From Acipenser ruthenus (lineage: Eukaryota): a DNA stretch of 64,000 nt. Numbering within the stretch: position 1 is the first letter of the stretch; each line of letters begins with the position of its first letter. The stretch is from NCBI RefSeq assembly GCF_902713425.1, contig NC_081212.1, positions 9,908,261-9,972,260 of the forward strand. Direction: 5' to 3'. The position numbers were made by a program, and so were the translations under genes. This document shows, piece after piece, positions 1-64,000 of this stretch. The notes beneath the pieces are model-generated. The model did no database searches. It was not told the origin of the DNA and saw only the letters and a list, made by a program, of their open reading frames with translations.

Positions 1-609
1 CACACAGCAGCACAGAGCCCAGGGATTGGAAATGGCTAATTTCTGATTGTAAATTTTGGAAGCACCCCTCTCGGTGGTAGGGGGAGTCAATTGGTGGCAT
101 GTAAACTGCGCACAGGAATGTGTCAGATTGGGATTGGATGATTTTTTTTTCAATTTTGAGCCATAAATGTGTCTCTCCTCTTTTAATGGGAGAGACAGTG
201 TTTTTAAGTTCCTCTTTGTACCACACAATGATGCCCCCCCGAGTCCCTGCCACGTTTGATGTGGGGGTTCTTTAGGGAGGGGACTATCAGTTCCCTGTAT
301 CCATTGGGACAGTGTGTGGACACGTCCGCACGACTCCATGTTTCATGGAGGATTATTACCTCCATGTTATATTTACAAAGTCTGGGTCTGTGCTCTTCAT
401 TCCAAAGGTTGAGGAGCACAGACCCTGGATATTCCAGCTACTTATTTTAAATGATGCCATTTTTATTAACAAAAAATCTATGGTTTATAGTAGTAAAGAA
501 ATAAGAAGTGACAAAGTTTTACATTTTCATATTTAAATTTGGTTATGATTTATATATTTATACTATATTATTGTTATTTTCCTTAATTTTGTGGTATACA
601 GGTGATACA

Positions 610-1433
610 TTAGCTAATTAGCTTAGTGCAGATAAGGTTTAGGAGATGTCTTATCTCGTTCAGCTCCGTGCTGGCGGGGTTTCCTGGCCGGCGGGACACG
701 GCTGCAGCATAGCTGTGCTGCGGGGGCTGGGGGGAATGCGGGTGACGTGGGGGTCCCTGGCGTCGCTCCTGCTGATTGGCAGCTCTGTGGTGGGGGCGTG
801 GCCTGGGGGGCTGGATGGAATGCGGGGGGCGTGGGGGTCCCAGACGCTGCCCCTGCTGACTGGCAGCTCTGTGGTGGGGGCGTGGCCTGGGGGGCTGGGG
901 GATCCTAGGAGCTCGGGGGCGGCTGGGCGTGCTCCTGGTCTCGGTGTAGGGTGTGCTGGTGAGCTCTCGGCCCAGGGCGATGTCCTTGAGGGATTTAGCA
1001 AAAAGCTTCATGCCCTCCCTGTTGAGGTGCACCTGGTCGTACATGTGGTGGGGCCTGATGTGGTGGTGGTGTGCCAGGTGCACGCTGGGTAGCAGGGCGC
1101 AGCCCCGGGACACCTCTGTGTTTATGCTGTGGATGATGTGGAAGGGCACGTCCGCTCGGGGCAGCAGGGTGGACACGATGACTTTGGCGCTGGGGTATTC
1201 TCTGGCTGCTGTTTCTGCCACCTGCCGCAGGGATCTGGCCACATCTCCTCTGTCTGCACGCAGGTTGTTGGTGCCGGTGTGGATCACAATGTATTTCGGG
1301 CTCCTCTGTCTGCTTTTGGACAGGATTTGCAGGGCGCTCTGTGTCGTTGGGCACTTGATCTTGTCGACACTTCGGCCAGGGAAAAGCCGTCTTTCGTCCA
1401 GGTACCTCCCGTTCAAATCTATTAGGATGAGCA

Positions 1434-1434
<1 letters not shown>
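610..1434 (-). mobile_element. LINE ORF1 fragment of the CR1/L2 clade with an SGNH/GDSL esterase domain and a C-terminal proline-rich tandem repeat
   Basis: 274-aa ORF with the motif IVIHTGTNNL and downstream features typical of the esterase domain in CR1-like ORF1; repeated PRPRPHHRAA blocks. Confidence 0.6.

Positions 1435-1438
<4 letters not shown>

Positions 1439-1474
<36 letters not shown>
1439..1474. repeat. (CT)n microsatellite
   Basis: direct reading. Confidence 0.95.
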
Positions 1475-1477
<3 letters not shown>

Positions 1478-1510
1478 GATCTCCTGGGCTGCCTGTGGTT
1501 ATGGGTTCAC

Positions 1511-4500
1511 CTTTCTCTCAATTCAATTCAATTCAAATTGGCTTTATTGGCACGACAATAAAAATAATTGTGTTGCCAAAGCACATACATGGCATAACCG
1601 ACTCAAATATACAGACAAATAATTTTTTTTTTATTACTAACAGTATCCCTCCTCCCTCTATATTAATACAGTAAACAGAATCCCTCCCTTCCCCTCTATA
1701 TCAAACAGTACCCCCTTCCCCCCTCTATATTAAACAGAATCCCCCTCCCTCCCTCTATTAAACAGAATCCCCCTCCCTCAATTAAACAATACCCCCTCCC
1801 TCCCTCCCTCCCTCTCTCTATATTAAACAGAATCCCTCCCTCTCTCTATATTAAACAGAATCCCTCCCTCCCTCTCTCTTTTCCCTCTCTAGTGTGACGT
1901 GTTCACGGTCTGTCCCTCAGGCTATGACAGGTCTCCACGTATTGACCAGCCAGTCTGGCTGTGTGTTTGTCTTCCCCCAGCAGGATTGACAGCTTCTGGG
2001 TATCACACATTTTTGGGAATTCTGGGACTAAAACACAGAATTTGGGGAAGAAAATGTCCCTTATGTTTTTATATTTTTCACACTGTGTCAGGAAGTGAAT
2101 CTCTGTCTCGACCTCTCCTGTCTCACAGTGACCACAGTGCCTGTTCTCCCTGGCCAGCCAGGTTTGCCTCTGTCGGCCTTTTTCAATGGCCAGGTTGTGG
2201 TCACTGAGCCGGTATTTGGTCAGGATCTGCCTCTGCTTTGTGTTTCTGACAGTTACCAGGTAATCTGCCAGGGTGTAATTTCTATTTAGGGTCCGATAGC
2301 ACTCTAGTTTGTTTTGTGTTTTAGTATTTGTATCCCAATGGTCCAGATAGGAGTGTTTCAGGTGTTTTGTAATTTGGTTTACACTAATTGGAATTGTTTT
2401 TGCAGTGATGTCCTGAAGCTGACTGATGTCAGTGTTGCTCAGCTCAGTGAGCTTCAGGACCAGCTGGCTGAGGGGACTCTTTTCTGGGCTGAGCTCTTGG
2501 TATTGCAGGGCTTTATGATGGAGTGAGTTTGGGTCACTAGTTTTTAGATGAATCCAGTATTTTAATGCTCTTTTTAGGATGTTAATAATCAATGGATAAA
2601 GGCCTAATTCAGCCCTGCATACATTGTTTGGTGTTTTTCTTTGTAATCTCATGATATTTTTGCAGAACTCTGCATGCAGGGTTTCTGTGGGGTGTTTGTC
2701 CCATTTTGTGTAGTCCTGGTTGGTGATTGGGCCCCACACTTCACTGCCATAGAGAGCAATTGGCTGAATTACACTTTCAAAAATTTTGAGCCAAATTTTG
2801 ACGGGGGGATTTATATTGTAGAGCCTCCTCTTTATGGCATAAAAAGCCCTGCGTGCTTTCTCCTTTAGTGCATTCACTGCCAGGTTAAAGCTCCCTGATG
2901 CACTGATGGTCAGACCCAGGTATGTGTAGCTGCTGGTGTGCTCTAGGGTGGTGTTGCCTATAGTGAAGTGGTACTTATTTCCCTGAGATCTGGCTTTCTT
3001 CTGGAATATCATGACTCTGGTCTTGTTCATGTTTACTGTCAGGGCCCAGGTCTGACAGTACTGCTCTAGCAGTGCCAGGCTCTGCTGCAGCCCCTGCTCT
3101 GTGGGTGACAACAGGACCAGGTCATCTGCATAGAGCAGGAACTTGACTTCAGTGTCATGTAGAGTGAGGCCAGGGGCTGCAGACTGCTCCAACACTGTGG
3201 CCAGCTCATTGATATATATGTTGAACAGTGTTGGGCTCAGACTGCAGCCCTGTCTCACCCCACGCCCTTGTGTGAAGAATTCTGTTCTTTTGTTGCCAAT
3301 TTTCACACTACACTTATTTTCTGAGTACATTGATTTTATGATGTCATATACTTTACCCACTACACCACTTTGAAGAAGTTTAAGAAATAGTCCTTTATGC
3401 CATATTGAATCAAATGCCTTTTTAAAGTCTATAAATTAAGCGAATATTTTTCCTTTATTAGTTTGATGGACGTGTTTATTGATTAGGGTGTGTAGGGTGT
3501 AAACATGATCAGAAGTGCGGTGTTTTGGTAGAAATCCAATCTGACTTACTCAGGACACTGTGTTCGGTAAGGAAGGCCAGTATCCGGGCGTTAATGATAC
3601 TGCAGAACACCTTCCCCAGATTACTGCTCACACAGATGCCCCGGTAGTTATTGGGGTCGAATTTGTCTCCACTTTTATATATGGGTGTTATAAGCCCTTG
3701 GTTCCAGGCCTCAGGGAAATACCCAGCTCTCAGTACAAGATTGAGGAGTTTGAGCAGGGCCTCCTGCAGCTTGGGGCTGCTGTGTTTGAGCATCTCAGCG
3801 TTGATGCTGTCAGGTCCACTTGCTTTTTTTGATTTGAGGGCCTTGAGTTTATCATTCAGCTCCTCCACCGTGATTGGGGTGTCTAGGGGGTTCTGATTGT
3901 CCTTAATACAGGATTCTAAATTTTTTAGTTTTTCACAAATGGCATTTTGAGTTTTTTGTTCTTTGTTTTGTATTTCTTTGTAAAGGTTTTCAAAATGTTT
4001 TTTCCAAATGTTTCCATTTTGGATGGCCAATTCTTCTTTTTTTGTTGAATTTAGGTTGTTCCAGGTTTCCCAAAAATGATTTTGGTTTATTGACTCCTCA
4101 ATTTCGCTGAGTTGTTTATTAATATGGTCTTGTTTTTTATTTCTTAGAGTGTGTTTGTATTGATTCAGTGCCTCACAGTATCTGAGGCGTAAATCTGGGC
4201 TGTCTGGATCTTTATGTTTTTGATTGGATAGCTGTCTTAGTTTTTCCCTTCTAGTTTTACATTCTTCATCAAACCACTTTTTTTTGAATTTATTCTTTTG
4301 GTTGTTTTTCCGATTTACTATTTTTAAATCAGATTTTTCTGCTGCTTTTCTAAATATGTTATTCAAATCTTTTACAGCCAGAGTTACTCCTGTTTTTGTG
4401 TGTTGATACTGTGTGTTTTGAAATGTTTGTATTAGGGTTTCTATTTCATTGGTGCCAATTGCTTCTTTGTATATTTCTGTGCTGTTTGGAGCCCATCTGT

Positions 4501-4576
4501 AGGAATGGTTTAGATTGTACAGCTTACAGGGCTGTGTCTTTGTGTTGTTGATCTGCTCTGTTCTTTTTATGAACAC
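1511..4576 (-). mobile_element. 5'-truncated CR1/L2-clade LINE: ORF2 RT in two frames (3509-4576 N-terminal with NYRGI motif, 1903-3360 with YADD motif and a C-terminal Cys/His knuckle), and a 3' tail of 30-bp tandem repeats (1640-1900)
   Basis: RT motifs PNNYRGICVSS, FLLYADDLVLLS and HCGHCETGEVETEIHFLTQC; tandem (ccctccctctatattaaacagaat)n 3' tail; flanked on both sides by (TC)n plus the rcc1l exon-start motif. Confidence 0.8.
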
Positions 4577-4582
4577 AGTGAT

Positions 4583-4915
<333 letters not shown>

Positions 4916-5045
4916 ATCTCCTGGGCTGCCTGTGGTTATGGGTTCACCTTGCTGTCCTCCAGGACATGTGACCTGACCAAGGTGTGGGGGATGGGACTGA
5001 ACAAGGACTCCCAGCTGGGCTTCCAGCGCAGCCGCAGAGAACGCA
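4916..5045 (+). CDS. rcc1l: RCC1-like protein internal coding exon (ISWAACGYGFTLLSSRTCDLTKVWGMGLNKDSQLGFQRSRRER)
   Basis: AG acceptor at 4914-4915 directly after a 160-bp (TC)n; GTGAGT donor at 5046; RCC1-repeat motif; matches the human RCC1L segment ISSAACGYGFTLLSSKTADVTKVWGMGLNKDSQLGF as I recall it. Confidence 0.85.
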
Positions 5046-5273
5046 GTGAGTCCCAGTGCTCATCTCCCAAAGAATACTTTCTGAAGCCTATAACTAGGCT
5101 TGTTCCTTTTGGACGTTTATTTTTCAGAGACTCACAAAATGCCATAATAAATCACTCGCCTTTAAAATTGTACTGGGGTTCTTCATTGTAACACCATAAA
5201 ACCTAATTATACAACAGATTGTTGGTGTGTGTGCCTCAGTGACGTGGCCCCTCCTGTCTCACTTTCTCCCCAG

Positions 5274-5402
5274 CAAAGGGCTATGAGTATGTGCTGGAGC
5301 CTTCCCCAGTCCCCCTGCCTCTGGACAGACCTCAGGAGACCAGTGTGCTGCAGGTGGCGTGCGGTCGGGCCCACTCCCTCATTCTTACTGACAACGAGGG
5401 AG
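5274..5402 (+). CDS. rcc1l: RCC1-like protein coding exon (TKGYEYVLEPSPVPLPLDRPQETSVLQVACGRAHSLILTDNEG)
   Basis: acceptor CAG at 5271-5273, donor GTAAGG at 5403; frame continuous with previous exon (phase 1); strong match to human RCC1L GYEYVLEPSPV...QVSCGRAHSLVLTDREG. Confidence 0.88.
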
Positions 5403-5596
5403 GTAAGGAGGGGAGGATGGGTCAGCAAAGATACTACAGCGGGTTCTTGGGGTCTTTAGCCTATTTTCTGTGAAACAGTAATACAGTAGTGGTCATCACA
5501 TTACCAAAAGAACATGGTGGTCCTGGAGAGAGCTGTGGTTGTGTACTTATTTGTGTTGTAATATTCAGTGTGGTTGTGTTCTTATTTGTGTTGCAG

Positions 5597-5663
5597 TATT
5601 CAGTCTGGGAAACAACTCGTATGGACAGTGCGGAAGGAAAGTGATAGAAGACGAGGTGTACAG
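5597..5663 (+). CDS. rcc1l: RCC1-like protein coding exon (VFSLGNNSYGQCGRKVIEDEVY)
   Basis: acceptor TTGCAG at 5591-5596, donor GTACAG at 5664; phase continuous; matches human VFSMGNNSYGQCGRKVVENEIY. Confidence 0.85.
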
Positions 5664-6204
5664 GTACAGCCATTCACTGCCAGCCATTGCTTTACATATT
5701 GAATTGAATGTATTTTTGTAATTGTAATTAGTGCTGGAACAAATAATTGAATATTTGAACAAACACCCTGTATTCAGTGGTAAAAATGTTCCTATGCATT
5801 CAGAATTCAGAAATGATTGCTATGGAAACCAGTAAGCCATGTCTGAAATAAATAACAGCCATTCTGCTGCTGAGAAGAGTGTTTCTTTGCTATCTTTCAT
5901 AGGTAATTTGAGGTATCCGGTCTTTTTTTGTTCCTGAGAGCTTTTTTTACTGTAATGTGGTGCGAATGATAACGACATCCATATCATTCAAAATTAAAGA
6001 ACATTCAAACTTTTGTTTCAATTTTGAAAGAATATTCGAACATCAAAAACATGTTTGTTCAACTCTAGTGTTAATATATCCTGACACCACATTCAGCAAA
6101 AAGACAGTTTGTACATTAGTTACTAAATCTGTGAATAAAGGCAGTAATATAATGAAATATGGACGTCGCAACACTTAACTGCGCTGTTACAAGCGCTGGA
6201 GCAG

Positions 6205-6338
6205 AGACGGAAGAGGGAGGAGAGACAGAGGGAGGGAGGAGAGACAGAGGGAGGGAGGAGAGACAGAGGGAGGGAGGAGAGACAGAGGGAGGGAGGAGAG
6301 ACGGAGGGAGGAGAGACGGAGGGAGGAGAGATACATGC
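6205..6338. repeat. 19-bp minisatellite (gagacagagggagggagga)n, about 7 copies
   Basis: direct reading. Confidence 0.9.
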
Positions 6339-6585
6339 CGCTGATTGAGAGGGTCAGACTCGGAGGCACACCCCAAGTACCAGCAGGACCCGTGATGGCG
6401 ACCCCTAAGACACGGCTGCAGAAGATGGCGGCGGAGGATGACCCGGAGGCGTACCAGGCCATGACCAATGAGGAGGCTAACCAGTACGACCTGGTCAAAC
6501 AGGCCATCCTCCAGAGTCTAAATATCACAGGGGAAACACATCGGGTGAGGTTTTGGGAGTACCAGAGGCCACGGGAGACCACTGC
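6335..6585 (+). other. short ORF with SCAN/retroviral-capsid-like signature (…EAYQAMTNEEANQYDLVKQAILQSLNITGETHRVRFWEYQRPRE…) abutting a LINE RT fragment
   Basis: resembles the SCAN/Gag-capsid pattern E-FR-RFR-F-Y-E-GPRE; weak, from recall only. Confidence 0.3.
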
Positions 6586-7100
6586 TATGCTGATGATACC
6601 CAGGTATATTTGTCCCTAAAGCCAGGAATTTCTCCTGCCTGGGTGTTATTAGCTACTTGCCTTACAGACATCAAGCATTGGATGTAACAGAATTTTCTAA
6701 TGTTGAATTCAGATAAACAGAGGTTATGCTAGTGGGATCACAGAACCAACTAAAAGGAAATGTGGGATTACATGAGCTTGACCCTTGCAGTCTCTCATCA
6801 AAACTTAAACTAGAAATTAAGAGTTTGTGGGTCATCTTTGATCCTGAGCTATCATTAGGGAAGTTATTAAGGTATCTTTTTACCATTTGACAAATATAGC
6901 CAAACTTAGATTAATTATTTCTGCATCTGATGTCGAGAGACTAATGCATGCCTTTGTTTTATCTAGAATTGATTTATTGTAATGCACTTTTTTTCTGGTG
7001 TCCCAAAACATGTGGTATCCCATTTGCAGCTTGTTCAGAATACCGGCGCTAGAATTCTGACTAAAACCAGAAAAAAGTGAAGTACACCCCTCTGTGTATT
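6583..7100 (+). mobile_element. L2-clade LINE ORF2 3' fragment (from the ADDTQVYLSLKP motif to the C-terminus)
   Basis: translated motifs ADDTQVYLSLKPG, CLTDIKHWM, NFLMLNSDK, LQLVQNTGARILTKT, typical of fish L2 ORF2 C-termini; degenerate with stops. Confidence 0.65.
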
Positions 7101-7331
7101 CACTGTCTAAACAAAATAAAAGCGCGCCGCAAACAGCCTGTAAATAAATTGTGCACATTGAAGAAAACTGACTGTGTGTAGTTTGTGCTTCTTTGGAGTT
7201 TCAAAATTAACTGCTGTATTTATAACGTTAAATAAATAAATACATACATACATAAACGATCAGTAATGTTAAACGCAATTTTGAAGTAACGACCAACTAT
7301 AGCGGGTATGCGTGTTGTGGTAAGTAAATCA

Positions 7332-7337
<6 letters not shown>

Positions 7338-7376
<39 letters not shown>
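7338..7376. repeat. (ATT)n microsatellite
   Basis: direct reading. Confidence 0.95.
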
Positions 7377-8490
7377 GTTTTAGGCAGGGATTTCCGCATT
7401 GTGTTTCACAGATAGTGAAGGTTAGGTAGGTGGTACAGTATTAACAAGATGCAATGCATGATGTTGCAGTTGTCACTGAATAAAAAAAAAAAAAGTTTTT
7501 CATAAACTTGTGTCTAGTTTATATAGATTACATTCCAAAGTACTGTAATCTGTTTGGAATAAATATTTTAGTAACACCCCTGTAATATGTTAAACTTGCT
7601 TTAGGCTTGTTGCGAATGTTGTGTTTTTTTCTTTCTCCTGATGCTACCAAGGCGTAATTCCCGCTCGCATTCAGTTGTGCACAAGCTTTTACTGAACAGC
7701 AATGGCATTAAACTAATACCGTCGCGGGGAGCGAAAATGCATGTGTGCGGTGCAATCATCGACATTTACTTGTGTGCCCATTTATCGATTGCTATTTTGA
7801 GGCTTAACTGAGTCCTATTGTGTACCATATCATTGATTTTGTTTCTGTCTGTGTTGTTGCTTTAAAACGACTCTGAAGTATTGTTTACACTCCTTGCTCT
7901 TTTGAAATGAAATGCTGGTTTAATCACTTCGTTTAAACGCAGTGCTTGGGCGGCCAGAGCAGCAACACAGAGAACTGTCAGTTTACCTGGAAACAATTAG
8001 AACATTGCAAAAGTAGGGGCTACTTTTTATAAATTTAATTTTAGGAAGTATTTGCTTTTGTGGGTTGTGGATCCATCAGCACTTGGTTGTTACTGTATTC
8101 AGCAGAGCTTTGTTGTTTATCCTCTAATATACCATTTTATAGGACAATGTACTTCAGTATGTCATACGTAAGCAATAATATATACTAGATATCAAATAAA
8201 ATAGATAGTCTAAGATAAGTACAACCACAATACGTTTTTCTTACGGTAGTGGTTTTATGCAATATAGAGAAACTGTTCAATGTTTTACTGTTTCCAATCC
8301 ATCCATCCATTATTTAATTTTTTGTTTTGTATCGGACTGCCAGTATAGGAGGCGGGACACTGACCCATACTGGACACCACCAAAAATGATACAAACCCGA
8401 CGCCTCTGATTAGAACCTGATATATAGGGTATTAGTAGGCCGTCTGGTTTCTGGGTAAGGGTTTCTAATGTAGTGTGTTTCTCCCAACAG

Positions 8491-8542
8491 CGGCAGTCAC
8501 ATGATACACCGGATTGAAGGATTCGACAGCAAAGTGGTTCAG
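8491..8542 (+). CDS. rcc1l: RCC1-like protein small coding exon (SGSHMIHRIEGFDSKVVQ)
   Basis: acceptor CCCAACAG at 8483-8490, donor GTGAGG at 8543; restores the reading frame between exons at 5663 and 9831; matches human SESHRVHRMQDFDGQVVQ. Confidence 0.8.
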
Positions 8543-9830
8543 GTGAGGGGAGTGAGAGAAACAGGGGTTAGACATGAACACCAAGAGATGTACACGGCAC
8601 CAAATACCAGCTTTCTTTTATAGGAGCCCAGTTCTCAGTCAGTGTCACCAGGCATACTAGTTTTATGAGCTATAAAAAAACTTGGATAAAACCTTACAAA
8701 CTGTATTTAGCGGAAAGATCTTACTAAATTAATGGAAATAAATATCAAGAATTATGAACACTCAATACATCGACCAAAAAGAAAATATTTCCAAGTTGTT
8801 TTCCCTTTAATGGAACTACCACAGGGTCTATTTGCAGAATTGGTCTATTGTCATTATTGTATTCATGTGCATTGAATCCTATGTAGGCCCACTTTTTCTC
8901 ATTCTTTATACAGTATTTCTTTGAATTTAAGATGCACTTTTTGAACCATTTTTTGCTTCTCAAAAATAGCCTGCTTCTTAAATTTGAGTACAGTGTATGA
9001 TGCGTGTATTAAAATCGCAGACAAAATACATGACTACCAGAGTACACAAACAGCAACGTGACTGACTGCCGAGAAAAGACGAACCAAAGTGTTACTGCTC
9101 CATCTCGAATCATCCACGACATACAGGCAGCCGTTTTCAAAGAAGCGTCATTAGCTTCCTGAGGAGTTCAAAGAGCTTTTACAATTTCAGCGTTTCTAAC
9201 AATTGGCACCAGCTCGGACAGATAGGAAAAGCTGATCAGACCCCCGTATTTTTCGACATGCCAAGCAATACCACAGTTCACAAATTGGGAGAAAAACAGG
9301 TGTGAGTAATCCCAACTGGAAATGAGAAGCTCCAGTGCTCTGTGTGAAGGCAGACGACCGCAGACTGCCTCCATAATTGAGGTTGTATCTTTGTAAATGC
9401 AGATTTATTTGATGTTTTATCTTTTTTGAGGTGGTGAGTTTGGGCTGCGTCTTAAATTTGAGGATGTCTCAAATTTGAAGGAATGCAGTACTTCACATGC
9501 AGTTTAGCCTAACCAGCTTCAGCCTTCAGTATGTTGTTCAACATTATGAGATGTGATGGACATTAAAAGATGATATTGTTGAAAGATGGTGCCGCCCCTT
9601 GAAGGCACAATTCCCATCTTATAGAGTAGACCCTTGTGCTTTAAACACCCATGTGCCAGTCCTGGATGCCCATGGTGGACCAACACCACAGTGTAAGGCA
9701 GGTTTATATTTACCTTTCCTCGACTATATATCATGCTGTCTCTGCAGACGACTGCAGCTTGTACATTTTAAAATGAAAATGTTCAACGTCTCAGTTCTCA
9801 GTGTGATGTATTTTGCTTTCCTGTGTGTAG

Positions 9831-9915
9831 GTAGCATGTGGACAGGATCACAGCTTGTTCCTGACAGACACTGGCAATGTGTACTCCTGTGGTTGGGGGG
9901 CTGATGGGCAGACAG
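9831..9915 (+). CDS. rcc1l: RCC1-like protein coding exon (VACGQDHSLFLTDTGNVYSCGWGADGQTG)
   Basis: acceptor GTGTGTAG at 9823-9830, donor GTCAGT at 9916; identical core to human VACGQDHSLFLTDKGEVYSCGWGADGQTG. Confidence 0.88.
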
Positions 9916-10009
9916 GTCAGTCAGCTCAATAGAATTTCTTTATACTGTAATGTGGTTCAAATTGTACTTTTGTTTACCAGCTATTCAGAATTGAGGAATA
10001 TTTGTTTAA

Positions 10010-10200
10010 ATTCTGAGTTTGTCAGAACATAAGAAAATGTATAAACAAGAGGAGGCCATTTACCAGTCTAAGCTTGTCTGGATCCTAGTAGTTGATTGAT
10101 CTCAGAACTTTGTCAAGTTGGGTCTTAAAGTACCCAGTGATCCAGAATCAACAAGACTAGGCAGCACATCCCATACCCTCACCACTCTCTGTGTGAAGAA
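10010..10200 (-). mobile_element. 3'-terminal fragment (about 190 bp) of the CR1-like LINE family; abundant 5'-truncated copies
   Basis: reverse complement matches the end of the CR1-like ORF2 and 3' UTR seen intact at 51960-52168 (…FFTQRVVRVWN…gatgggccgaatggcctcct…ttatgttc). Confidence 0.7.
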
Positions 10201-10211
10201 GTGTCTCTTAC

Positions 10212-11712
10212 TTTATTTAGTGGAGGTGGGCGTGTGTCTGTGTCACACTTTATATAGTGGAGGTGGGTGTGTGTCTGTGTGTCACACTTTATATAGTGGA
10301 GACGGGTGTGTGTCTGTGTCACACTTTATATAGTGGAGACGTGTGTAGTCAGTCTGTCACACTTTATATAGTGGAGACGGGTGTGTGTCTGTGTGTCACA
10401 CTTTATATAGTGGAGGTGGGTGTGTGTCTGTGTGTCACTTTATATAGTGGAGACGGGTGTGTGTCTGTGTGTCACACTTTATATAGTGGAGACGGGTGTG
10501 TGTCTGTGTGTCGCACTTTATATAGAGGAGACGGGTGTGTGTCTGTGTCACACTTTATATAGAGGAGACGGGTGTGTGTCTGTGTGTCGCACTTTATATA
10601 GAGGAGACGGGTGTGTGTCTGTGTCACACTTTATATAGTGGAGACGGGCGTGTGTCTGTGTGTCACACTTTATATAGTGGATACGGGTGTGTGTCTGTGT
10701 CACACTTTATATAGTGGAGACGTGTGTAGTCAGTCTGTCACACTTTATATAGTGGAGACGGGTGTGTGTCTGTGTGTCACACTTTATATAGTGGAGGTGG
10801 GTGTGTGTCTGTGTGTCACTTTATATAGTGGAGACGGGTGTGTGTCTGTGTGTCACACTTTATATAGAGGAGACGGGTGTGTGTCTGTGTCACACTTTAT
10901 ATAGAGGAGACGGGTGTGTGTCTGTGTCACACTTTATATAGAGGAGACGGGTGTGTGTCTGTGTCACACTTTATATAGTGGAGACGGGTGTGTGTCTGTG
11001 TCACACTTTATATAGTGGAGACGGGCGTGTGTCTGTGTCACACTTTATATAGTGGAGACGTGTGTAGTCAGTCTGTCACACTTTATATAGTGGAGACGGG
11101 TGTGTGTCTGTGTGTCACACTTTATATAGTGGAGGTGGGTGTGTGTCTGTGTGTCACTTTATATAGTGGAGACGGGTGTGTGTCTGTGTGTCACACTTTA
11201 TATAGTGGAGACGGGTGTGTGTCTGTGTGTCGCACTTTATATAGAGGAGACGGGTGTGTGTCTGTGTCACACTTTATATAGAGGAGACAGGTGTGTGTCT
11301 GTGTGTCGCACTTTATATAGAGGAGACGGGTGTGTGTCTGTGTCACACTTTATATAGTGGAGACGGGCGTGTGTCTGTGTGTCACACTTTATATAGTGGA
11401 TACGGGTGTGTGTCTGTGTCACACTTTATATAGTGGAGACGTGTGTAGTCAGTCTGTCACACTTTATATAGTGGAGACGGGTGTGTGTCTGTGTGTCACA
11501 CTTTATATAGTGGAGACGGGTGTGTGTCTGTGTGTCACACTTTATATAGTGGAGACGGGTGTGTGTCTGTGTCACTTTATATAGTGGAGACGGGTGTGTG
11601 TCTGTGTCACACTTTATATAGTGGAGACGGGTGTGTGTCTGTGTGTCACACTATATAGAGGAGACGGGTGTGTGTCTGTGTCACACTTTATATAGTGGAG
11701 ACAGGTGTGTGA
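10212..11712. repeat. 37-bp satellite (cactttatatagtggagacgggtgtgtgtctgtgtgt)n, about 40 copies, with a higher-order period of 720-730 bp
   Basis: direct reading; supplied ORF artefacts recur at 719-731-bp spacing (10257/10988, 10420/11139, 10611/11330). Confidence 0.9.
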
Positions 11713-12344
11713 AATGTCTGTAACTCTAAAAATTGAAATTGTAACTGTAGCAAAAATGTTCAGGAAAACATGGGTTGACTTGGGGCTTGTTTTTATTTTA
11801 TTTTAAATAAAAAAATCATTCATCCTGCTTGCTCAGTCATTCAGCCTCCTTTGGCTTAAAAAACAAACAAAAAAAAAACAAGTGTGCTTTGTTTAAACTA
11901 AAATGTTCCTTGTAAAATCATCCATACTTGCTTTGAAATCTGCCTCACCTTTGTCTGGATACATTTGTTGGTCCAGTGACTAGCATGCCGCTTATAGGAG
12001 TGCCTATCTGGTGCATTGCACGCATGGTTGAGTGATTGCATACCAGTTCAGAGTGGGGTGCTCGGCAGAGCGGTCAGTTCTACTCTATCTGGAGAACCAC
12101 TTACTCAATTGTCATGAAACTTGGTATTTAACATTATTTAGCCTACATGATTGAGAGTAAAATATTGTGGGGATATCCTCTAATTCTTATTCTATACTAA
12201 TCTGTGATGCTGTTGATACATTATGGTCACTTTTTCATCATGTTGATAGCTCTAATTTAGCATTTCCAGTGGTGGCGAGGATGGATGGTGCTCGTTCTGT
12301 CTTGTACTCTGATATTCCTTCTCTGTGGTGTGTGTTTGTTTCAG

Positions 12345-12526
12345 GTCTGGGGCACCACAGGGTGAGCAGCCAGCCTACCATGCTCAGAGGGGATCTGGTG
12401 GGGGTCCGGGTCAGGCAGGTGGTCTCGTATGGGGACTGCAGTCTGGCCGTCTCCCAGGAGGGGGAGCTCTTCGGCTGGGGCAACTCCGAGTACCTCCAGC
12501 TCTCTGCTGTCACTGATTCCACACAG
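12345..12526 (+). CDS. rcc1l: RCC1-like protein coding exon (GLGHHRVSSQPTMLRGDLVGVRVRQVVSYGDCSLAVSQEGELFGWGNSEYLQLSAVTDSTQ)
   Basis: acceptor TTTCAG at 12339-12344, donor GTACTG at 12527; phase continuous; matches human LGHYNITSSPTKLGGDLAGVNVIQVATYGDCCLAVSADGGLFGWGNSEYLQLASVTDSTQ. Confidence 0.88.
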
Positions 12527-12574
12527 GTACTGAAGTGTGTCTGGATGTCTGGGTGAGTGCAGACATCATTGTAC

Positions 12575-12900
12575 TTAAGAAGATACAGAGAAGGACAACT
12601 AGGCTCACCCCAGGACTTATGGCATGTAACTTATGACAGAATGTATGAATGCAGGGGTGGAAATAAAACTCCTATTGCATAGCAGTATTACCCAGGTCAG
12701 CTTTAATATGAGCTTGATAAGCCACGTGTACAGGTAACAAACTCAGGTGTGTTATTACACTGCTGTGCAATGTCTTCTTTCCACCCCTGGAATGCATGGA
12801 ATAGACTCCCGGGTGAAGTAGTAGGATATGAAATACTAGGAACTTTCAGACAAGTGCCTGGAATTATTTTGTTAGTTCTGTGTACTCCTTAAGTTATTTT
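12575..12900 (+). mobile_element. degenerate CR1-like LINE ORF2 C-terminal fragment
   Basis: translates to IQRRTTRLTPGLM…, similar to ERVQRRATRISLGLKGMSYADRLKEFNLFSLEQRRLRGELIQAFKI at 51700-51860. Confidence 0.55.
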
Positions 12901-12949
12901 GACTTTTGACTGGGAGTTTGGATATGCCCTTGTCTGAAGCTGCTATCTT

Positions 12950-13235
12950 AAGAACATACGAAAATGTACGAATGATAGGCCATTCGGCCTATCTAAGATC
13001 ATCTGGTTTCCTAGTAGCTGATTCATCTCGAGACTTTGCCAAGTTGGATCTTAAAGAATCCAAGTGATTGTGCCTCAACAACATGACTAGGTAACCCATT
13101 CCGTACCTTGCCTACTCTCCAGTGAGAAGGTGTCTCCTTTCTTCTGTCCTAAGTCTGTCTCCACTTCATTTCTAACTGTATCCTCTGGTCCTGGTTTCTG
13201 TACTGCATTTTAAGTATTGGTTCAGGTTAACTATG
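12950..13235 (-). mobile_element. CR1-like LINE 3'-terminal fragment (same family as 10010-10200)
   Basis: gaacatacgaaaatgtacgaatgataggccattcggcc… is the reverse complement of the LINE 3' end. Confidence 0.7.
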
Positions 13236-13436
13236 TCAACTTCTTTTAAGATTGTCCCCCCTGCTTCTTCTTTGTTCCAGGATAAACAGGTTCAGTGGTT
13301 CAGCTCAATCCATTAAGCTCTGGAATTAGTCTGCTTGTTGGACTCCCTCCAGAGTCACAATGTTTAGTACTCCAATATTAATATGATCATATTGTGTAGA
13401 AAAGACTCAAACCACCCTCTCCCTGTCTCTGTTCAG

Positions 13437-13524
13437 CTGAGCTCTCCACGGCTCCTCCCCTTGGCGGGTGTGGGGAGGGTGCAGCAGGCTGCCTGCGGAG
13501 GGACTCAGGTTGCAGTGTTGAACG
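13437..13524 (+). CDS. rcc1l: RCC1-like protein coding exon (LSSPRLLPLAGVGRVQQAACGGTQVAVLN)
   Basis: acceptor TGTTCAG at 13430-13436, donor GTGAGC at 13525; matches human ...HFSGVGKVRQAACGGTGCAVLNGEG. Confidence 0.8.
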
Positions 13525-14399
13525 GTGAGCTCCCTGACACTACTGCTCTACTGTGTAAACTCGCGTTTGTCAAACCAGCTACAAGAAACCAATAATGACA
13601 ACTAGTTATGTATTCTGAGGCATTACTGCAATAACACTGGATGACAAGTTTGCCCAAGTTGTGTCTTGTTTAACTTAACAACTTTTATGAATCGTCTTTG
13701 TAGGGCTGACCCATATTTGCATGGCTCCAAATGTATGTTTAATAGATTAAACGTTTGAACCTTGTCAGTCGTTTACTGTTTAAACTGTTTCCAGTGATAA
13801 AGTCAACTTGATTTGACAGTGTCTTATATTAGGTACACTGCAGTAATCTCTGGTTTTATCAGTGCAGTTTCATTACAGGGGTGTCTAGATGATACTGACC
13901 ATATCACTGCCACATTGTTTCAATCTCTGCACACATCTTCTTCACATATCCATTTTACTTCATGTTTACAAATCATTCTGTCTCACTCCAATTTCTCATT
14001 GTTCTGTAGTTTTAGTTTTTCAGACTATTACTTTAAAGCCATAATAAGTAGGATACACAAAATGTAAACGTATCACTTGTGGTATATGGATTCCAATTCT
14101 TATTTTGTTTCTGGTTTTCATCACATCCTTGAAATGTATTTTTAACAAGTGCAAGCTCATCCCGGTTCATAGCAATATCTACGATGACAAGATGCTTCTG
14201 CGTGCTTCCCAGCTGAAAGCTGCATCATGATTGACTGGTTGAATAATTGTATGATAATAACCTAGCGTTCCCTTTCAAGTACAAAATGCAACCATTACCG
14301 AATGGGATACAATACCCAAGCCGTCACAAGTGAAGGACTTGCAGCACCGGCAGATGTGCTAAAAACGAAGATAAACTGCCTTTAGTATTCTGGCTGAGG

Positions 14400-14656
14400 A
14401 CCGATTTAATGGTCAGATCAAAACAAATCAAATCAAACTTTATTTATATACTGCTTTGCAGAGGCACCTCAAGGCGCTTAACAGAAAACAACAGTTCAAA
14501 ACATCAACAATGAAACCGCAAAAACAGTAATAAAACTCTAGTATTACTAGAGTATTACATTTCAAGTATTACATTTCAAGTATTACAAAAATACTTGAAA
14601 TGTATATGTTTACGACTGTAAGTCACCCTGGATAAGGGCGTCTGCTAAGAAATAAG

Positions 14657-14660
<4 letters not shown>
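14400..14660 (+). mobile_element. SINE-like element ending in the conserved tail gtaagtcaccctggataagggcgtctgctaagaaataa
   Basis: same tail recurs at 44875-44915 and 52995-53030; resembles the HpaI/SmaI-type fish SINE tail. Confidence 0.45.

Positions 14661-14661
<1 letters not shown>

Positions 14662-14733
<72 letters not shown>
14662..14733. repeat. (TA)n microsatellite
   Basis: direct reading. Confidence 0.95.
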
Positions 14734-14735
<2 letters not shown>

Positions 14736-14739
14736 CAGT

Positions 14740-15840
14740 CAAAACAGCAAAACAGTAAAAAAATAAAAATGGACAGTCAGATGGAAACAATGGATCATAA
14801 AAATAGGTGTTAAATCTTGACTTAAAAATTGCAACGGTTGAGGCCTCTCTTATAGAGCCAGGGAGAGCGTTCCACAGTACAGGGTCCCTACACCTGAACG
14901 CTATACCATCTGTGTTTTTCTTAAAAGCCCCGGGGACAGAAAACAGCCCAGCACCCTGGGATCGGAGAGGAATATAATGGACTAAAAGATCCCTTAAGGA
15001 TCCATTCAGGGCTTTATAGGTTAAGAGTAGGACCTTAAAATCAATCCTAGACCGCACCAGGAGCCAATGTGGGGGCTGCTAGCACGGGAAATATGTTTAA
15101 ATTTTTTGGTTCTTGTTAAAAAAACCTGGTCGCAGCAATTTGTACAAGCTGCAATCGGGATAAAACATAGCTTTGGATACCTGAGAACAGGGCGTTGCAA
15201 TAATCAAGCCTAGGTGATACAAAGGCATGCATCAATCTCTCAGCATCCTGCAGCCAAGGGAAGTGTCCTCATTGAGCAATATTTCTAAGGTGAAAAAATG
15301 ACCCTTTGGTTACATTCCTAAAATGCGGTTCGAAGGAAAGATCTGGGTCAAAAATTACACCCAAGTTCCTCATTTCAGCTTTCAGTGAGTAAGGGAAACT
15401 GTCCACTGGAAAAACACATGGATTTGTATTGTTCAGTTGACTGTTTGATCCCAAAAGCATTACCTCTGTTTTATCTGAATTTAACAATAAAAAGTTGTCC
15501 TACATTCATAGCTTAATATCAGCGAGGCAGGTAGTCTGAATATTTAAAGATAAAGTATCACCCGGTTTTAGAGACAAATATAGTATCATCAGCATAACAA
15601 TGACCTCATGTCTACGGACAATATCGCCCAAGGGCAGCATGTATAGGGAAAACAAAACTGGTCCGAGAACAGAACCCTGGGGGACGCCACATATAACTTC
15701 AGATAGAAAGGAAGAATCTTCTTCAATTTTAACATATTGTAGCCTATTTGAAAGATAGGATTTAAACCACAGCACAAGTGAGGGAGAGCCCTCATGCAGT
15801 GGTCATGCTGCAAGGTTACATTGAGTAACCTAAGCATTTA
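14740..15840 (-). mobile_element. L2-clade LINE ORF2 fragment (RT thumb and C-terminus)
   Basis: ORFs with GVPQGSVLGPVLFSLYMLPLGDIVRRH, CLADIKL, MLNSDKTEVMLLGS, LPGSIREASTVAIFKSRFNTYFY. Confidence 0.7.
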
Positions 15841-15849
15841 ACACTAGAA

Positions 15850-16330
15850 GTCCAAAGATGTGTGTGGCTAACTACATGACAGCCGCTGTTTAGGGCTTGT
15901 CTGTGGAACTTAGACCCGAAGCAAATAAACAAGTGCTCGGGTTGCCGCCAGCTCTAGGTGCGGTCAACAAAATACGCCAGTGCCCTAACTGGACAGAGCT
16001 TATGGAGCTTTCCCTCGCTGTCAGACTGGAAAGGAGGTGGATGAAAGGCCTCCAAATCCACTGACTGGTTGATAAGGAAAGCAGAAATGCTATTAGGGAG
16101 AAAAAAAACTTCCTGGTACCGTCTAGTACCAACCATGGTACTGAAAACGGGTCACTGGTACTGACTGCGGTACTGAAAACGGGTCACCAGTACCGGCCCA
16201 GCCCTGGTAACAGGAGCGAATCACTGGTACCCGTTCTGGCACAGAGTGGTACTGGCTTTGTAACCAGGACAAGTGGCGTGCAGGTGAAGACCTGAAAAAG
16301 CCACTGACAACTGCAAGCACACACTGTTAA
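15850..16330 (-). mobile_element. probable tyrosine-recombinase (DIRS/Crypton-like) coding fragment
   Basis: ORF ending …GKLHKLCPVRALAYFVDRT, a motif I associate with fish YR-retroelement recombinases; frameshifted. Confidence 0.35.
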
Positions 16331-17480
16331 ACAGACAGGGACTTCAAATCGCATGCTACTAGAATAATCTAGTAGCCTTCATTGTCAGTGAAGCAAAAAG
16401 CAGACACAGCAACGGCAAATTCGACAGCACAGTGTAGCTAAAAAACCCTGAACACTAGCCGTGTCTCTGTAGCGCAAAAGCTGACGGAAAGACCAGACAG
16501 CTGCGCAGGTACCGTCTGTGTACAGATAACAACAGACACCTATGAGAGTTGGGTTTCTGAATGACAAACGGAAAACAATCAAAGCTTCATAAAAATGATA
16601 TATAATATTTATGAAAAAAATAAATATATATATCTATGAAAAGGAGCTAGTAAGAGTTATATCGCCTCACGAAGAGCCGAGCAGCAAGGGAGAGAGCATG
16701 GAAACTTAGACCCACAAGGGACTGAATCTCAGGGGAGGAACAGGCGAGATGCCGGCTTTGCGCAGGGCACAAGGCCGCGGAGGGGACTTAATCAATCAGT
16801 ACCTAGGTTAAGAAAGAATTAGATTTTAAAATAAAATTATTTCAATGAATGATCATATATCAGTTTATCTCCTTAGTTTTGACGAGAACTCAGAGCTCAC
16901 TCCTGCCTCAGGCGGGCTGAAAGAGAAAATGGCGCTGAGTCTTGTGCGTCATTTGTCTTTATCTCCTGGGTGGGGAGACAATGTCTGACACACAAGGGGC
17001 ATAAAGGAGCAGCTTTGATATAAGTGCTCAGGTAAGAGATTATAACCCATTCGGTAATGGTTACATTTTGTACTGGAAAGGGAACTGCACGTTTATTACT
17101 TTTAATTATATTTGTTATTAAATTGAAATGGTAATGTTGTTTATTTTAGTCAGTGAATGTATTTTTGATGATTTCTTTATCTATGTATTTTACACTGGAT
17201 ACACTGCGTCAGAAGAGGCTTTTATTTAACTCTCCTGGTGAACCCTCCTGAGTGAATATTGAGAAATGTGTTTCCCGGGTTGATTTGTGAACCATGAGGT
17301 GTGATTCAAGATTTTAAAATAGTCGGCAGTAAGTTTAAAAATATAACGCTGCAATACGGACAACATGGGACACAGCAAAGATCATCTTTCTTGTAAACTT
17401 TGCAGGGTATTCGCTTTAAATCCTTCGTTTGTTCTCCTATGATGTTAGAGTGACTAATGCTGTATCTCTCAACTCTACAG

Positions 17481-17654
17481 AGAGTGGGCAGGTGTTTGTG
17501 TGGGGCTATGGAATTCTGGGGAAGGGGCCCAACCTATCAGAGTCCAGGACCCCTGAGATGATCCCACCCACTTTGCTGGGCTGCTCAGAGTTTAACCCCG
17601 ACATTGCCGTGGCGCAGATCCGCTGTGGGCTAAACCACTTTGCAGCCATAACAG
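17481..17654 (+). CDS. rcc1l: RCC1-like protein coding exon (ESGQVFVWGYGILGKGPNLSESRTPEMIPPTLLGCSEFNPDIAVAQIRCGLNHFAAIT)
   Basis: acceptor CTCTACAG at 17473-17480, donor GTGAGA at 17655; matches human HVFVWGYGILGKGPNLVESAVPEMIPPTLFGLTEFNPEIQVSRIRCGLSHFAALT. Confidence 0.88.
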
Positions 17655-18003
17655 GTGAGACAGATCTTATAATCGCAATCCAGAATATACTTCATCCAGT
17701 GGGGAAGTGACTACTGCAAGACAGTGTTAATGCTAATATAACGACTAGTAAAGGTACTGTCATAAGGAGTTCAAGGTGTCAAGCAGTCTGGAGCTTGCTG
17801 GTTTAAATCCTGGCTGTGCTAAGTTGCTGATCTTGGCGGGGTTCTCTTATAGGGAAGTGCACTGGCCTTCGCGCTCCTGCGGGCGAGGGAGATATAATCA
17901 CCAGACTTTGCAAAAAACTAAATATATGATAACCTAAGTGTGGTTTGGGGTTTGGAAGCTAGGCTCCCTTCTATCTTATCATCTCATTTCATTAATCAAA
18001 TCT

Positions 18004-18492
18004 TTTTTTTTTTTTTTATAAATTTAGTCGTTGCCAATTATTTTTATTATTTTATCCCAATTTAGAATGGCCAATTATTTTTTAAGCTCAGCTCACCGTT
18101 ACCACCCCTGCGCTGACTCGGGAGGGCGAAGATGAGCACACGCTGTCCTCCGAAGCGTGTGCCGTCAGCCAACCGCTTTTTTTCACACTGCGGACTCACC
18201 GTGCAGCCACCCAAGAGCTACAGCGCCGGCGGACAACGCAGCTCTCGGGCAGCTTACAGGCAAGCACGCAGGCGCCCGGCCAGACCACAGGGGTCGCTGG
18301 TGTGCGGTGAGCCGAGGACACCCTGGCCGATCTAACCCTCCCTCCCCCCGGGCAACGCACGGTCAATTGTGCGCCGCCCCCTGGGAGCTCCCGTCCACGG
18401 TCGGCTGTGGAATAGCCTGGACTCGAACCGACGACGTCCAGGCTATAGAGTGCATCTTGCACTCCAGGCGTAGCGCCTTTACTGTATGCGCC
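18004..18492 (-). mobile_element. complete tRNA-derived SINE (about 490 bp) with A-rich tail
   Basis: minus-strand head ggcgcatacagtaaaggcgctacgcctggagtgcaag…ggttcgagtcc (tRNA-like A and B boxes); copies at 49279-49420 (+) and 29700-29925 (-). Confidence 0.75.
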
Positions 18493-18699
18493 ACTCTGGA
18501 GCCATCGAGAATCGCTTTTTCTTCTCTGTAATTCCATCTCGGCTTAACCAGTTTTTCCACCCAAGAAAGCTCCCCAGCTGCGCTCGGTTGTTCAGCGGCT
18601 CCAGCCAGACAGCAGGCAGTCTGCACAGAGCAGAACATCCCCACAGCATTTAAAGTAAATTCACCACCTGTTTGGGATATGCTGGGAAGGAAAGTTTTA

Positions 18700-20330
18700 T
18701 TTTACTACTCCGTTAACTTCCGGCTGCCGCAGCAGCCTGAAGATATTCATTACTCTCTCAGAAGCGTCATGCTGGATACTTCTTAACGCCTACCATGTTA
18801 AATTTCTGCTCCACCTACTTGATGATTTTCTATTGATCTCTCATCCCTCAGATCCGCCAGCAGAAGCGATCACTAATCTTAAGAGTTTATTTTAAGAAGT
18901 TGGTGTCCCGCTTTCAGAAGAAAAAACAATCAGCCCCCTTCATTCTCTGGAATTTGTAGGAATCATAGTGGACACAGAATAGTTCAAAACCAGCCTTCCC
19001 TTGTCTCAACTCAATCACATGTTTTCTTATCCAGAACTTCCAGATCAGTAAAACCATCAGGAAACGGGCACTGCTCTCTTTGCTGGGTCATTTCAACTTT
19101 GCAATTCGCATTATCCCCCAGGGGCGGACGTTTATATCTCGATTACTTTCTCTTGCATCGTCGGCAAAAAACTTTGACTCCTACATTAATATTTAATCAG
19201 AAGCTAGGAAAGACATTAAAATGTGGTCCACTCTTATTCAGCATTGGAACGGTCTTTCTATGTTCTATGATGATTATATTTCAACACCACACCACCTGGC
19301 TTTGTTTACGGACACCTCATTTTTGGGATTCGGAGGTCTCTTGAACAGTGTATGGCCTATGTAAATCGAAAGCCTATCGCCGCATCAAAAATCCACAGCT
19401 CTTCTTGAAATTTACCCAGTAGTCTCAGCTATGGGGTCATCTTTGGTCTAAGAAATCAATATTATTTTACTGCGATAACATATCTACAGTGCATATTATC
19501 AACAAAGGCTGTTCCAGTTCTCCTCTTATCATGCAATTATTATGGTGTCTAATATGGATTTCAATATCTAATAATTTTCTAATACAAGCTTGCCATCTAC
19601 CAGGCATCTGTAATAATGCAGCAGATGCTCTTTCTCGTTTACAGATTTCCAGATTTCATCGTCTGGTTCCTACAGCCCTGCCAACTCCAACAGCGACCCC
19701 CCCCAGTTCAATCAGCTGATCTTCAACTAAACCCAGCTATCAGCAAACTACTTAATTCAAACAAAGGATTCTTTATATTGGGCTCCAGCTACAATCTCTT
19801 CCTATGCATTTAAAAAATGGATCAGCTTTGGCAAAGCCAATGTATTCAGTTTTCAAAAAAAAAAAAAAAAAACTCTCCTCTATGCCCATATGCTTCCATG
19901 CAGAAGTATATTGCAGAGCGCAAACCCATGTCATCTTCTGACCCACTGTTCATAAATTCAAGCTGATCTGTTGTATCAAGGCATTGGTTCACTTCTCATC
20001 TCTCCACCTTGGTTTCCAGAGCAGGACTTTCCCCTGCAAATCTACACTCCCCATTCATTCAGAATCGGGGCAGCCACATCAGCAGCAAGAACAAAAAATA
20101 ACCAGCATCTAATCAAAAATATGGGGTGCTGGACCTCATCAGCAGTTGAGCTTACATTCGTTCTTCCCCAATCGAAATACCCTGTGCCCACCAGTCTATT
20201 GCTAGTATGTCTGGAGTGGGGACGACCTTTCCACCAGGGCCACCAAAGATTTCCCCCTAAAAAGAAAGGGGGGTTTTCCTTTCCACTGTGCAGCGTTAGT
20301 AGGGAGGAACTTACTAACCCCTTTGTCATG
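18700..20330 (+). mobile_element. DIRS/Ngaro-like tyrosine-recombinase retroelement fragment: RT C-terminus and RNase H (18700-19720, frameshifted) followed by a YR integrase C-terminus (19971-20330)
   Basis: RNase H signature HLPGICNNAADALSR; recombinase box II YTPHSFRIGAATSAA…GCWTSSAVELTF (H-x-x-R … catalytic Tyr replaced by F); upstream LGHFNFA…GR motif. Confidence 0.65.
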
Positions 20331-20639
20331 TTAAATGTTTTATTCTTGTATTAAATGTTTTCTCTTTTTCTTTGTTTTCTATATGCATTGGCGGTTCTTT
20401 GTCTGTCTACACATGTAGGAGTGTTTAGTGGGGAGCCGGGGGTCCATCCTTTTGTGAGGTTAGTGATCCACTTTCTCCAACCCTTTGTTAAGCTGCGCTT
20501 CTTACCTCTAAGGAGGAGGGTTCTCCATGAGTTGGAGGGGACCTCCGGCCAAAACCCCACCTTTCAGCATCGCATGATCTTTTGTTCCCCTCGTTCAGGT
20601 TCTGAAGCCACTATTTATATATAGGCCCCCAAATGGCGG

Positions 20640-21190
20640 GACCACTCTTCGTATGTCGGGTCTCTTCAGCGACGGTGACCCCTCTCCTGTTTGTCGGGTC
20701 TCCTCAGAGATGGTGACCCCTCTCCTGTTTGTCGGGTCTCTTCAGAGACGGTGACCCCTCTCCTGTTTGTCGGGTCTCCTCAGAGATGGTGACCCCTCTC
20801 CTGTTTGTTGGGTCTCTTCAGCGATGGTGACCCCTCTCCTGTTTGTCTGGTCTCTTCAGAGACGGTGACCCCTCTCCTGTTTGTCATGTCTTCTCAGAGA
20901 CGGTGACCCCCCTTCTATGTGTTGGGCCTTCGAAGAGGCGGAGCCCCTCTCTTTATATGTTTTTATATGTACTAACTCCATATTCCTTACTTTCTGGTTC
21001 ACAAGCCTTTTCGTATGTCGGGTCATCTCAGAGACGATGACCTCTCTTCGTATGTCAGGTCTCCGACAGAGACCCCTGTCTTGTTTGTCGGGTCTCCTCA
21101 GTGACGGAACCCCTCTTCTATGTGTTGGGCCTTTGAAGAGGCAGAACCCCTCTCTTTATATGTTTCATCTCTTACTAACTCCATGTTAAA
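20640..21190. repeat. complex minisatellite: about 40-bp unit (gtcgggtctcttcagcgacggtgacccctctcctgtttgtc)n with interspersed 70-bp secondary units
   Basis: direct reading. Confidence 0.85.
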
Positions 21191-21299
21191 CATCACGTCG
21201 GGTGGCCTTGCTCCCGCCTCGTGACCTACAAAGGACAAAAGTCTAAGATGAATTTTGCCTACAAGTGTCAGCCAAAAAGGAAGCATTGACTACAGGGTA

Positions 21300-21850
21300 T
21301 ATTCATAGAAATGAAGTGGTCTATTGCCACATTCTTTTTCCCATGTGTATCGTATCATATGTAGGCCCACTTATGCAATTTTGCTAATTTTAGAGTAAGT
21401 TTATTTTGTCCTACTTTGCATTCATTTTTTAATGTGAGTTCCATCTTTAAACAATGTCACCTGTTAATGTCGCTCACATCTCGTAATGCTGAACAACGTA
21501 CCGAACACTGATGTTTAGAGATGCCGCTGTGTCTGCCCAGTTCTGAATGCTGTCTGGATCATTTTGAATGACCTTTGCTGCTGCAACAGTGTTTGCCACT
21601 CCTCCTATTTTTGTGTTGTCTGCAAATTTAACAAGTTTGCTTACTATACCAGACTCTAAATCATTCATGTAGATTAGGAAGAGCAGAGGACCTATTACTG
21701 ATCCCTGTGGTACTCCACTGGTTACCTCGCTCCATTTTGCGATTTCTCCTCTAATCAGTACTTTGTTTTCTACATGTTAACCACTCCCTAATCCATGTGC
21801 ATGCATTTCCTTGAATCCCTACAGAAAGCATGCATGTGTACTGTAGTATG
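21300..21850 (-). mobile_element. CR1-like LINE RT fragment
   Basis: ORF LESGIVSKLVKFADNTKIGGVANTVAAAKVIQNDPDSIQNWADT matches the intact copy at 51240-51400. Confidence 0.75.
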
Positions 21851-21931
21851 TTAATATGAAAAATAATACAATGGAATGAAGGGTGATGTGTTTTTTGGAG
21901 AATCTCTAAGCTGAGTTGACGTGTTTTGCAG

Positions 21932-22017
21932 ATGGGGGTGAACTCTTTGTGTGGGGGAAGAATATCCGAGGATGTCTAGGCATTGGCAAGACTGATGATC
22001 AGTATTTCCCATGGCGG
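21932..22017 (+). CDS. rcc1l: RCC1-like protein coding exon (DGGELFVWGKNIRGCLGIGKTDDQYFPWR)
   Basis: acceptor TTTTGCAG at 21924-21931, donor GTAAGA at 22018; matches human KGELFVWGKNIRGCLGIGRLEDQYFPWR. Confidence 0.88.
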
Positions 22018-22569
22018 GTAAGAGAGCTACAAACAAAAGGAGGCATTATCTGATTGATCCCAGAACTTTGAAGTCAGTTTTTAAATAACCCACCCCAAAC
22101 CCTCCCCACTCCCTGTGTAAGAATGTCTCCGACGCTGTGTGATGGGTCTCTCTTATTACAATACAGTAATACAATTCACATTTCTATAGTGCCAGTAGAT
22201 CCCAAAGTGCTTCATACAAAAAAATTATAATATTTACAATTAAAATAAAGTGACAAAAAAGATGGTTTTAATTATAAAATTAGAACAAACTAAGATAAAA
22301 AGCTTGTTTGTAAAAATAAACAATGAAAAAAATCTAATTAAAAAATTTAATAAAATTGGAATTAAAAACTAAAATATACAGTTTAATTGTAAAATTTGAA
22401 AAACTAAGATAAAAACCTTAAAAATAAATAAATAAATAAATTAAAAACTTAGGTTAATAAAGCTAATATATAAAAATTAGTTTAATCTAGATTTAAAAAC
22501 AGTAAAGTCCCAGCTTCCCTGACAACAATGGGTAAATGATTCCATCGTTACAGAGCTTTATAACAAAAA

Positions 22570-23160
22570 GGGATACAGGTAGTGAACAAAAAAATGGAAA
22601 CACCAATTTAAAGTCACTTAATAGGGCGTTGGGCCACTGGTATCCCGCTCTGTAGAGTTCTCGGCAGACCATTTTTGATGAAACTGGCTGCTCGCGCCCC
22701 AGGTTGAAATTTGCAGTCAATTGATCTGCAGTTGCTCGCCGTTTTGCCTTGCACTTCAAATTAATGCGTGGATATTACAATCCTGGAGTAGGCGCTTCCG
22801 CCCACTGTTGCCCTTTGCTGATGATGTCTTTCCCTCAGAGTTCCATGCCGACATCACTTTAGACACCGTTGCTCGTGAAACATCAGCAAGTTGAGCTGTC
22901 TTGTTCACTGAAGCTCCTGCCAAACGCGCCCCAACAATCACCCCTCTTTCAAAGTCACTGAGGTCTCCTCTTGCAGCCATGCTAGCCATAATTATAGGCA
23001 ACCAGGCCTGTCCAACATTTTTATACATGACCCTAAGCATGCTGGGATGTTATTTGCTTAATTAACGCATGAGCCACACCTGTGTGGAAGCCCTTGCTTT
23101 TAATATACTTGGTGTCACTCATTTACCCAGGTGTTTCCATTTTTCGTTCACTACCTGTAC
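22570..23160 (-). mobile_element. internally deleted Tc1/mariner-like element retaining both TIRs and the transposase N-terminal HTH region
   Basis: inverted repeats acaggtagtgaac(a/g)aaaaatggaaacacc at 22577-22606 and 23121-23150; ORF with paired-like HTH GDLSDFERGVIVGARLAGASVNKTAQLADVSRATVSKV. Confidence 0.7.
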
Positions 23161-23624
23161 ATGTTCACTTTTCTTAGTTGTAGTCAGAACTCCAGCAGCA
23201 GCATTGTGAACGAGCTGCAAGTGAGACAAAGCACGGCTCAGAAAATAGAGCAACAGAGCATTGCAAATCAATCCTAGATGACACAAAGGCATGCACTAGT
23301 CTTTCAGCATCAGGCACACAGATAATGGCCTGGAATATCAAACTTTTCTGACCGTCGGGGACAGCTTTTGTGTCTTAACTTTCCAACTGCTTTTCGTGTT
23401 CTGAGCAAAATAAAAAATGGCCAGGAAGGATGAGAACAGTTGCAAAATCCCAATTCTGACAGCATGAGGAATGTTATGCAAATAAAGTGGGTACCTAACA
23501 TACCCCCCATGCAAAAATCAAAAGGGTTGATGTGGGTGGAGTGACCCTTTGACTATACAAATGGTGATGGAGCCCAATGTGCTGCTAGGGATTGCTGCGA
23601 GTTTAGAGGATGAAAGGGATAATG

Positions 23625-23990
23625 TAGCTGCATAAACTCATTCCTCAGACATAGAATTGATTTTAAGATTTTACTATTAACCTACAAAGCCCTGAATGGA
23701 TTAGCACTTAGCAATTTGCAGGAGCTACTGACTGCGTATCTTCCGAATCGCACTCTTAGATCACAGGAAGCTGGGCTGCTGGTTATTCCTAGGGCCAATA
23801 AAACGAACACGGGAGGAGGTAGGGCTTTTTCTTGTAGAGCTCCTAAACTATGGAGTGCTCTGCCTTCATTCGTCAGGGAAGCTGGGACAGTTGCAATATT
23901 TAAGTCGAGACTGAAAACATACTTTTATAAAATGGCATTTTTGTCTTAGTGGGTTTTAATGTAACTTATATGCTACTTTTTAAAACTTTT
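23625..23990 (+). mobile_element. L2-clade LINE 3'-end fragment
   Basis: ORF …LPSFVREAGTVAIFKSRLKTYFY, matching the family at 14740-15060. Confidence 0.65.
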
Positions 23991-25068
23991 TTATTTTAAT
24001 CTGTTATTTGAATATGTTTTGATTTGTGGCAGATATGTCTGGGAACTTTTACAGAATACATTTACAAAATAACATTAAAATGAGCTTTCTACTTTACTTT
24101 TTTTTATTTCTCTGTCCTGATGTACTTAATTTATTATAATGTTCTATTAAATGCATCTTCTCTTCTTTCTCTGTATCTCCTGAAAGTGACGTCATTTGCA
24201 TCAAACATATAGGTTCCTCGTTTAAATACTGAATAGTTATTCCACCACCTTTATGTAAATTGTACCCATTCTACCTGTCGGAAAACATCAGAAAAGTTTT
24301 TCAATTTTTGATGGAAACAGCTTTTGGGATAAGAGTCTGGTTAAACAGAAGGGTTTGGACTGTAGAAAGACACTTGATATTTAGGGCCAATATGTCTGTT
24401 ATTATTTAATAACAGTCATCTGTGTAAAATGGTGACACCCTACAACACAGTATTATAAATCTCAAACACAAAGACACAGGGACTACTGTTTCACACTCTG
24501 AGCTTGACCGGATCCTAGTAGCTCATTGATCTGAAACACAAAGACACAGGGACTGCTGTTTCGCATGGTAACCCGTTCTTTCCACACCCAACTCCACAAT
24601 GTGTCCACTGTTCTGTAGTGATTTTACACACAGTATTCTTTTATTTCCTGTTTAAATTCTGTATTTACCTTCTTAGCAACAGTTATTGAAAGTAAACGAG
24701 TCCAGAGGTAGATTAAGTCTGTCTCTCTGTTTGCCTAACACACTTCCATTTTTGCATATATCTAGGAAGAAACTTTCTAGGATCAGATTAGTGAGATTCA
24801 GAATGTGTCTGACCCCTAGTTAAAACATTACATTTTGTGTTTAAATACACGCTTATTCAATTGTGATGACAGTTGTTAAGGCCTTTCTATTGGACAACAT
24901 GTATTTTTAAATGAGCATACATTAGCTGCAAGTCAAGGTGATTACTTTCATGATAATTGGGTTAAAATGTTTTAATGTGAATTTCTATAAAAATGTCTGT
25001 CTTATTTTGTACTGTTTGTTGTTATTTTGTGAATGTGTTGTGATTGAGCGCCCCCTGGTGTGTTTCAG

Positions 25069-25146
25069 GTGACAGTGCCAGGGGAGGTGGTGGATGTGGC
25101 CTGTGGAGTGGATCACATGGTAGCTCTGGTCAAATCCCTGGTCTGA
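25069..25146 (+). CDS. rcc1l: RCC1-like protein terminal coding exon (VTVPGEVVDVACGVDHMVALVKSLV, stop TGA 25144-25146), followed by 3' UTR
   Basis: acceptor GTTTCAG at 25062-25068; matches human C-terminus VTMPGEPVDVACGVDHMVTLAKSFI; polyadenylation site not resolved (AATAAA candidates near 26178 and 26601). Confidence 0.85.
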   Translation: MTVPGEVVDVACGVDHMVALVKSLV

Positions 25147-28100
25147 GTGCCCAGTACATGCTTGCGACTGACCCTGCTCCAGCATGCAGTGAAAGGGGAG
25201 ACGAGCTTCAGCTTCCCTCAGCTCTAGCCCTGTTACTGATTGCTGATCTGACAGACAGCCAGGAATTCAATCCCAGAACATGTTTCATCATCCATACCTA
25301 TTAAACAGTGCGGAATTGAGATCAACTGCAAGAAACTGCATGAATTCACAGTGACAAGCGTTAAGATGTTAAGTCTTCAATGTTGAAATGCTTGGCATTG
25401 AATTTAAGTTTCTTTTGGTAGTGCCAAAATGATTTCCAAATACAGCAAAACCTTGATAAATTCTGATTTTACAAACACTTCTGCTTTCCAAAAGAGTTTT
25501 ACAAGCTTGTTTATCAAACCTTTAATGGCCAAGATATAGCCTTCAATACCTTTGAAATCAGTTCCTAAAGAAGTAGGCCAGCATGAACTACATTCACAGG
25601 CGGTGAAATAGCTTCTTGTATGAAATGCTCAGTTAAACATTTAGCCAAGTTTTGGGTAAATGGATCTCAAGGTACACCCTGAAGAAGTGGCGAGAAATGT
25701 CTGAGCACAGTTGATGGTGCTGATGTGTGTTCTGACTCATCTGTTTGTTATTGTATCCTAGATGTAATCTCTGATTGAAAATGAAATTAAATATATAAAC
25801 ATTACGTACAGAATAGTACAAAATAAGAGATGGAAATGCAATGTTTAATCACAATGTGATGGGCTCCAGATACACTGTGTACGACTGCCTTCACTATATT
25901 CCCTGCCCAGGGGAATTCATTCCCAGCAGGGAAATAGGAGACGCAGCAACCCTTCTTGTCCTCACTGGGTAGTATTAACATTATTTAAGTTATTGAGAAT
26001 GTCAGATTCCTGGGATAGGGGTGTCTGTCCATTCATCCACATCATGGCACACTTACATTTTTGTATATATCTGTAGAATCACCGATCACATTGTGTTTAA
26101 ACATGTCATTGCTAATTGTTTTTCTATAGTATTCTGTACATACTATTGATATGTCATGATCTAAATTTCTATTTAAATAAAAATGGCTGGTGGCGCTTAG
26201 AAAAAGCAGGGTCCTGATTTCCTTTCACTGTCGTACTAAATACCATTTTAACAGCACAGACTTGAACAGAAATCACAGTGAAGGTCACAGAGGACTGGAC
26301 TCATACCTTTAAGCTTTAGTGTGCTGTTTAGTTATTGCTGTAAGCTTCCTAATGAGAGAGAAAACACAGTAAAAACCTTACGAGGTAAGTCAGACCTGTC
26401 AATGGGGCTACATTTAAGCAGTAGAATCTGAGGAAGAGGGCTTTACTGTGTGGTAAGGCTCACCTTGTGCTGTTAAAAGCCCCGAGCTGAAGGCGACAGC
26501 GACTAACAGAACGAGAAGGGACTTACCAGACAATAATGCCATCTTATGTGGGTTCTATTGCTATTAGAAAATAGTTTATGCAGCACTAGTTTTTGTTGCT
26601 AATAAATAAACGTTTTTTTCTCAATATTCCATGAATAATGTGGTTTGCTCAGAATTGCAGGGTCTGGTAGCCTTCATGCTTCATCATCCCATGAAACCTG
26701 AATAAACTTACATACCCTACTGAATTACATACCGCTTTGTAGTTTTCCATATACTTCATGAAAAACTGTATAAAATTGAAAAATCTGAAATGAAATATTG
26801 TACTACTATTATGGCTTCTGATAGACTTTAACGTCATGTAATCAAGAAACTATAAAATTATATCGTAAAATAAAAGATCAACATTATTTTCATTATTTTT
26901 AATTATGTCTCAATCCTAAAATGGTGATGCAAAACTTTTGGCCCGAGCTGTAGACCGCTTGAACGTGTAGGACAGCGAGGGAGCAGACTGTCTGCATTGA
27001 CAGCCTTTAGAGAGCGTGTGCGGAGATTTTCTTTCATCAAGCAGAAAAAAGGTAAAACAATTGAATACTGTATTTCCCGGTGGATTTATTTGAAACTGTT
27101 TAATCACCTTCAAGGTCCTTTACCAGAAAGTAAAGCCCTTGTATTGACCATTCAGCTTAAAGGAAATCCATTTTCAAACAAGCATTTGACACATGTGGTT
27201 TAAATGAGTGTGTTGCCAGTGAGCTCATAAAGCTGTCTTTCTTTGGACTTGTTTTTCAGGGTTAAACCGTAGTTAAGCCAGTTTATGTGGAACATGCATT
27301 TGCATTTGATTGTGCTTGTTTACAATGTGATTAAAATGTAATGTTTTTAAACCTGCGGTCAATACACTTTTAATGGCTAATAAATGTAAACCAGAAATGT
27401 TCATGATTCTGTGGCAAACTCTGAAAAATCAGTTTCTGGAAACATATGTAGTTGTAATTAACTGGCAAACAGTAAAGCAGAATTTATTTATAATTTTTGT
27501 TTGGCACAAGTTTATGCGTTTTTCATTACATGGGTTCCTTCAGGATTGAATCATTCTTCACACCTCTAGTTAAACACTTTAAAAAAATTCAAATAGTACA
27601 AGCTGGTTTGATATAGTTTGACAGGGCAGTGTACAAAATGAACCCCTTACAATGTTTTATAAAGTAGCTAAAACCATACATTCAGAATCTAGCAGCAACA
27701 CTGTTTCTCAATTACTTTTCCGAATGCATTCTATATGTGTTTTTCATAAGACTGGTAATGTGCTGGTGAACACATTGCAGAGGTGAGAGAAACACTTGGT
27801 AGAGGAGCATGTAGATCAGGGCTGTGCAGATACTCTGTTATTCGTTTTAAGTTGTTAGATAATACAATGTGTCATTTACTCAACAAGGAACAAAGCCTTT
27901 CAGGGGTTACGCAGTAGCGGGGTACCAATCAGTAACATTATGACAGTGTGATTTAATATAGAACCCGCTGTGATCAAACTAGCGGGTATGACATGCCAGT
28001 TACATTTGCTGGCTTTGCAAAATATTTTTATTTTCATATAGGTTTGTTTGGTTTCATTTAACAAAAAAAAAAAATCTAAAATGGGATTACTCTGAAACAG

Positions 28101-29235
28101 TATCGGCACGCTCCTAATAGAAATTATATTTGTCACTTTTGTGGAGGGAAGTGCTATCGGGAAGGTGTAGATTTGTTCACACCAGGTTTGTTTGTTGGTT
28201 TCAAATGGTCAAACCCAACTGGTACCATTAAAGAGCTGGTCCAGTTTTCTCCTAGAACTATTTCTGATTTACCTACTAAAAACCAGTGTAAAGAGAACAT
28301 AAGAGCATAATTTACAAACGAGAGGAGGGTATTTGGCCCTTCAATGCTAGTTCCTAGCAGCTGATTGATCTCAATACCTAAGCATCAACAACATGGCTTG
28401 GCAACCATTCCACTCCATACCATAAGTAACCTATTCTCTGTTTTTTTTTCTCTCTGCTCAACAAGATATGGTTTCGAATGGTGGCTGGTGAGGAGCCACG
28501 TCTTCACAGAGAAAAAATATAATGAACTGCTTAACCCCCAAACAAATTCAGAATGTTAACTTCTAGATATTACCAGCAATCATGATTCTACGAATCCAAA
28601 CAGACTATAACAAGTCCAGTGTGAACAAGGCCTAAGTTTTGTTTTAAATCAGTGCATATCTGCCCCATTATATTTTCTATATCCTAGATTCCTCCAAAAT
28701 CAATGTCTGTTTGACAAGTCTGAGTTCTGTGTGTGGTTAGCAGTTCAGTCAGTGGCTCATTTTATTTTTGTCTTTTGTAGTGCAGGCTTCCAGCCTTGTG
28801 TGAAAGTGCGGGCCTAAAGCCTCTGTCTATCTTCTCTGTACTGTCCCCCGATATATATAGGCCAGGAGGGAGCAAACATCAGAAAACAAAACAAGGCATT
28901 TTCAGCTAATAATTATTTTCCTAACCTCCATTCCCCAATAGGAGAATGAATAATTAATCAATTTGGTTCCTTGCCATGGAAACTATGCGAGGCCAGAGAG
29001 AGAAAAAAACACTATAGTAATGCTAGCTTTGGAACAAGGTGGTGGGTTGGCACAGTCCTTGCGAGGGGAGGCAAGAGAAGGAGAGGGTCTTTCCTCCACT
29101 CCACTGTTTAGTTTTTTCTCGATGGCAGCCCTCTGTCCGATCCTGGCACTTCGAGTACTCTGGACACAAAGCTGCGGCTGTGTGAGGTGGGGGGTATTTT
29201 GGGAAGAGGGGGACCCCGAATACCAATCCCTTCCG

Positions 29236-29301
29236 TCACTGCCCCCCTCCCTTGTTGGTCCTCAAGGCTCCAATCACACTCTGGATGTTCTCTTCTGGAA
29301 C
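29236..29301 (-). CDS. castor2: CASTOR/GATS-like protein terminal coding exon (VPEENIQSVIGALRTNKGGGQ, stop TGA at 29238-29236); 3' UTR continues to lower coordinates
   Basis: minus-strand acceptor TTTGTTAG at 29302-29309; matches human C-terminus VPEDGIGSVIEVLQRRQEGLAS. Confidence 0.75.
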   Translation of the reverse strand, partial: VPEENIQSVIGALRTNKGGGQ

Positions 29302-29439
29302 CTAACAAAGGAAAAATAAGAACATATTGAGAGGCTTGGGAGTTACAGTCTGCTAATGGCAACAAACCGCATTCTGAACACCACTGTGCTGTTCCAATGG
29401 TTATTCTCACCTCCCTCTGCAAGCAGGTTCATTTAAGAA

Positions 29440-29650
29440 CATAAAAGTTTAGAACGAGAGGTAATTCGGTCCACGTAAGCTCACCTGGTTCCTAGAAGCT
29501 GATTGACATCAAAACTTCCAGTTGGGGTCTTAAAGGATCCATGTTCTTCTGCCTTAACAACAGGACTAGGTAACCCATTCCATACCCTCACCACTCTGTA
29601 AAGAAGTGTCTCCTTCCTTCTGTCCTAAATCTACCTCTGGTCCTAGTTTC
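29440..29650 (-). mobile_element. CR1-like LINE 3'-terminal fragment
   Basis: family consensus …ggttcctagaagctgattgacatcaaaacttccagttggggtcttaaaggatcc…. Confidence 0.6.
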
Positions 29651-29699
29651 TTTTTTTTTTTGTTTGTTTTTATAAAAATATAGTAGTCCGCAATTAATT

Positions 29700-29925
29700 T
29701 CACCCCACTTTTCTCCCAGTTTGACATATCCAATTGTATTTTAAGCTCAGCTCACCGCTACCACCCCTGCGCTGACCCCAAAGCGGTGAAGACGAACACA
29801 CGCTGTCCTCCGAAGCGTGTACCGTCAGCCGACCGCTTTTTTTCACGCTGTCGGAGGACAATGCAGCTCTGGGCAGCGTACAGGGGTCGCTGGTGCACGG
29901 TGAGCGGAGGACACCTTGGATACAT
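29700..29925 (-). mobile_element. truncated copy of the tRNA-derived SINE
   Basis: matches the body of the 18004-18492 copy. Confidence 0.6.
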
Positions 29926-30257
29926 GTATTGCCCAGTTGGTTTATGATCCACGACATATAATTTTAAAAGGGTCAGCAATATAACTCTTGATACTAACAA
30001 CACGGTTCACAGCAAAGGTAACGTAATGAGTTTTTTGTAACACCTTAAGTACCAACTTTAATTTTTAATATGTTTTGACAACACTTTAAGTAGGATAAGT
30101 ACTGGTGGGACGAAGGGCCTTTTCTTATATTCTTATGATATAAATATTCAGCTGATCCTGTGTTAAAACCTCTTGTAGGTCTGTGGGGAAGGTTGAAAAA
30201 GAAAACACAATGTGAGGCAGCTGCAACAGGAAGACTCAAACTGGTGGTATTTGGATG

Positions 30258-30352
30258 TAACACTCACAAGAGCATGGTCGAATTTGAAGGTGCTGATGTA
30301 GTAGGCAGGAATGTCAGCAGCAGCCAGGGATTCAGATATCTGAGCCACGATC
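30258..30352 (-). CDS. castor2: CASTOR/GATS-like protein coding exon (DECGIVAQISESLAAADIPAYYISTFKFDHAL)
   Basis: minus-strand acceptor CTCTCTCTCAG at 30353-30363, which is also the first unit of the 8.6-kb tandem array; donor GTGAGT at 30257-30252; matches human DECGIVAQIAGPLAAADISAYYISTFNFDHAL. Confidence 0.88.
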
Positions 30353-33300
30353 CCACACTCATCTGAGAGAGAGACAGAGAGGCAGACAATCACACATGAT
30401 CCCACACTCATCTGAGAGGCAGACAATCACACACTATCCCACACTCATCTGAGAGAGAGACAGAGAGGTAGACAATCACACACGATCCCACACTCATCTG
30501 AGAGAGAGACAGAGAGGCAGACAATCACACATGATCCCACACTCATCTGAGAGGCAGACAATCACACACTATCCCACACTCATCTGACAGGCAGACAATC
30601 ACACACGATCCCACACTCATCTGAGAGAGAGACAGAGAGGTAGACAATCACACACGATCCCACACTCATCTGAGAGAGAGACAGAGAGGCAGACAATCAC
30701 ACATGATCCCACACTCATCTGAGAGGCAGACAATCACACACTATCCCACACTCATCTGACAGGCAGACAATCACACACGATCCCACACTCATCTGAGAGA
30801 CAGAGGTAGACAATCACACATGATCCCACACTCATCTGAGAGAGAGACAGAGAGGTAGACAATCACACACGATCCCACACTCATCTGAGAGACAGAGAGG
30901 TAGACAATCACACACGATCCCACGCTCATCTGAGAGAGAGACAGAGAGGTAGACAATCACACACGATCCCACACTCATCTGAGAGAGAGACAGACAATCA
31001 CACACGATCCCACACTCATCTGAGAGAGAGACAGAGAGGTAGACAATCACACACGATCCCACACTCATCTGAGAGAGAGACAGAGAGGTAGACAATCACA
31101 CACGATCCCACACTCATCTGAGAGAGAGACAGAGAGGTAGACAATCACACACGATCCCACACTCATCTGAGAGAGAGACAGAGAGGCAGACAATCACACA
31201 CGATCCCACACTCATCTGAGAGACAGACAATCACACACGATCCCACACTCATCTGAGAGAGACAGAGGCAGACAATCACACACGATCCCACACTCATCTG
31301 AGAGGTAGACAATCACACACGATCACACACTCATCTGAGAGAGAGACAGAGAGGTAGACAATCACACATGATCCCACACTCATCTGAGAGAGAGACAGAC
31401 AATCACACTCGATCCCACACTCATCTGAGAGAGAGACAGAGAGGTAGAGAATCACACACAATCCCACACTCATCTGAGAGAGACAGACAATCACACACGA
31501 TCCCACTCATCTGAGAGAGAGACAGAGAGGTAGACAATCACACACGATCCCACACTCATCTGAGAGACAGAGGTAGACAATCACACACGATCCCACACTC
31601 ATCAGAGAGAGACAGAGAGGTAGACAATCACACACGATCCCACACTCATCTGAGAGAGAGACAGACAATCACACACGATCCCACACTCATCTGAGAGAGA
31701 GACAGAGAGGTAGACAATCACACACGATCCCACACTCATCTGAGAGAGAGACAGAGAGGTAGACAATCACACACGATCCCACACTCATCTGAGAGAGACA
31801 GACAATCACACACGATCCCACACTCATCTGAGAGAGAGACAGACAGACAATCACACACGATCCCACACTCATCTGAGAGAGACAGACAATCACACACGAT
31901 CCCACTCATCTGAGAGAGAGACAGAGAGGCAGACAATCACACACGATCCCACACTCATCTGAGAGGTAGACAATCACACACGATCCCACACTCATCTGAG
32001 AGAGAGACAGACAATCACACACGATCCCACACTCATCTGAGAGAGAGACAGAGAGGCAGACAATCACACACGATCCCACACTCATCTGAGAGAGAGACAA
32101 TCACACACGATCCCACACTCATCTGAGAGAGAGACAGACAATCACACACGATCCCACACTCATCTGAGAGAGAGACAGAGAGGTAGACAATCACACATGA
32201 TCCCACACTCATCTGAGAGAGACAGACAATCACACACGATCCCACACTCATCTGAGAGGTAGACAATCACACACGATCCCACACTCATCTGAGAGAGAGA
32301 CAATCACACACGATCCCACACTCATCTGAGAGAGAGACAGAGAGGCAGACAATCACACACGATCCTACACTCATCTGAGAGAGAGACAGAGAGGTAGACA
32401 ATCACACACGATCCCACACTCATCTGAGAGAGAGGCAGACAATCACACACGATCCTACACTCATCTGAGAGAGACAGAGAGGCAGACAATCACACACGAT
32501 CCTACACTCATCTGAGAGATAGACAGACAATCACACTCGATCCCACACTCATCTGAGAGAGAGACAGAGAGGTAGACAATCACACACGATCCCACACTCA
32601 TCTGAGAGAGAGAGACAGACAATCACACACGATCCCACACTCATCTGAGAGAGAGACAGAGAGGTAGACAATCACACACGATCCCACACTCATCTGAGAG
32701 AGAGACAGAGAGGTAGACAATCACACAGGATCCCACACTCAACTGAGAGAGAGACAGACAATCACACACGATCCCACACTCATCTGAGAGAGAGACAGAG
32801 AGGTAGACAATCACACACGATCCCACACTCATCTGAGAGAGAGACAGACAATCACACTCGATCCCACACTCATCTGAGAGAGAGAGAGAGAGGTAGACAA
32901 TCACACACGATCCCACACTCATCTGAGAGAGACAGACAATCACACACGATCCCACTCATCTGAGAGAGAGACAGACAATCACACACGATCCCACACTCAT
33001 CTGAGAGTTAGACAATCACACACGATCCCACACTCATCTGAGAGAGAGACAATCACACACGATCCCACACTCATCTGAGAGACAGACAATCACACGATCC
33101 CACACTCATCTGAGAGAGAGACAGACAGACAGACAATCACACACGATCCCACACTCATCTGAGAGAGAGACAGAGAGGTAGACAATCACACACGATCCCA
33201 CACTCATCTGAGAGAGAGACAGAGAGGCAGACAATCACACATGATCCCACACTCATCTGAGAGGCAGACAATCACACACTATCCCACACTCATCTGACAG

Positions 33301-36300
33301 GCAGACAATCACACACGATCCCACACTCATCTGAGAGACAGAGGTAGACAATCACACATGATCCCACACTCATCTGAGAGAGAGACAGAGAGGTAGACAA
33401 TCACACACGATCCCACACTCATCTGAGAGACAGAGAGGTAGACAATCACACACGATCCCACACTCATCTGAGAGGTAGACAATCACACACGATCCCACAC
33501 TCATCTGAGAGAGAGACAATCACACACGATCCCACACTCATCTGAGAGACAGACAATCACACGATCCCACACTCATCTGAGAGAGAGACAGACAGACAGA
33601 CAATCACACACGATCCCACACTCATCTGAGAGGTAGACAATCACACACGATCCCACACTCATCTGAGAGAGAGACAGAGAGGCAGACAATCACACACGAT
33701 CCCACACTCATCTGAGAGGTAGACAATCACACACGATCCCACACTCATCTGAGAGAGAGACAGACAATCACACACGATCCCACACTCATCTGAGAGAGAG
33801 ACAGAGAGGCAGAGAATCACACACGATCCCACACTCATCTGAGAGAGAGACAGACAATCACACACGATCCCACACTCATCTGAGAGAGAGACAGACAATC
33901 ACACACGATCCCACACTCATCTGAGAGAGAGACAGAGAGGCAGACAATCACACACGATCCTACACTCATCTGAGAGAGACAGAGAGGCAGACAATCACAC
34001 ACGATCCCACACTCATCTGAGAGGTAGACAATCACACACGATCCCACACTCATCTGAGAGAGAGACAGAGAGGTAGACAATCACACACGATCCCACACTC
34101 ATCTGAGAGAGAGACAGACAGACAGACAATCACACACGATCCTACACTCATCTGAGAGAGAGACAGACAATCACACTCGATCCCACACTCATCTGAGAGA
34201 AAGACAGAGAGGTAGAGAATCACACACGATCCCACACTCATCTGAGAGAGAGACAGAGAGGTAGACAATCACACACGATCCCACACTCATCTGAGAGAGA
34301 GACAGACAGACAATCACACACGATCCCACACTCATCTGAGAGAGAGACAGAGGTAGACAATCACACACGATCCCACACTCATCTGAGAGAGACAGACAAT
34401 CACACACGATCCCACTCATCTGAGAGAGAGACAGTGAGGCAGACAATCACACACGATCCCACACTCATCTGAGAGGTAGACAATCACACACGATCCCACA
34501 CTCATCTGAGAGAGAGACAGACAATCACACACGATCCCACACTCATCTGAGAGAGAGACAGAGAGGCAGACAATCACACACGATCCCACACTCATCTGAG
34601 AGAGAGACAGACAATCACACACGATCCCACACTCATCTGAGAGAGAGACAGACAATCACACACGATCCCACACTCATCTGAGAGAGAGACAGAGAGGCAG
34701 ACAATCACACACGATCCTACACTCATCTGAGAGAGACAGAGAGGCAGACAATCCCACACGATCCCACACTCATCTGAGAGAGAGACAGACAATCACACTC
34801 GATCCCACACTCATTGAGAGAAAGACAGAGAGGTAGAGAATCACACACGATCCCACACTCATCTGAGAGAGAGACAGACAATCACACACGATCTCACACT
34901 CATCTGAGAGAGAGACAGAGAGGTAGACAATCACACACGATCCCACACTCATCTGAGAGAGAGACAGACAATCACACACGATCCCACACTCATCTGAGAG
35001 AGAGACAGACAATCACACTCGATCCCACACTCATCTGAGAGAAAGACAGAGAGGTAGAGAATCACACATGATCCCACACTCATCTGAGAGAGAGACAGAC
35101 AATCACACACGATCCCACACTCATCTGAGAGAAAGACAGAGAGGTAGAGAATCACACACGATCCCACACTCATCTGAGAGAGAGACAGACAATCACACAC
35201 GATCCCACACTCATTGAGAGAAAGACAGAGAGACAGACAATCACACACGATCCCACACTCATCTGAGAGAGAGACAGAGAGGCAGACAATCACACACGAT
35301 CCTACACTCATCTGAGAGAGACAGAGAGGCAGACAATCACACACGATCCCACACTCATCTGAGAGGTAGACAATCACACACGATCCCACACTCATCTGAG
35401 AGAGAGACAGAGAGGTAGACAATCACACACGATCCCACACTCATCTGAGAGAGAGACAGACAGACAGACAATCACACACGATCCTACACTCATCTGAGAG
35501 AGAGACAGACAATCACACTCGATCCCACACTCATCTGAGAGAAAGACAGAGAGGTAGAGAATCACACACGATCCCACACTCATCTGAGAGAGAGACAGAG
35601 AGGTAGACAATCACACACGATCCCACACTCATCTGAGAGAGAGACAGAGGTAGACAATCACACACGATCCCACACTCATCTGAGAGAGACAGACAATCAC
35701 ACACGATCCCACTCATCTGAGAGAGAGACAGAGAGGCAGACAATCACACACGATCCCACACTCATCTGAGAGGTAGACAATCACACACGATCCCACACTC
35801 ATCTGAGAGAGAGACAGACAATCACACACGATCCCACACTCATCTGAGAGAGAGACAGAGAGGCAGACAATCACACACGATCCCACACTCATCTGAGAGA
35901 GAGACAATCACACACGATCCCACACTCATCTGAGAGAGAGACAGACAATCACACACGATCCCACACTCATCTGAGAGAGAGACAGAGAGGCAGACAATCA
36001 CACACGATCCCACACTCATCTGAGAGAGAGACAGAGGTAGACAATCACACACGATCCCACACTCATCTGAGAGAGACAGACAATCACACACGATCCCACT
36101 CATCTGAGAGAGAGACAGAGAGGCAGACAATCACACACGATCCCACACTCATCTGAGAGAGAGACAGAGGTAGACAATCACACACGATCCCACACTCATC
36201 TGAGAGAGACAGACAATCACACACGATCCCACACTCATTTGAGAGGTAGACAATCACACACGATCCCACACTCATCTGAGAGAGAGACAGACAATCACAC

Positions 36301-39003
36301 TCGATCCCACACTCATTGAGAGAAAGACAGAGAGGTAGAGAATCACACACGATCCCACACTCATCTGAGAGAGAGACAGACATTCACACACGATCTCACA
36401 CTCATCTGAGAGAGAGACAGAGAGGTAGACAATCACACACGATCCCACACTCATCTGAGAGAGAGACAGACAATCACACACGATCCCACACTCATCTGAG
36501 AGAGAGACAGACAATCACACTCGATCCCACACTCATCTGAGAGAAAGACAGAGAGGTAGAGAATCACACACGATCCCACACTCATCTGAGAGAGAGACAG
36601 ACAATCACACACGATCCCACACTCATCTGAGAGAAAGACAGAGAGGTAGAGAATCACACACGATCCCACACTCATCTGAGAGAGAGACAGACAATCACAC
36701 ACGATCCCACACTCATTGAGAGAAAGACAGAGAGACAGACAATCACACACGATCCCACACTCATCTGAGAGAGAGACAGAGAGGCAGACAATCACACACG
36801 ATCCTACACTCATCTGAGAGAGACAGAGAGGCAGACAATCACACACGATCCCACACTCATCTGAGAGGTAGACAATCACACACGATCCCACACTCATCTG
36901 AGAGAGAGACAGAGAGGTAGACAATCACACACGATCCCACACTCATCTGAGAGAGAGACAGACAGACAGACAATCACACACGATCCTACACTCATCTGAG
37001 AGAGAGACAGACAATCACACTCGATCCCACACTCATCTGAGAGAAAGACAGAGAGGTAGAGAATCACACACGATCCCACACTCATCTGAGAGAGAGACAG
37101 AGAGGTAGACAATCACACACGATCCCACACTCATCTGAGAGAGAGACAGACAGACAATCACACACGATCCCACACTCATCTGAGAGAGAGACAGAGGTAG
37201 ACAATCACACACGATCCCACACTCATCTGAGAGAGACAGACAATCACACACGATCCCACTCATCTGAGAGAGAGACAGAGAGGCAGACAATCACACACGA
37301 TCCCACACTCATCTGAGAGAGAGGCAGACAATCACACACGATCCCACACTCATCTGAGAGAGAGACAGAGAGGTAGACAATCACACACGATCCCACACTC
37401 ATCTGAGAGAGAGACAGACAGACAATCACACACGATCCCACACTCATCTGAGAGAGACAGACAATCACACACGATCCCACTCATCTGAGAGAGAGACAGA
37501 GAGGCAGACAATCACACACGATCCCACACTCATCTGAGAGGTAGACAATCACACACGATCCCACACTCATCTGAGAGAGAGACAGACAATCACACACGAT
37601 CCCACACTCATCTGAGAGAGAGACAGAGAGGCAGACAATCACACACGATCCCACACTCATCTGAGAGAGAGACAATCACACACGATCCCACACTCATCTG
37701 AGAGAGAGACAGACAATCACACACGATCCCACACTCATCTGAGAGAGAGACAGAGAGGCAGACAATCACACACGATCCTACACTCATCTGAGAGAGACAG
37801 AGAGGCAGACAATCCCACACGATCCCACACTCATTTGAGAGGTAGACAATCACACACGATCCCACACTCATCTGAGAGAGAGACAGACAATCACACTCGA
37901 TCCCACACTCATTGAGAGAAAGACAGAGAGGTAGAGAATCACACACGATCCCACACTCATCTGAGAGAGAGACAGACAATCACACACGATCTCACACTCA
38001 TCTGAGAGAGAGACAGAGAGGTAGACAATCACACACGATCCCACACTCATCTGAGAGAGAGACAGACAATCACACACGATCCCACACTCATCTGAGAGAG
38101 AGACAGATAATCACACTCGATCCCACACTCATCTGAGAGAAAGACAGAGAGGTAGAGAATCACACACGATCCCACACTCATCTGAGAGAGAGACAGACAA
38201 TCACACACGATCCCACACTCATCTGAGAGAAAGACAGAGAGGTAGAGAATCACACACGATCCCACACTCATCTGAGAGAGAGACAGACAATCACACACGA
38301 TCCCACACTCATTGAGAGAAAGACAGAGAGGTAGAGAATCACACACGATCCCACACTCATCTGAGAGAGAGACAGACAATCACACACGATCTCACACTCA
38401 TCTGAGAGAGAGACAGAGAGGTAGACAATCACACACGATCCCACACTCATCTGAGAGAGAGACAGAGAGGTAGACAATCACACACGATCCCATACTCATC
38501 TGAGAGAGAGACAGACAATCACACACGATCCCACACTCATCTGAGAGAGAGACAGACAATCACACTCGATCCCACACTCATCTGAGAGAAAGACAGAGAG
38601 GTAGAGAATCACACACCATCCCACACTCATCTGAGAGAGAGACAGACAATCACACACGATCCCACACTCATCTGAGAGAGAGACAGAGAGGTAGACAATC
38701 ACACACGATCCCACACTCATCTGAGAGAGAGACAGACAATCACACACGATCCCACACTCATCTGAGAGAGAGACAGAGAGGTAGACAATCAAACACGATC
38801 CCACACTCATCTGAGAGAGAGACAGAGAGGTAGACAATCACACACGATCCCACACTCATCTGAGAGAGACAGACAATCACACACGATCCCACACTCATCT
38901 GAGAGAGAGACAGAGAGGTAGACAATCACACACGATCCCACACTCATCTGAGAGAGAGACAGACAATCACACACGATCCCACACTCATCTGAGAGACAAT
39001 CAC
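30353..39003 (-). repeat. 8.6-kb tandem array (about 170 units of 40-57 bp) whose unit is a copy of the castor 3' splice site (polypyrimidine + CAG) plus the first 17 nt of the exon (ATGAGTGTGGGATCGTG = DECGIV); higher-order period about 1.5 kb
   Basis: minus-strand unit atgagtgtgggatcgtg|tgtgattgtctacctctctgtctctctctcag; every supplied minus-strand ORF in the region reads …SDECGIVCDCLPLCLSLR; identical ORFs recur at 1502-bp spacing (34949/36451; 34814/36316/37912 on +). Confidence 0.9.
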
Positions 39004-39629
39004 ACACTGCTTTTTCCACAAAACAAAACAAAACAGCCTTTCAATGAAGAATTAGGAGTGTAGCGATACAATAGTCAGGATACAATACGTATTATACAGG
39101 CTACAATATAATATCACAGTACATATGATGGTCCTCATGGGGTAGTTTTACTGTGATGCATAATAAGATTAAATGATCATTTCCTGACTCATTTGTTAAT
39201 GAAATGAGTTAGGGAGAGTATGTATTCAACCATAACATAGTCTTATTCTTCATTGAAGAAGCATTTGGTGAACTACAGTAAGCTATGTTGTGCTTCTGGT
39301 ATTTTTTGGTCCAGCCTATTCCGATAGAATATATTATGGAAAGAAAGGCTCGTGCATCATCAATATAAGAGGAATCTTGGCCCATGATTGGACTGATATA
39401 TGGCATGAGATTTGAAGATTTTTGGGTTGCTGGTCTCTCGTACTGTTTGGATAATTTAAAACCTGAATGCAGTGGGCAGGCTCATGAGAAAAAAACATAC
39501 GCTGTTACAAAATGACAGCGAGTGTAGCTCACAAAATAATCCCATAACTCCTCTCTGTTGTGCACTTCCATTTTTATATAGGTCTCACGTGTCCACTATT
39601 GAAAGAAAGAAACACTACTGTAATTTTAA

Positions 39630-39850
39630 AATATGATATCTGGTACTACAAACCTCTGTTTGCAAGCCATGCTTTCAGTTAATGTTGCACTTGCTTGGTC
39701 ATTCTAGAGGGTGAAATTCTACCCTTCAATGGCTTCTTTCCTATCAATAAACAATCAGCTGCTTCCCCATTGACTGGTTTGCTTTCAGCCAATAACATGG
39801 CCCAGAAGACACTGCTGAGGTGACCCAGGAAGTACATTATATTTCACAAT
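39630..39850 (+). repeat. dispersed repeat, unknown family (second copy at 54230-54440)
   Basis: two copies share about 75% identity over 200 bp. Confidence 0.4.
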
Positions 39851-40005
39851 GTTTTAAAATGAAAAGAAATGTTAACATTTGTTTCTTTAAAAACATTTGA
39901 CACCTAAATATGGAGTTGATGTTACTATTTTGTTAGCACCAATTCCATTAAGCATTGGAAATTTGTGGGCAAGTTTATAGACATACACAGCCTCGCTCTC
40001 ACTCA

Positions 40006-40088
40006 CCGAAGCCCAGCGGCTGCCCTCCGATCCTCACCATCTTCCAGAGCTCTCCGGAGGCGCTGGTGAAGAGCACGTTAAGGGGGAA
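40006..40088 (-). CDS. castor2: CASTOR/GATS-like protein coding exon (RFPLNVLFTSASGELWKMVRIGGQPLGF)
   Basis: minus-strand acceptor CCCTCAG at 40089-40095, donor GTGAGT at 40005-40000; matches human KFPSDLLLTSSSGELWRMVRIGGQPLGF. Confidence 0.88.
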
Positions 40089-40484
40089 CCTGAGGGAGAC
40101 AGCATGCAGTCATGAGATATGAACACACTGCTGCCGGATATAGAATCAGGATCTACGCAGCTAACTCTGCTGGATCTGAACACCATCCCTGTTAGATTAC
40201 ATACTTAAGCCCTTCAGAAAGGTTGGGGAGTTGGGGGAGCTTTCCCTCAAAATCTGTTCTGATTCTTTCCTGCTTTTTCAGTATAGGCATATGGGAGATA
40301 CCCAGACTGAAAAAGCAGGAAAAAACAACCTTAAAACAGAGACAAGAATTGGAAACAAAATAACATAAAAGATATGTCACTGAAATTTACCTTAAGTTTA
40401 AGCTCAACAAAGGGCATTAATGTCAGCTTATTAATGTCAGAACTTTGTCAATTTGAGTCTTAAAGGACCCCAGTGATTCAGCAT

Positions 40485-41098
40485 TGTGACGAAGTGCCCG
40501 CCCCTGTGTGTATTTTGTGTGTTATGTGTTGTATGTTGCGTGTGTTAATGTTGGTGTATAGTCATTGGTACACGGGATATAAACGGGTCTGTGTTTCACG
40601 TGTATTTAAAAATGTAGATTTGTATTTAGGCACGAGGAGGGCACAAATCACTTCACGTGCTGGTTAAATGTAATATATGAGCACGGGGTTTGCACAGAAT
40701 TAATTCACGTGCTGGGATTCAAGTGAATAATTAATTAGTAATTGAATCCCAGCACAACAGTATATATAGATGCACATTTCTTTCACTCAGGGTTGGGTGT
40801 TCGGTGAGTGGAGAACGGGAGAGAGAGAAGGAGAAAATAAAACAAAGTAAAGTAATTAGAAGTGTTTTCACTCACCGTGTTTGTTCGTCTGTCTGTTTAA
40901 GTGTAGTACGTTTTGTTTGTCTTTTTATTTTGGCGTATAGTGCCGTGTCCCGTGTTTTGTGTTAAAACCTTTTATTTTCTGTGCTGTTTATTAAATGCTG
41001 AGCGAAACCATTCGCTCAGCTCCACCAAACCACACCTCTCTGTCTGTTTATTTCCTGCTTCTGGTCTGACGCCACCGACTCCGGCCGTCTTTGTGACA
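40485..41098 (+). mobile_element. solo LTR (614 bp, TG…CA) of the LTR family at 56766-60419, with 5-bp TSD AGCAT (40480-40484 and 41099-41103); inserted into a CR1-like 3' fragment
   Basis: about 85% identical to the reverse complement of the LTRs at 56766-57377 and 59809-60419; flanking CR1 fragment is contiguous across the insertion (…cagtgattcAGCAT / AGCATcaacaacttaactag…). Confidence 0.8.
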
Positions 41099-41507
41099 AG
41101 CATCAACAACTTAACTAGATAACCCATTCCATACCTTCACCACTCTCTGTGTCAAGAGGTGTCTCCAACCAAACAACATGAATGTCACGTGGGTCAGAGA
41201 ATAACCCATCATTACATTCTACCTTTTAAGTGTGGAAACTCCCTGTGACAGAGCAGAGGCTCTGCACACGGCTGTGTGAGTTTGGTGAAGGAAGCTGGAA
41301 ACAAGATGCCCACCCTTGCACAGCAACAGGACATTGTTTAATTGTTTGATTGTTTAATTGTTGGATTAATCGAGTGATTGAAGTTTGAATGGAAAAGTGG
41401 AATGAGGCCAGTGATTGGATGATGGAATCAATTAAGCCCCTGGCCTCATGGTATAAAAAGGGAACAAAGGAGTATTTGGTAAGAGTGTGTCAGAGATGTG
41501 TCAGTGA

Positions 41508-41543
<36 letters not shown>

Positions 41544-41892
41544 AAAAAGAAGCTTGGGTGTTATATTTTGTTTGTTTTGAAGAGTTTGTAGGGTTTTTGT
41601 TTAAACGTTTTGTTTGTTCCAGTTTTGAAGTATTTTGTGTGCCAAGGCTCTTTAAACTGCAGTTCTGTGTTTGGGGTTAGGGTTAGCCTTGACTGCCCAC
41701 CACTACGCCACACTCCCCTAGTTCAGACAGTCACCTACCCAGGAGGCTCTATCAGTCTGGAGTTTACCTTGGAAGAGCATCATCAATACAAAACATAAAT
41801 AACTCCACTTTGGGAATAGAGTCTACCAGTAGATAGGGAGTTATTTTTTATAACAGGCTGCCCAGTGTCATGTTTCTCTCCTAATCACCTAC

Positions 41893-42003
41893 CTCTTCTG
41901 TGTCTCCTCATCCATCACCAAGGAGACGTAGCCTTCAATCAGAGAGAAGGAGAAGAACCTGATGTACTCCAAATCGTCACTGGGTGCTGCAGACTCCTTC
42001 ACC
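41893..42003 (-). CDS. castor2: CASTOR/GATS-like protein coding exon (GVKESAAPSDDLEYIRFFSFSLIEGYVSLVMDEETQK)
   Basis: minus-strand acceptor TTTCAG at 42004-42009, donor GTAGGT at 41892-41887; phase continuous with flanking exons; matches human TPKEAASSSPEPSSITFFAFSLIEGYISIVMDAETQK. Confidence 0.85.
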
Positions 42004-42341
42004 CTGAAACACAGACATACACTCTCACACACACACACACACGGAACGAGGGGAGGCCACTTGGTCCATCTATGCTTGGTTCCTAGTAGTTGATTGATCT
42101 CAAACCTTTGTCAAGATGGGGTCTTAAAGGATCCCAATAATTCAGCACCAACAACATGATTAGGTCACCCATTCCATACCCTGTGTGAATTAGTGTCTCC
42201 AACCCTTTGTCCTAAGTCCACTTAATTGCCAGCTGCATCCTGTGGTTCTGGTTTCTATGCTTAAAATATTAGTTCAGGTTTGTCAACTTTTAAGATTTGA
42301 AAGGCTTCAATGCCCCCCCCCCCATAGTTCTTCTTTGTTCT

Positions 42342-42650
<309 letters not shown>

Positions 42651-42959
42651 TGATATAGCAATAATGGCATTGCTGTGGTGCTTTCCTTGTTAATAATTTA
42701 CTTGGGAATTCAATTATTACCCTGTATCATGCCACAACAATGCTAGTATCCCTTAAATCAGGGGTTCCCCCTGAGGCCCACCTAAGCAGCTGCAATACGC
42801 ACTAAGGCCCACTAACACTTCCTGAGGAAAATGATTCATTGTGATTCTAACATGCTGTGGCAAAGTGCTTAGAAAAAAAGCTTTATTAAGGGCTTTTAAA
42901 TAATAACAACAATGTGTATATTCAGTAAAACCACGGGGTTCAGTCTCAAAATGATAATA

Positions 42960-43500
42960 ACAATAAACACACACTTTAAAACACCTACACGATCACCAGT
43001 CCAACAGCGAGTGCTCCGGGGGCAGCGGTGTTGTGAATACGTGAAATAGTTCTAACAGTGGTGCAGTGCAGTCCGGGTTTGATGCTGGCTGAATAGCGAC
43101 AGCTCCCGGATATTTAGCCGTCTACAATGACAACACTTAACACTCACGGTTTCGTTTCACTCATGGTCATTCCGTAACCATAACAAAGGAACAGATCGCT
43201 CGGCCACACACCCTGACACACCTTCAGTCACGCCCCCTTTGGTAGCGAGTGCAATCACATCTCCTCCAATCCATGACTGACACATCGCCTACCGCAGTAA
43301 GGCGCTGACTTCTAGTATTGTGGCTTCGCCCCCTTTTTGGATGGCCGACTTCCGACTGACCTGGGAATGAACTTTCAAACCAGACAGTCCGGGGCACTCT
43401 GTTCCTGTTACACAGCGCCCTCACAGGTCAGGAGGGAGACTGTTGACTCGGATTCATTCGCTCTCTGTCACATATCCCACCGCTCAGAGTGGAGCCGAAG
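42960..43500 (+). repeat. dispersed repeat of about 500 bp, unknown family (copies at 49440-49735 inverted and 62790-63135)
   Basis: shared blocks …ccataacaaaggaacagatc… and …gggcactctgttcc(c/t)tttacacagcgccctcacaggtc…. Confidence 0.5.
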
Positions 43501-43699
43501 GAGACGAAATGCTGATTTTTCTTTTGAAAGCTCTGATTGTGTCTTCTTGTACAAGCAAATGTCCACCATGTCCCTGAAGTGATGAATTTAGTTTGTTGAC
43601 TTCAGTAAAATGTCAGCCAGGTAAGCCAGACAGGAAAGGAACAGTGAATCCATAAAATGTTCTGCCAGCGGGGAGCCACGTTGCTGCACTAATTCTTTA

Positions 43700-44810
43700 A
43701 GTTCACCTCTTTCCTTTGGAAAGCCATCTTACTTCAGAATGAAGCAAAACATGCTCATGGCCAGCCCCTATTTCAGCACATAAAGCACTGAACAGACAAG
43801 TGTTGAGAGGATTTGCCTTTACCAAATTAACAATCGTAACAACCGAACCCAGCGCATCATGCAGCTCTGCGTTCATTTCTTTCCATGCCAGTGCCTGTCT
43901 ATGCAGCATACAGTGGGTAGCAGTGACATTCGGGGGGGACTTCTCACACTAGAGAGACACAACTTACCCGTCATAGCAGCCACTCCATCGGTACATATCC
44001 CAACTCATTTCTTCCAGTCCAGTTTGACGTAATGAAATCATTCAATAACTGAAAGATCTCAGCACCAGTTGTTCAGGTTGGTAACTCTTGGCAGAATAAA
44101 AGTGCTTCTGTCAGTTTGGTTTTGAGCATAGACCTCACGTAAATCACAAGCTGTGCTAAGTTTGCAAAATCGGTGCTTTCGTGGAGCAGCAATGCAAATG
44201 AACCGGCATAACAAATCATTTCGATGAGCTGATCTTTCACATGTATGCTCATTTCACTGATGCGCTGGCAAACTGTGTTATTAGAGAGAGGTATGCTTCC
44301 TATTTTTCTTCCAGCTTCTTCGCCTAGGACCTCTCGACACATATCTTGCACGGAAGACAAAATCAAATCCTCTCCAATAGTGTTTTTTTTACACTTCTCA
44401 TTGCAACCAAGTAGGATGCTTTTAAGCACTTTTCTATTTGTGTTGTGGTTTTCTCCAGTACTCAGTTCATTTTTTTTCCTCACAGAAACCTCCAGCAATG
44501 TTTTTACTTCAGGTGACGCTCAAGTTTTGATGGCTTCAGACACTCATTCGCTAATGTTTCGCAGCACATAACACACTGAGGCAACAGGTACTCATCCGAC
44601 CCGGAAAAGAAAAATCCAAGCTTTAAGTAGCTGTCATCGTAATTTCTTCCCACTATTCTTTTTTTTATTTCGTGTACTGGTAGCGATGGTCCAGGACTTT
44701 CATGATCTTCTCCACCAGTGATTCCTTCTGCTTTTCGTATAACAAATCTATCCATGTCTGCTTGAATTACCACCTGCAGTTTTTTACAGTTGTCACACTT
44801 GAACAAAAGT
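43700..44810 (-). mobile_element. hAT superfamily transposase remnant (internally deleted and frameshifted)
   Basis: ORFs with N-terminal RNYDDSYLKLGFFFSG…PQCVMCCETLANECLKPSKLERHL, central PLSNNTVCQRISEMS…LLLHESTD, and C-terminal dimerisation motif LLHSEVRWLSKGK. Confidence 0.7.
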
Positions 44811-44913
44811 TATTGTATTTCTTGCTCTTATTGTATTACTTGTATTGTAACACTTGAAATGTATTTGCTTACGATTGTAAGTCGCCCTGGATAAGGGCGT
44901 CTGCTAAGAAATA

Positions 44914-44962
<49 letters not shown>
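44800..44962 (+). mobile_element. SINE 3' tail (gtaagtcgccctggataagggcgtctgctaagaaataaat) fused to an (AAT)n microsatellite (44916-44962)
   Basis: direct reading; tail identical to 52995-53035. Confidence 0.55.
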
Positions 44963-45312
44963 GGTGTGGACTATGTGTACATTGCTAGGTTACCTTGCAG
45001 TTGAACGCACCGTACTCGCGAGAATTAAACTTGACATATTGCAGCTTGTTTTTTTAAACAGTTTTTTTCTATGGTGTGTTCAACATATACAGCTCAACCT
45101 TACATTTATTTAACTTTTACTTAGATTACACGAGTCAAGTGGAGTTATTTATTTAAGCACTTGTCAATGTACATATAGACTGGAGAATGCAGTTGCGCTG
45201 GCGGACCACCAAGGACTGTTTCGTGGCCCACAGTTTGGAACCCATGCCTTAAATAACTCATTTACCCCGCACCCGATTCATATGATATGATCTGTTTACA
45301 GCACTTGCTCAC

Positions 45313-45436
45313 CCGGAGGAGTAGAACATGACGTCCATTAGAATCGTGGCGACGGAGGGCAGGGTGTCTGGATCCAGGCTGGTCACACAGAACATGTTGC
45401 TGGGGCTGGATAGGGGGTGGATCACAGGCCTCTGGA
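45313..45436 (-). CDS. castor2: CASTOR/GATS-like protein coding exon (VQRPVIHPLSSPSNMFCVTSLDPDTLPSVATILMDVMFYSS)
   Basis: minus-strand acceptor TTGCAG at 45437-45442 (an alternative AG 5 nt downstream is also possible), donor GTGAGC at 45312-45307; matches human PTVHPIQSPQNRFCVLTLDPETLPAIATTLIDVLFYS. Confidence 0.8.
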
Positions 45437-46330
45437 CTGCAAACAAGAACAGAAACAAAACACACAGTCAACCAGCAAGCCAGGAGCAAACACATCCCAC
45501 ACAAAATTAGAGGCGTCACTGTCAGATCAACCAGGACCTACGTGCACTATGGGCAGCAGTGTGGGCTTTATTCCAGGGGGCATCTGTCTAGGACATTTGC
45601 AGCGGTGTGGGCTACTCCCCATACCTTTACTAGGTTCTACAGACTTAATGTCGGCGGTCCTTGGTCAACCTTTACAACACATGCATAGGTGAGCTTCTCC
45701 CTCAATGTGTTATCCCTAGCTACTTGTTACTGGGGTTCCGTATGGTAACGCACAAGGCAGCCTCTCGGCGTAGCCTTGCGACAGCTCTGGTACACTTATT
45801 CATGCGGTAATGGTTACATTTCATACTTGAATGGGAATGTTAGGTTATTATCATAAACCTGGTCCCCTGAAATAGAAAGGTAACCATTAACCTTCATGGT
45901 CGGTGCATCCACCATTGCAGCAGGCTTGAAGGAAAAATGACATTGAGGTCTGTGACTGCAATGTTTTTTATGTCCTCTGGGCAGGCCATAACTGCGTCAC
46001 AGGCTCGTCGAGCAGCTTTGAGATATCTTATTCAAGTTTTGGGTCTTTAGGAGGTAAATACCCATGTGGTAATGGTTACATTGCTATTTCAGAGAACCAG
46101 GGTTATGATAATAACCTAATGTTTGGTCACATTGTATTAAATCACACTGTCAAATTGTCATTGATTGGTACTCAACAATTGTGCAGACAAGTACAAATGA
46201 GTGACATGTAACAGGTTTTTATTATAACTAATATCTTAAAATTAAAGGAAATGACTGAAAATGTGAGTATCACAGCCCTTCTTGTGTAGTATTTGCAGTG
46301 GAGCTGTGCAGAAATTGAAAAGGGACATAC

Positions 46331-46463
46331 CGAGTTTGGGCTTGACAAAACCATTGGTCATCCCAAGACTGTTGGCTGCCACCGCCTCACCATTGACGAC
46401 CCTCAGGAGAGTGAACTCTGAGGAGAGTGTGTGCATCACGAGGGGCAGGTCCCTCTCTCGCAC
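46331..46463 (-). CDS. castor2: CASTOR/GATS-like protein coding exon (VRERDLPLVMHTLSSEFTLLRVVNGEAVAANSLGMTNGFVKPKL)
   Basis: minus-strand acceptor GTGTGCAG at 46464-46471, donor GTATGT at 46330-46325; matches human VREQDLSVVIHTLAQEFDIYREVGGEPVPVTRDDSSNGFPRTQ. Confidence 0.8.
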
Positions 46464-47449
46464 CTGCACACAGACAGACAAACATCATCATCATCATCAT
46501 CGCTGGGCATTGTCCAGAAACAATATCATTGAATAAACAAAGAAGAACTAGGGGGGACCTTAAAAGGAGATTAAAAAAGGTTAACCTTAATCAATACGAG
46601 CAGAACGTTGTAAACTGGATAGATTTAGGACAGAGGGAAGGAAATAGAGAGTGGTGAGGGTATGGAACCTAGTCATGTTGTTGATGCTGAATCACTGGGA
46701 CCTTTAAGACCCAATTTGAGTTCTAAGATGAATCAGCTACCTGGAACCGGACGAGCATAGATGGGCCAAATGGCCTCCTCTTGTTTGCAAATTTTCTATT
46801 AGTAAAACACTCTCATTACAAATCTGTAACTCGAGAGTAACACAAATTTGATTGATTCTACATTACCCTGCTGTGCTCTGAGCTTTGCTTTCTGTAGTTG
46901 TTAATCTGCTGTTATTGTCTATAGGCATGATCCAGCAGTGTCAGTATTAGAGCTGCATTACACGCTGAAGCGAATTCCAGCCCAGTATTAATGTCTGATC
47001 CAAGGGTAATCCTGGTTATGTAAAAGCATTAAGATTATTTTTAGCTCCAAATTGATCAAAAGAGAGAGTCACATTTTTGGTATCAGAGCATGACATTAAC
47101 AGCATGACTCTAACCCAAATGAAAATGGAATTTTTGTATCTTCAGAAGGTATGGTTTACATTGACCTCAACACGACCCATTGGGTGCAAATTCATCTAGT
47201 CTATGTTGATGGAATTATGAGACGTTTCCATCTGCACCATGAAACCAGTTTGTAAAACTCAATCTCGTTCCAATATCAAACTGGGGCCAGTCTGCAACCA
47301 GACATCCCACAACAGTCAAAGATCACCTATATGTATCTTTTTTTGTATAGTTACTATTTTTTATAATTTCCCAACTTCTAATATTTGCCTGGAGATGCAA
47401 TATATTCACAGCCTTCATATTTTTTTCTGCAGTGAGAGATTTAAACCCT

Positions 47450-47600
47450 TCCTCTCACATTGTTTGCATTGGTTCAATTTAGCATTAGGAAGTTTTCAAA
47501 CATCCAATTTTTGATGTCATCAAGACAGGTATTCAAAATATTAGCAGTAGATCCATCACCCTGCTTGAGGGACAGGTAAAGCTGAGTATCCAGCAGTGTC
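47450..47600 (-). mobile_element. L2-clade LINE RT fragment
   Basis: ORF …QLYLSLKQGDGSTANILNTCLDDIKNWMFENFLMLN. Confidence 0.55.
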
Positions 47601-48790
47601 AGTTCCTCTGTGACTCCCATAGTCCGGGAAAACACATGCAGACAGTGGCAGGGACACCAAGAGGTGATAGAAGCAACAGGAATTATAAAATACAGCAGCT
47701 GGATCGCAGAAAAAAGGAGCAAATATATCACATTAATCTCTTGAAACCTTGGAGGAACAGAAAAACGGTTTTAATCAACGGCAGGGAAATAAGTCAGAGT
47801 GAAAGTGTGAAAGTGGTCCTAATTTAGGAGAGGGACAGTGTAGAACAAATGTTAAAGCTGGGAGTTATAGAGGAATCTAACAGCAAGTGGACTAGTTCTA
47901 TAGTGCTAGTGCCAAAACCAGATGGGACACAGCACTTCTTTAACAATACTAGGAAATTAAATAAAGTGTCCAAGTTTGATGCCTACCCTATGCCCCGGTT
48001 AGACAAACTAATAGAAAAGTTAGGCAAAGACAGATTTGTGTCCACACTAGGTCTAACTAAAGGTTCCTGGCAGATACCGTTGATGGACATGGCAAAAGAG
48101 AAAACAACATTTGTCAATCTTGAAGGTTTATTCCAGTATATGGTGATGCCCTTCGGCTTGCATGGTGCCCCTGCAACCTTTCAGAGGTTAATAGATACAA
48201 TACGCATCAGCTTATTCGGATGACATTGTGGTATACAGTGAAGACTGGGAATCACACCTGGGTAAAGTCGGGGCTGTTTCACACAGTCTTTGGAAAGCAG
48301 ATCTTACTGCCAACACAGAAAAATGTCATGTAGGATTGATCCTGTGTTAGTGGTCCCAGATTTTGGAAAACCCTTTATACTACAGACAGACGTATCTGAT
48401 GTCGGGCTGGGGCCAGTGCTGTCACAGGGCATAGACGGAGAAGAGCACCCAGTAAAGAGGTATAGACGGAGAAGAGCACCCAGTAATCTACGTCACTAGA
48501 AAATTACTACCAAGGGAACAAAGATGCACAATTGTGGAGAAAGAGTGCCAGGCAATAAAGTGGGCAATAGAAACACTAAAGCATTATCTGTTGGGCAGGG
48601 AATTCACTCTTATTACGGACCATGCTCCTCTGAAATGGATAAGGGTGAATAAAGAAAGAAATGCTAGTCACCAGATGTTTTTTTGTCTTTACAGCCATAC
48701 CGCTTTACCATCGAATACAGAGCTGGAGCAAAACATGGTAATGCGGATGGGCTGTCGAGGGTCCACTGTCTCTCAGCTGAGTCCACTCTA
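47600..48790 (+). mobile_element. Ty3/gypsy LTR-retrotransposon pol fragment (RT and RNase H), frameshifted
   Basis: RT: IVLVPKPDGTQHFFNNTRKLNKVSKFDAYPMPRLDKLIEKLGKDRFVSTLGLTKGSWQIPLMDMAKEKTTFV…MPFGLHGAPATFQRLID; RNase H: ITDHAPLKW and YRAGAKHGNADGLSR. Confidence 0.8.
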
Positions 48791-49278
48791 ACCCAGGGGT
48801 TTGAGCTCAGGGGATGGATATGTGGTTTGGTAACAGAAGGAAATATGCCAGTCTAGCGTTTAAAAGGGACCAAGAACAAAGTACACAGAAAGAGCACTTG
48901 AAACTGCAAGTGCAAGTCAAAAAGGAAGTTAGAAAGGCCAAGAGAGAGATAGAAATGAACACTGCTAAGGGGGCTAAAACCAATTCCAAAAAGTATTTCC
49001 AATATTATAACAGCAAAAGAACATTCAAGGAGTAAAATGTCTAAGAGATACAACATCATACATGAAGAGAATACAACATCATACATGAAGAGAAAAAAAT
49101 TGCAAGTATATTAAATGATTATTTTTCACAAGTTTTTACAAAGGAGGATACGGATAACATGCCCCACATGTCGACTTGTTCCTATCCAGTTTTAAATAAC
49201 TTTAGCATAACAGAGCCAGAAGTGTTAAAGGGACTAGGAGCTCTTAAAATAAACAAATTCCCAGAGGGCTTCCGATTG

Positions 49279-49420
49279 GCGCATCCAGTAAAGGCGCTCC
49301 GCGTGGAGTGCAGGATGCGCCCTATAGCCTGGAGGTCACCGGTTCGAGTCCAGGCTATTCCACTGCCGACCGTGGATGGGAGCTCCCAGGGGGGCGGAGC
49401 ACAATTGGCCGATTATGGTT
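49279..49420 (+). mobile_element. tRNA-like head of the SINE family, inside the CR1 interruption
   Basis: ggcgcatccagtaaaggcgctccgcgtggagtgcaggatgcgccctatagcctggaggtcaccggttcgagtccaggc. Confidence 0.7.
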
Positions 49421-49739
49421 AACATGTAGAAAACAGAAAGTACTGATGTGACAGAGAAAGAATGAATCTTGGTTATAAATCTCCCTCCTGACCTGTGAGG
49501 GCGCTGTGGAAAGGGAAAAGTGTGCCCCGGACTGGATGGTTTGGCAGTTCATTCCAGGGTCAATCGGAAGTCGGCCATGCAGGAAGGGGGCAGAGCCAAA
49601 GTACACCAAGTCATTGCCCCAGACGGGAAGCGATGTGGCAACCGTGGATTGGGGGAAAAGCGCTTGCACTCGCTAACCAAGGGGGCGTGACTGAAGGTAC
49701 AAAAGGGGATGTGGCAAAGTGAACTGTTTCTTTGTTATG

Positions 49740-49975
49740 GTTGCGAAAGAACCGCTGAAAGACTGTAAGGGAAGTAATGCTAAAACTTTACAATGCATTA
49801 GTAAGACCTCATCTAGAATATTGTGTTCAGTTCTGGTCACCTCACTACAAAAAAAGCTGACACCTTGGATCCTTCAAGAAGCTGCTTGATGAGATTCTGG
49901 AATCAATAAGTTACTAACAACCAAATGAGCAAGATGGGCCGAATGGCCTCCTCTCATTTGTAACGTTTCTTATGT
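49740..49975 (+). mobile_element. short internally deleted CR1-like 3'-end copy
   Basis: joins …[25 protein letters not shown]… directly to …SFKKLLDEILESISY plus the 3' UTR. Confidence 0.6.
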
Positions 49976-52814
49976 TCTTAGGATTGTCAAGAACAATCAA
50001 GAATTGTTCCCATTTAGAAGTGGAAGAACTGCAGTAGCAGCGGACTGACCAGTAGATGTCATCAGTATCAGAAATCAGAGTGGTAGCAAAACACCTGAGT
50101 TTAACACTAGAACCGCCAGGCAGTCATTAATACGAGGTTTTCACTTTTAAAATTGTAATTACTCTACGTGTTTGAAAGACACGCAGTTGTCCATTCTTGA
50201 CTTTTCCTAAGTATATGTATTAGATAACCTGATGGCATTTGAAAGGAAGGATCGCAAAACTGTCACATTGACTGCCTTATACAATACATGTTTTTATTTT
50301 GAATATAACCTACAATATTCTATTTTATTTTTATATATAAGCCTGTTGTTATCTCTACTAGACCCGGCAGCCATCAATTCCTTTGTTTTGTACAAGGAAT
50401 GCCCCGGGGAAAATTTCAGTAGAAGAGATTTCATCTTGAAGCTAGCCACAGCGCTTCGGCAGAAACATTTCGATCAGAAAACTGCAAAGCAGCAGGCTGC
50501 AGCAGCTCAACCAGATTCTGTGCTGCACTGCGTGACACACGCAGGAGAAAACATATGTTACTTTTGTTTTAAATTAAAAACTACTTTCATTTTTACAAAA
50601 CTGTTAAAGGCAGAAGTGTTAAAAGGGACTAGGAGCTCTTAAAATAAACAAATCCCCTGGGCCAGATGAGATCCTCCCAATAGTACTCAAAGAAATAAAA
50701 TAAATTATTTACAAACCGCTAACCAAGATCATGCAACAGTCTCTTGACACAGGGGTTGTATCGACAGACTGGAGAATTGCAAATGTAATACGATCCACAA
50801 AAAGGGAAACAAAACTGAACCAGGTAACTACAGACCAATAAGCCTGACTTCTATTATATGTAAACTTATGGAAACTATAATAAGATCCAAAATGGAAAAT
50901 TACCTATATGGTAACAGTATCCTGGGAGACAGTCAGCATGGTTTTAGGAAAGGGAGATCGTGTCTAAATAACCTGCTTGATTTTTTTGAGGATGCAACAT
51001 CGACAATGGATAATTGCAAAGCATATGAAATGGTTTATTTAGATTTCCAGAAAGCTTTTGACAAAGTCCCGCATAAAAGATTAATTCTCAAACTGAACGC
51101 AGTAGGGATTCAAGGAAATGCATGCACATGGATTAGGGAGTGGTTAACATGTAGAAAACAGAAAGTACTGATTAAAGGAGAAACCTCAAAATGGAGCGAG
51201 GTAACCAGTGGTGTACCACAGGGATCAGTATTAGGTCCTCTGCTATTCCTAATCTACATTAATGATTTAGATTCTGGTATAGTAAGCAAACTTGTTAAAT
51301 TTGCAGATGACACAAAAATAGGAGTGGCAAACACTGTTACAGCAGCAAAGGTCATTCAAAATGATCTAGACAGCATTCAGAACTGGGCAGACACATGGCA
51401 AATGACATTTAATAGAGAAAAGTGTAAGGTACTGCACACAGGCAATAAATATGTGCATTATAAATATCATATGGGAGATACTGAAATTGGAGAAGGAATC
51501 TATGAAAAAGACCTAGGAGTTTATGTCGACTCAGAAATGTCTTGATGTAGACAATGTGGGGAAGCTATAAAAAGGCCAACAAGATGCTCGGATATATTGT
51601 GAAAAGTGTTGAATTTAAATCAAGGGAAGTAATGTTAAAACTTTACAATGCATTAGTAAGACCTCATCTAGAATATTGTGTTCTGTTCTGGTCACCTTGT
51701 TACAAAAAGGATATTGCTGCTCTAGAAAGAGTGCAAAGAAGAGCGACCAGAATTAGCCTGGGTTTAAAAGGCATGTCGTATGCAGACAGGCTGAAAGAAT
51801 TTAATCTATTCAGTCTTGAACAAAGAAGACTACGCGGCGAACTGATTCAAGCATTCAAAATTCAAAAAGGTATAGACAATGTCAACCCAGGGGACTTCTT
51901 TGACCTGAAAAAAGAAACAAGGACCAGGGGTCACAAATGGAGATTAGATAAAGGGGCATTCAGAACAGAAAATAGGAGACACTTTTTTACACAGAGAATT
52001 GTGAGGGTCTGGAACCAACTCCCCAGTAATGTTGTTGAAGCCGACACCCTGGTATCCTTCAAGCAGCTGCTTGATGAGATTCTGGGATCAATAAGCTACT
52101 AACAACCAAACGAGCAAGATGGGCCGAATGGCCTCCTCTCGTTTGTAAACTTTTTTATGTTCTTATATTTACCCCTGCTTCCACGCTGGTTTCTTTTGAA
52201 ATGTTTATTTTATTATAGTTTCATATTTTGAAGTAGTGCTTTATATGTGGCAAGTTAGAAATAAACCCTTTTATGGTTAATTGTTCATTTAAATACGGCG
52301 TTTCGGCTGTGCAGATGTTTGATATGATGTGCTTGAATAAAACTTTTGAGTTGTATCCGATAGTTTAAATATTAATACTGATGTTGTTTAGAATGTAACC
52401 GTCATAATGACTGCCAGCGGTGGTTTTAGGTATGAGTATAACCACAGCGGTTCCAGTGTTAATGAGGTAATTGGATCATTTGAAATGGACTGTTATTTAA
52501 TTAAGCACTAACCATAAAAAAACATTTTGGGTGTGTCAGAAAGGAGAGCAAGAGGGAGTGCTGGAGAGTGGAGTTAGAACCTGTGAGTAACAAGAACTGG
52601 TGTTTAAGAGACAAGTAAACAGCTTAGCTATCCTGTGACAGACAGGGAAGCAACTTTAAATTGTGTCGGTAGTATCTTCAAGTGATTTTTGTTTGTTTGT
52701 TTGTTTTGTGTTGTATAATTTGTGAATAGCATTGTGTTGGAACTGCAAAACAAAGTCTCCAGAGTTTTGTACCTACACCGCTGTACCCAGCCACGTTCCC
52801 ACAATATGTAAAAC

Positions 52815-53045
52815 ATAGTGTGGAGTAGTGGTTCGGGCTCTGGACTCTTAACCAGAAGGTCGTGGGTTCAATTCCAGGTGGGGACACTGCTGCTGTACCC
52901 TTGAGCAAGGTACTTTACCTAGATTGCTCCAGTAAAAACCCAACTGTATAAATGGGTAATTGTATGTAAAAAAATAATGTGATATCTTGTAACAACTGTA
53001 AGTCGCCCTGCATAAGGGCGTCTGCTAAGAAATAAATAATAATAA
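52815..53045 (+). mobile_element. complete tRNA-derived SINE of the HpaI/SmaI-like type with conserved tail
   Basis: tRNA-like head ggagtagtggttcgggctctggactcttaaccagaaggtcgtgggttcaattcc; core ctgctgtacccttgagcaaggtactttacc; tail gtaagtcgccctgcataagggcgtctgctaagaaataaataataat. Confidence 0.75.
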
Positions 53046-53539
53046 TTTATGTGTGCATGGAAAAGATTTTGAATAATTTTAGAAATATTAAATGAAACTA
53101 AGTTCAATAACTACTAGAACTCTTTTTCATTGAAAAGACTTAAAGTTGAAAGTTTATCATTGAATTTAAGTTTCTTTAAGTATTTCTAAATGTAGCACTA
53201 TTGAATGTTTAGTAGTCATGGAAGACTTTTGTAATAAATTAAACTGTAAAAATAACTACAGCGGGCCTCTATATTTGGCCTGCATATTTTGTTTCCCATT
53301 TCCGAATACCCTCTCTGCAAATCTGGATTTCTCTGTATTGGGATTTCTCATTATTATTCACATTAACCGGGATTACATTGAAAAAAAAGTGCTGTGATAT
53401 GCACAACACAGGATGCAGCAAGGGTACAGTCACGTGTTTCCTGTAAACACTGCAGGGGGTTCTGTAACCCTTCACAACTTCAATTCAATTGAACAGAAGG
53501 TCTGCAGTCACGGTGTGGACTGTGCTGTGCTCAGCTTAC

Positions 53540-53733
53540 CAGGATGAAGTCGGTCTGGTAGGTGGAGAGCATGAAAACAGAGATGTTGTGATCAGCCAGC
53601 GGTGCGATAACTGACTTGGCAATTTTGGTGACTCCGATTGGCTGGTTGCTGGAGGAACTCCCACCCCCCGAGACCACGTTCAGTGCAAGCCATGTTGCCT
53701 CAGCCACACTCAGAAACTCGGACACAGGCAGCT
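53540..53733 (-). CDS. castor2: CASTOR/GATS-like protein coding exon (ELPVSEFLSVAEATWLALNVVSGGGSSSSNQPIGVTKIAKSVIAPLADHNISVFMLSTYQTDFIL)
   Basis: minus-strand acceptor ...CTCTCTGTATTTCAG at 53734-53736 and donor GTAAGC at 53539; strong match to human CASTOR1 ELPPSEFLQVAEATWLVLNV...GVTKIARSVIAPLAEHHVSVLMLSTYQTDFILV. Paralogue assignment (castor1 vs castor2) is tentative, suggested only by the adjacency to rcc1l. Confidence 0.85.
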
Positions 53734-53789
53734 CTGAAATACAGAGAGAGAGAGAGAGAGAGGAGAGAAAATGTATGAATGAGAGGAGG

Positions 53790-54200
53790 CGATTCATCCC
53801 ATTAATGCTCTTGTGGTTCATAGCAGCTGATTGACCTCCAAACTTTTACAATTCTTAAAGGATCTCAAAGGTTCTGCATTTACAACATGACTAGGTAAAC
53901 CATTCCATAAACCACTTCATTTCCAACTGTGCCCTCTGTTCCTGGGTCCTGTGCTCAGAAAGTATTGGTTAGGGTTTTGTCAATTCCTTTAAAGATATTA
54001 AAGACTTTAATCAAGTCCCCCCTAGTTATTTAGGCTAAACATTCAATTGTTTCACAGCTCACAGCTCATTCCTGTAAGCCCTGGGATTTGGTTGCTCTTC
54101 CTTGGACTTTCTCCACAGTCACAATGTCCTTTAAGAACTGAACACATCCATTCATTTCTATGAGTCTCAAGTGTTCCGTTTTGAAAGAAAGATCTGTTTT
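53790..54200 (-). mobile_element. CR1/L2-like LINE 3' fragment
   Basis: minus-strand translation includes …RGDLIKVFNIFKGID…; adjacent to the 190-bp 3'-tail family. Confidence 0.5.
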
Positions 54201-54602
54201 ATCAAACAAGTCTGTTTATTTTTAAATATCTGGTACTATTCTAGGTTATGAAATCTGTTTGCAGCCATGCTTTTAGACCGTCTTTCACTTCCTGGGTCAC
54301 CTGAGGGTGAAATTGTCTCCGTCCCTTCACCGGATTCTTCCTGTCACTAGCCAACCAGCTGCTCTCCCTATTGACTGACATGCCTTCAGCCAGTAACATG
54401 ACCCAGAGGACACTGCTGAGGTGAAATGACCAAAAAGCAGTAGCAGACTTCCTGGTAGGCAGGGCAAGAAACATGAGAACGTTCTTTAGCCTGTGTGTTT
54501 CAAAAGGAATGTTTGAAACCCATGTAGCTAATGGAAGTGCAAAACGGTAAGATTGATGGAATCACCTTGTTAGCCCTAGAGCTCAGATGAAAGCACCTTA
54601 AC

Positions 54603-55312
54603 ACAGTATTACAAGATGAAGCACACTGTACTACAAGATGAAGCACACTGTATTACAAGATGAAGCGCACTGTATTACAAGATGAAGCACAGTATTACAA
54701 GATGAAGCACACAGTATTACAAGATGAAGCACACTGTATTACAAGATGAAGCACACTGTATTACAAGATGAAGCGCACTGTATTACAAGATGAAGCGCAC
54801 AGTATTACAAGATGAAGTACACTGTATTACAAGATGAAGTACACTGTATTACAAGATGAAGCACACAGTATTACAAGATGAAGCGCACTGTATTACAAGA
54901 TGAAGCGCACAGTATTACAAGATGAAGCGCACAGTATTACAAGATGAAGCGCACAGTATTACAAGATGAAGCGCACAGTATTACAAGATGAAGCGCACAG
55001 TATTACAAGATGAAGCGCACAGTATTACAAGATGAAGCACACTGTATTACAAGATGAAGCACACTGTATTACAAGATGAAGCACACTGTACTACAAGATG
55101 AAGCACACTGTATTACAAGATGAAGCACACTGTACTACAAGATGAAGCACACTGTATTACAAGATGAAGCACACTGTATTACAAGATGAAGCGCACTGTA
55201 TTACAAGATGAAACACACTGTATTACAAGATGAAGCACACAGTATTACAAGATGAAGCACACTATTACAAGATGAAGCACACTGTATTACAAGATGAAGC
55301 ACACTGTATTTG
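54603..55312. repeat. 21-bp minisatellite (gtattacaagatgaagc[a/g]cac[a/t])n, about 34 copies
   Basis: direct reading. Confidence 0.9.
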
Positions 55313-56099
55313 AGTAACTTACTCCAAACATCATAAAAATGTAAGAGGACAGTAAAAAAGAAAAGAAAGAAAATGACACTTTATATTTGAACTGCTCATG
55401 ATACTGGAGAGAATATTTTTGTTGTTCAGCATTTGTTTTCAGCTAATGCATAGTTCCCCCACCTCAATGACACATTCTCTCTCTGACTCTTGTGAAGTGC
55501 TGACAGAGAGAGAGTGTGTCAGGCCCCCTGTGGAAGACAGCGCTGGAACAGATCCAGGACCTCATGCCATCTTCTGCAGCAGTGTTTACCAACCTTCACA
55601 CCTTATGCACACTTTAAACAAGTCTGTCAGTAACATCCACCCCCTGTCACTGCTGTAAACTCAAAACTAGAGATAGCAGTATGGGGAAACATATTTATCA
55701 ACATCATGTACAGAATAGTACACAATAAAGTGATTATCCAGATATATGCAAAAATGTAAGTGAGATATACAGATGGGTGGATGTACGGACAGACATCCCC
55801 CTATAGCTCCAGAATTTGATATTATCAATAACTTGTGATTATTGGATAAAAGTTAGTAAATGCATTCAAAAACCATTAATAACCAAGTGTCTGTTACATT
55901 CATTTTAAGACCTAAGCAATGACATTGGTAACAGAGACAAGCACTAAAGGACTCTGTTGAAAATTAAGTAGAGACACATTTAAAGACAGAGGGTAGGAGA
56001 CGCTTCTTCACACAGTGGCGAGAGGGTATCGAATGGGTTACCTAGTTATGTTGTTCAGGCAGAATCACTGGAATCCTTTAAGACCAACTTGGCAATGAA

Positions 56100-56380
56100 A
56101 ACTCCAAATCAACACTGCAGAGCGCTCTAGTAGTATAGGAAAGAGAACTCCACTCAACACTGCAGAGTGCTCTGGCAGTATAGGAAAGAGAACTCCACTC
56201 AACACTGCAGAGTGCTCTGGTAGTACAGGAAAGAGAACTCCCCTCAATACTGCAGTGCGCTCTAGTAGTATAGGAAAGAGAACTCCACTCAACACTGCAG
56301 AGCGCTGTAGTAGTATAGGAAAGAGAACTCCACTCAACACTGCAGAGCGCTCTAGTAGTATAGGAAAGTATTGGAAAGAT
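56100..56380. repeat. 57-bp minisatellite (ctccactcaacactgcagagcgctctagtagtataggaaagagaa…)n, about 5 copies
   Basis: direct reading. Confidence 0.85.
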
Positions 56381-56499
56381 TTCTGTTTTGCTGTGGAACT
56401 AGGTATTGTATTGATTACAATATTTGAAGAGAGTCCAACGAAGAGCAAACTGATTAACCGCAAGGCTAAAGGAATGAGCTATGAAGATAAGTGTGGAGA

Positions 56500-56760
56500 A
56501 GGAGATGCTTGTTCACACAAAGAGTGGTGAGGGTATGCAATGGGTTTCCTAGTCATGTTGTTGAAGGAAACACTTCTTCACACAGAGAGTGGTGAGGGTA
56601 TGGAATGGGTTTCCTAGTCATGTTGCTGAAGGAGACACTTGTTCACACAGAGAGTGGTGAGGGTATGGAATGGGTTACCTAGTCATGTTGTTGAAGGAGA
56701 CACTTCTTCACACAGAGAGTGGTGAGGGTATGGAATGGGTTTCCTAGTCATGTTGTATGT
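56500..56760 (+). repeat. tandem quadruplication of a 60-bp piece of the CR1-like 3' terminus (cacttcttcacacagagagtggtgagggtatggaatgggtttcctagtcatgttgttgaaggaga)n
   Basis: direct reading. Confidence 0.85.
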
Positions 56761-56765
56761 ATGCT

Positions 56766-59700
56766 TGTCACAAAGACGGCCAGAGTGGGTGGCGTCAGAC
56801 CAGAAAAGGAATACACAGACAGACGGTGGTGATGATGAGCTGAGTGCAATGGCTGCACTCAGCGTTTATTAACAAATAAAAAGGTTTAACAGTACAAAAA
56901 CAGGACACGGCACTGGTAGCCAAAAGAAACATATAAACAAAACGGACTAAACACTAAACAGACGGTGCAGGACAGACAGACGAACACGGCGAGTACAAAC
57001 AACTATTATATTTACGATCTTTTCGCTTTTTAACTCTCCTTCTCCACACCCGTTCTCCACTCCCGAACACCTAACCCTGACTGACTAAAAATGTGCCTAT
57101 TTATACTGTTGTGCTGGGATTCAATTACTAATTAATTATTCACTTGAATCCCAGCACGTGAATTAATTCTGTGCAACCCCGTGCTCACATAATAGATTTA
57201 ACCAGCACGTGAAGTGATTTGTGCTCTCCTCGTGCCTAAATACAAATCTACACTTTTTAAATACACGTGAATCACAGACCTGTTTATATCCCGTGTACCA
57301 ATCTATACACCAACATTTACACACGCAACACGCAACACATAACACAAATGCACACAGGGGCGGGGCGCTTTGCCACATATACCCCCCCTTGTGCGCAGCA
57401 CACATGGCCTCAACGGCCACCTCCCCCCTTAAAAATCCAGCAGTCCAGGACAAAGTCTCGGGCTGGGAAGGGAGGCTTCAGTGGGCCCATGGCTGGCCAT
57501 GCTGTCAGCACCCCTGCCGGTAGTGGCACGGCTGACAGCCTGTTGGTCCCATCCTGCAGCGAAAAAGCTGCGGGGGCAGGTGGTCCCCCGACCTCCCCCT
57601 TCTTCGTAGCCGGCAGCTCCCTCCTGTGGGGCTCCGGCCACAAGACCTCCTGCAGCGAAACTGCTGCTGGGGAAAGTGGTCTCCAGACCTCGTCCCCCTT
57701 CTTTGTAGCCGGTAGCTCCCTTTGGTGGGGCTCCGACCACAGTACTGCCGGCAGCGAAGAAGCTGCAGTGGGAGCAGGTCTCCGGACCTCCCCCACGATC
57801 TCCGGCAGCGAAACTGCTGCAGTGGGAGCAGGTCTCCGGACCTCCCCCACGATCTCCGGCAGCGAAACTGCTGCAGTGGGAGCAGGTCTCCGGACCTCCC
57901 CCACGATCTCCGGCAGCGAAACTGCTGCAGTGGGAGCAGGTCTCCTGACCTCCCCCACGATCTCCGGCAGCGAAACTGCTGCAGTGGGAGCAGGTCTCCA
58001 GACCTCCTCCCCCTTCTTCGTGGCCGACAGCTCCCCTTTCTGGGGCTCCGGCCACCGTACTCCCCGTGGTGGAGGTATGGGAAGCAGAGACAGCTCCTGC
58101 TGTTCTGCTTCTGGCAGTGGCAGAGGCAGAGGCAGCTCCTCTGCTCCTGGAAGTGGCAGAGGCAGCTCCTGCTCCTCTGCTCCTGGAAGTGGCAGAGGCA
58201 GCTCCTGCTCCTTTGCTCCTGCCGGTGTAGGTGGCGGAGGCAGAGGCAGCTCCGGCTGCTCTGCTCCTGCCGTTGTAGGTGGCGGAGGCAGAGGCAGCTC
58301 CTGCTCCTCTGCTCCTGGAAGTGGCAGAGGCAGCTCCGGCTGCTCTGCTCCTGTCGGTGAAGGTGGGAGCAGCGTGTAGTCTCCTGCCGATGGAGGTGGG
58401 AGCAGCGTGTAGTCTCCCCCTTTTTCAGGGGACTGGTGCTGCTCTGCCTCTCTTGCAGCGGACTGGTGCGGCTCTGCTTCTGAAGGGGAAACCAGCAGGC
58501 ATTCTTCCTCTGCTGGTTGTGCTGGGGAAACCAGCAGGCATTCTTCCTCTGCTGGTTGTGCTGGGGAAACCAGCAGGCATTCTTCCTCTGCTGGTTGTGC
58601 TGGGGAAACCAGCAGGCATTCTTCCTCTGCTGGTTGTGCTGGGGAAACCAGCAGGCATTCTTCCTCTGCTGGTTGGGCTGGGGAAACCAGCAGGCATTCT
58701 TCCTCTGCTGGTTGTGATGGGGAAACCAGCAGGCATTCTTGCTCTGCTGGTGAAGGTGGGAACAGCTGCCTCTCAGGCTTCGGATTCCCGCGGTCCCCCC
58801 GTCTGGGCGCTGGACGCTCGCGGTCCCCCCGTCTGGGCGCTGGACGCTCGCGGTCCCCCCGTCTGGGCGCTGGTTCCTCCTCTTCATACTGGGTGGGGCA
58901 TATGGCTAACGTGTGCCCATAAGCCCCACAGCCAGGGCATAACTCTGCTGCGAGGTTCTTTAAAAAAACCTCCCAGCCATCATCCTCGACCTCCTCCCTT
59001 TTGGGCTGTGGACGCCCCGACTCCTCCCTTTTGGGCTGTGGACACTCGGGTTCCCCCCACTCAGGCGTAGGACGTTCGGGTTCCTCCCACTCAGGCGTAG
59101 GACGCTCGGGCTCCTCCCACTCGGGCTGTGGACGCTCAGGCTCCTCCCACTCGGGCTGTGGACGCTCAGGCTCCTCCCACTCGGGCTGTGGACGCTCAGG
59201 CTCCTCCCACTCGGGCTGTGGACGCTCAGGCTCCTCCCACTCGGGCTGTGGACGCTCAGGCTCCTCCCACTCGGGCTGTGGACGCTCAGGCTCCTCCCAC
59301 TCGGGCTGTGGACGCTCAGGCTCCTCCCACTCAGGTACTGGAGAGGGCAGCGACTGCTCCTCTCCCTCTTGCTCACTGGAAGGCATCCCTCCCATGTCTG
59401 CAGCTAGGTAACCCAGCACCACAATGGTGAGGTCACGAACGGATGCCGGGTTGTGCTGTTGCTCCCAGTCCTCCCATCATTTCCCATCTCGCATCTGCAG
59501 TGCGTGAATAACCATGGGGAGGTCACTGGCGAAGTTCCCCTCGGGGTGCACCAGCCAGTCCCATATTTCCCGGGACGGTGGGGAACCCGGTGGCAGTGGG
59601 GGTAGAGGGGTGGCTACTGCCCCGTTGTGGCTGTCCTCCTCCCAGCAGGATGAGGGCTGCAGCTGTTGTTGTTGCTGCTGCTGCTTCTGCTGCTTCCTGC

Positions 59701-60419
59701 AGCTCTTTCTTCCCATCCTCGCTTTACTATTTTTTTTTTTTTTTTTTCACAAAACCCCCTCTCCTGGTCTGACGCTTGGAGGCGCTATTATCCCACGATG
59801 ACACCACGTGTCACAAAGACGGCCAGAGTGGGTGGCGTCAGACCAGAAAAGGAATACACAGACAGACGGTGGTGATGATGAGCTGAGTGCAATGGCTGCA
59901 CTCAGCGTTTATTAACAAATAAAAAGGTTTAACAGTACAAAAACAGGACACGGCACTGGTAGCCAAAAGAAACATATAAACAAAACGGACTAAACACTAA
60001 ACAGACGGTGCAGGACAGACAGACGAACATGGTGAGTACAAACAACTATTATATTTACGATCTTTTCGCTTTTTAACTCTCCTTCTCCACACCCGTTCTC
60101 CACTCCCGAACACCTAACCCTGACTGACTAAAAATGTGCCTATTTATACTGTTGTGCTGGGATTCAATTACTAATTAATTATTCACTTGAATCCCAGCAC
60201 GTGAATTAATTCTGTGCAACCCCGTGCTCACATATTACATTTAACCAGCACGTGAAGTGATTTGTGCTCTCCTCGTGCCTAAATACAAATCTACACTTTT
60301 TAAATACACGTGAAACACAGACCCGTTTATATCCCGTGTACCAATCTATACACCAACATTTACACACGCAACACGCAACACATAACACAAATGCACACAG
60401 GGGCGGGGCGCTTTGCCAC
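56766..60419 (-). mobile_element. young non-autonomous LTR retrotransposon (3654 bp): 611/612-bp LTRs at 56766-57377 and 59809-60419, TG…CA termini, 5-bp TSD ATGCT, PBS-like tggtgtcatcgtgggat next to the 5' LTR, polypurine tract aaggggggg next to the 3' LTR, and a single gag-like ORF
   Basis: the two LTR copies are about 99% identical; TSD ATGCT at 56761-56765 and 60420-60424; internal ORF has a CCHC knuckle CPGCGAYGHTLAIC; no pol. Confidence 0.85.
57410..59422 (-). CDS. gag-like ORF (670 aa) of the LTR element: one CX2CX4HX4C zinc knuckle and extensive internal tandem peptide repeats (PEWEEPERPQ x10, PAQPAEEECLLVS x7, RRPAPTAAVSLPEIVGEV x4)
   Basis: longest ORF in the window; lies between PBS and PPT of the LTR element; overlapping + strand ORFs are alternate-frame artefacts. 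Confidence 0.6.
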   Translation of the reverse strand: MVLGYLAADMGGMPSSEQEGEEQSLPSPVPEWEEPERPQPEWEEPERPQPEWEEPERPQPEWEEPERPQPEWEEPERPQPEWEEPERPQPEWEEPERPQPEWEEPERPTPEWEEPERPTPEWGEPECPQPKREESGRPQPKREEVEDDGWEVFLKNLAAELCPGCGAYGHTLAICPTQYEEEEPAPRRGDRERPAPRRGDRERPAPRRGDRGNPKPERQLFPPSPAEQECLLVSPSQPAEEECLLVSPAQPAEEECLLVSPAQPAEEECLLVSPAQPAEEECLLVSPAQPAEEECLLVSPAQPAEEECLLVSPSEAEPHQSAAREAEQHQSPEKGGDYTLLPPPSAGDYTLLPPSPTGAEQPELPLPLPGAEEQELPLPPPPTTAGAEQPELPLPPPPTPAGAKEQELPLPLPGAEEQELPLPLPGAEELPLPLPLPEAEQQELSLLPIPPPRGVRWPEPQKGELSATKKGEEVWRPAPTAAVSLPEIVGEVRRPAPTAAVSLPEIVGEVRRPAPTAAVSLPEIVGEVRRPAPTAAVSLPEIVGEVRRPAPTAASSLPAVLWSEPHQRELPATKKGDEVWRPLSPAAVSLQEVLWPEPHRRELPATKKGEVGGPPAPAAFSLQDGTNRLSAVPLPAGVLTAWPAMGPLKPPFPARDFVLDCWIFKGGGGR

Positions 60420-61214
60420 AATGCTATATTGGGAAACCATACTGTACAGCAACTTGCATTTAGACCTTCTAATCTTCTGTTTTTATTTCCCAGAGTGGTT
60501 TAAGTGTGGTAACAATCAAACTGATATTATCAGAACCTCATTAACTCCCATTATATTCTGTCCAGGACATTTTAATGCGGTGATAAGAAGCAGAGTGACA
60601 TTAAGTGATATTAAGAATGGTCAAGATACAAACTGTCAGACAGGCCCTCCAATTTGAACCACAGCTACATACATCTCATTATTCATGGATTGTTTTTGGT
60701 CTGGTATTGCCATAGAAGAAGGATTCTGTAAAACATTTATTTGCAAACCAAACTTCCTGCTTGATAAATGTACCGGCACCTGTTTCACAACACCAGGGTT
60801 TCAGTAGCCATGGTGACAAATAAAGGTCACCTGACAACCAGACTGTAATGGCAATGATTCACTCTGCACACACAAACACACAGAAAACTGCCTGGCAGTA
60901 AATTTGACCTGGTGGTTACAACTGAGGGACTGAGGGAGACAGTGTGGCCTACTGTTTTCAACAGAGGGGTTGGGAGGGAGGAAATGCGGCCTAGAGGTTA
61001 GATTTTAGTGACTGAGAAGAAAGCAGTGTTGTAATTCAAGCTGAGGGACTAAAATGTTTAAAGCGACCCGTAAAATGCATTAATCCGTTAAAATGAAAAT
61101 ACAGGTTTGCTAGAATGAGTTTCTTTCAAAACTGCACACTTGAGACCTATGTAGCTAATGGAAGTGCATGACAGGGAAGACTTTTGAAATTATTTTGGTA
61201 GGTACACTTTAGGG

Positions 61215-61410
61215 TGCAAGGTAATGACAGCGCTGGGGAGCTGAGAATGGGGTGTTTAGACTAGTACTCATTATTATGATGCAGGGTAATGACAGCACTG
61301 GAGAGCTGAGAATGGGGTGTTTAGACTAGTGCTCATTATTATGATGCAGGGTAATGACAGCACTGGAGAGCTGAGAATGGGGTGTTTAGACTAGTGCTCA
61401 TTATTAAGAT
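61215..61410. repeat. about 60-bp tandem repeat, 3 copies (ggtaatgacagcactggagagctgagaatggggtgtttagactagtgctcattattatgatgcag)
   Basis: direct reading. Confidence 0.85.
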
Positions 61411-62789
61411 ACATTCCTTGCCTACTATAGATGTTTCGGATAGGCTGTAATGAGATAAACTTCATTTTATACAAATAGTTTCAGATACTGTGCCATTAGT
61501 ATGGAATTATGAGGTAGGTGCATGCACTGGTTAATATTTGTTGTAAAGGTCAATATTTTGGTTAATAAAAAACAGAAGGTGGCAAAATGGTAAAAAAAAC
61601 CCAAAAAAACTTGAAATAATTCAAGGCTTTCTTGTTAAATTTTGTAACAAATGGAATGTGCATGACAATCTTTAGAACATTAATCTGGCCTACTGTATTG
61701 CATATACTATACAACAACAATTGCTTGGTGTCAAGAAACCTTTGCTAGAAATTGGTGAATACACCCCATATATATCCAGAATCTGATCTCACTAACTTAT
61801 GCCAAATAATGTTAATATCAAGTTTCAAGACAACTGGATACGCAGTTCTCCAGATATTCAGCTGTTCAATTGTTCTTCTCTTTAAATAGTCCATTTGAAT
61901 GGGGTATCAGGGTTCATTTACTTCAAAGATTTTACTGTAATATGGTACGGATCAAATTCTGAAAGAATATTCAAACATGAGAAGCCACTCTATGTTCTGT
62001 GTTTTCTTAGCAACACTGTTGTGTTCTGATGTCCAGTTAGTTCACTGGATCACAGCATGAGCCCTATCTCCTTGGCACATGCCTTGCTTGTCAGTATTAC
62101 CTGATCGTGAATTTTACACAACTCCTTCCCTACCCCAGCTAATCTTAGTGCCTATAAGTGACACCATTCTTAACCCATTAATCACACGGTCTCCCATAAA
62201 ATTACATCAGCTGATACAGATGAGATCTGATGTCTCCCCCGCCCTCCTACCCACGTCACTCCTTTCGAGTTTCTGCCTGTTTGGGCTAACAGCTAACTGC
62301 TCTACCCTTGTGACCAGCAGCTGCTATTCCAAATCAAACAGATTAGCATCAAGAGATACTTTACAGCACCACTTAAGAACATGTACAGAGACAGGAGGCC
62401 ATTCTGCCCATCTAAGGTCATCCGGTTAATAGAAACAGATTGATCTCAGAACTTTGTCAAGTTGGGTCTTAAAGAATCCAAGTAATTTGTGTTGCTTGAT
62501 ACATTATTAGCTAAAAATCTAATAGAGGAGAATGGGACTGTGGCAAAGTGGTTAAAAGTGTGCAGGTGCAGGTAATGGAGCAGTGATCAATGAACAGACA
62601 GACAACGATAATCCAGGCGCAATGGTGTTTTATTTGTACAATCCAATTGTCTGATGACACAGAACACAGTAAATAATAATGATTAACAAGCAATACAGCG
62701 GCGTGCATTGCTTTGTTGTAATCCACGGGTTGGTCCTGAAATAATAACAGTCCCATTCTTTTTACCCCCACACATAACACAAACACAAT

Positions 62790-63135
62790 CACCAGTCCAC
62801 AGTGCGTGCTCTAGTGCTCGTAGTGCAAACACAGTTTATCGTGAAAAGTAGTGTTTTCCGGATAATAACACAGGTTTCCTTCCGGTTCGGCATAACAATA
62901 CAAAGGAACAGATCACTTAGCATGCCCCCTTTTGTACCGTCAATCATGACCCCTTGGTTAACTAATGCAACCGCTCCTCCAATCCACGGCTGGCTGCCAC
63001 GTCGTTTCCCTTCTGGGTCGATGATTTAGTGTATTGTAGCTCTGCCCCCTCGGAATGAATTGTCTGGCCATCCAGTCCAGGGCACTCTGTTCCCTTTACA
63101 CAGCGCCCTCACAGGTCGGGAGAGAGATTTATCAC
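62790..63135 (+). repeat. copy of the roughly 500-bp dispersed repeat family (see 42960-43500)
   Basis: shared blocks …caaaggaacagatcac… and …gggcactctgttccctttacacagcgccctcacaggtc. Confidence 0.5.
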
Positions 63136-63379
63136 CAATAATCATTGTGTCTCTGTCACAGAGACCCACATCATAAAATGTACATATAATTATTTTTTAA
63201 TGTAACGTTATTAATTTTAAATTTTCCCAAAAAACATTGGATGTAAACTTTGATTTGTATGCCTGCATTACACTGTAGCCTGCAGTAGTCCTACAGGAAA
63301 CTGTACTCTGTAATGCATTTGCCTTTCACTCTTTTATGGAAAAGCAAAAGAAAGAACTAAAAGCTTGGTCACATTCACG

Positions 63380-63600
63380 TCAATGAATGAGGTTTAGTGT
63401 TTGAACAGAAAAGATGCAATTTTTAAAAATAAAGTCAAGGTGAAACAAAATGCATCGAGAAAGAAAGAATAGAAAGACCAAGGAAGAAGCAAGATAGAGA
63501 AAGAATAAAAGAAAGAATAAACAATGACAGAAAGGAAGGAAAAAAGAGAAAGAAAAAAACAAGAAAGACAGATAGAAAGATAGAAAGACTTAAAACAGAT
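63380..63600. repeat. purine-rich (AAGA/AAAG-like) low-complexity tract
   Basis: direct reading. Confidence 0.8.
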
Positions 63601-63859
63601 TTGTTTTAGGGGATAGACAGGTGCTGAGCCGAGTCACATGTTTCCCCTTACCACAGCACAAGGAAATTGGGTGGAAAATCCCTTCAGCTAATCGGGCGAG
63701 AAGTGCAATATAGAGCACGGGGGGAGAAACATGGCATGTCCAATCTGGGTTGGGTGCCCAGATTGTGTTTCACTCTGATGCACAGAAACCAATGAAAGAC
63801 TTTCTGCAGAAGTAATTTAAAGGGATCCCTACACATATGTAATCCACACCTTAAAAGGG

Positions 63860-64000
63860 AATATTTATTCATAGGAGGCAGTGTGGTCCAGTGGTTAAAG
63901 AAAAAGGGCTCGTAACCAGGAAGTCCCCGGTTCAAATCCCACCTCGGCCACTGACTCATTGTGTGACCCTGAGCAAGTCACTTAACCTCCTTGTGCTCCG
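63860..64000 (+). mobile_element. 5' part (tRNA-like head) of the second SINE family, running off the window end
   Basis: gaggcagtgtggtccagtggttaaag…ccaggaagtccccggttcaaatcccac (B box) …gtgaccctgagcaagtcacttaacc. Confidence 0.6.

Follow-up and report, generated by a model that had tools for sequence, protein, structure and literature searches.

In the rcc1l gene of Acipenser ruthenus, a copy of the intron-1 acceptor and exon 2 start lies upstream of an antisense LINE (LINE1), on the opposite side from the tandem array of such units that leads into exon 2. As judged from alignments within the 64,000-nucleotide stretch analysed here (the window) and with related species, this copy, U1, truly belongs to an old tandem array, and the comparison supports an array older than LINE1. 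In the account that we favour, and consider fairly probable, LINE1 inserted into a (CT)n spacer of the pre-existing array.

The 36-nt core CCAGATCTCCTGGGCTGCCTGTGGTTATGGGTTCAC occurs five times on the plus strand of the window with 0 mismatches (1475-1510, 4746-4781, 4804-4839, 4858-4893 and 4912-4947), and no minus-strand copy of it was found there. When up to 3 mismatches were allowed, 100 dinucleotide-preserving shuffles yielded 0 matches (0 expected). The original prediction had proposed a fifth copy of a (TC)n plus rcc1l exon-start unit upstream of a LINE, and this is borne out by the exact core, 36 of whose 36 positions are the same in U1 as in U2 to U5, and by the unit boundaries. U1 is preceded by a (CT)n leader and followed by CTT and a (T/G)CTC(TC) spacer, like units of Polyodon and Huso; aligned with 20 other units from four species, it agreed with the members of the array in both sequence and boundaries. 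The alignment suggested at the outset (1437-1511 against 4700-4800) gave 98% identity with the (CT)n leader included (1435-1517 against 4706-4788), far over the 80% that had been named as the threshold for refutation. In the part that is not microsatellite, CCAG plus 35 exon-like nucleotides ending in CACCTT (1475-1513), 39 of 39 positions match the unit at 4746. Counted with the leader, U1 and U2 are identical over the 79 nt up to CACCTT, and two of the next 6 nt differ. The Polyodon sequence L001 262-320 matches window positions 1461-1519 at 58 of 59 sites. The predicted layout was thus retained and its exact limits were redrawn as given in Table 1, with the LINE at 1520-4591 rather than 1511-4576.

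The reading frame of exon 2 stays open through units U3 and U4 (ORF 4583-5191). The exon translations equal the A. ruthenus protein, its private SRTCDL included, and amino acids 1-88 are encoded by exon 1, as seen in the A. oxyrinchus and Polyodon loci. No use of an upstream acceptor was seen in the annotated proteins.

Table 1. Features around the 5' end of rcc1l exon 2 (positions are those of the window)
Feature	Position	Strand	Evidence or remark
LINE2, second LINE of the esterase-type CR1/L2 group (5' part); continues past the left window edge	1-1434	-	
LINE2 endonuclease N-terminus, frameshifted	2-433	-	tblastn with Huso LINE endonuclease
LINE2 AT-rich spacer	about 434-609	-	
LINE2 ORF1 esterase	610-1434	-	Pfam Lipase_GDSL_2, E 9e-6, under the curated cutoff
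(CT)20 polypyrimidine tract before U1	1435-1474	+	TRF period 2, 20.5 copies, 94% matches
U1, fifth unit copy: pseudo-acceptor CCAG (1475-1478) + 35 nt equal to the rcc1l exon 2 start, ending in CACCTT	1475-1513	+	exact core match; alignment with 20 units from four species
TCTCTC, remnant of (TC)n inter-unit spacer at the LINE1 3' junction	1514-1519	+	matches GCTC(TC)n after CACCTT in Polyodon and Huso units
LINE1, putative esterase-type CR1/L2-group LINE, antisense to rcc1l	1520-4591	-	RVT_1, TRF, Huso orthologue
LINE1 3' microsatellite tail, (AATTC)3 as read on the + strand	1520-1534	-	
LINE1 3' UTR minisatellite, 28-nt	1632-1875	-	TRF
LINE1 RT C-terminal ORF	1903-3360	-	RVT_1, E 3.5e-23
LINE1 upstream ORF	3509-4576	-	
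Pure (CT)77 between the deleted LINE1 5' end and U2	4592-4745	+	TRF period 2, 77.5 copies, 100% matches
U2	4746-4803	+	58 nt, pseudo-acceptor array unit
U3	4804-4857	+	54 nt, pseudo-acceptor array unit
U4	4858-4911	+	54 nt, pseudo-acceptor array unit
U5: real acceptor CCAG (4912-4915) + rcc1l exon 2 (4916-5045)	4912-5045	+	exon translations equal XP_058854343.1

That the sequence between the units is one minus-strand LINE, as had been claimed, was confirmed by its RVT_1 domain and by its colinearity with a single element of Huso huso (locus L002, 5058-9711), the two being 95.6-96.4% identical over the common 3.1 kb. This identity equals that of the flanking intron and exon in the same two species (95.0%), and a profile search found RVT_1 in the ORFs of the Huso element as well. 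The element ends without poly(A), in (GAATT)3 in A. ruthenus and in (GAATTT)n in the Huso copy. In this group of LINEs a stem-loop usually stands before the terminal microsatellite; a 3' hairpin, UUGGCA...UGCCAA, was predicted in LINE1, but it was no better than those of shuffled sequences (z -0.30). At the other end, identity between the two species stops at ggctgtg, from where the Huso copy runs on into the endonuclease and ORF1. Its AP-type endonuclease (Exo_endo_phos, E 4.7e-8, over the cutoff; L002 8084-8920, minus strand) is missing from the window copy. The ORF1 fragment of the Huso element (L002 9176-9709) had no Pfam match and aligns with the ORF1 of the second LINE (LINE2) at 38.8% amino acid identity (E 9e-36). 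Since Huso keeps this further 1.56 kb with endonuclease and putative esterase ORF1, the LINE1 5' end at 4591 is identified by the comparison as a later 1.56-kb deletion in A. ruthenus, and not as the original truncation that had been read there.

The esterase fragment described earlier at 610-1434 does adjoin the (CT)20 tract ahead of U1; it turned out to belong to the 5' part of LINE2, which reaches past position 1. PDB matches of its ORF1 were PAF-AH structures and 4c1b, an 'ORF1-encoded protein'. In tblastn searches of the window, the Huso LINE endonuclease aligned at 433-2 with 44.5% and the Huso LINE ORF1 at 1230-610 with 38.8% amino acid identity. Because LINE2 is only 69-71% identical to the 5' part of Huso LINE1 at the nucleotide level, it stands, by this comparison, as an element distinct from LINE1. 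We had also considered that LINE2 might be the displaced 5' part of LINE1, moved by rearrangement or tandem duplication, and rejected this on the same 69-71% nucleotide and 39-45% amino acid identity, against about 96% for the rest of LINE1. LINE2 did not turn up in the 4.8 kb that precede the Huso units, nor were further copies of LINE1 or LINE2 found in the 64-kb window or in related loci of about 235 kb.

The order of events was read from arrays with and without the LINE. In Huso huso, units lie on both sides of LINE1 (L002 4849 and 4929 on one side, 9749-10033 on the other), so that two units stand upstream of the element where the A. ruthenus window has one; (CT)n occupies both LINE1 junctions, the 3' one carrying about 90 nt of it. 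Related genomes were searched for the empty site, as had been proposed. A. oxyrinchus has 10 contiguous units (L003 11838-12367) and Polyodon 6 full units and one partial (L004 about 11321-11651; also L001), in both cases with no LINE. Copy number across species ranges from 5 to 10, and in the alligator gar the acceptor is single, with no array. An older A. ruthenus contig (L005) begins at window position 5470 and an A. sinensis contig (L006) matches only from 11986, so that the array is in neither. In the published phylogeny, A. sturio and A. oxyrinchus are basal, and A. ruthenus and H. huso both belong to the Atlantic clade (PMC6356338).

These comparisons, which are of genomic sequence, establish LINE1 as orthologous in two species and absent from two outgroups in which the array is present. 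The claim that the array predates the LINE is therefore supported by the empty sites of A. oxyrinchus and Polyodon, and LINE1 would so have inserted after the A. oxyrinchus lineage had split off and before A. ruthenus and Huso separated. Individual units were harder to follow. The comparison took in the units of four species, and the orthology of single units is blurred by fast array change: each lineage has its own variants and the A. ruthenus cores do not differ from one another, with U1 matched to no particular unit of the LINE-free arrays. Adjacent units often share variants, as do units 7-9 of A. oxyrinchus and those of Polyodon in a b-c-d/b'-c'-d' pattern. In A. oxyrinchus a pure (CT)n leader and CACCTT-GCGCGC mark the first unit of the array, and this unit resembles A. 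ruthenus U2. The Huso units that directly flank LINE1 (L002 4929 and 9749) carry one and the same private G-to-A change (CTGGACTGCC), absent from every other unit in any species; U1 of A. ruthenus is without it. The upstream flanks, compared as an anchor for the first unit, differ in all four species and gave no anchor.

A sequence of steps compatible with these data would begin with the birth of the array in the lineage leading to sturgeons and paddlefish, its unit consisting of the polypyrimidine tract, the CAG acceptor and the first 35-41 nt of exon 2. LINE1 would have integrated antisense into a (CT)n inter-unit spacer in the ancestor shared by A. ruthenus and Huso huso, leaving one or two units upstream and the remainder downstream together with the functional acceptor, so that splicing of exon 2 would have been untouched. 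The A. ruthenus lineage subsequently lost about 1.56 kb of the LINE1 5' part (endonuclease and ORF1), probably with the first downstream unit; the (CT)n next to LINE1 would have expanded to 77 repeats, and the unrelated LINE2 of the same group would have come to adjoin the (CT)20 ahead of U1. As a rearrangement of the intron this is an ordinary one, and we infer that the event was probably neutral.

The repeat that adjoins both ends of LINE1 could also have been made by the insertion itself. If the nicks were widely staggered when LINE1 integrated beside the first or second unit, they would have led to the duplication of a complete unit, (CT)n leader and (TC)n trailer included, at least 75 bp in length, and U1 (and the Huso unit L2) would be the upstream duplicate and not an older array member. 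We give this a modest chance of being right and regard it as the less likely course. The near-identity of 1435-1517 and 4706-4788 in A. ruthenus fits it, but the right junction in this species is secondary, owing to the deletion, and U1 and U2 are not the two halves of a target-site duplication (TSD); beyond CACCTT they differ at 2 of 6 sites despite the identity before it. In Huso, (CT)n and a unit are likewise found at both LINE1 termini, a direct repeat of which spacer insertion gives the same picture. The G-to-A change private to both Huso flanking units is what a long TSD predicts; adjacent tandem duplicates would give the same, neighbouring units share variants anyway in A. oxyrinchus and Polyodon, and U1 is without the 'A' variant. 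That the LINE-free A. oxyrinchus array has the unit with pure (CT)n leader and CACCTT in first place makes U1 look like an extra copy, yet Huso has an additional upstream unit (L002 4849). The pure (CT)n leader and CACCTT common to U1 and U2 were themselves rejected as evidence for a TSD, being the ancestral state of the unit, seen also in Polyodon and Huso units. Among LINE integrations, a minority class with TSDs over 20 bp is recognised, but in the L2 and CR1 clades TSD lengths have their peak at 3-5 bp, with about 5 bp determined experimentally for ZfL2-1 (PMC4245944). A TSD of at least 75 bp would hence be unusual, and one within (CT)n would be invisible. We infer, as the more probable course, insertion into the spacer with a short, undetectable TSD and not a long one.

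In another scheme LINE1 landed upstream of the whole array, and units reached the other side of the element afterwards, through unequal exchange, gene conversion or a small segmental duplication. The arrays are dynamic enough for this, with their 5-10 copies, higher-order duplications in Polyodon and five identical cores in A. ruthenus, and the sequence just upstream of the array differs in each species. However, units stand upstream of LINE1 in both A. ruthenus and Huso, and the copying would have had to precede their split; it adds an event with no gain, and (CT)n at both Huso junctions is what simple insertion into a spacer leads one to expect. We consider such later copying very improbable. 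That the upstream copy should be chance similarity or an assembly artefact has a practically negligible probability. The older A. ruthenus contig breaks before the array (it starts at 5470), a sign that the region is hard to assemble, and no other support was found; against it are the exact 36-nt match, with 0 expected, and an independent Huso huso assembly with the same layout of units on both sides of the orthologous LINE.

Returning to insertion into the spacer of an existing array, the elements involved resemble the CR1-group LINEs with an esterase ORF1 (CR1 and L2 clades; for example, zebrafish ZfL2-1). The resemblance lies in an SGNH/PAF-AH-like esterase ORF1, as predicted for LINE2, in an AP endonuclease followed by RT in ORF2, as in Huso LINE1, in a short 3' microsatellite in place of poly(A), as in LINE1, and also in truncated 5' ends and the antisense position in an intron. 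The structure 4c1b is presumably the ZfL2-1 ORF1p esterase. As differences, the usual 3-5 bp TSD is hidden at LINE1, both of whose flanks are (CT)n, and its nearest RTs in a protein database search with the RT ORF are at most 69% identical (the best relatives are unnamed and none is from a sturgeon), LINE1 being assigned to the CR1/L2 group and not to either clade. A 2026 survey found that the L2 elements recovered from Acipenseriformes lack ORF1 (PMC13343379); the Huso copy has a putative esterase ORF1, and would therefore be either a CR1-clade element or an L2 type missed by that survey. With the class of LINE integrations that leave TSDs over 20 bp, LINE1 shares a direct repeat of at least 75 bp at both ends; here, however, the repeat is a unit of a pre-existing array, which the LINE need not have made, and one of the window junctions is secondary. 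The units themselves are like known tandem duplications of a 3' splice site and exon start (pseudo-acceptor arrays), with polypyrimidine tract, CAG, exon sequence and 54-nt units that are in frame and open. U1 departs from these in being separated from the exon by a 3.4 kb antisense LINE, and an in-frame product from it is no longer possible.

It had further been suggested that the array is a hotspot of insertion. Two different LINEs do adjoin it: LINE1 and LINE2 are both antisense and truncated inside ORF1, their 5' ends lie directly on (CT)n beside an array unit, and no other element of the CR1/L2 group was detected in the 64-kb window or in related loci of about 235 kb. This is suggestive only, and we regard as doubtful the reading that esterase-type CR1/L2 LINEs of sturgeons prefer to land in the (CT)n-rich array at the rcc1l intron 1/exon 2 boundary. 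Fish LINEs that target microsatellites were reportedly described by Kojima and Fujiwara in 2004, namely Kibi, specific for (TC)n, and Koshi, specific for (TTC)n. These belong to a different clade and have strict, genome-wide site specificity. The likeness is that the LINE ends here adjoin (CT)n/(GA)n, with two different LINEs against the same (CT)n-rich array; the difference is that here two events were seen at a single locus, whose microsatellites may have expanded once the LINEs were in place. If the preference were real, integration would be biased towards long (GA)n.(TC)n tracts, either by such LINEs or by the DNA structure of the tracts.

For relationships among sturgeons, the shared LINE1 provides a clean, essentially homoplasy-free marker that unites A. 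ruthenus and Huso huso and excludes A. oxyrinchus. The relative order at the locus runs from the array, in the acipenseriform stem, to LINE1 and then to the lineage-specific deletion, (CT)n growth and LINE2. There is no sign here of a new mechanism, or of the upstream copy having a function, and the locus seems mainly a worked example. It indicates that a LINE several kilobases long, inserted within a few dozen bases of a functional acceptor, can be tolerated by a gene whose spare acceptors buffer the site. The layout also explains the truncated Huso gene model, which begins inside the array.

The 36-nt core of the repeat unit, which consists of a (CT)n leader, the acceptor CCAG and a copy of the start of rcc1l exon 2, was found exactly at 1475 (U1), 4746 (U2), 4804 (U3), 4858 (U4) and 4912 (U5), on the plus strand only, and zero matches were obtained in 100 dinucleotide-preserving shuffles with up to 3 mismatches tolerated. 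Positions 1435-1517 are 98% identical to 4706-4788, microsatellite leader included, and thus do not fall below the 80% set as a limit in the original prediction. Therefore, the proposed fifth copy upstream of the LINE is confirmed.

Features of the array in the window and of the Huso LINE1
Feature	Position	Strand	Remark
(CT)20	1435-1474	+	sequence read over 1-6000
CCAGATCTCCTGGGCTGCCTGTGGTTATGGGTTCACCTT (U1)	1475-1513	+	sequence read; directly after (CT)20
TCTCTC, then AATTCAATTCAATTCAAATTGGC	TCTCTC at 1514-1519	+	sequence read; 3' of U1
Real acceptor CCAG	4912-4915	+	
rcc1l exon 2	4916-5045	+	
Huso LINE1 ORF1	L002 9176-9709		
Huso LINE1 endonuclease	L002 8084-8920		

The last unit, U5, continues into an exon which, together with the downstream exons (tblastn), translates to the A. 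ruthenus RCC1-like G exchanging factor-like protein XP_058854343.1; the Cys in SRTCDL is common to both and appears in no other sturgeon sequence. In the A. oxyrinchus and Polyodon loci a single exon codes for residues 1-88; the array therefore marks the intron 1/exon 2 boundary, with exon 1 beyond the left edge of the window. At 4966-4967, two CpG transitions gave this private Arg-to-Cys change of RCC1L, with ACA TGT (Thr-Cys) in A. ruthenus and ACG CGT (Thr-Arg) in Huso, A. oxyrinchus, Polyodon and the A. ruthenus ohnologue.

Orthologous loci were retrieved through protein look-ups from Huso huso (L002), A. oxyrinchus (L003) and Polyodon spathula (L004 and the short contig L001). The array without a LINE, whose search had been suggested earlier, was found in A. 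oxyrinchus, with 10 units in a row (L003 11838-12367), and in Polyodon, with six full units and one partial (L004 about 11321-11651). In Huso, units lie on both sides of LINE1, the element that separates U1 from U2, at L002 4849 and 4929 upstream and at 9749, 9837, 9897, 9975 and 10033 downstream, the last being the real exon. In alligator gar, intron 1 is short and carries one acceptor and no array (L007 1850-1910); unit number is 5-10 across sturgeons and paddlefish, the array covering 4746-4915 in the window and L002 9749-10068 on the downstream side of the Huso LINE1. In the nuclear phylogeny of PMC6356338, A. sturio and A. oxyrinchus form the basal sturgeon clade, and the Atlantic clade includes both A. 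ruthenus and H. huso. From this distribution in four species and gar it follows that the array originated on the acipenseriform stem and that LINE1 inserted after the departure of the oxyrinchus lineage and before the A. ruthenus/Huso divergence, which supports the earlier view that the array is the older of the two. Directly upstream of its array, A. oxyrinchus carries about 29 tandem copies of a 27-nt motif (aaacacacagcctgtactgcagggcag; L003 about 11030-11816) in place of the sequence present in Polyodon, where the motif is single-copy (L004 10790-10831).

LINE1 (1520-4591, minus strand) encodes an RVT_1 reverse transcriptase (E 3.5e-23), holds a 28-nt minisatellite in its 3' UTR and terminates in a (GAATT)3 microsatellite, not in poly(A). 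The Huso copy occupies the same site (window 1435-4591 versus L002 4972-8151, 95.6% identity), with 96.4% identity in the shared LINE1 part, in line with the 95.0% in the flanking intron and exons. Identity extends to ...gatttggctgtg. At that point A. ruthenus passes at once into (CT)77, and in Huso another 1,560 bp of the element follow (L002 8152-9711), with an endonuclease (Exo_endo_phos), then an AT-rich spacer and last an ORF1 of probable esterase type; beyond these lie (CT)n and the first downstream unit. As the parts stand in the order of one intact LINE, Huso represents the ancestral state. The end of the window copy, originally read as a 5' truncation of the LINE, is thus due to a secondary deletion, which probably also removed the first downstream unit, because five such units are present in Huso and four in A. 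ruthenus.

How LINE1 came to split the array can be read in several ways, and U1 is derived from the array in either case. We consider it rather likely that LINE1 entered a multi-unit array within one of its (CT)n spacers. Both Huso LINE1 junctions are (CT)n, the TCTCTC at the A. ruthenus 3' junction agrees with the GCTC(TC)n spacer seen in Polyodon and Huso units, two units lie upstream in Huso, and the features common to U1 and U2 are those of the ancestral unit. Target-site duplications of the L2/CR1 clade peak at 3-5 bp (PMC4245944), and one of this size would be invisible within (CT)n.

The alternative of a long target-site duplication, with U1 arising by duplication of an array unit, had been put forward on equal terms and now seems unlikely. 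In its favour, a private G-to-A change is common to both units flanking the Huso LINE1, and in the LINE-free A. oxyrinchus array a pure (CT)n leader combined with CACCTT marks the first unit; however, adjoining array units often have variants in common anyway, and U1 and U2 of A. ruthenus are not a valid pair of duplication halves because of the deletion. Later copying of units to the far side of LINE1 is very improbable.

The ORF at 610-1434 (minus) is GDSL/PAF-AH-like, and its PDB matches include 4c1b, 'ORF1-encoded protein', which we take to be the ZfL2-1 ORF1p esterase (PMC3905857). Positions 2-433 (minus) encode an AP endonuclease N-terminus with two frameshifts. The predicted esterase fragment is therefore not isolated and belongs to another LINE, LINE2, whose 5' part occupies 1-1434 and which runs past the window edge. 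LINE2 was also considered as the missing 5' piece of LINE1 and rejected, with 69-71% nucleotide and 39-45% amino acid identity to the Huso LINE1 5' part. It was not found in the 4.8 kb that precede the units in Huso, a stretch taken up by a repeat element, bounded by two 620-bp direct repeats, and by 1.3 kb of unmatched sequence. LINE2 thus either inserted in the A. ruthenus lineage or was lost in Huso. The C-terminal proline-rich part of the LINE2 ORF1 contains a 2.2-copy 84-nt tandem repeat (722-902, 87% matches), which the Huso LINE1 ORF1 lacks. Both LINEs probably are, and work like, esterase-ORF1 LINEs of the CR1 group (CR1 or L2). Unlike the L2 elements that a 2026 survey recovered from Acipenseriformes without ORF1 (PMC13343379), the LINEs described here (Huso LINE1; window 610-1434) have a probable esterase-type ORF1, and are either of the CR1 clade or of an ORF1-bearing L2 type absent from that survey.

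LINE1 and LINE2 are both antisense to rcc1l, probably esterase-type and truncated inside ORF1, and the 5' end of each lies directly on (CT)n beside a unit. Neither the window nor ~235 kb of fetched loci yielded a further element of this group, and the chance that a second independent insertion in 64 kb falls no more than a few hundred bases away is ~1/100, a post hoc estimate from two events. Because of this, and since growth of the microsatellites may postdate insertion, the suggested insertion hotspot is suggestive only, although two different LINEs do abut the array. A LINE entering an intronic microsatellite or tandem array and then decaying is a known kind of event; the locus is new, and the original interpretation is supported with these corrections.

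U1 retains its polypyrimidine tract and CAG, followed by antisense LINE sequence, and its acceptor is used by no annotated protein. The functional acceptor remains downstream of LINE1, as do three spare copies, and the insertion would appear neutral. U3 and U4 (54 nt each) are open in the frame of exon 2, and splicing at their acceptors would thus lengthen the protein by 18 or 36 residues (ISWAACGYGFTLLSLSFQ); use of that of U2 (58 nt) would shift the frame. The Huso gene model KAK6475330.1 (L002 10001 onward) starts within the array (MGSPCSLSLSFQISWAACG...), almost certainly an annotation artefact; Huso exon 1 is >10 kb away, displaced by LINE1 and other insertions.

The repeat element noted upstream of the Huso units was located at window 56766-60420 (minus) and about 40497-41098, and at L002 332-3548. 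Its terminal direct repeats, about 620 bp long, show 99.4% identity in Huso and 99% in the window, and between them lie several minisatellites of 30-65-nt period. The copy in Huso rcc1l intron 1 is missing at that place in the other species, so that the element resembles a recent LTR-type insertion. Large minisatellite blocks lie within and downstream of rcc1l (10210-11711 and about 30277-37000): the intronic one has a 37/39-nt period and ~40 copies, a number unlike that in the older A. ruthenus assembly (L005), and the other extends over several kb and is made of 41-49-nt repeats.

Follow-up and report, generated by a model that had tools for sequence, protein, structure and literature searches.

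An array of 196 reiterated 3' splice sites in a sturgeon castor2 intron, probably a tolerated boundary-spanning minisatellite

Tandem repeats whose unit spans the boundary between an intron and an exon have been described in amphioxus and in human genes. The amphioxus "mirages", found in Adh3, the globin genes BflGb6 and BflGb9, troponin C and PGBD5, are intron-exon boundaries duplicated in tandem in the manner of a minisatellite; the splice signals are reiterated and the mRNA is spliced normally (PMC3087553, PMC3902484). In human, the 37-bp VNTR of F7 IVS7 and the minisatellites of IFI6 (6-16), CBS IVS13, LMNB2 and PDGF intron 4 begin with a unit that spans the exon-intron boundary, so that identical pseudo-sites, numbering 4-8 in F7 and 25 in IFI6, come after the authentic site (PMC1557585). 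In these arrays, whose length is polymorphic, use is made of the exon-proximal site alone or of the first two or three sites, and the pseudo-sites stay silent although functional (PMC1557585). Intronic sites that lack productive use and can still engage the splicing machinery are also known as decoy exons, e.g. in SF3B1 intron 4 and OGT (PMC6097662, PMC7373989), and acceptor signals are juxtaposed or reiterated within one intron at recursive splice sites (ratchet points) and NAGNAG acceptors.

The window analyzed here, a stretch of 64,000 nucleotides from Acipenser ruthenus, carries an array of this kind in an intron of castor2. The initial annotation of the window knew of no described precedent, but the amphioxus mirages (PMC3087553, PMC3902484) and the human F7, IFI6, CBS, LMNB2 and PDGF repeats (PMC1557585) provide one. 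As in BflGb6, the duplicated segment comprises the intron's 3' end together with the 5' part of the next exon, and the castor2 array shares with the mirages its length instability, its concerted evolution and edges that escape homogenisation (PMC3087553, PMC3902484). In amphioxus, a cephalochordate, an array counts 2-6 units, which measure 150-160 bp in the globins and 10-72 bp in Adh3, whereas the castor2 array has 196 units, belongs to a vertebrate, is found order-wide and predates the split between sturgeons and paddlefish. The repeated site in the human arrays is a 5' splice site where the intron begins; at castor2 it is the 3' splice site at the intron end, complete with branch-point region and polypyrimidine tract, and the copies are about 8-40 times as numerous. 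The decoy exons of SF3B1 and OGT are single, conserved and equipped with paired 3' and 5' splice sites, in contrast to the castor2 units, which have no donor and are not individually conserved. The features of the castor2 locus are as follows.

40007..40089, minus strand: upstream castor2 exon, 83 nt, ending ...RFPLNVLFTSASGELWKMVRIGGQPLGF plus G (tblastn, translation, sturgeon transcript contigs)
40001..40006, minus strand: 5' splice site of the intron with the array, GTGAGT (TTCG/GTGAGT; sequence, approximate position-weight score +4.3 bits)
39008..40006, minus strand: about 1 kb of unique intron sequence on the 5' side, for which the other sturgeon loci and paddlefish have homologous sequence
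30363..39007, minus strand: array, consisting of the ancestral intron tail (gtgtgtgattgtctctcag) and then 196 units, with the AG kept in 187
34306..37278, minus strand: block duplications within the array (unit-type string and long exact repeats)
30268..30362, minus strand: authentic castor2 exon, 95 nt, DECGIVAQISESLAAADIPAYYISTFKFDHAL (CASTOR2 PDB match, transcript junction, Albula single-copy junction)
30262..30267, minus strand: 5' splice site following the authentic exon, GTGAGT (sequence, approximate donor score)
29236..29301, minus strand: coding part of the last castor2 exon, VPEENIQSVIGALRTNKGGGQ and stop (translation), whose junction is the reference for the rule of nonsense-mediated decay (NMD)

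Our own parse of the minus strand gave 197 unit starts, i.e. 196 decoy units arranged head to tail over 8.6 kb plus the real exon as the last unit, and Tandem Repeats Finder reported a single array at 30346-38996 (period 49, 196.5 copies, score 9295). The array fills 90% of the host intron, which is 9,644 nt long. Each unit combines coding and intronic sequence: the first 17 nt of the authentic exon (D-E-C-G-I-V) are followed by a GU-rich stretch, which holds the sole well-placed branch-point adenosine, a CU-rich polypyrimidine tract and an AG. After the final unit the array runs directly into the real exon (...ctctctctcag/ATGAGTGTGGGATCGTGGCTCAG). Unit lengths range from 35 to 49 nt, with modes at 49 (76 units), 41 (48) and 37 nt (37), and the length of the CT tract is the main site of variation among the 50 distinct unit variants. 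The initial annotation had rightly recognized a repeated exon boundary that fills most of the intron, with units made of the intron 3' end and the first 17 nt of the exon and with the real exon last, and it gave the commonest unit, ATGAGTGTGGGATCGTG followed by TGTGATTGTCTACCTCTCTGTCTCTCTCTCAG, exactly. Its measurements need revision: the exon, placed at 30258-30352, was 10 nt off (the acceptor AG lies at 30364-30363), the array was put at 30353-39003, and about 170 units of 40-57 bp had been estimated.

Between 34306 and 37278 blocks of about 1.34-1.50 kb, each some 30 units long, recur as higher-order repeats, with exact repeats of up to 579 bp at offsets of 1502, 1342 and 2844. No copies of the unit were found elsewhere in the window, and an Rfam scan of the window returned zero matches. 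An origin of the unit from a dispersed satellite or transposon was rejected, given this lack of other copies in the window and the ancestral coding nature of the exon part.

The initial annotation took the host gene for the arginine sensor castor. By sequence it is castor2 and not the arginine-binding CASTOR1, with 31 of 32 residues identical to human CASTOR2 (PDB 9kpb, residues 277-308). The upstream exon ends in phase 1 and its G completes the Asp codon. The coding sequence is intact, with a pN/pS of 0.13 against the Huso orthologue.

The orthologous intron in related species, named in the initial annotation as a point to check, carries the array at eight other acipenseriform loci, making nine in all, none of them collapsed to a single copy. 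In the teleost Albula the intron is about 390 nt long and has no array, and the exon start (ATGAGTGTGG-AT-GTGGCTCAG) occurs there once, as coding sequence. Six other sturgeon loci have 6, 9, 14, 16, 29 and 74 decoys compared to 196 in the window, and the paddlefish array has at least 11 before it is interrupted by an assembly gap. Decoy number therefore varies 30-fold among loci; the Huso huso orthologue of the window copy has 16 decoys, a 12-fold difference, and the description of the locus as "expansion-prone" has held up well. The dominant unit also differs by locus, being 43 nt in paddlefish and 39 nt in A. sinensis, and together with the differing counts this indicates concerted evolution. 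The edges are conserved: the 5' edge (aaaagcagtgtgtgatt...) is homologous in seven of the eight other loci and deleted in the remaining one (L018), an old first unit, gactatccctgt, is kept at the array edge in several loci, and the last three units are identical between the window and the Huso orthologue. Length instability and concerted evolution with conserved edges, as in mirages, thus extend across seven sturgeon loci. In A. oxyrinchus the two paralogues lie nearer to one another than either does to the window copy, so that A/B orthology labels are unsafe across species.

The array could be real and its 8.6-kb length an assembly artefact, produced by long reads that were over-expanded or mis-joined. 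The 16 decoys of the Huso orthologue are in keeping with such an error, as are the long exact repeats at offsets of 1.3-2.8 kb, which are difficult to assemble, and the break of the paddlefish assembly within the homologous array. We nevertheless regard an artefact as unlikely: the array has no Ns, both flanks are colinear with other species, the higher-order structure is ordered and the variants are diverged rather than random. Moreover, A. sinensis has 74 and 29 decoys in an independent assembly, so large expansions do happen at the castor2 locus.

The reiterated splice signal is well preserved. CAG is retained in 187 of the 196 decoys (95%), close to the initial view that every unit keeps its acceptor AG, which fails for the remaining units; 58 decoys match the real site exactly over -20..+3 and 16 do so over -30..+17. 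All 187 AG-bearing decoys would lead to a premature stop, as had been predicted, and the distance from that stop to the last exon junction downstream is 91 nt or more. The specific reading DECGIVCDCLPLCLSLR followed by a stop, earlier ascribed to every unit, applies to 42, and the rest have different tails. Donor-like GT dinucleotides are absent from the unit (the GTs present score approximately -1.3 to -9.8 bits, the real donors +4.3 and +2.6), so the pairing of 3' and 5' splice sites that characterizes decoy exons is lacking here, and the donor at 30262..30267 is the sole credible 5' splice site downstream of all decoys. The first decoy lies about 1 kb from the 5' splice site of the intron and is transcribed minutes ahead of the real acceptor. 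RNA accessibility was rejected as a discriminator between real and decoy sites because it is too model-dependent; a local fold gave the real AG as unpaired at 0.85 and the decoy AGs at 0.01-0.58, with polypyrimidine-tract accessibility similar for both.

It is also conceivable that the units act as recursive splice sites or alternative micro-exons, which would remove the intron stepwise or add repeats to the protein. The exon start ATGAGT is one base off the donor consensus GTGAGT, and one unit at an A. oxyrinchus paralogue (L013) reads CAG/GTGAGT, which would regenerate the upstream donor once spliced. For the window this idea is essentially refuted, and overall we give it hardly any credence: recursive splice sites need AG/GT, AGGT does not occur once in the array of the window, no GT in a unit scores as a donor, and every decoy usage reaches a stop codon. 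NAGNAG acceptors differ as well, being 3 nt apart and in frame, whereas neighbouring castor2 acceptors are spaced by 35-49 nt and lie out of frame or bring in a stop.

Eight RNA-seq-derived sturgeon contigs contain the junction GGGCTTCG/ATGAGTGTGGGATCGTGGCTCAG, and array sequence is present in none of them. These contigs are 94-98% identical to every castor2 locus and thus cannot be assigned to one paralogue; the junction evidence comes from related sturgeons and not from this copy, for which we infer correct splicing past the 196 decoys. In protein data, a junction-peptide search of limited sensitivity for decoy-spliced ORFs matched nothing beyond short read-through ORFs of genomic origin in other species, and the 90% cluster of the full-length protein, a comparison likewise limited in sensitivity, held no truncated transcript-derived form. 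The paddlefish RefSeq model XP_041092465.1, which ends ...GFDECGIVCDCLPVSLR and stop, was rejected as proof of decoy splicing. It is an annotation artefact: a 500-N gap interrupts the array in the paddlefish assembly, which lacks the last two castor2 exons, and the model stops at the stop codon without a UTR and uses the sole unit that reads ATCGTG.

A second mirage was found in the neighbouring gene RCC1L.

4592..5045, plus strand: RCC1L mirage (sequence; the repeat is also in paddlefish contig L016)

Here (CT)77 is followed by three decoy copies at 4750-4915 (58, 54 and 54 nt) and then by the exon at 4916-5045, which starts ISWAACGYGFTLLSSRTCDL...; each copy consists of a CT-rich tract, an AG and the first 39 nt of the exon. 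This mirage is smaller than the castor2 array, independent of it and also shared with paddlefish. An unrelated mirage in an adjacent gene points to a mutational process rather than a feature specific to castor2. A 38-bp repeat at 20640-20910 with tcttcag was considered as a third mirage and rejected, since it is unconnected to any exon.

The possibility of a function in splicing, raised in the initial annotation as a sink or regulator of castor, deserves consideration. According to this explanation the decoys form a sink or attenuator: they would bind U2AF/U2 snRNP, or PTB on the CUCUCU tracts, without completing exon definition, removal of the intron would be slowed or blocked or some transcripts sent to NMD, and copy number would set the output of the castor2 paralogue. 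Each unit is indeed a full 3' splice-site module, the AG is intact in nearly all of them, and the 58 decoys mentioned above equal the real site over the 23-mer used in splice-site scoring. The array has never been lost in nine of nine acipenseriform loci, decoy splice sites elsewhere promote intron retention (PMC6097662, PMC7373989), and gene prediction goes wrong exactly at the array in paddlefish and A. sinensis. On the other hand, the 30-fold and 12-fold differences in copy number do not have the appearance of a tuned element, and the units are homogenised within each locus instead of being conserved. Known decoy exons require a 5' splice site as well as a 3' one, and the castor2 units have no donor; the eight contigs have canonical junctions only, and the protein collection holds no ORF of a decoy-terminated transcript. 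The mirage in RCC1L and the undisturbed splicing of the amphioxus mirages (PMC3087553) also speak against a sink, which we therefore consider improbable. Its copy-number-dependent form, in which orphan 3' splice sites hold U2AF/U2 or PTB on the nascent intron, is a still more doubtful proposition. If true, a share of transcripts dependent on unit number would be diverted to NMD or nuclear detention, growth of the array from about 16 units to 196 would have lowered the output of this castor2 paralogue, and repeat length would act as a "volume control" in the dosage rebalancing of duplicates after the sturgeon genome duplication.

The array is probably best explained as an ancient and unstable boundary-spanning minisatellite, a mirage, that persists selfishly as a tolerated by-product, is ignored by splicing and is not an evolved regulator. 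It may have originated in the stem lineage of sturgeons and paddlefish by tandem duplication of about 40-49 bp across the 3' splice site, made up of the final ~30 nt of intron, where the branch-point region, the CU-rich tract and the AG lie, and of the 17-nt exon start. GTG precedes both breakpoints of the duplicated segment, which is compatible with slippage or microhomology. Copies would since have been gained and lost through slippage of the CT dinucleotides and unequal exchange of multi-unit blocks, and the window copy may have reached its 196 units by duplicating blocks of about 1.3-1.5 kb. The last, exon-proximal AG would be the one used for the mRNA, as suggested for the window copy by the junction in related sturgeon transcripts. 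Because AGs are present in every unit, the branch point for the real AG must sit in the last unit, by AG-exclusion-zone logic (PMC1431707). Only the last unit precedes the remainder of the exon and its strong 5' splice site, and it would be favoured through exon definition over decoys without a 5' splice site of their own. Transcripts spliced to a decoy would carry a premature stop and be substrates of NMD, which would serve as a backstop, and the array may thus be tolerated at a small cost at most. Such tolerance has parallels in the described mirages and the human F7 minisatellite, which leave splicing unaffected (PMC3087553, PMC3902484, PMC1557585).

Some observations sit less easily with a by-product. 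Many decoys are identical to the real site, and under simple exon definition the nearest would be expected to compete; the head start of the first decoy in transcription is a further point. The survival of the array in all nine loci since before the sturgeon-paddlefish split could mean selection and not inertia. The 95% retention of AG among the decoys is a further counterpoint, though recent amplification gives the same pattern.

On present evidence the array does not reveal a new regulatory mechanism, and the castor2 array is a very large example of a rare and already described type of repeat. It bears on the broader question of how, when identical 3' splice sites and branch points compete, the spliceosome settles on one of each. 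The F7 minisatellite is a natural test system for the choice of 5' splice sites, and the castor2 locus could serve in the same way for 3' splice sites, as it places as many as 196 complete acceptor modules of identical sequence ahead of one real exon and provides a natural dose series of 0 (teleost), 6, 9, 14, 16, 29, 74 and 196 across paralogues and species. There is also a practical warning, in that the array breaks the paddlefish assembly, the paddlefish RefSeq castor2 model ends in a decoy and the A. sinensis model errs at the array intron. Taken together, castor2 and RCC1L show that mirage repeats exist in vertebrates and can persist for well over 100 million years.

The minus strand of the window carries castor2, whose exon DECGIVAQISESLAAADIPAYYISTFKFDHAL is identical to human CASTOR2 at 31 of 32 positions (PDB 9kpb residues 277-308), with CASTOR1 (5i2c) a weaker match. 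Seven exons were found, with GT-AG at every border and an intact reading frame:

about 53733-53540, minus strand, castor2 exon
46463-46331, minus strand, castor2 exon
45436-45313, minus strand, castor2 exon
42003-41893, minus strand, castor2 exon
40089-40007, minus strand, castor2 exon ending in phase 1 (TTCG|GTGAGT)
30362-30268, minus strand, castor2 exon directly behind the array
29301-29236, minus strand, coding part of a castor2 exon

The initial annotation had placed the exon behind the array, and the 3' edge of the array with it, 10 nt too low. The Acipenser ruthenus protein XP_033904877.1, whose annotation is "castor2-like", contains the 268 residues encoded in the window without a difference, and each sturgeon has two castor2 paralogues. 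The Huso orthologue differs by 5 synonymous and 2 non-synonymous changes, without defects (pN/pS 0.13), a comparison of low power that shows apparent purifying selection on the coding sequence. The earlier label "arginine sensor" is overstated for a gene of CASTOR2 type: the arginine-binding sensor is reportedly CASTOR1, and CASTOR2 is said (Chantranupong and colleagues, 2016) to bind GATOR2 without an arginine response.

The intron between 40007 and 30362 spans 9,644 nt, 90% of which is a single tandem array, as the initial annotation had observed and as Tandem Repeats Finder (period 49, 196.5 copies, score 9295) and a unit parse (196 decoys plus the real exon start, 50 variants) both bear out. 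On the transcript strand each unit opens with the exon's first 17 nt (ATGAGTGTGGGATCGTG), continues with TGTGATTGTCT and a CU-rich tract whose length varies, and closes with CAG. Units measure 35-49 nt (49 nt in 76, 41 in 48 and 37 in 37), and almost all variation lies in CT-tract length, the first ~28 nt being near-invariant. The CAG is kept in 187 of 196 decoys, the other nine having TCA (6), CAA (2) or CTG (1). Positions -20 to +3 of the real acceptor recur in 58 decoys, -30 to +17 in 16 and -49 to +17 in three. No unit was found in the rest of the 64-kb window.

All eight contigs from public RNA-seq runs that encode full-length sturgeon castor2 read GGGCTTCG|ATGAGTGTGGGATCGTGGCTCAG at the junction, with no array sequence there, which confirms the exon boundary for sturgeon castor2 in general. 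Since these contigs are 94-98% identical to every fetched genomic locus, assignment to the window copy is impossible, and for that copy we infer the same boundary. The orthologous intron of the teleost Albula (about 390 nt) ends in a single ...ctgttctgtaccag|ATGAGTGTGGTATTGTGGCTCAG. The 17-mer is thus ancestral coding sequence, and the exon was the source of the array copies.

Splicing of the upstream phase-1 exon to a 49-nt unit would give DECGIVCDCLPLCLSLR*. This product, predicted earlier for the array at large, holds for 42 units; other unit types yield other tails, and all 187 AG-bearing decoys meet a stop 91 nt or more before the last exon-exon junction. As the usual criterion for nonsense-mediated decay (NMD) is 50-55 nt, decoy-spliced transcripts would be NMD substrates. 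Approximate position-weight scoring finds no donor-like GT within the unit (-1.3 to -9.8 bits vs. +4.3 and +2.6 for the two real donors), and AGGT does not occur in the window array. The decoys are thus orphan acceptors, and on their sequence would be unable to define exons of their own or to serve as recursive splice sites.

Normally the first AG past the branch point is used and AGs are excluded between them (PMC1431707). With two AGs in each unit (cAG|atgAGtg), the real AG would have to use a branch point within the last ~44 nt, where TGTGATT, about 28 nt upstream, supplies the best-placed adenosine. Acceptor choice then becomes a choice among 197 equivalent modules of branch point and tract. 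For simple models this is a puzzle: all 58 perfect competitors are transcribed before the real site, and the first comes just 1 kb after the donor. The last module would be set apart only by what lies beyond +17, namely the body of the exon with its donor at 30267, which fits exon definition as the most likely way in which the window copy is spliced past the decoys; NMD would clear errors. Sole use of the last module is proposed likewise to mirror the human F7, IFI6 and CBS minisatellites. In amphioxus, boundary-spanning minisatellites ("mirages") leave the mRNA unaffected (PMC3087553, PMC3902484). The novelty claimed in the initial annotation therefore falls: the array belongs to a known kind, of which it is a giant and ancient 3'-side example from a vertebrate.

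The comparison took in eight more castor2 loci from acipenseriforms, and all carry the array; the Albula junction is single.

Decoy numbers at castor2 loci
L013, A. oxyrinchus CM060270: 6
L010, Huso huso CM072688: 9
L001, A. oxyrinchus CM060272: 14
L012, Huso huso CM072685: 16 (window orthologue, flanks 96-99% identical)
L018, A. sinensis: 29 (1.3 kb)
L017, A. sinensis: 74 (2.9 kb; 67 identical 39-nt units)
L011, Polyodon spathula: at least 11 (43-nt units, then a 500-N gap within the array; last two exons missing)
Window, sterlet: 196 (8.6 kb)

The 5' edge ...ggaaaaagcagtgtgtgattg is common to seven of the eight other loci; in L018 it is gone, as are about 190 bp of unique intron. Several loci retain an old first unit that contains gactatccctgt, a sequence that also forms the paddlefish flank, and the window and L012 agree exactly in their last three units. 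The parsimonious reading is that the array arose once, before sturgeons and paddlefish separated; that split is placed ~80 My after a genome duplication itself well over 200 Mya (PMC10199039). The dominant unit differs locus by locus, the mark of concerted evolution in which unequal exchange spares the array edges, as in amphioxus mirages (PMC3087553).

The copied exon part ends ...ATCGTG|GCTCAG and the ancestral intron tail was copied from after ...gcaGTG|TGTGATTG. GTG precedes both breakpoints, which fits a founding tandem duplication by slippage or microhomology. The window array repeats blocks some 30 units long (1.34-1.50 kb) at least three times, with exact matches of up to 579 bp at offset 1502, 550 at 2844 and 422 at 1342, so that the jump from tens of units to 196 probably proceeded by block duplications rather than unit by unit. 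The 8.6-kb length comes from one assembly; large sizes are credible given 2.9 kb in A. sinensis and the paddlefish assembly break.

Several of these loci have peculiarities of their own. In paddlefish L011 (CM030290.1, 57229-58214), with its 500-N gap and absent last two exons, RefSeq XP_041092465.1 ends in a decoy unit (…DECGIVCDCLPVSLR*); we rejected it as proof of decoy splicing, the gap and missing exons marking an annotation artefact. In L017 (VSKV01002166.1, 65121-69825) gene model P0080 (448 aa) fails right after …GGQPLGF, even though the locus does have the real exon, downstream of the 74 decoys; 67 of these are one identical 39-nt variant without CGTGTGTGAT, so that the array either expanded very recently or was collapsed to a consensus over this stretch. 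The last decoy of L013 (CM060270.1, ~59956) opens GTGAGTGTGGG, not ATGAGTGTGGG, giving ctctctcag|GTGAGT, a textbook recursive splice site whose use would restore the upstream donor; no such site occurs in the window. In L010 (CM072688.1), part of protein P0002 is frameshifted (GKLCFEKGAACVRVSVWLRQQ), and the exon homologous to 53733-53540 is 10 nt shorter than at other loci; either the assembly has an indel here or the paralogue is damaged. The two A. oxyrinchus paralogues (L001, L013) have a mutual coding pS of 0.026 vs. 0.06-0.09 to the window, so sturgeon paralogue orthology is not one-to-one; this would fit lineage-specific late rediploidisation or gene conversion.

A second mirage lies in RCC1L, the convergent neighbour of castor2:

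4592-5045, plus strand, RCC1L mirage: (CT)77, then three decoys (58, 54 and 54 nt) and the real exon 4916-5045

Each decoy is a CT tract, AG and the first 39 exon nt of ISWAACGYGFTLL...; the exon behind them (ISWAACGYGFTLLSSRTCDLTKVWGMGLNKDSQLGFQ) matches human RCC1L (PDB 5xgs residues 78-114, E = 4.7e-16). Both 54-nt copies preserve the reading frame without a stop and would add ISWAACGYGFTLLSLSFQ. The repeat is also on paddlefish contig L016 (~125-345), and the motif occurs once only in transcript-derived RCC1L proteins of other species (P0147, P0148). The region is generally minisatellite-rich, with 37 bp x 40 (10210-11711), 22 bp x 32 (54601-55310, in a castor2 intron, the next exon being 870 bp away), 30 bp x 11 (58991-59332) and 38 bp x 7 (20640-20910); none of these four overlaps an exon boundary as far as could be seen. 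A dispersed ~610-bp repeat, probably a transposable element, has three copies in castor2 introns (40485-41098, 56766-57377, 59809-60420) and recurs in Huso L010.

That the array acts as a splicing sink or regulator of castor2, as first suggested, is disfavoured. Its universal retention at the loci examined could hide a function, but copy number is unconserved (12-fold between orthologues, 30-fold overall), units are homogenised within loci rather than conserved, and they lack the donor that known decoy exons carry and need (PMC6097662, PMC7373989). Transcript-derived data show no decoy-spliced product. The independent RCC1L mirage in the same 64-kb window also counts against regulation: that genes next to each other both have a boundary-spanning repeat with CT-rich tracts suggests a product of mutation that recurs and that these slowly evolving genomes tolerate. 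The castor2 locus offers a useful natural model of 3' splice-site choice.

Follow-up and report, generated by a model that had tools for sequence, protein, structure and literature searches.

The 64,000-nucleotide window of Acipenser ruthenus DNA analysed here carries exons of castor2-like, an arginine-sensor gene on the minus strand, and the intron between exons 7 and 8 of this gene hosts a large tandem array that occupies 90% of its length (Table 1). The exons in the window exactly match the A. ruthenus protein XP_033904877.1, and their top protein matches are sturgeon castor2; judged from these similarities, the gene copy is most likely the castor2-like ohnologue of A. ruthenus. The authentic acceptor AG of exon 8 lies at positions 30364-30363 on the minus strand, and the exon 7/exon 8 junction, GGGCTTCG joined to ATGAGTGTGGGATCGTGGCTCAG, was found in seven RNA-derived contigs (L002-L008).

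Table 1. Features of the castor2-like intron 7 region (positions within the window; letters in unit strings denote unit types)
Feature	Position	Strand	Description and basis
Exon 8 of castor2-like	30268-30362	-	95 nt, codes (D)ECGIVAQISESLAAADIPAYYISTFKFDHAL; tblastn with P0001, ends read from sequence
Exon-proximal, ancestral array end	30358-30936		K-L-(P)-A/T module three times, 172-bp period; lag-172 diagonal and unit parse
Whole minisatellite	30363-39003	-	197 anchors (1 real, 196 decoy), ~8.6 kb; TRF and unit parse
Eight-unit string NFCEBCHB	31823-32158		Exact recurrence at 37398-37733, lag 5575
Block copy 1	33916-35257		30 units, 1342 bp, IQEARDGANJFrEBCBBIXDOSABDsBGBY
Longest near-perfect ungapped repeat	34746-35648		Partner 36248-37150, lag 1502; per-lag best-segment scan
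Block copy 2	35258-36759		34 units, 1502 bp, IQEARDGAJFCEBCHBCJFCJMZDOtABDGBGBY
Block copy 3	36760-38307		35 units, 1548 bp, IQEARDGANJFCuANFCEBCHBIXZDOSABvGBGB
Partial fourth copy and distal tail	38308-39003		OSAwBDxBAByAMABz; unit parse and alignment
Unique 5' part of intron 7	39004-40006	-	1003 nt, 98.6% identical to Huso huso orthologue
Exon 7 of castor2-like	40007-40089	-	Donor GT 40006-40005; tblastn, ends read from sequence

Each unit of the array copies the 3' splice site together with the initial 17 nt of exon 8, laid out as a polypyrimidine tract, CAG and ATGAGTGTGGGATCGTG, and the authentic acceptor is simply the last unit. Delimiting units by anchoring on this acceptor/exon-start motif gave lengths of 35-49 bp and 52 sequence variants among the 197 anchors, with variants A and B together making up 29% of units. 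TRF reported a period of 49, 196.5 copies and 81% matches between units, with bounds at 30346-38996; its start lies inside exon 8, as the repeat extends over the exon's first 17 nt. All units share one orientation, head-to-tail, as in a minisatellite or VNTR, and the array adjoins the exon whose splice site is copied in each unit, as in a splice-junction VNTR of the ABCA7 type. CAG followed by the exon-8 start is intact in 187 of the 196 non-authentic units, so the term "decoy acceptor" used in the initial annotation is accurate.

The core motif occurs 180 times in the window, every time within 30388-38995, against an expectation of zero. A dispersed transposon as the source of the unit was rejected on this ground (180 of 180 matches inside the array, within the window), and also because the unit shares homology with the exon junction next to it. 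A coding or RNA-gene reading was likewise rejected, as the array ORFs matched no Pfam family and the 28-41 kb stretch of the window contained no Rfam family. These ORFs are repeat artefacts, as initially proposed: the 157-aa pair at 34949-35422 and 36451-36924 is identical, both on the minus strand, whereas the three 74-aa plus-strand ORFs, described as the same, are near-identical, each later copy differing from the first by one residue, and are spaced by 1502 and then 1596 bp.

Autocorrelation of the whole array is dominated by periods of 41, 49 and 90 bp that mask larger blocks (identity 0.41 at lag 1502 versus 0.60 at lag 49), and a per-lag best-segment scan was therefore used; a repeat-family search with a 300-nt minimum was uninformative, as unit-level similarity swamped the families. 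The top ungapped self-match found by the scan has a lag of 1502, a length of 903 bp, a score of 882 and ~3 mismatches, and the proposed off-diagonal at ~1.5 kb is therefore present. Strong diagonals were also seen at lags of 1342, 1596, 2844 and 3098 bp, and the 1502-bp period, although a real diagonal, is not constant, since the three blocks that produce it differ in length. These blocks are 99.3-99.8% identical in aligned columns (3-9 substitutions), far above the TRF figure for units, and they are separated by unit-scale indels of 37-221 bp that are always in register with unit boundaries. The four unit variants initially listed are real, corresponding to types A/C, B, E and O, but their fixed order holds only within the block region (33916-38307), which is the distal half and 51% of the array.

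The blocks themselves are mosaics. Block copy 3 has N, IX and S like copy 1, and C, H and Z like copy 2, and this mosaic of shared variants fits no single simple duplication order. Within the stretch of the partial fourth copy and distal tail, the OSAB..GB module is duplicated locally, with lags of 400-449 bp. The NFCEBCHB repeat (lag 5575), seven units of which also reappear at 35675-35965, is duplicated over a long range and does not follow the 1.5-kb register, and other multi-unit duplicates lie at the likewise unrelated lags of 2538 and 3807 bp. The exon-proximal half lacks the 1.5-kb period, and the order of its first units (K, L, P-like, T-like) is shared with the Huso huso orthologue. 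Over the array, 83 of the 197 units fall within exactly repeated strings of at least five units, so that variants are interspersed and duplicated in multi-unit runs, as in a VNTR. Identical adjacent pairs (5 of 196) are below the 5.9% expected for random pairs, and alternation of long and short units exceeds chance (z = 4.4).

The same junction bears an array in both sturgeon ohnologues and in paddlefish, with 6-72 units outside the A. ruthenus copy. The Huso huso orthologue (L012) has ~15 units and its ohnologue (L009) ~10, the two A. oxyrinchus loci have ~6 (L013) and ~15 (L001), A. sinensis has 72.5 homogeneous 39-bp units, and paddlefish has at least 11 units of 43 bp followed by an assembly gap (500 N inside the array). 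Copy number is thus variable between species and ohnologues (~6, 10, 15, 15, 72, at least 11 and 197 units), although the small arrays in other species could reflect assembler collapse. In the teleost Albula and the chimaera Callorhinchus, no array was found at the same intron position, which has a single acceptor, cag followed by ATGAGTG. Assemblies and gene models also break or become distorted at the array: for paddlefish, the RefSeq model of the gene ends prematurely inside a decoy unit, and for A. sinensis the model is mis-spliced.

Because the Huso huso orthologue has only ~15 units, the ~13-fold expansion and block triplication in A. ruthenus are lineage-specific and fairly recent. The block copies differ from one another at 0.2-0.7% of aligned sites, compared with ~1.2% substitutions in the unique part of intron 7 relative to Huso huso. 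The handle for dating that was initially suggested thus works in relative terms only; gene conversion, and the unknown rate at which the array mutates, preclude an absolute date.

We consider it highly probable that an old minisatellite occupies the intron and that the feature is its young distal half, formed by block triplication within a VNTR and not as a homogenised higher-order repeat of fixed period. The array started with tandem duplication of the castor2 intron-7/exon-8 junction in the ancestor shared by sturgeons and paddlefish. It remained at ~6-15 units in most lineages and grew to 196 decoys in the lineage of the window, most likely that of A. ruthenus castor2-like, after the split from the Huso huso orthologue. 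In the last steps, out-of-register exchange (unequal between sister chromatids or homologues) or replication template switching may have copied a block of ~30-35 units on two occasions, so that three copies in tandem and part of a fourth resulted. Later gains and losses of 1-5 units, together with exchange between block copies, would account for the lengths of 1342, 1502 and 1548 bp and for the mosaic variants. This mechanism is deduced from the final structure alone. In line with the initial annotation, the near-identity of the three block copies, the low number of identical neighbours and the alternation of long and short units support enlargement of the array largely by multi-unit block duplication and not by single-unit slippage, and such triplication is an ordinary growth mode of large minisatellites.

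Similar unit runs might recur by chance where a few variants are common, and A and B do account for more than a quarter of units; however, the longest exactly repeated string has 12 units, whereas 1000 randomised unit orders yielded no string longer than 5, and this permutation test together with the 903-bp match refutes such an origin, the probability of which is negligible. A true centromeric-type higher-order repeat, that is, a defined multimer homogenised by continuing unequal exchange with a characteristic 1.5-kb period, would share two features with the array, in that diverged units keep their order and block copies are far more alike than neighbouring units. We nevertheless regard it as very improbable: there are only three unequal, mosaic copies and a partial fourth, one constant multimer length does not recur many times over, about half of the array is covered, whole-array identity at lag 1502 is low, unit strings are duplicated at other lags as well, and the 35-49-bp units lie in a euchromatic intron of a conserved protein-coding gene, not in a centromeric or heterochromatic setting. 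The likening to centromeric higher-order repeats was therefore overstated. False tandem copies of 1.3-1.5 kb could also arise from long reads mis-tiled in a low-complexity array. Tandem arrays are prone to such error, the paddlefish scaffold is split by a gap inside the same array, and the A. sinensis copy is suspiciously homogeneous, so that block structure or copy number in this one assembled haplotype could partly be assembly error. As the whole explanation, mis-tiling seems improbable, since the block copies are non-identical, with distinct whole-unit indels at unit boundaries, the 8.6-kb array fits within a single long read, and four other sturgeon loci show collinear flanking sequence.

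Each decoy, if spliced to exon 7, would give a stop 6-136 codons past that exon. The decoys are probably skipped through exon definition, because only the last acceptor combines the right distance from the exon-8 donor with an open frame. The RNA contigs examined, which derive from a related gene copy, contain the authentic junction only. Recursive splicing was rejected as an explanation, as CAG is followed by ATGAGT and not by a GT donor, and the units are not 3'ss/5'ss composites. It is conceivable, though unlikely, that the decoys are maintained and their number tuned by blocks, with the array regulating the splicing or the dosage of castor2-like by way of unproductive splicing and NMD, or by sequestering polypyrimidine-binding proteins. 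Its persistence at this junction in all the Acipenseriform loci examined, the retained CAG, the stop that every decoy would bring and the human ABCA7 donor-site VNTR, a mirror image that alters splicing with length (PMC5954066), are consistent with such a role, but closely related loci differ 30-fold in copy number and show no sign of a size constraint, slow sturgeon sequence evolution and homogenisation alone could preserve the units, and the RNA contigs speak against it. A more specific and decidedly doubtful version is that the array forms a length-tunable trap of ~187 intact 3' splice sites, in which each 1.3-1.5-kb block adds 30-35 decoys and sends more castor2-like pre-mRNA to NMD-targeted products, making block expansion in an ohnologue a route to dosage tuning or silencing. 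If so, such expansion could tune or silence a duplicated arginine-sensor gene after the sturgeon genome duplication.

The value of the block finding is descriptive, namely that a VNTR has grown by blocks and not by single units in one lineage. More useful is the locus itself: across paired ohnologues and several species, nature has placed between 6 and 197 tandem copies of a single, fully specified 3' splice site directly upstream of the authentic one. Such a series could be used to study how the spliceosome of vertebrates chooses the last of many identical acceptors.

Among known systems, alpha-satellite arrays lie at centromeres, consist of ~171-bp monomers and keep one fixed period over hundreds to thousands of copies. 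The castor2 array resembles them in its diverged monomers in conserved order and in multimer copies far more alike than neighbours, but it differs in its three copies of unequal length, its short units and its intronic location. Classical hypervariable minisatellites have reportedly been studied by Jeffreys and co-workers by variant-repeat mapping. They likewise have interspersed variant units and one conserved end while the rest turns over, the conserved end in the castor2 array being the exon-proximal K-L-P module common to Huso huso; the castor2 array is represented by one sequence.

Block duplication within VNTRs is already documented, for example inside intronic VNTRs of the human genome (Course et al., 2021; PMC8327921). 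Those arrays also have units of tens of bp, kilobase intronic lengths and many motif variants, but they belong to another taxon, gene and unit, and many alleles were compared, whereas the sturgeon array is represented by one haplotype and a cross-species comparison. A parallel in splice-site content is the ABCA7 intron-18 VNTR, with 12-427 units over 0.3-10.7 kb (De Roeck et al., 2018; PMC5954066), a size range comparable to the 6-197 units of the castor2 array. In both, the array adjoins an exon, each unit copies the splice site of that exon, and use of a unit's site shifts the frame to a premature stop. However, ABCA7 repeats a donor (5') site in a 25-bp unit, whereas in the castor2 array, units of 35-49 bp repeat an acceptor (3') site and the adjoining 17 nt of exon, and an effect on splicing, measured for ABCA7 (PMC5954066), would be no more than a possibility for the castor2 array.

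Exons of a CASTOR2-type gene were placed on the minus strand of the window by probing first with a human CASTOR1 sequence and next with protein P0001 of the database, and their boundaries were taken from the window sequence (see table). Sturgeon castor2 proteins are the top database matches of this gene, and among the members of that cluster it is XP_033904877.1 (castor2-like, Acipenser ruthenus) that the window exons match in all their residues. About 90% of intron 7 is taken up by a minisatellite/VNTR array (30363-39003), which Tandem Repeats Finder (TRF) reports as a single array at 30346-38996 with 196.5 copies at a period of 49, or alternatively a period of 90. The array region is strongly strand-asymmetric (AT skew about +0.5), and no Rfam match was found in it.

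A unit parse that used the invariant motif CTCAT(C)TGAGAG as its anchor gives 197 anchors, 52 sequence variants and unit lengths of 35-49 bp; 180 matches to the conserved core are present across the window (0 expected), always on the + strand and within 30388-38995. Read on the gene strand, the unit consists of a polypyrimidine tract, CAG and ATGAGTGTGGGATCGTG, and the ATGAGTGTGGGATCGTG-bearing unit is a copy of the 3' splice site together with the 17 nt that begin exon 8; the last unit of the array is the authentic exon-8 acceptor. CAG is kept in 187 of the 196 non-authentic anchors, use of a decoy would give a stop 6-136 codons past exon 7 (median 17), and the RNA-derived contigs encoding P0001 contain the authentic exon7|exon8 junction only (7/7). 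The name "decoy-acceptor array" in the initial annotation is therefore apt. A putative effect of the decoys on castor2-like splicing or dosage would seem quite improbable.

Gene, block and junction features. Block letters are codes for unit sequence variants; positions are in the window unless a locus (L number) is named.
Feature	Position or locus	Strand	Content
castor2-like exon 3	53733-53540	-	read from sequence
castor2-like exon 4	46463-46331	-	read from sequence
castor2-like exon 5	45436-45313	-	read from sequence
castor2-like exon 6	42003-41893	-	read from sequence
castor2-like exon 7	40089-40007	-	read from sequence
castor2-like intron 7	40006-30363	-	9644 nt
castor2-like exon 8	30362-30268	-	read from sequence
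castor2-like exon 9, coding part	29301-29236	-	read from sequence
block copy 1	33916-35257		1342 bp, 30 units, IQEARDGANJFrEBCBBIXDOSABDsBGBY
block copy 2	35258-36759		1502 bp, 34 units, IQEARDGAJFCEBCHBCJFCJMZDOtABDGBGBY
block copy 3	36760-38307		1548 bp, 35 units, IQEARDGANJFCuANFCEBCHBIXZDOSABvGBGB
array tail, partial fourth copy	after copy 3		OSAwBDxBAByAMABz
junction, A. ruthenus castor2-like	window		196 decoy units + authentic acceptor, 8.6 kb
junction, Huso huso, orthologue	L012		~15 units
junction, Huso huso, other ohnologue	L009		~10 units
junction, A. oxyrinchus	L001		~15 units
junction, A. oxyrinchus, second locus	L013		~6 units
junction, A. sinensis VSKV01002166.1	L010 66889-69845		72.5 near-identical 39-bp deletion-variant units
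junction, paddlefish Polyodon spathula CM030290.1	L011 57180-58214		at least 11 near-identical 43-bp units, then 500-N gap
junction, Albula (teleost)	L015		array absent; intron 7 ~390 bp
junction, Callorhinchus (chimaera)	L016		array absent; intron 7 ~180 bp

When the best ungapped self-match segment was sought at every lag of the array, lag 1502 ranked highest (34746-35648 vs 36248-37150, 903 bp, about 3 mismatches), followed by 2844, 1596, 3098 and 1342. The off-diagonal near 1.5 kb expected by the initial annotation is thus present and lies far beyond chance, as the longest exact repeated string is 12 units and 1000 shuffles of the unit order gave none above 5. The fixed 1502-bp period does not hold, since the blocks measure 1.34-1.55 kb, number only three and make up 51% of the array; identity over the whole array is 0.41 at lag 1502 vs 0.60 at lag 49. 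In aligned columns the three blocks are pairwise 99.3-99.8% identical (3-9 substitutions), and the indels that set them apart, 37-221 bp long, amount to whole units. The two 157-aa ORFs are identical as described, whereas the three 74-aa ORFs described as the same have one residue difference each and are spaced 1502 and 1596 bp apart; no Pfam match was found for either type, in keeping with their being artefacts. Overall, the earlier observation is partly confirmed and its interpretation partly supported.

Growth mainly by single-unit slippage would be expected to leave runs of identical neighbours, and only 5 of 196 neighbouring pairs are identical (random-pair identity 5.9%), so slippage is not the main mode. 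Long (at least 45 bp) and short units alternate 129 times vs 97.9 ± 7.0 expected (z = 4.4), hence the 90-bp period of TRF. Off-register multi-unit duplicates occur as AKLPTA (lag 2538), FCEBCHB (lag 3807) and NFCEBCHB (lag 5575), and a 172-bp K-L-P-A module is present threefold at the exon-proximal end. The main growth mode is steps of two up to about 35 units, and the proposed block-wise growth is supported. Variant sharing is mosaic, in that copy 3 has N, IX and S of copy 1 together with C, H and Z of copy 2, a pattern more readily explained by out-of-register exchange between copies than by a single clean order of duplication. Such exchange, followed by small gains and losses, may have proceeded by unequal sister-chromatid or homologue exchange, or by replication template switching. 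The main caveat is that all of these results come from one assembled haplotype, and that at this locus the paddlefish assembly is gapped and the A. sinensis assembly suspiciously homogeneous.

The intron-7/exon-8 junction was also compared among retrieved genomic loci of related proteins. Unique intron 7 (39004-40006) is 98.6% identical between the window and one Huso huso locus (12 substitutions in 1005 columns), which identifies the latter as the orthologue; the exon-end units of its array (K, L, P-like, T-like) match the window in order. The same segment is 96.9% identical to the other Huso huso ohnologue; the two A. oxyrinchus copies each stand at about 93%, and their equidistance from the window hints that the ohnologues may have resolved after the A. 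oxyrinchus lineage split off. Albula and Callorhinchus have one acceptor, cag|ATGAGTG, at the matching intron position. Because arrays occur in sturgeons and paddlefish and a single acceptor in these two outgroups, the junction duplication dates to the Acipenseriform stem, and most lineages kept small arrays. The A. sinensis array is an independent expansion whose pattern resembles single-unit growth; its authentic acceptor is TAG, not CAG, and in the gene model P0078 exon 7 runs into the intron without a splice to exon 8. In paddlefish, exons 8-9 are absent from the scaffold past the gap, and the assembly thus truncates the RefSeq model XP_041092465.1 (291 aa), which ends in a translated decoy unit, ...DECGIVCDCLPVSLR (also written ...GFDECGIVCDCLPVSLR).

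Provided that the Huso assembly is not collapsed, the window array expanded about 13-fold after it and its Huso orthologue had split. Divergence is 0.2-0.7% of aligned sites between block copies and about 1.2% (substitutions) for the unique intron between the orthologues, so the triplication is younger than that split; conversion and an uncertain mutation rate inside the array rule out an absolute date.

The window holds other repeats. A second large minisatellite, outside the castor2-like gene, lies at 10210-11711 (unit of 37 bp, or 76 bp as a dimer; about 40 copies; 90% matches), and a perfect (CT)77 microsatellite at 4592-4746 adjoins a 54-bp x 4 tandem repeat (4735-4956). The intron preceding exon 3 carries a 22-bp array at 54601-55310 (32.5 copies), with a shorter form at the matching site of the two Huso huso loci. 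A dispersed repeat, about 612 bp long, occurs at 40485-41098 and, in the opposite orientation, at 56766-57377 and 59809-60420; each copy has three matching sites at 81-96% identity in L009 of Huso huso, and the repeat is therefore probably a short interspersed element or a terminal-repeat element. Two of its copies flank 57552-59332, the window's only GC-rich stretch (GC 0.56-0.62), where at least seven different GC-rich minisatellites with units of 30-99 bp are clustered, which suggests an inserted element rather than a promoter island.

No publication on this sturgeon locus was found in the library searched. Taken as a description of VNTR structure, the block organisation is ordinary, since human VNTRs are documented to change length mainly by duplication of multi-unit blocks, among them "blocks of 45-50 repeat units" (PMC8327921). 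The likeness to centromeric higher-order repeats drawn in the initial annotation is not supported, because the sturgeon array has neither a constant period over many copies nor a satellite context. Of greater interest is the array itself, a conserved series of intact decoy acceptors. In ABCA7, the intron-18 array has a 25-bp unit that opens with the donor GT of exon 18, and its alleles span 12-427 units; splicing at a unit donor leads to a frameshift, and array length governs splicing (PMC5954066). Both arrays carry the splice site of the flanking exon within the unit; in the sturgeon it is the acceptor side that is repeated, as a counterpart to this donor-side VNTR.

Follow-up and report, generated by a model that had tools for sequence, protein, structure and literature searches.

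A non-autonomous LTR retrotransposon of sturgeons and paddlefish with a repeat-filled zinc-knuckle gene

Two long direct repeats that enclose a single, highly repetitive reading frame lie near one end of a 64,000-nucleotide stretch of Acipenser ruthenus DNA (contig NC_081212.1, positions 9,908,261 to 9,972,260, forward strand; hereafter the window, with position 1 as its first letter), and they raise the question of what kind of mobile element, if any, would consist of so little. Our reading, to which we give a probability of about 85%, is that positions 56761-60425 are one minus-strand insertion of a non-autonomous LTR retrotransposon, the family of which is multi-copy and, as far as databases show, restricted to the Acipenseriformes.

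Anatomy of the insertion and its relatives

The element is 3,655 bp long, excluding a 5-bp target-site duplication (TSD), and occupies the minus strand. Its 3′ LTR (56766-57377, minus) and 5′ LTR (59809-60420, minus) are both 612 bp, start with TG and end with CA, and are identical at 606 of 612 positions, with six mismatches, three of which are CpG transitions, and no indels. The original prediction had recognized this pair at about 99% identity and placed the left copy correctly; its right copy was one base short. The perfect TSD that it described, ATGCT, flanks the element at 56761-56765 (3′ side) and at 60421-60425 (5′ side). Within the LTRs we find TATAAATAG (57105-57097 in the 3′ copy and 60148-60140 in the 5′ copy) and AATAAA (56870-56865 and 59913-59908), and the 5′ LTR additionally has three CACGTG boxes (60312-60307, 60254-60249 and 60203-60198) and an R-region hairpin (59906-59882), all on the minus strand. 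Subfamilies share the promoter and poly(A) motifs of the LTR, and in the one that contains the L006 copy and a solo LTR discussed below, the hairpin arms change from GAGTGC/GCACTC to GAGCG/CGCTC, which is compensatory.

The signals expected of reverse transcription border both LTRs internally. A CG spacer (59807-59808, minus) separates the 5′ LTR from the primer-binding site (PBS) TGGTGTCATCGTGGGAT (59806-59790, minus), which begins with TGG and recurs with zero to two substitutions after nine further LTR ends, so that the predicted PBS-like site is borne out in position, start and conservation. When compared with the reverse complement of the 3′ end of mammalian tRNA-Leu-CAA (sequence from PMC10359600), the window PBS agrees at 15 of 18 positions, a perfect run of only 8 nt being followed by two mismatches and a single 1-nt gap, and the variant PBS of the L001 copy, TGGTTGTCAGAAGCGGGAT, agrees at 17 of 18; tRNA genes were found neither in the window nor in the examined loci. 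On the other side, the polypurine tract (PPT) region CACAAGGGGGGGTATA lies directly 5′ of the 3′ LTR (57393-57378, minus), with AAGGGGGGG(TATA) adjoining the LTR on its upstream side, and the identical 16-mer precedes the LTR start at 10 sites across loci, the window included, as the proposal of a PPT-like tract would lead one to expect. The leader holds an A18 tract just upstream of the ATG (59730-59747, minus), an A-tract being found also in the L003 and L001 copies, and a predicted U5-leader stem (59758-59852, minus; arms 59852-59834 and 59775-59758) within which the U5 end and the PBS would lie. Its 18 bp are kept in six copies, with pairing-compatible changes on one side only and no compensatory pairs.

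Homologous copies were located through gene models, a route that is biased toward intact ORFs. The family proteins comprise 83 homologues, all from Acipenser or Polyodon, and a profile search with the conserved domain described below returned 108 proteins among 1.84 billion representatives; ten of these matches were traced to their sources, of which eight were Acipenser sinensis, one was a Logan contig and one was a low-complexity fungal match. The A. sinensis copies have PBS and PPT as in the window and perfect 5-bp TSDs of differing sequence (ATATG in L003, CGACC in L007 and CTGGG in L010), and with the window element and the solo LTR included the duplication is 5 bp long at all five insertions, AGCAT (ATGCT on the other strand) occurring twice and the other three sequences once each. 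The varied TSDs of the A. sinensis copies argue for transposition rather than segmental duplication. The latter, in which the two 612-bp repeats would be a local duplication and not LTRs, had been named from the outset as what would overturn the reading as an LTR retrotransposon, and the abundance of tandem and dispersed repeats in the window might seem to invite it; against it, TSD, PBS and PPT all stand where an LTR element should have them, and many A. sinensis contigs carry the LTR-internal-LTR unit, with 5-bp TSDs that differ and flanks that are unrelated. We rejected it as refuted by these independent copies and regard its probability as negligible.

A separate observation concerns annotation. 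The family ORF appears as a “hypothetical protein” in at least 80 A. sinensis gene models; in at least one checked model it is joined to host exons, and many other models hold host Pfam domains. Recognition of the ORF as part of a transposable element leads to cleaner gene sets.

The single reading frame and its product

The LTR retrotransposon that we favor has one ORF (57410-59716, minus), which extends over 768 codons plus stop from an ATG at 59716 in good Kozak context (A at −3, G at +4) to a C-terminal GGGGR, fills 95% of the 2,431-bp interior and has homologues in single-exon ORFs of 515–723 amino acids in A. sinensis copies. At codon 80 the window carries an in-frame TGA (59477-59479, minus) where three other copies have CGA (Arg) and homologous proteins read GERWEDW. 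This CGA-to-TGA nonsense mutation breaks the ORF and leaves the copy coding-dead, although its cis signals are all retained. The 670-amino-acid ORF initially reported does exist (57410-59422, minus), but it is open only under the bacterial code with a GTG start, and upstream of it the same frame continues to the ATG at 59716 with the single TGA between; it is what remains of the 768-codon ORF after the codon-80 stop, and not an intact gene.

Tandem peptide repeats had been said to dominate the ORF, and at the DNA level arrays with periods of 30, 39, 54, 36/48, 33 and 30 bp fill 1484 of its 2307 bases (64%). A 30-bp unit repeated 11.4 times (58991-59332, minus) encodes PEWEEPERPQ repeats in a copy number that varies among family members, a 39-bp unit repeated 6.8 times (58485-58751, minus) encodes PAQPAEEECLLVS repeats, and arrays of 99, 54, 36/48/72 and 33 bp (57552-58417, minus) encode 18-amino-acid and EQELPLPLPGAE-type repeats. 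Two further frames over this repeat-rich interior are also open, for 460 and 370 amino acids, so ORF length by itself is weak evidence.

Apart from the repeats, only two things are conserved in the family proteins. The first is the CCHC zinc knuckle (CX2CX4HX4C), represented in the window by CPGCGAYGHTLAIC (58898-58939, minus), which recurs in family members, in some with a few residue changes, at one to five knuckles per protein. Among the 192 retrieved proteins 50 have the pattern, with 96 occurrences in all versus 0.04 in shuffles, and the coincidence against which the original prediction had warned is thereby discounted. The second is a helical domain, about 61 residues long and lineage-specific, near the N-terminus (amino acids 50–110, EIWDWLV...YLAADMGG; 59387-59569, minus), in which W, W, P, Y and L are invariant across subfamilies of 25–85% identity and for which AlphaFold2 models three helices (mean pLDDT of 10-residue blocks 67–84 over the helices).

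Whether this product deserves the name Gag is another matter. Pfam yields no match to Gag, capsid or Retrotrans_gag, with zf-CCHC appearing below the gathering score only; searches of the PDB by sequence and by fold yield no Gag or capsid match; and some subfamilies have their knuckles ahead of the helical domain, contrary to the CA-NC order of Gag. The label “gag-only” is thus not upheld by Pfam, PDB sequence or fold, the knuckle pattern being all that is shared. The accompanying statement that protease, RT and integrase are missing stands, as Pfam detects none of these domains in the ORF or in any long alternative frame. They are likewise absent from the ten longest of the 108 profile matches, and the same profile search found no pol-bearing relative of the helical domain.

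A skeptic could hold that the ORF has no function and is open simply because the interior is a GC-rich, stop-poor minisatellite, which would make the element a LARD-like non-coding passenger. The 64% share of tandem arrays, the open 460- and 370-amino-acid frames in the same DNA, the nonsense codon of the window copy, the failure of any family to reach a Pfam threshold, and a dN/dS of 0.6–0.95 for the N-terminal domain among close copies can all be read in this way, although that last value is what post-insertion decay leads one to expect, and is no direct proof of selection. On the other hand, the N-terminal domain is recognizable down to 25–30% identity across subfamilies with its five invariant residues, canonical knuckles are strongly enriched, and both the ATG (MGRKSCRKQ) and the C-terminal tail up to the PPT (...DCWIFKGGGGR) are kept between copies whose LTRs differ by about 14–20% and whose repeats differ as well. 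The youngest copy, L010, is also intact, with the caveat that gene-model sampling favors intact ORFs. We consider a functionless ORF unlikely. A coding ORF remains our reading, and its product is most likely an RNA-binding (NC-like) factor that would favor packaging of its own RNA.

Age, mobilization and the insertion site in CR1 tails

The LTR pair of the window has K = 0.0099, which at the synonymous rate implied for sturgeons by PMC7269910 (dS 0.059 over 166 My) corresponds to about 28 My, a figure that falls to about 14 My when CpG transitions are left out; with a generic vertebrate rate, assumed to be 1e-9 per site per year, it is about 5 My. The insertion would thus be roughly 5–28 My old, and the description of it as “very young” and “probably recently active” does not survive the dating: 1% LTR divergence is not very young where the neutral clock runs about ten times slower than in mammals. 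Activity of the family is a different question. L010, the youngest copy found, has LTRs identical at 633 of 635 positions (two mismatches, K = 0.003) and an intact ORF, which suggests that the family was active until recently; with LTR-pair K values spanning 0.003 to 0.05 it seems to have remained active over a long period, which fits the report that active LTR elements are still present in sturgeon genomes (PMC7269910).

From the anatomy, the family membership, the 5-bp TSD rule and the conserved PBS, PPT and knuckles observed here, a life cycle can be sketched. Transcription would start downstream of a TATA box in U3, preceded by the three CACGTG boxes, and end past the AATAAA and hairpin of the 3′ LTR. 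A tRNA, putatively tRNA-Leu-like, would prime the minus strand at the PBS within the U5-leader stem, and the G7 polypurine tract would prime the plus strand. A retroviral-type integrase would then remove 2 nt from each cDNA end (CG after U5 and TA before U3) and insert the cDNA at a cut staggered by 5 bp. RT, RNase H, protease, integrase and probably capsid would be supplied by a separate autonomous element. The element itself would contribute a capsid-less protein with a basic N-terminus, the three-helix domain, one to five knuckles and long hypervariable acidic or proline-rich tandem repeats. The analysis turned up no autonomous partner, and mobilization in trans, proposed earlier and consistent with a single ORF that lacks pol, is suggested only by the absence of pol.

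The same features bear on ancestry. ERV-L elements use a tRNA-Leu primer and make 5-bp TSDs, and the mammalian MaLRs are their non-autonomous derivatives. The sturgeon element might accordingly be an internally deleted derivative of a class III (ERV-L-like) ERV, a fish analogue of MaLR, and not of Gypsy or BEL origin: its PBS resembles tRNA-Leu, five insertions have 5-bp TSDs, the LTR is retrovirus-like (TATA box, AATAAA, R hairpin and U5-leader stem), and spacers of 2 nt occur at both LTR-internal junctions. However, 5-bp TSDs and TG/CA LTRs are common in Gypsy, BEL and Copia too, no similarity to retroviral Gag is seen by sequence or fold, and the profile search offered no pol-bearing relative by which to place the family in a tree. 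We entertain this origin, while thinking it rather doubtful.

Where the element inserted raises a further possibility. A CR1-tail repeat is interrupted by a solo LTR of a second subfamily (40485-41098, plus; with TSDs 40480-41103, AGCAT on both sides). The full element sits in another such repeat, at the identical nucleotide and with an identical TSD, and both are antisense in CR1 copies 16 kb apart. The shared site, GTTGTTG-ATGCT-GAATCAC, falls within the C-terminal coding region of CR1 ORF2, and eight uninterrupted paralogous CR1 tails have a single ATGCT where the solo LTR sits. That the solo LTR clusters with the L006-type LTR, apart from the LTRs of the full element, and that the latter are non-chimeric, speaks in favor of two separate events; once the repeat has received one insertion, another would match it in site and orientation with a chance of about 1e-4 in 64 kb. 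On this evidence the 3′ tail of a CR1-like LINE could serve the family as a nucleotide-precise hot spot, but none of the three A. sinensis copies whose TSDs were resolved lies in a CR1 tail, and CR1 is not recognizable in the full element's distal flank, so that we think a hot spot improbable. If true, the family would be a rare vertebrate case of an LTR retroelement that targets a sequence, and one that brings nothing but a capsid-less NC-like protein to its propagation; the double insertion is of consequence only if confirmed genome-wide.

Comparison with known elements

Autonomous LTR retrotransposons and ERVs are set apart from the element by its failure to encode RT, RNase H, integrase and protease. 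The MaLRs, also non-autonomous LTR elements and more numerous than their ERV-L partners, have 5-bp TSDs and a partner primed by tRNA-Leu; they have no known sequence relationship with the sturgeon family, and CCHC-knuckle ORFs are not a known feature of their interiors. At the level of the protein, the family resembles zf-CCHC (PF00098) in having canonically spaced CX2CX4HX4C knuckles, several of them per protein, in a basic context, and differs in that all its matches fall below the gathering score and that in some subfamilies the knuckles precede the helical domain.

In LARDs the interior is large and non-coding, and TRIMs measure less than about 1 kb overall, their LTRs being 100–250 bp long. 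The original prediction had called the element LARD/TRIM-like, and the lack of pol, the enzymes presumably acting in trans, and the retained LTRs, PBS and PPT are indeed common ground, but a 3.66-kb element with 612-bp LTRs and a conserved ORF belongs to neither, and with its size and one ORF it fits a TR-GAG-like architecture better. The plant TR-GAGs are under 4 kb, with typical LTR-retrotransposon features and exactly one ORF, which encodes a GAG precursor similar to that of Copia or Gypsy (Chaparro et al. 2015, PMC4350172). The sturgeon element, at 3,655 bp, is likewise non-autonomous, with LTRs, PBS, PPT, TSD, a single ORF and no pol, and in both cases some copies are apparently still active (PMC4350172). 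It differs in that the plant ORF is recognizably a Copia- or Gypsy-type GAG, whereas the sturgeon ORF is Gag-like in its CCHC knuckles only, has no detectable capsid domain and consists to about two-thirds of hypervariable tandem repeats, and in that its host is a basal ray-finned fish. An architecture of LTRs plus one gag-like ORF, formally described in plants, is thus extended to a basal ray-finned fish, in a version whose protein appears to lack a capsid domain and has shuffled modules and hypervariable repeats. The element is in the end a fairly ordinary “parasite of a parasite”, specific to sturgeons and paddlefish, which has no enzymes and only a repeat-filled zinc-knuckle gene.

Structure and cis signals of the element

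The full element, a minus-strand LTR retrotransposon copy at 56761-60425, is bounded by two direct repeats (56766-57377 and 59809-60420) that align over 612 bp each with 606 identities and no indels, three of the six differences being CpG transitions. Both LTRs begin with TG and end with CA, the termini of the family being TGTGGCAAAG...CTTTGTGACA, and outside them, at 56761-56765 and 60421-60425, stands a perfect ATGCT target-site duplication (TSD). The original prediction was right about the repeats, their ends and the TSD, except that its right-hand repeat was one base short. Read on the minus strand, the 5′ LTR (60420-59809) is followed, after a CG spacer of 2 nt, by the primer-binding site (PBS) TGGTGTCATCGTGGGAT at 59806-59790 and then by a leader that contains an A18 tract; the ATG, in good Kozak context, follows at 59716, and the polypurine tract (PPT) CACAAGGGGGGGTATA at 57393-57378 directly precedes the 3′ LTR. 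In the loci fetched from Acipenser sinensis the PBS recurs after nine further LTR ends as TGGTGTC[A/C/T]TCG[T/C]GGG[A/G]T, always 2 nt after the terminal CA, and the same 16-mer PPT lies ahead of an LTR start at 10 sites, the window included. Each internal junction has a 2-nt spacer (CG after U5, and TA between the G-run-plus-TA and U3), an arrangement that would fit the two-nucleotide 3′ processing carried out by retroviral-type integrases, by analogy with established retroviral biology.

The LTRs of the different subfamilies have in common TATAAATAG (position 273), AATAAA (position 508), an inverted repeat and three CACGTG boxes, and their U3-R-U5 layout is retrovirus-like. A hairpin directly after AATAAA is also conserved across subfamilies and carries one compensatory change, GAGTGC/GCACTC to GAGCG/CGCTC, in the subfamily comprising locus L006 and a solo LTR in the window. 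U5 and the leader are predicted to pair in an 18-bp stem around the PBS, which is retained as a stem in six copies, where all changes are single-sided and pairing-compatible; because there are no compensatory pairs, this stem is suggestive rather than proven. An Rfam scan of the element returned just two sub-threshold miRNA matches, which were taken as noise.

The RNA expected to prime from the window PBS variant would be a tRNA, or a tRNA-Leu isodecoder, ending ...CCCACGATGACACCA. According to a published table, tRNA-Leu-CAA ends in ...ATCCCACTTCTGACACCA and tRNA-Leu-CAG in ...ATCCCACTCCTGACACCA (PMC10359600). When the window PBS is aligned with the tRNA-Leu-CAA reverse complement, 15 of 18 positions agree, with one gap of 1 nt mid-way and a perfect run confined to the first 8 nt, while the PBS of a divergent copy in L001, TGGTTGTCAGAAGCGGGAT, is that complement save for one extra T and one transition. 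Since both variants resemble the tRNA-Leu-CAA complement, the PBS of the family appears to be tRNA-Leu-derived. No tRNA genes were found in the window or the fetched loci. Self-priming of the Tf1 type is unlikely, as the LTR holds no PBS complement of 7 nt or more.

The encoded protein and the supply of enzymes

The 670-aa ORF originally predicted (57410-59422) does exist as a bacterial-code ORF-finder call starting at GTG, but the true frame, initiated by the ATG at 59716, is open throughout except for a single TGA at 59477-59479. This codon is Arg in homologues (GERWEDW) and CGA at the DNA level in three other copies, so that the ATG-initiated product of the window copy would stop after 79 residues. 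The peptide repeats noticed at the outset are borne out: they correspond to genuine minisatellites in the DNA, whose periods are 30, 39, 54, 36/48/72, 33 and 99 bp and which take up 1484 of the 2307 bases of the ORF.

Around these arrays the protein is recognisably conserved. Its ends are kept across the family, with an N-terminus MG(R/K)KS... and a C-terminus ...DCWIFKGGGG(R/H)* that abuts the PPT, and an N-terminal helical domain of about 61 aa (aa 50-110 in the window) can be aligned even between subfamilies that share as little as 25-30% identity; five of its residues (W, W, P, Y and L) are invariant. Of the 192 retrieved proteins, 50 contain zinc knuckles of the canonical CX2CX4HX4C pattern, 96 in all against 0.04 expected from shuffles; family proteins have one to five each, and the window knuckle CPGCGAYGHTLAIC recurs in other members either exactly or with a few residues changed; its possible dismissal as coincidental can thus be set aside. 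The acidic and proline-rich arrays between the conserved parts vary by copy in type and number. Because the knuckles are N-terminal to the helical domain in some subfamilies and C-terminal to it in others, the window copy included, as a comparison with the family proteins P0010, P0162, P0153 and P0172 brings out, the ORF modules appear to have been shuffled, and the pattern suggests that this occurred by template switching.

Gag homology, by contrast, was not shown: Pfam searches of the window ORF and of family members gave only sub-threshold matches to zf-CCHC. A full HMMER scan with a helical-domain profile matched 108 proteins among 1.84 billion representatives, and the ten matches whose sources were looked up comprised eight from A. 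sinensis, one Logan contig and one fungal low-complexity match. The protein would thus be best described as nucleocapsid (NC)-like and capsid-less. The dN/dS of the helical domain among close copies, 0.6-0.95, is as expected from post-insertion decay and does not test selection. The argument for ORF function lies in the deep conservation pattern; against it, other frames of the ORF region are also open, kept so by stop-poor repeats.

The prediction that enzymes come from elsewhere held up. Pfam found no reverse transcriptase (RT), RNase H, protease or integrase domain in the ORF frame or any other long frame, and the interior of 2,431 bp leaves no room for pol, on which grounds the element must, as far as its sequence can tell, use enzymes supplied in trans. 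No autonomous partner was identified among the retrieved proteins and fetched loci. The gene model P0062 joins the family N-terminus and CCHC knuckles to an aspartic protease, but tblastn places the protease exons 20 kb away in another element; at least this one model of A. sinensis assembly GCA_050626445.1, a "hypothetical protein", is a chimera of the element ORF and exons of that other element, and many other models of the same assembly (P0001, P0002 and others) combine the ORF with host-type Pfam domains (PARP, spondin, kinase), as annotated. A profile search of 5.8 billion proteins yielded no pol-linked relative of the helical domain, returning only proteins of 52-132 aa, and Pfam found no RT, protease or integrase in the ten longest of the 108 HMMER matches. 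The TGTGGCAAAGTG 12-mers at 42856, 49710 and 62539, considered as LTR starts of a partner, are part of unrelated mosaic repeats. A 124-aa ORF at 47849-48223 (+) resembles by eye the core RT region of Gypsy-type LTR retrotransposons (YPMPR...FGLHGAPATFQRL); it is an isolated fragment, with no family-related LTRs or PBS nearby. The combination of a tRNA-Leu-like PBS, a 5-bp TSD and a retrovirus-like LTR is one that we take to be compatible with a class III ERV or MaLR-like origin, and an origin from Gypsy or BEL is equally compatible.

Copies, age and insertion sites

A protein search with the window ORF gave 83 hits, all from A. sinensis except two from Polyodon spathula; A. ruthenus proteins surfaced in a later profile search. 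This distribution places the origin of the window in a sturgeon or paddlefish. Eleven loci were fetched via the homologous proteins, and complete copies were present in three, L003 (TSD ATATG), L007 (CGACC) and L010 (CTGGG), each set in unrelated flanks. The TSD is fixed at 5 bp, varies in sequence and occurs on different contigs, which rules out segmental duplication, the alternative against which the LTR reading had been set. L011, with non-matching flanks and a deleted 5′ LTR, is probably a recombinant. Tandem LTR-internal-LTR-internal(-LTR) arrangements, in which neighbouring units share one LTR, are seen at L005:1600-7203 and L001:48579-51150, and at L005 the proteins of the two units belong to different subfamilies, one MTTAED-type and one MGRKSCRK-type, although LTR and PBS are the same for both.

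Divergence between paired LTRs (K) is 0.0099 for the window copy, 0.0032 for L010, 0.027 for L007 and about 0.05 for L003. Orthologues of sterlet and Atlantic sturgeon have a median dS of 0.059 and a split at 166 Ma (PMC7269910), from which a rate of about 1.8e-10 substitutions per site per year was obtained. At this rate the window copy is ~28 My old, or ~14 My without the three CpG transitions, and at an assumed generic vertebrate rate of 1e-9 it is ~5 My old; since its K translates to ~5-28 My depending on rate, the description "very young" applies in relative terms only. The youngest copy found, L010:2283-5356, has LTRs identical at 633 of 635 positions (two mismatches), the TSD CTGGG and an intact 562-aa ORF, so that the activity of the family in A. 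sinensis extends to a time after the window insertion.

The insertion sites in the window involve a CR1-like LINE. The 65-bp tandem units at 56498-56756, left of the full element, are copies of part of the 3′ end of this LINE and read in frame as ...RHFFTQRVVRVWNGFPSHVV, the ORF2 C-terminus; what has been amplified in the array is a segment of the C-terminal coding region of ORF2 and the 3′ tail. The same sequence is present in a longer LINE remnant at 50868-52102 (+), with ORFs at 50868-51545 and 51554-52102 bearing an RT domain and a CR1-type C-terminus. About a dozen 5′-truncated copies of the CR1 tail occur in the 64-kb window, the dispersed ones near 10150, 13080, 29560, 42150, 46650, 52000, 53880, 56020 and 62400-62530, and eight tails run uninterrupted through GTTGTTGATGCTGAATCAC with one ATGCT each. 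The solo LTR at 40485-41098 (40480-41103 with TSD), opposite in orientation to the full element and with AGCAT on both sides, splits a CR1 tail exactly at ATGCT, which is duplicated, with CR1 on both sides. The full element has the same TSD and, on one side, the CR1-derived array ending ...GTATGTATGCT; its other flank has ~20 nt of possible CR1 similarity and then sequence not significantly CR1. Relative to the LINE, the solo LTR and the full element have the same position and the same, antisense, orientation.

The two belong to different LTR subfamilies: the solo LTR shares L006-type R/U5 indels and has 84% identity to the LTR of L006, as against 80% to those of the full element. Segmental duplication would account for identical TSDs, but no extended collinear homology joins the two flanking regions, whose only common sequences are dispersed CR1-tail copies and one other repeat. 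The CR1 fragment at 62376-62487 is a separate complete CR1 tail, on which ground an inversion joining it to the full element was rejected. Neither the duplication of one ancestral insertion nor recombination of cDNA with a solo LTR already in place fits, given the differing subfamilies, these flanks and the finding of no chimeric ends in the LTRs of the full element. Two independent hits on one pentanucleotide have a chance of ~1e-4 in 64 kb if integration is random, and this improbability suggests that the ATGCT of the CR1 tail may be a preferred integration target, although all three A. sinensis copies for which a TSD was resolved sit outside CR1 tails, which counts against it.

Neighbouring repeats and comparison with known elements

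The region is very repeat-dense, with 8.6 kb of a 49/90-bp repeat at 30346-38996, 1.5 kb of a 37-bp repeat at 10210-11711, 0.7 kb of a 22-bp repeat at 54601-55310, and 45-bp and 65-bp arrays (56100-56368 and 61215-61410) flanking the full element. A further LINE remnant at 610-4576 (-) has an RVT_1 ORF at 1903-3360 and an ORF at 610-1434 that matches a GDSL-type esterase domain weakly and below threshold; together they suggest an esterase-bearing element of the CR1/L2-like kind.

The original observation is borne out, its interpretation in part. The full element is a lineage-specific non-autonomous LTR retrotransposon with an unusual capsid-less, repeat-inflated, knuckle-bearing protein. Non-autonomous LTR retrotransposons are a known class, and what is new is a lineage-specific sturgeon member, the interest of which would rise if CR1-tail targeting, or the lack of any pol-bearing partner, were true genome-wide. 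The earlier LARD/TRIM-like label does not apply, the element being neither LARD nor TRIM, and the closer comparison is with TR-GAG elements (PMC4350172), which it resembles in being short and partner-dependent, with complete cis signals and one ORF; it agrees with them in structure, but differs in that its ORF is without recognisable GAG homology.
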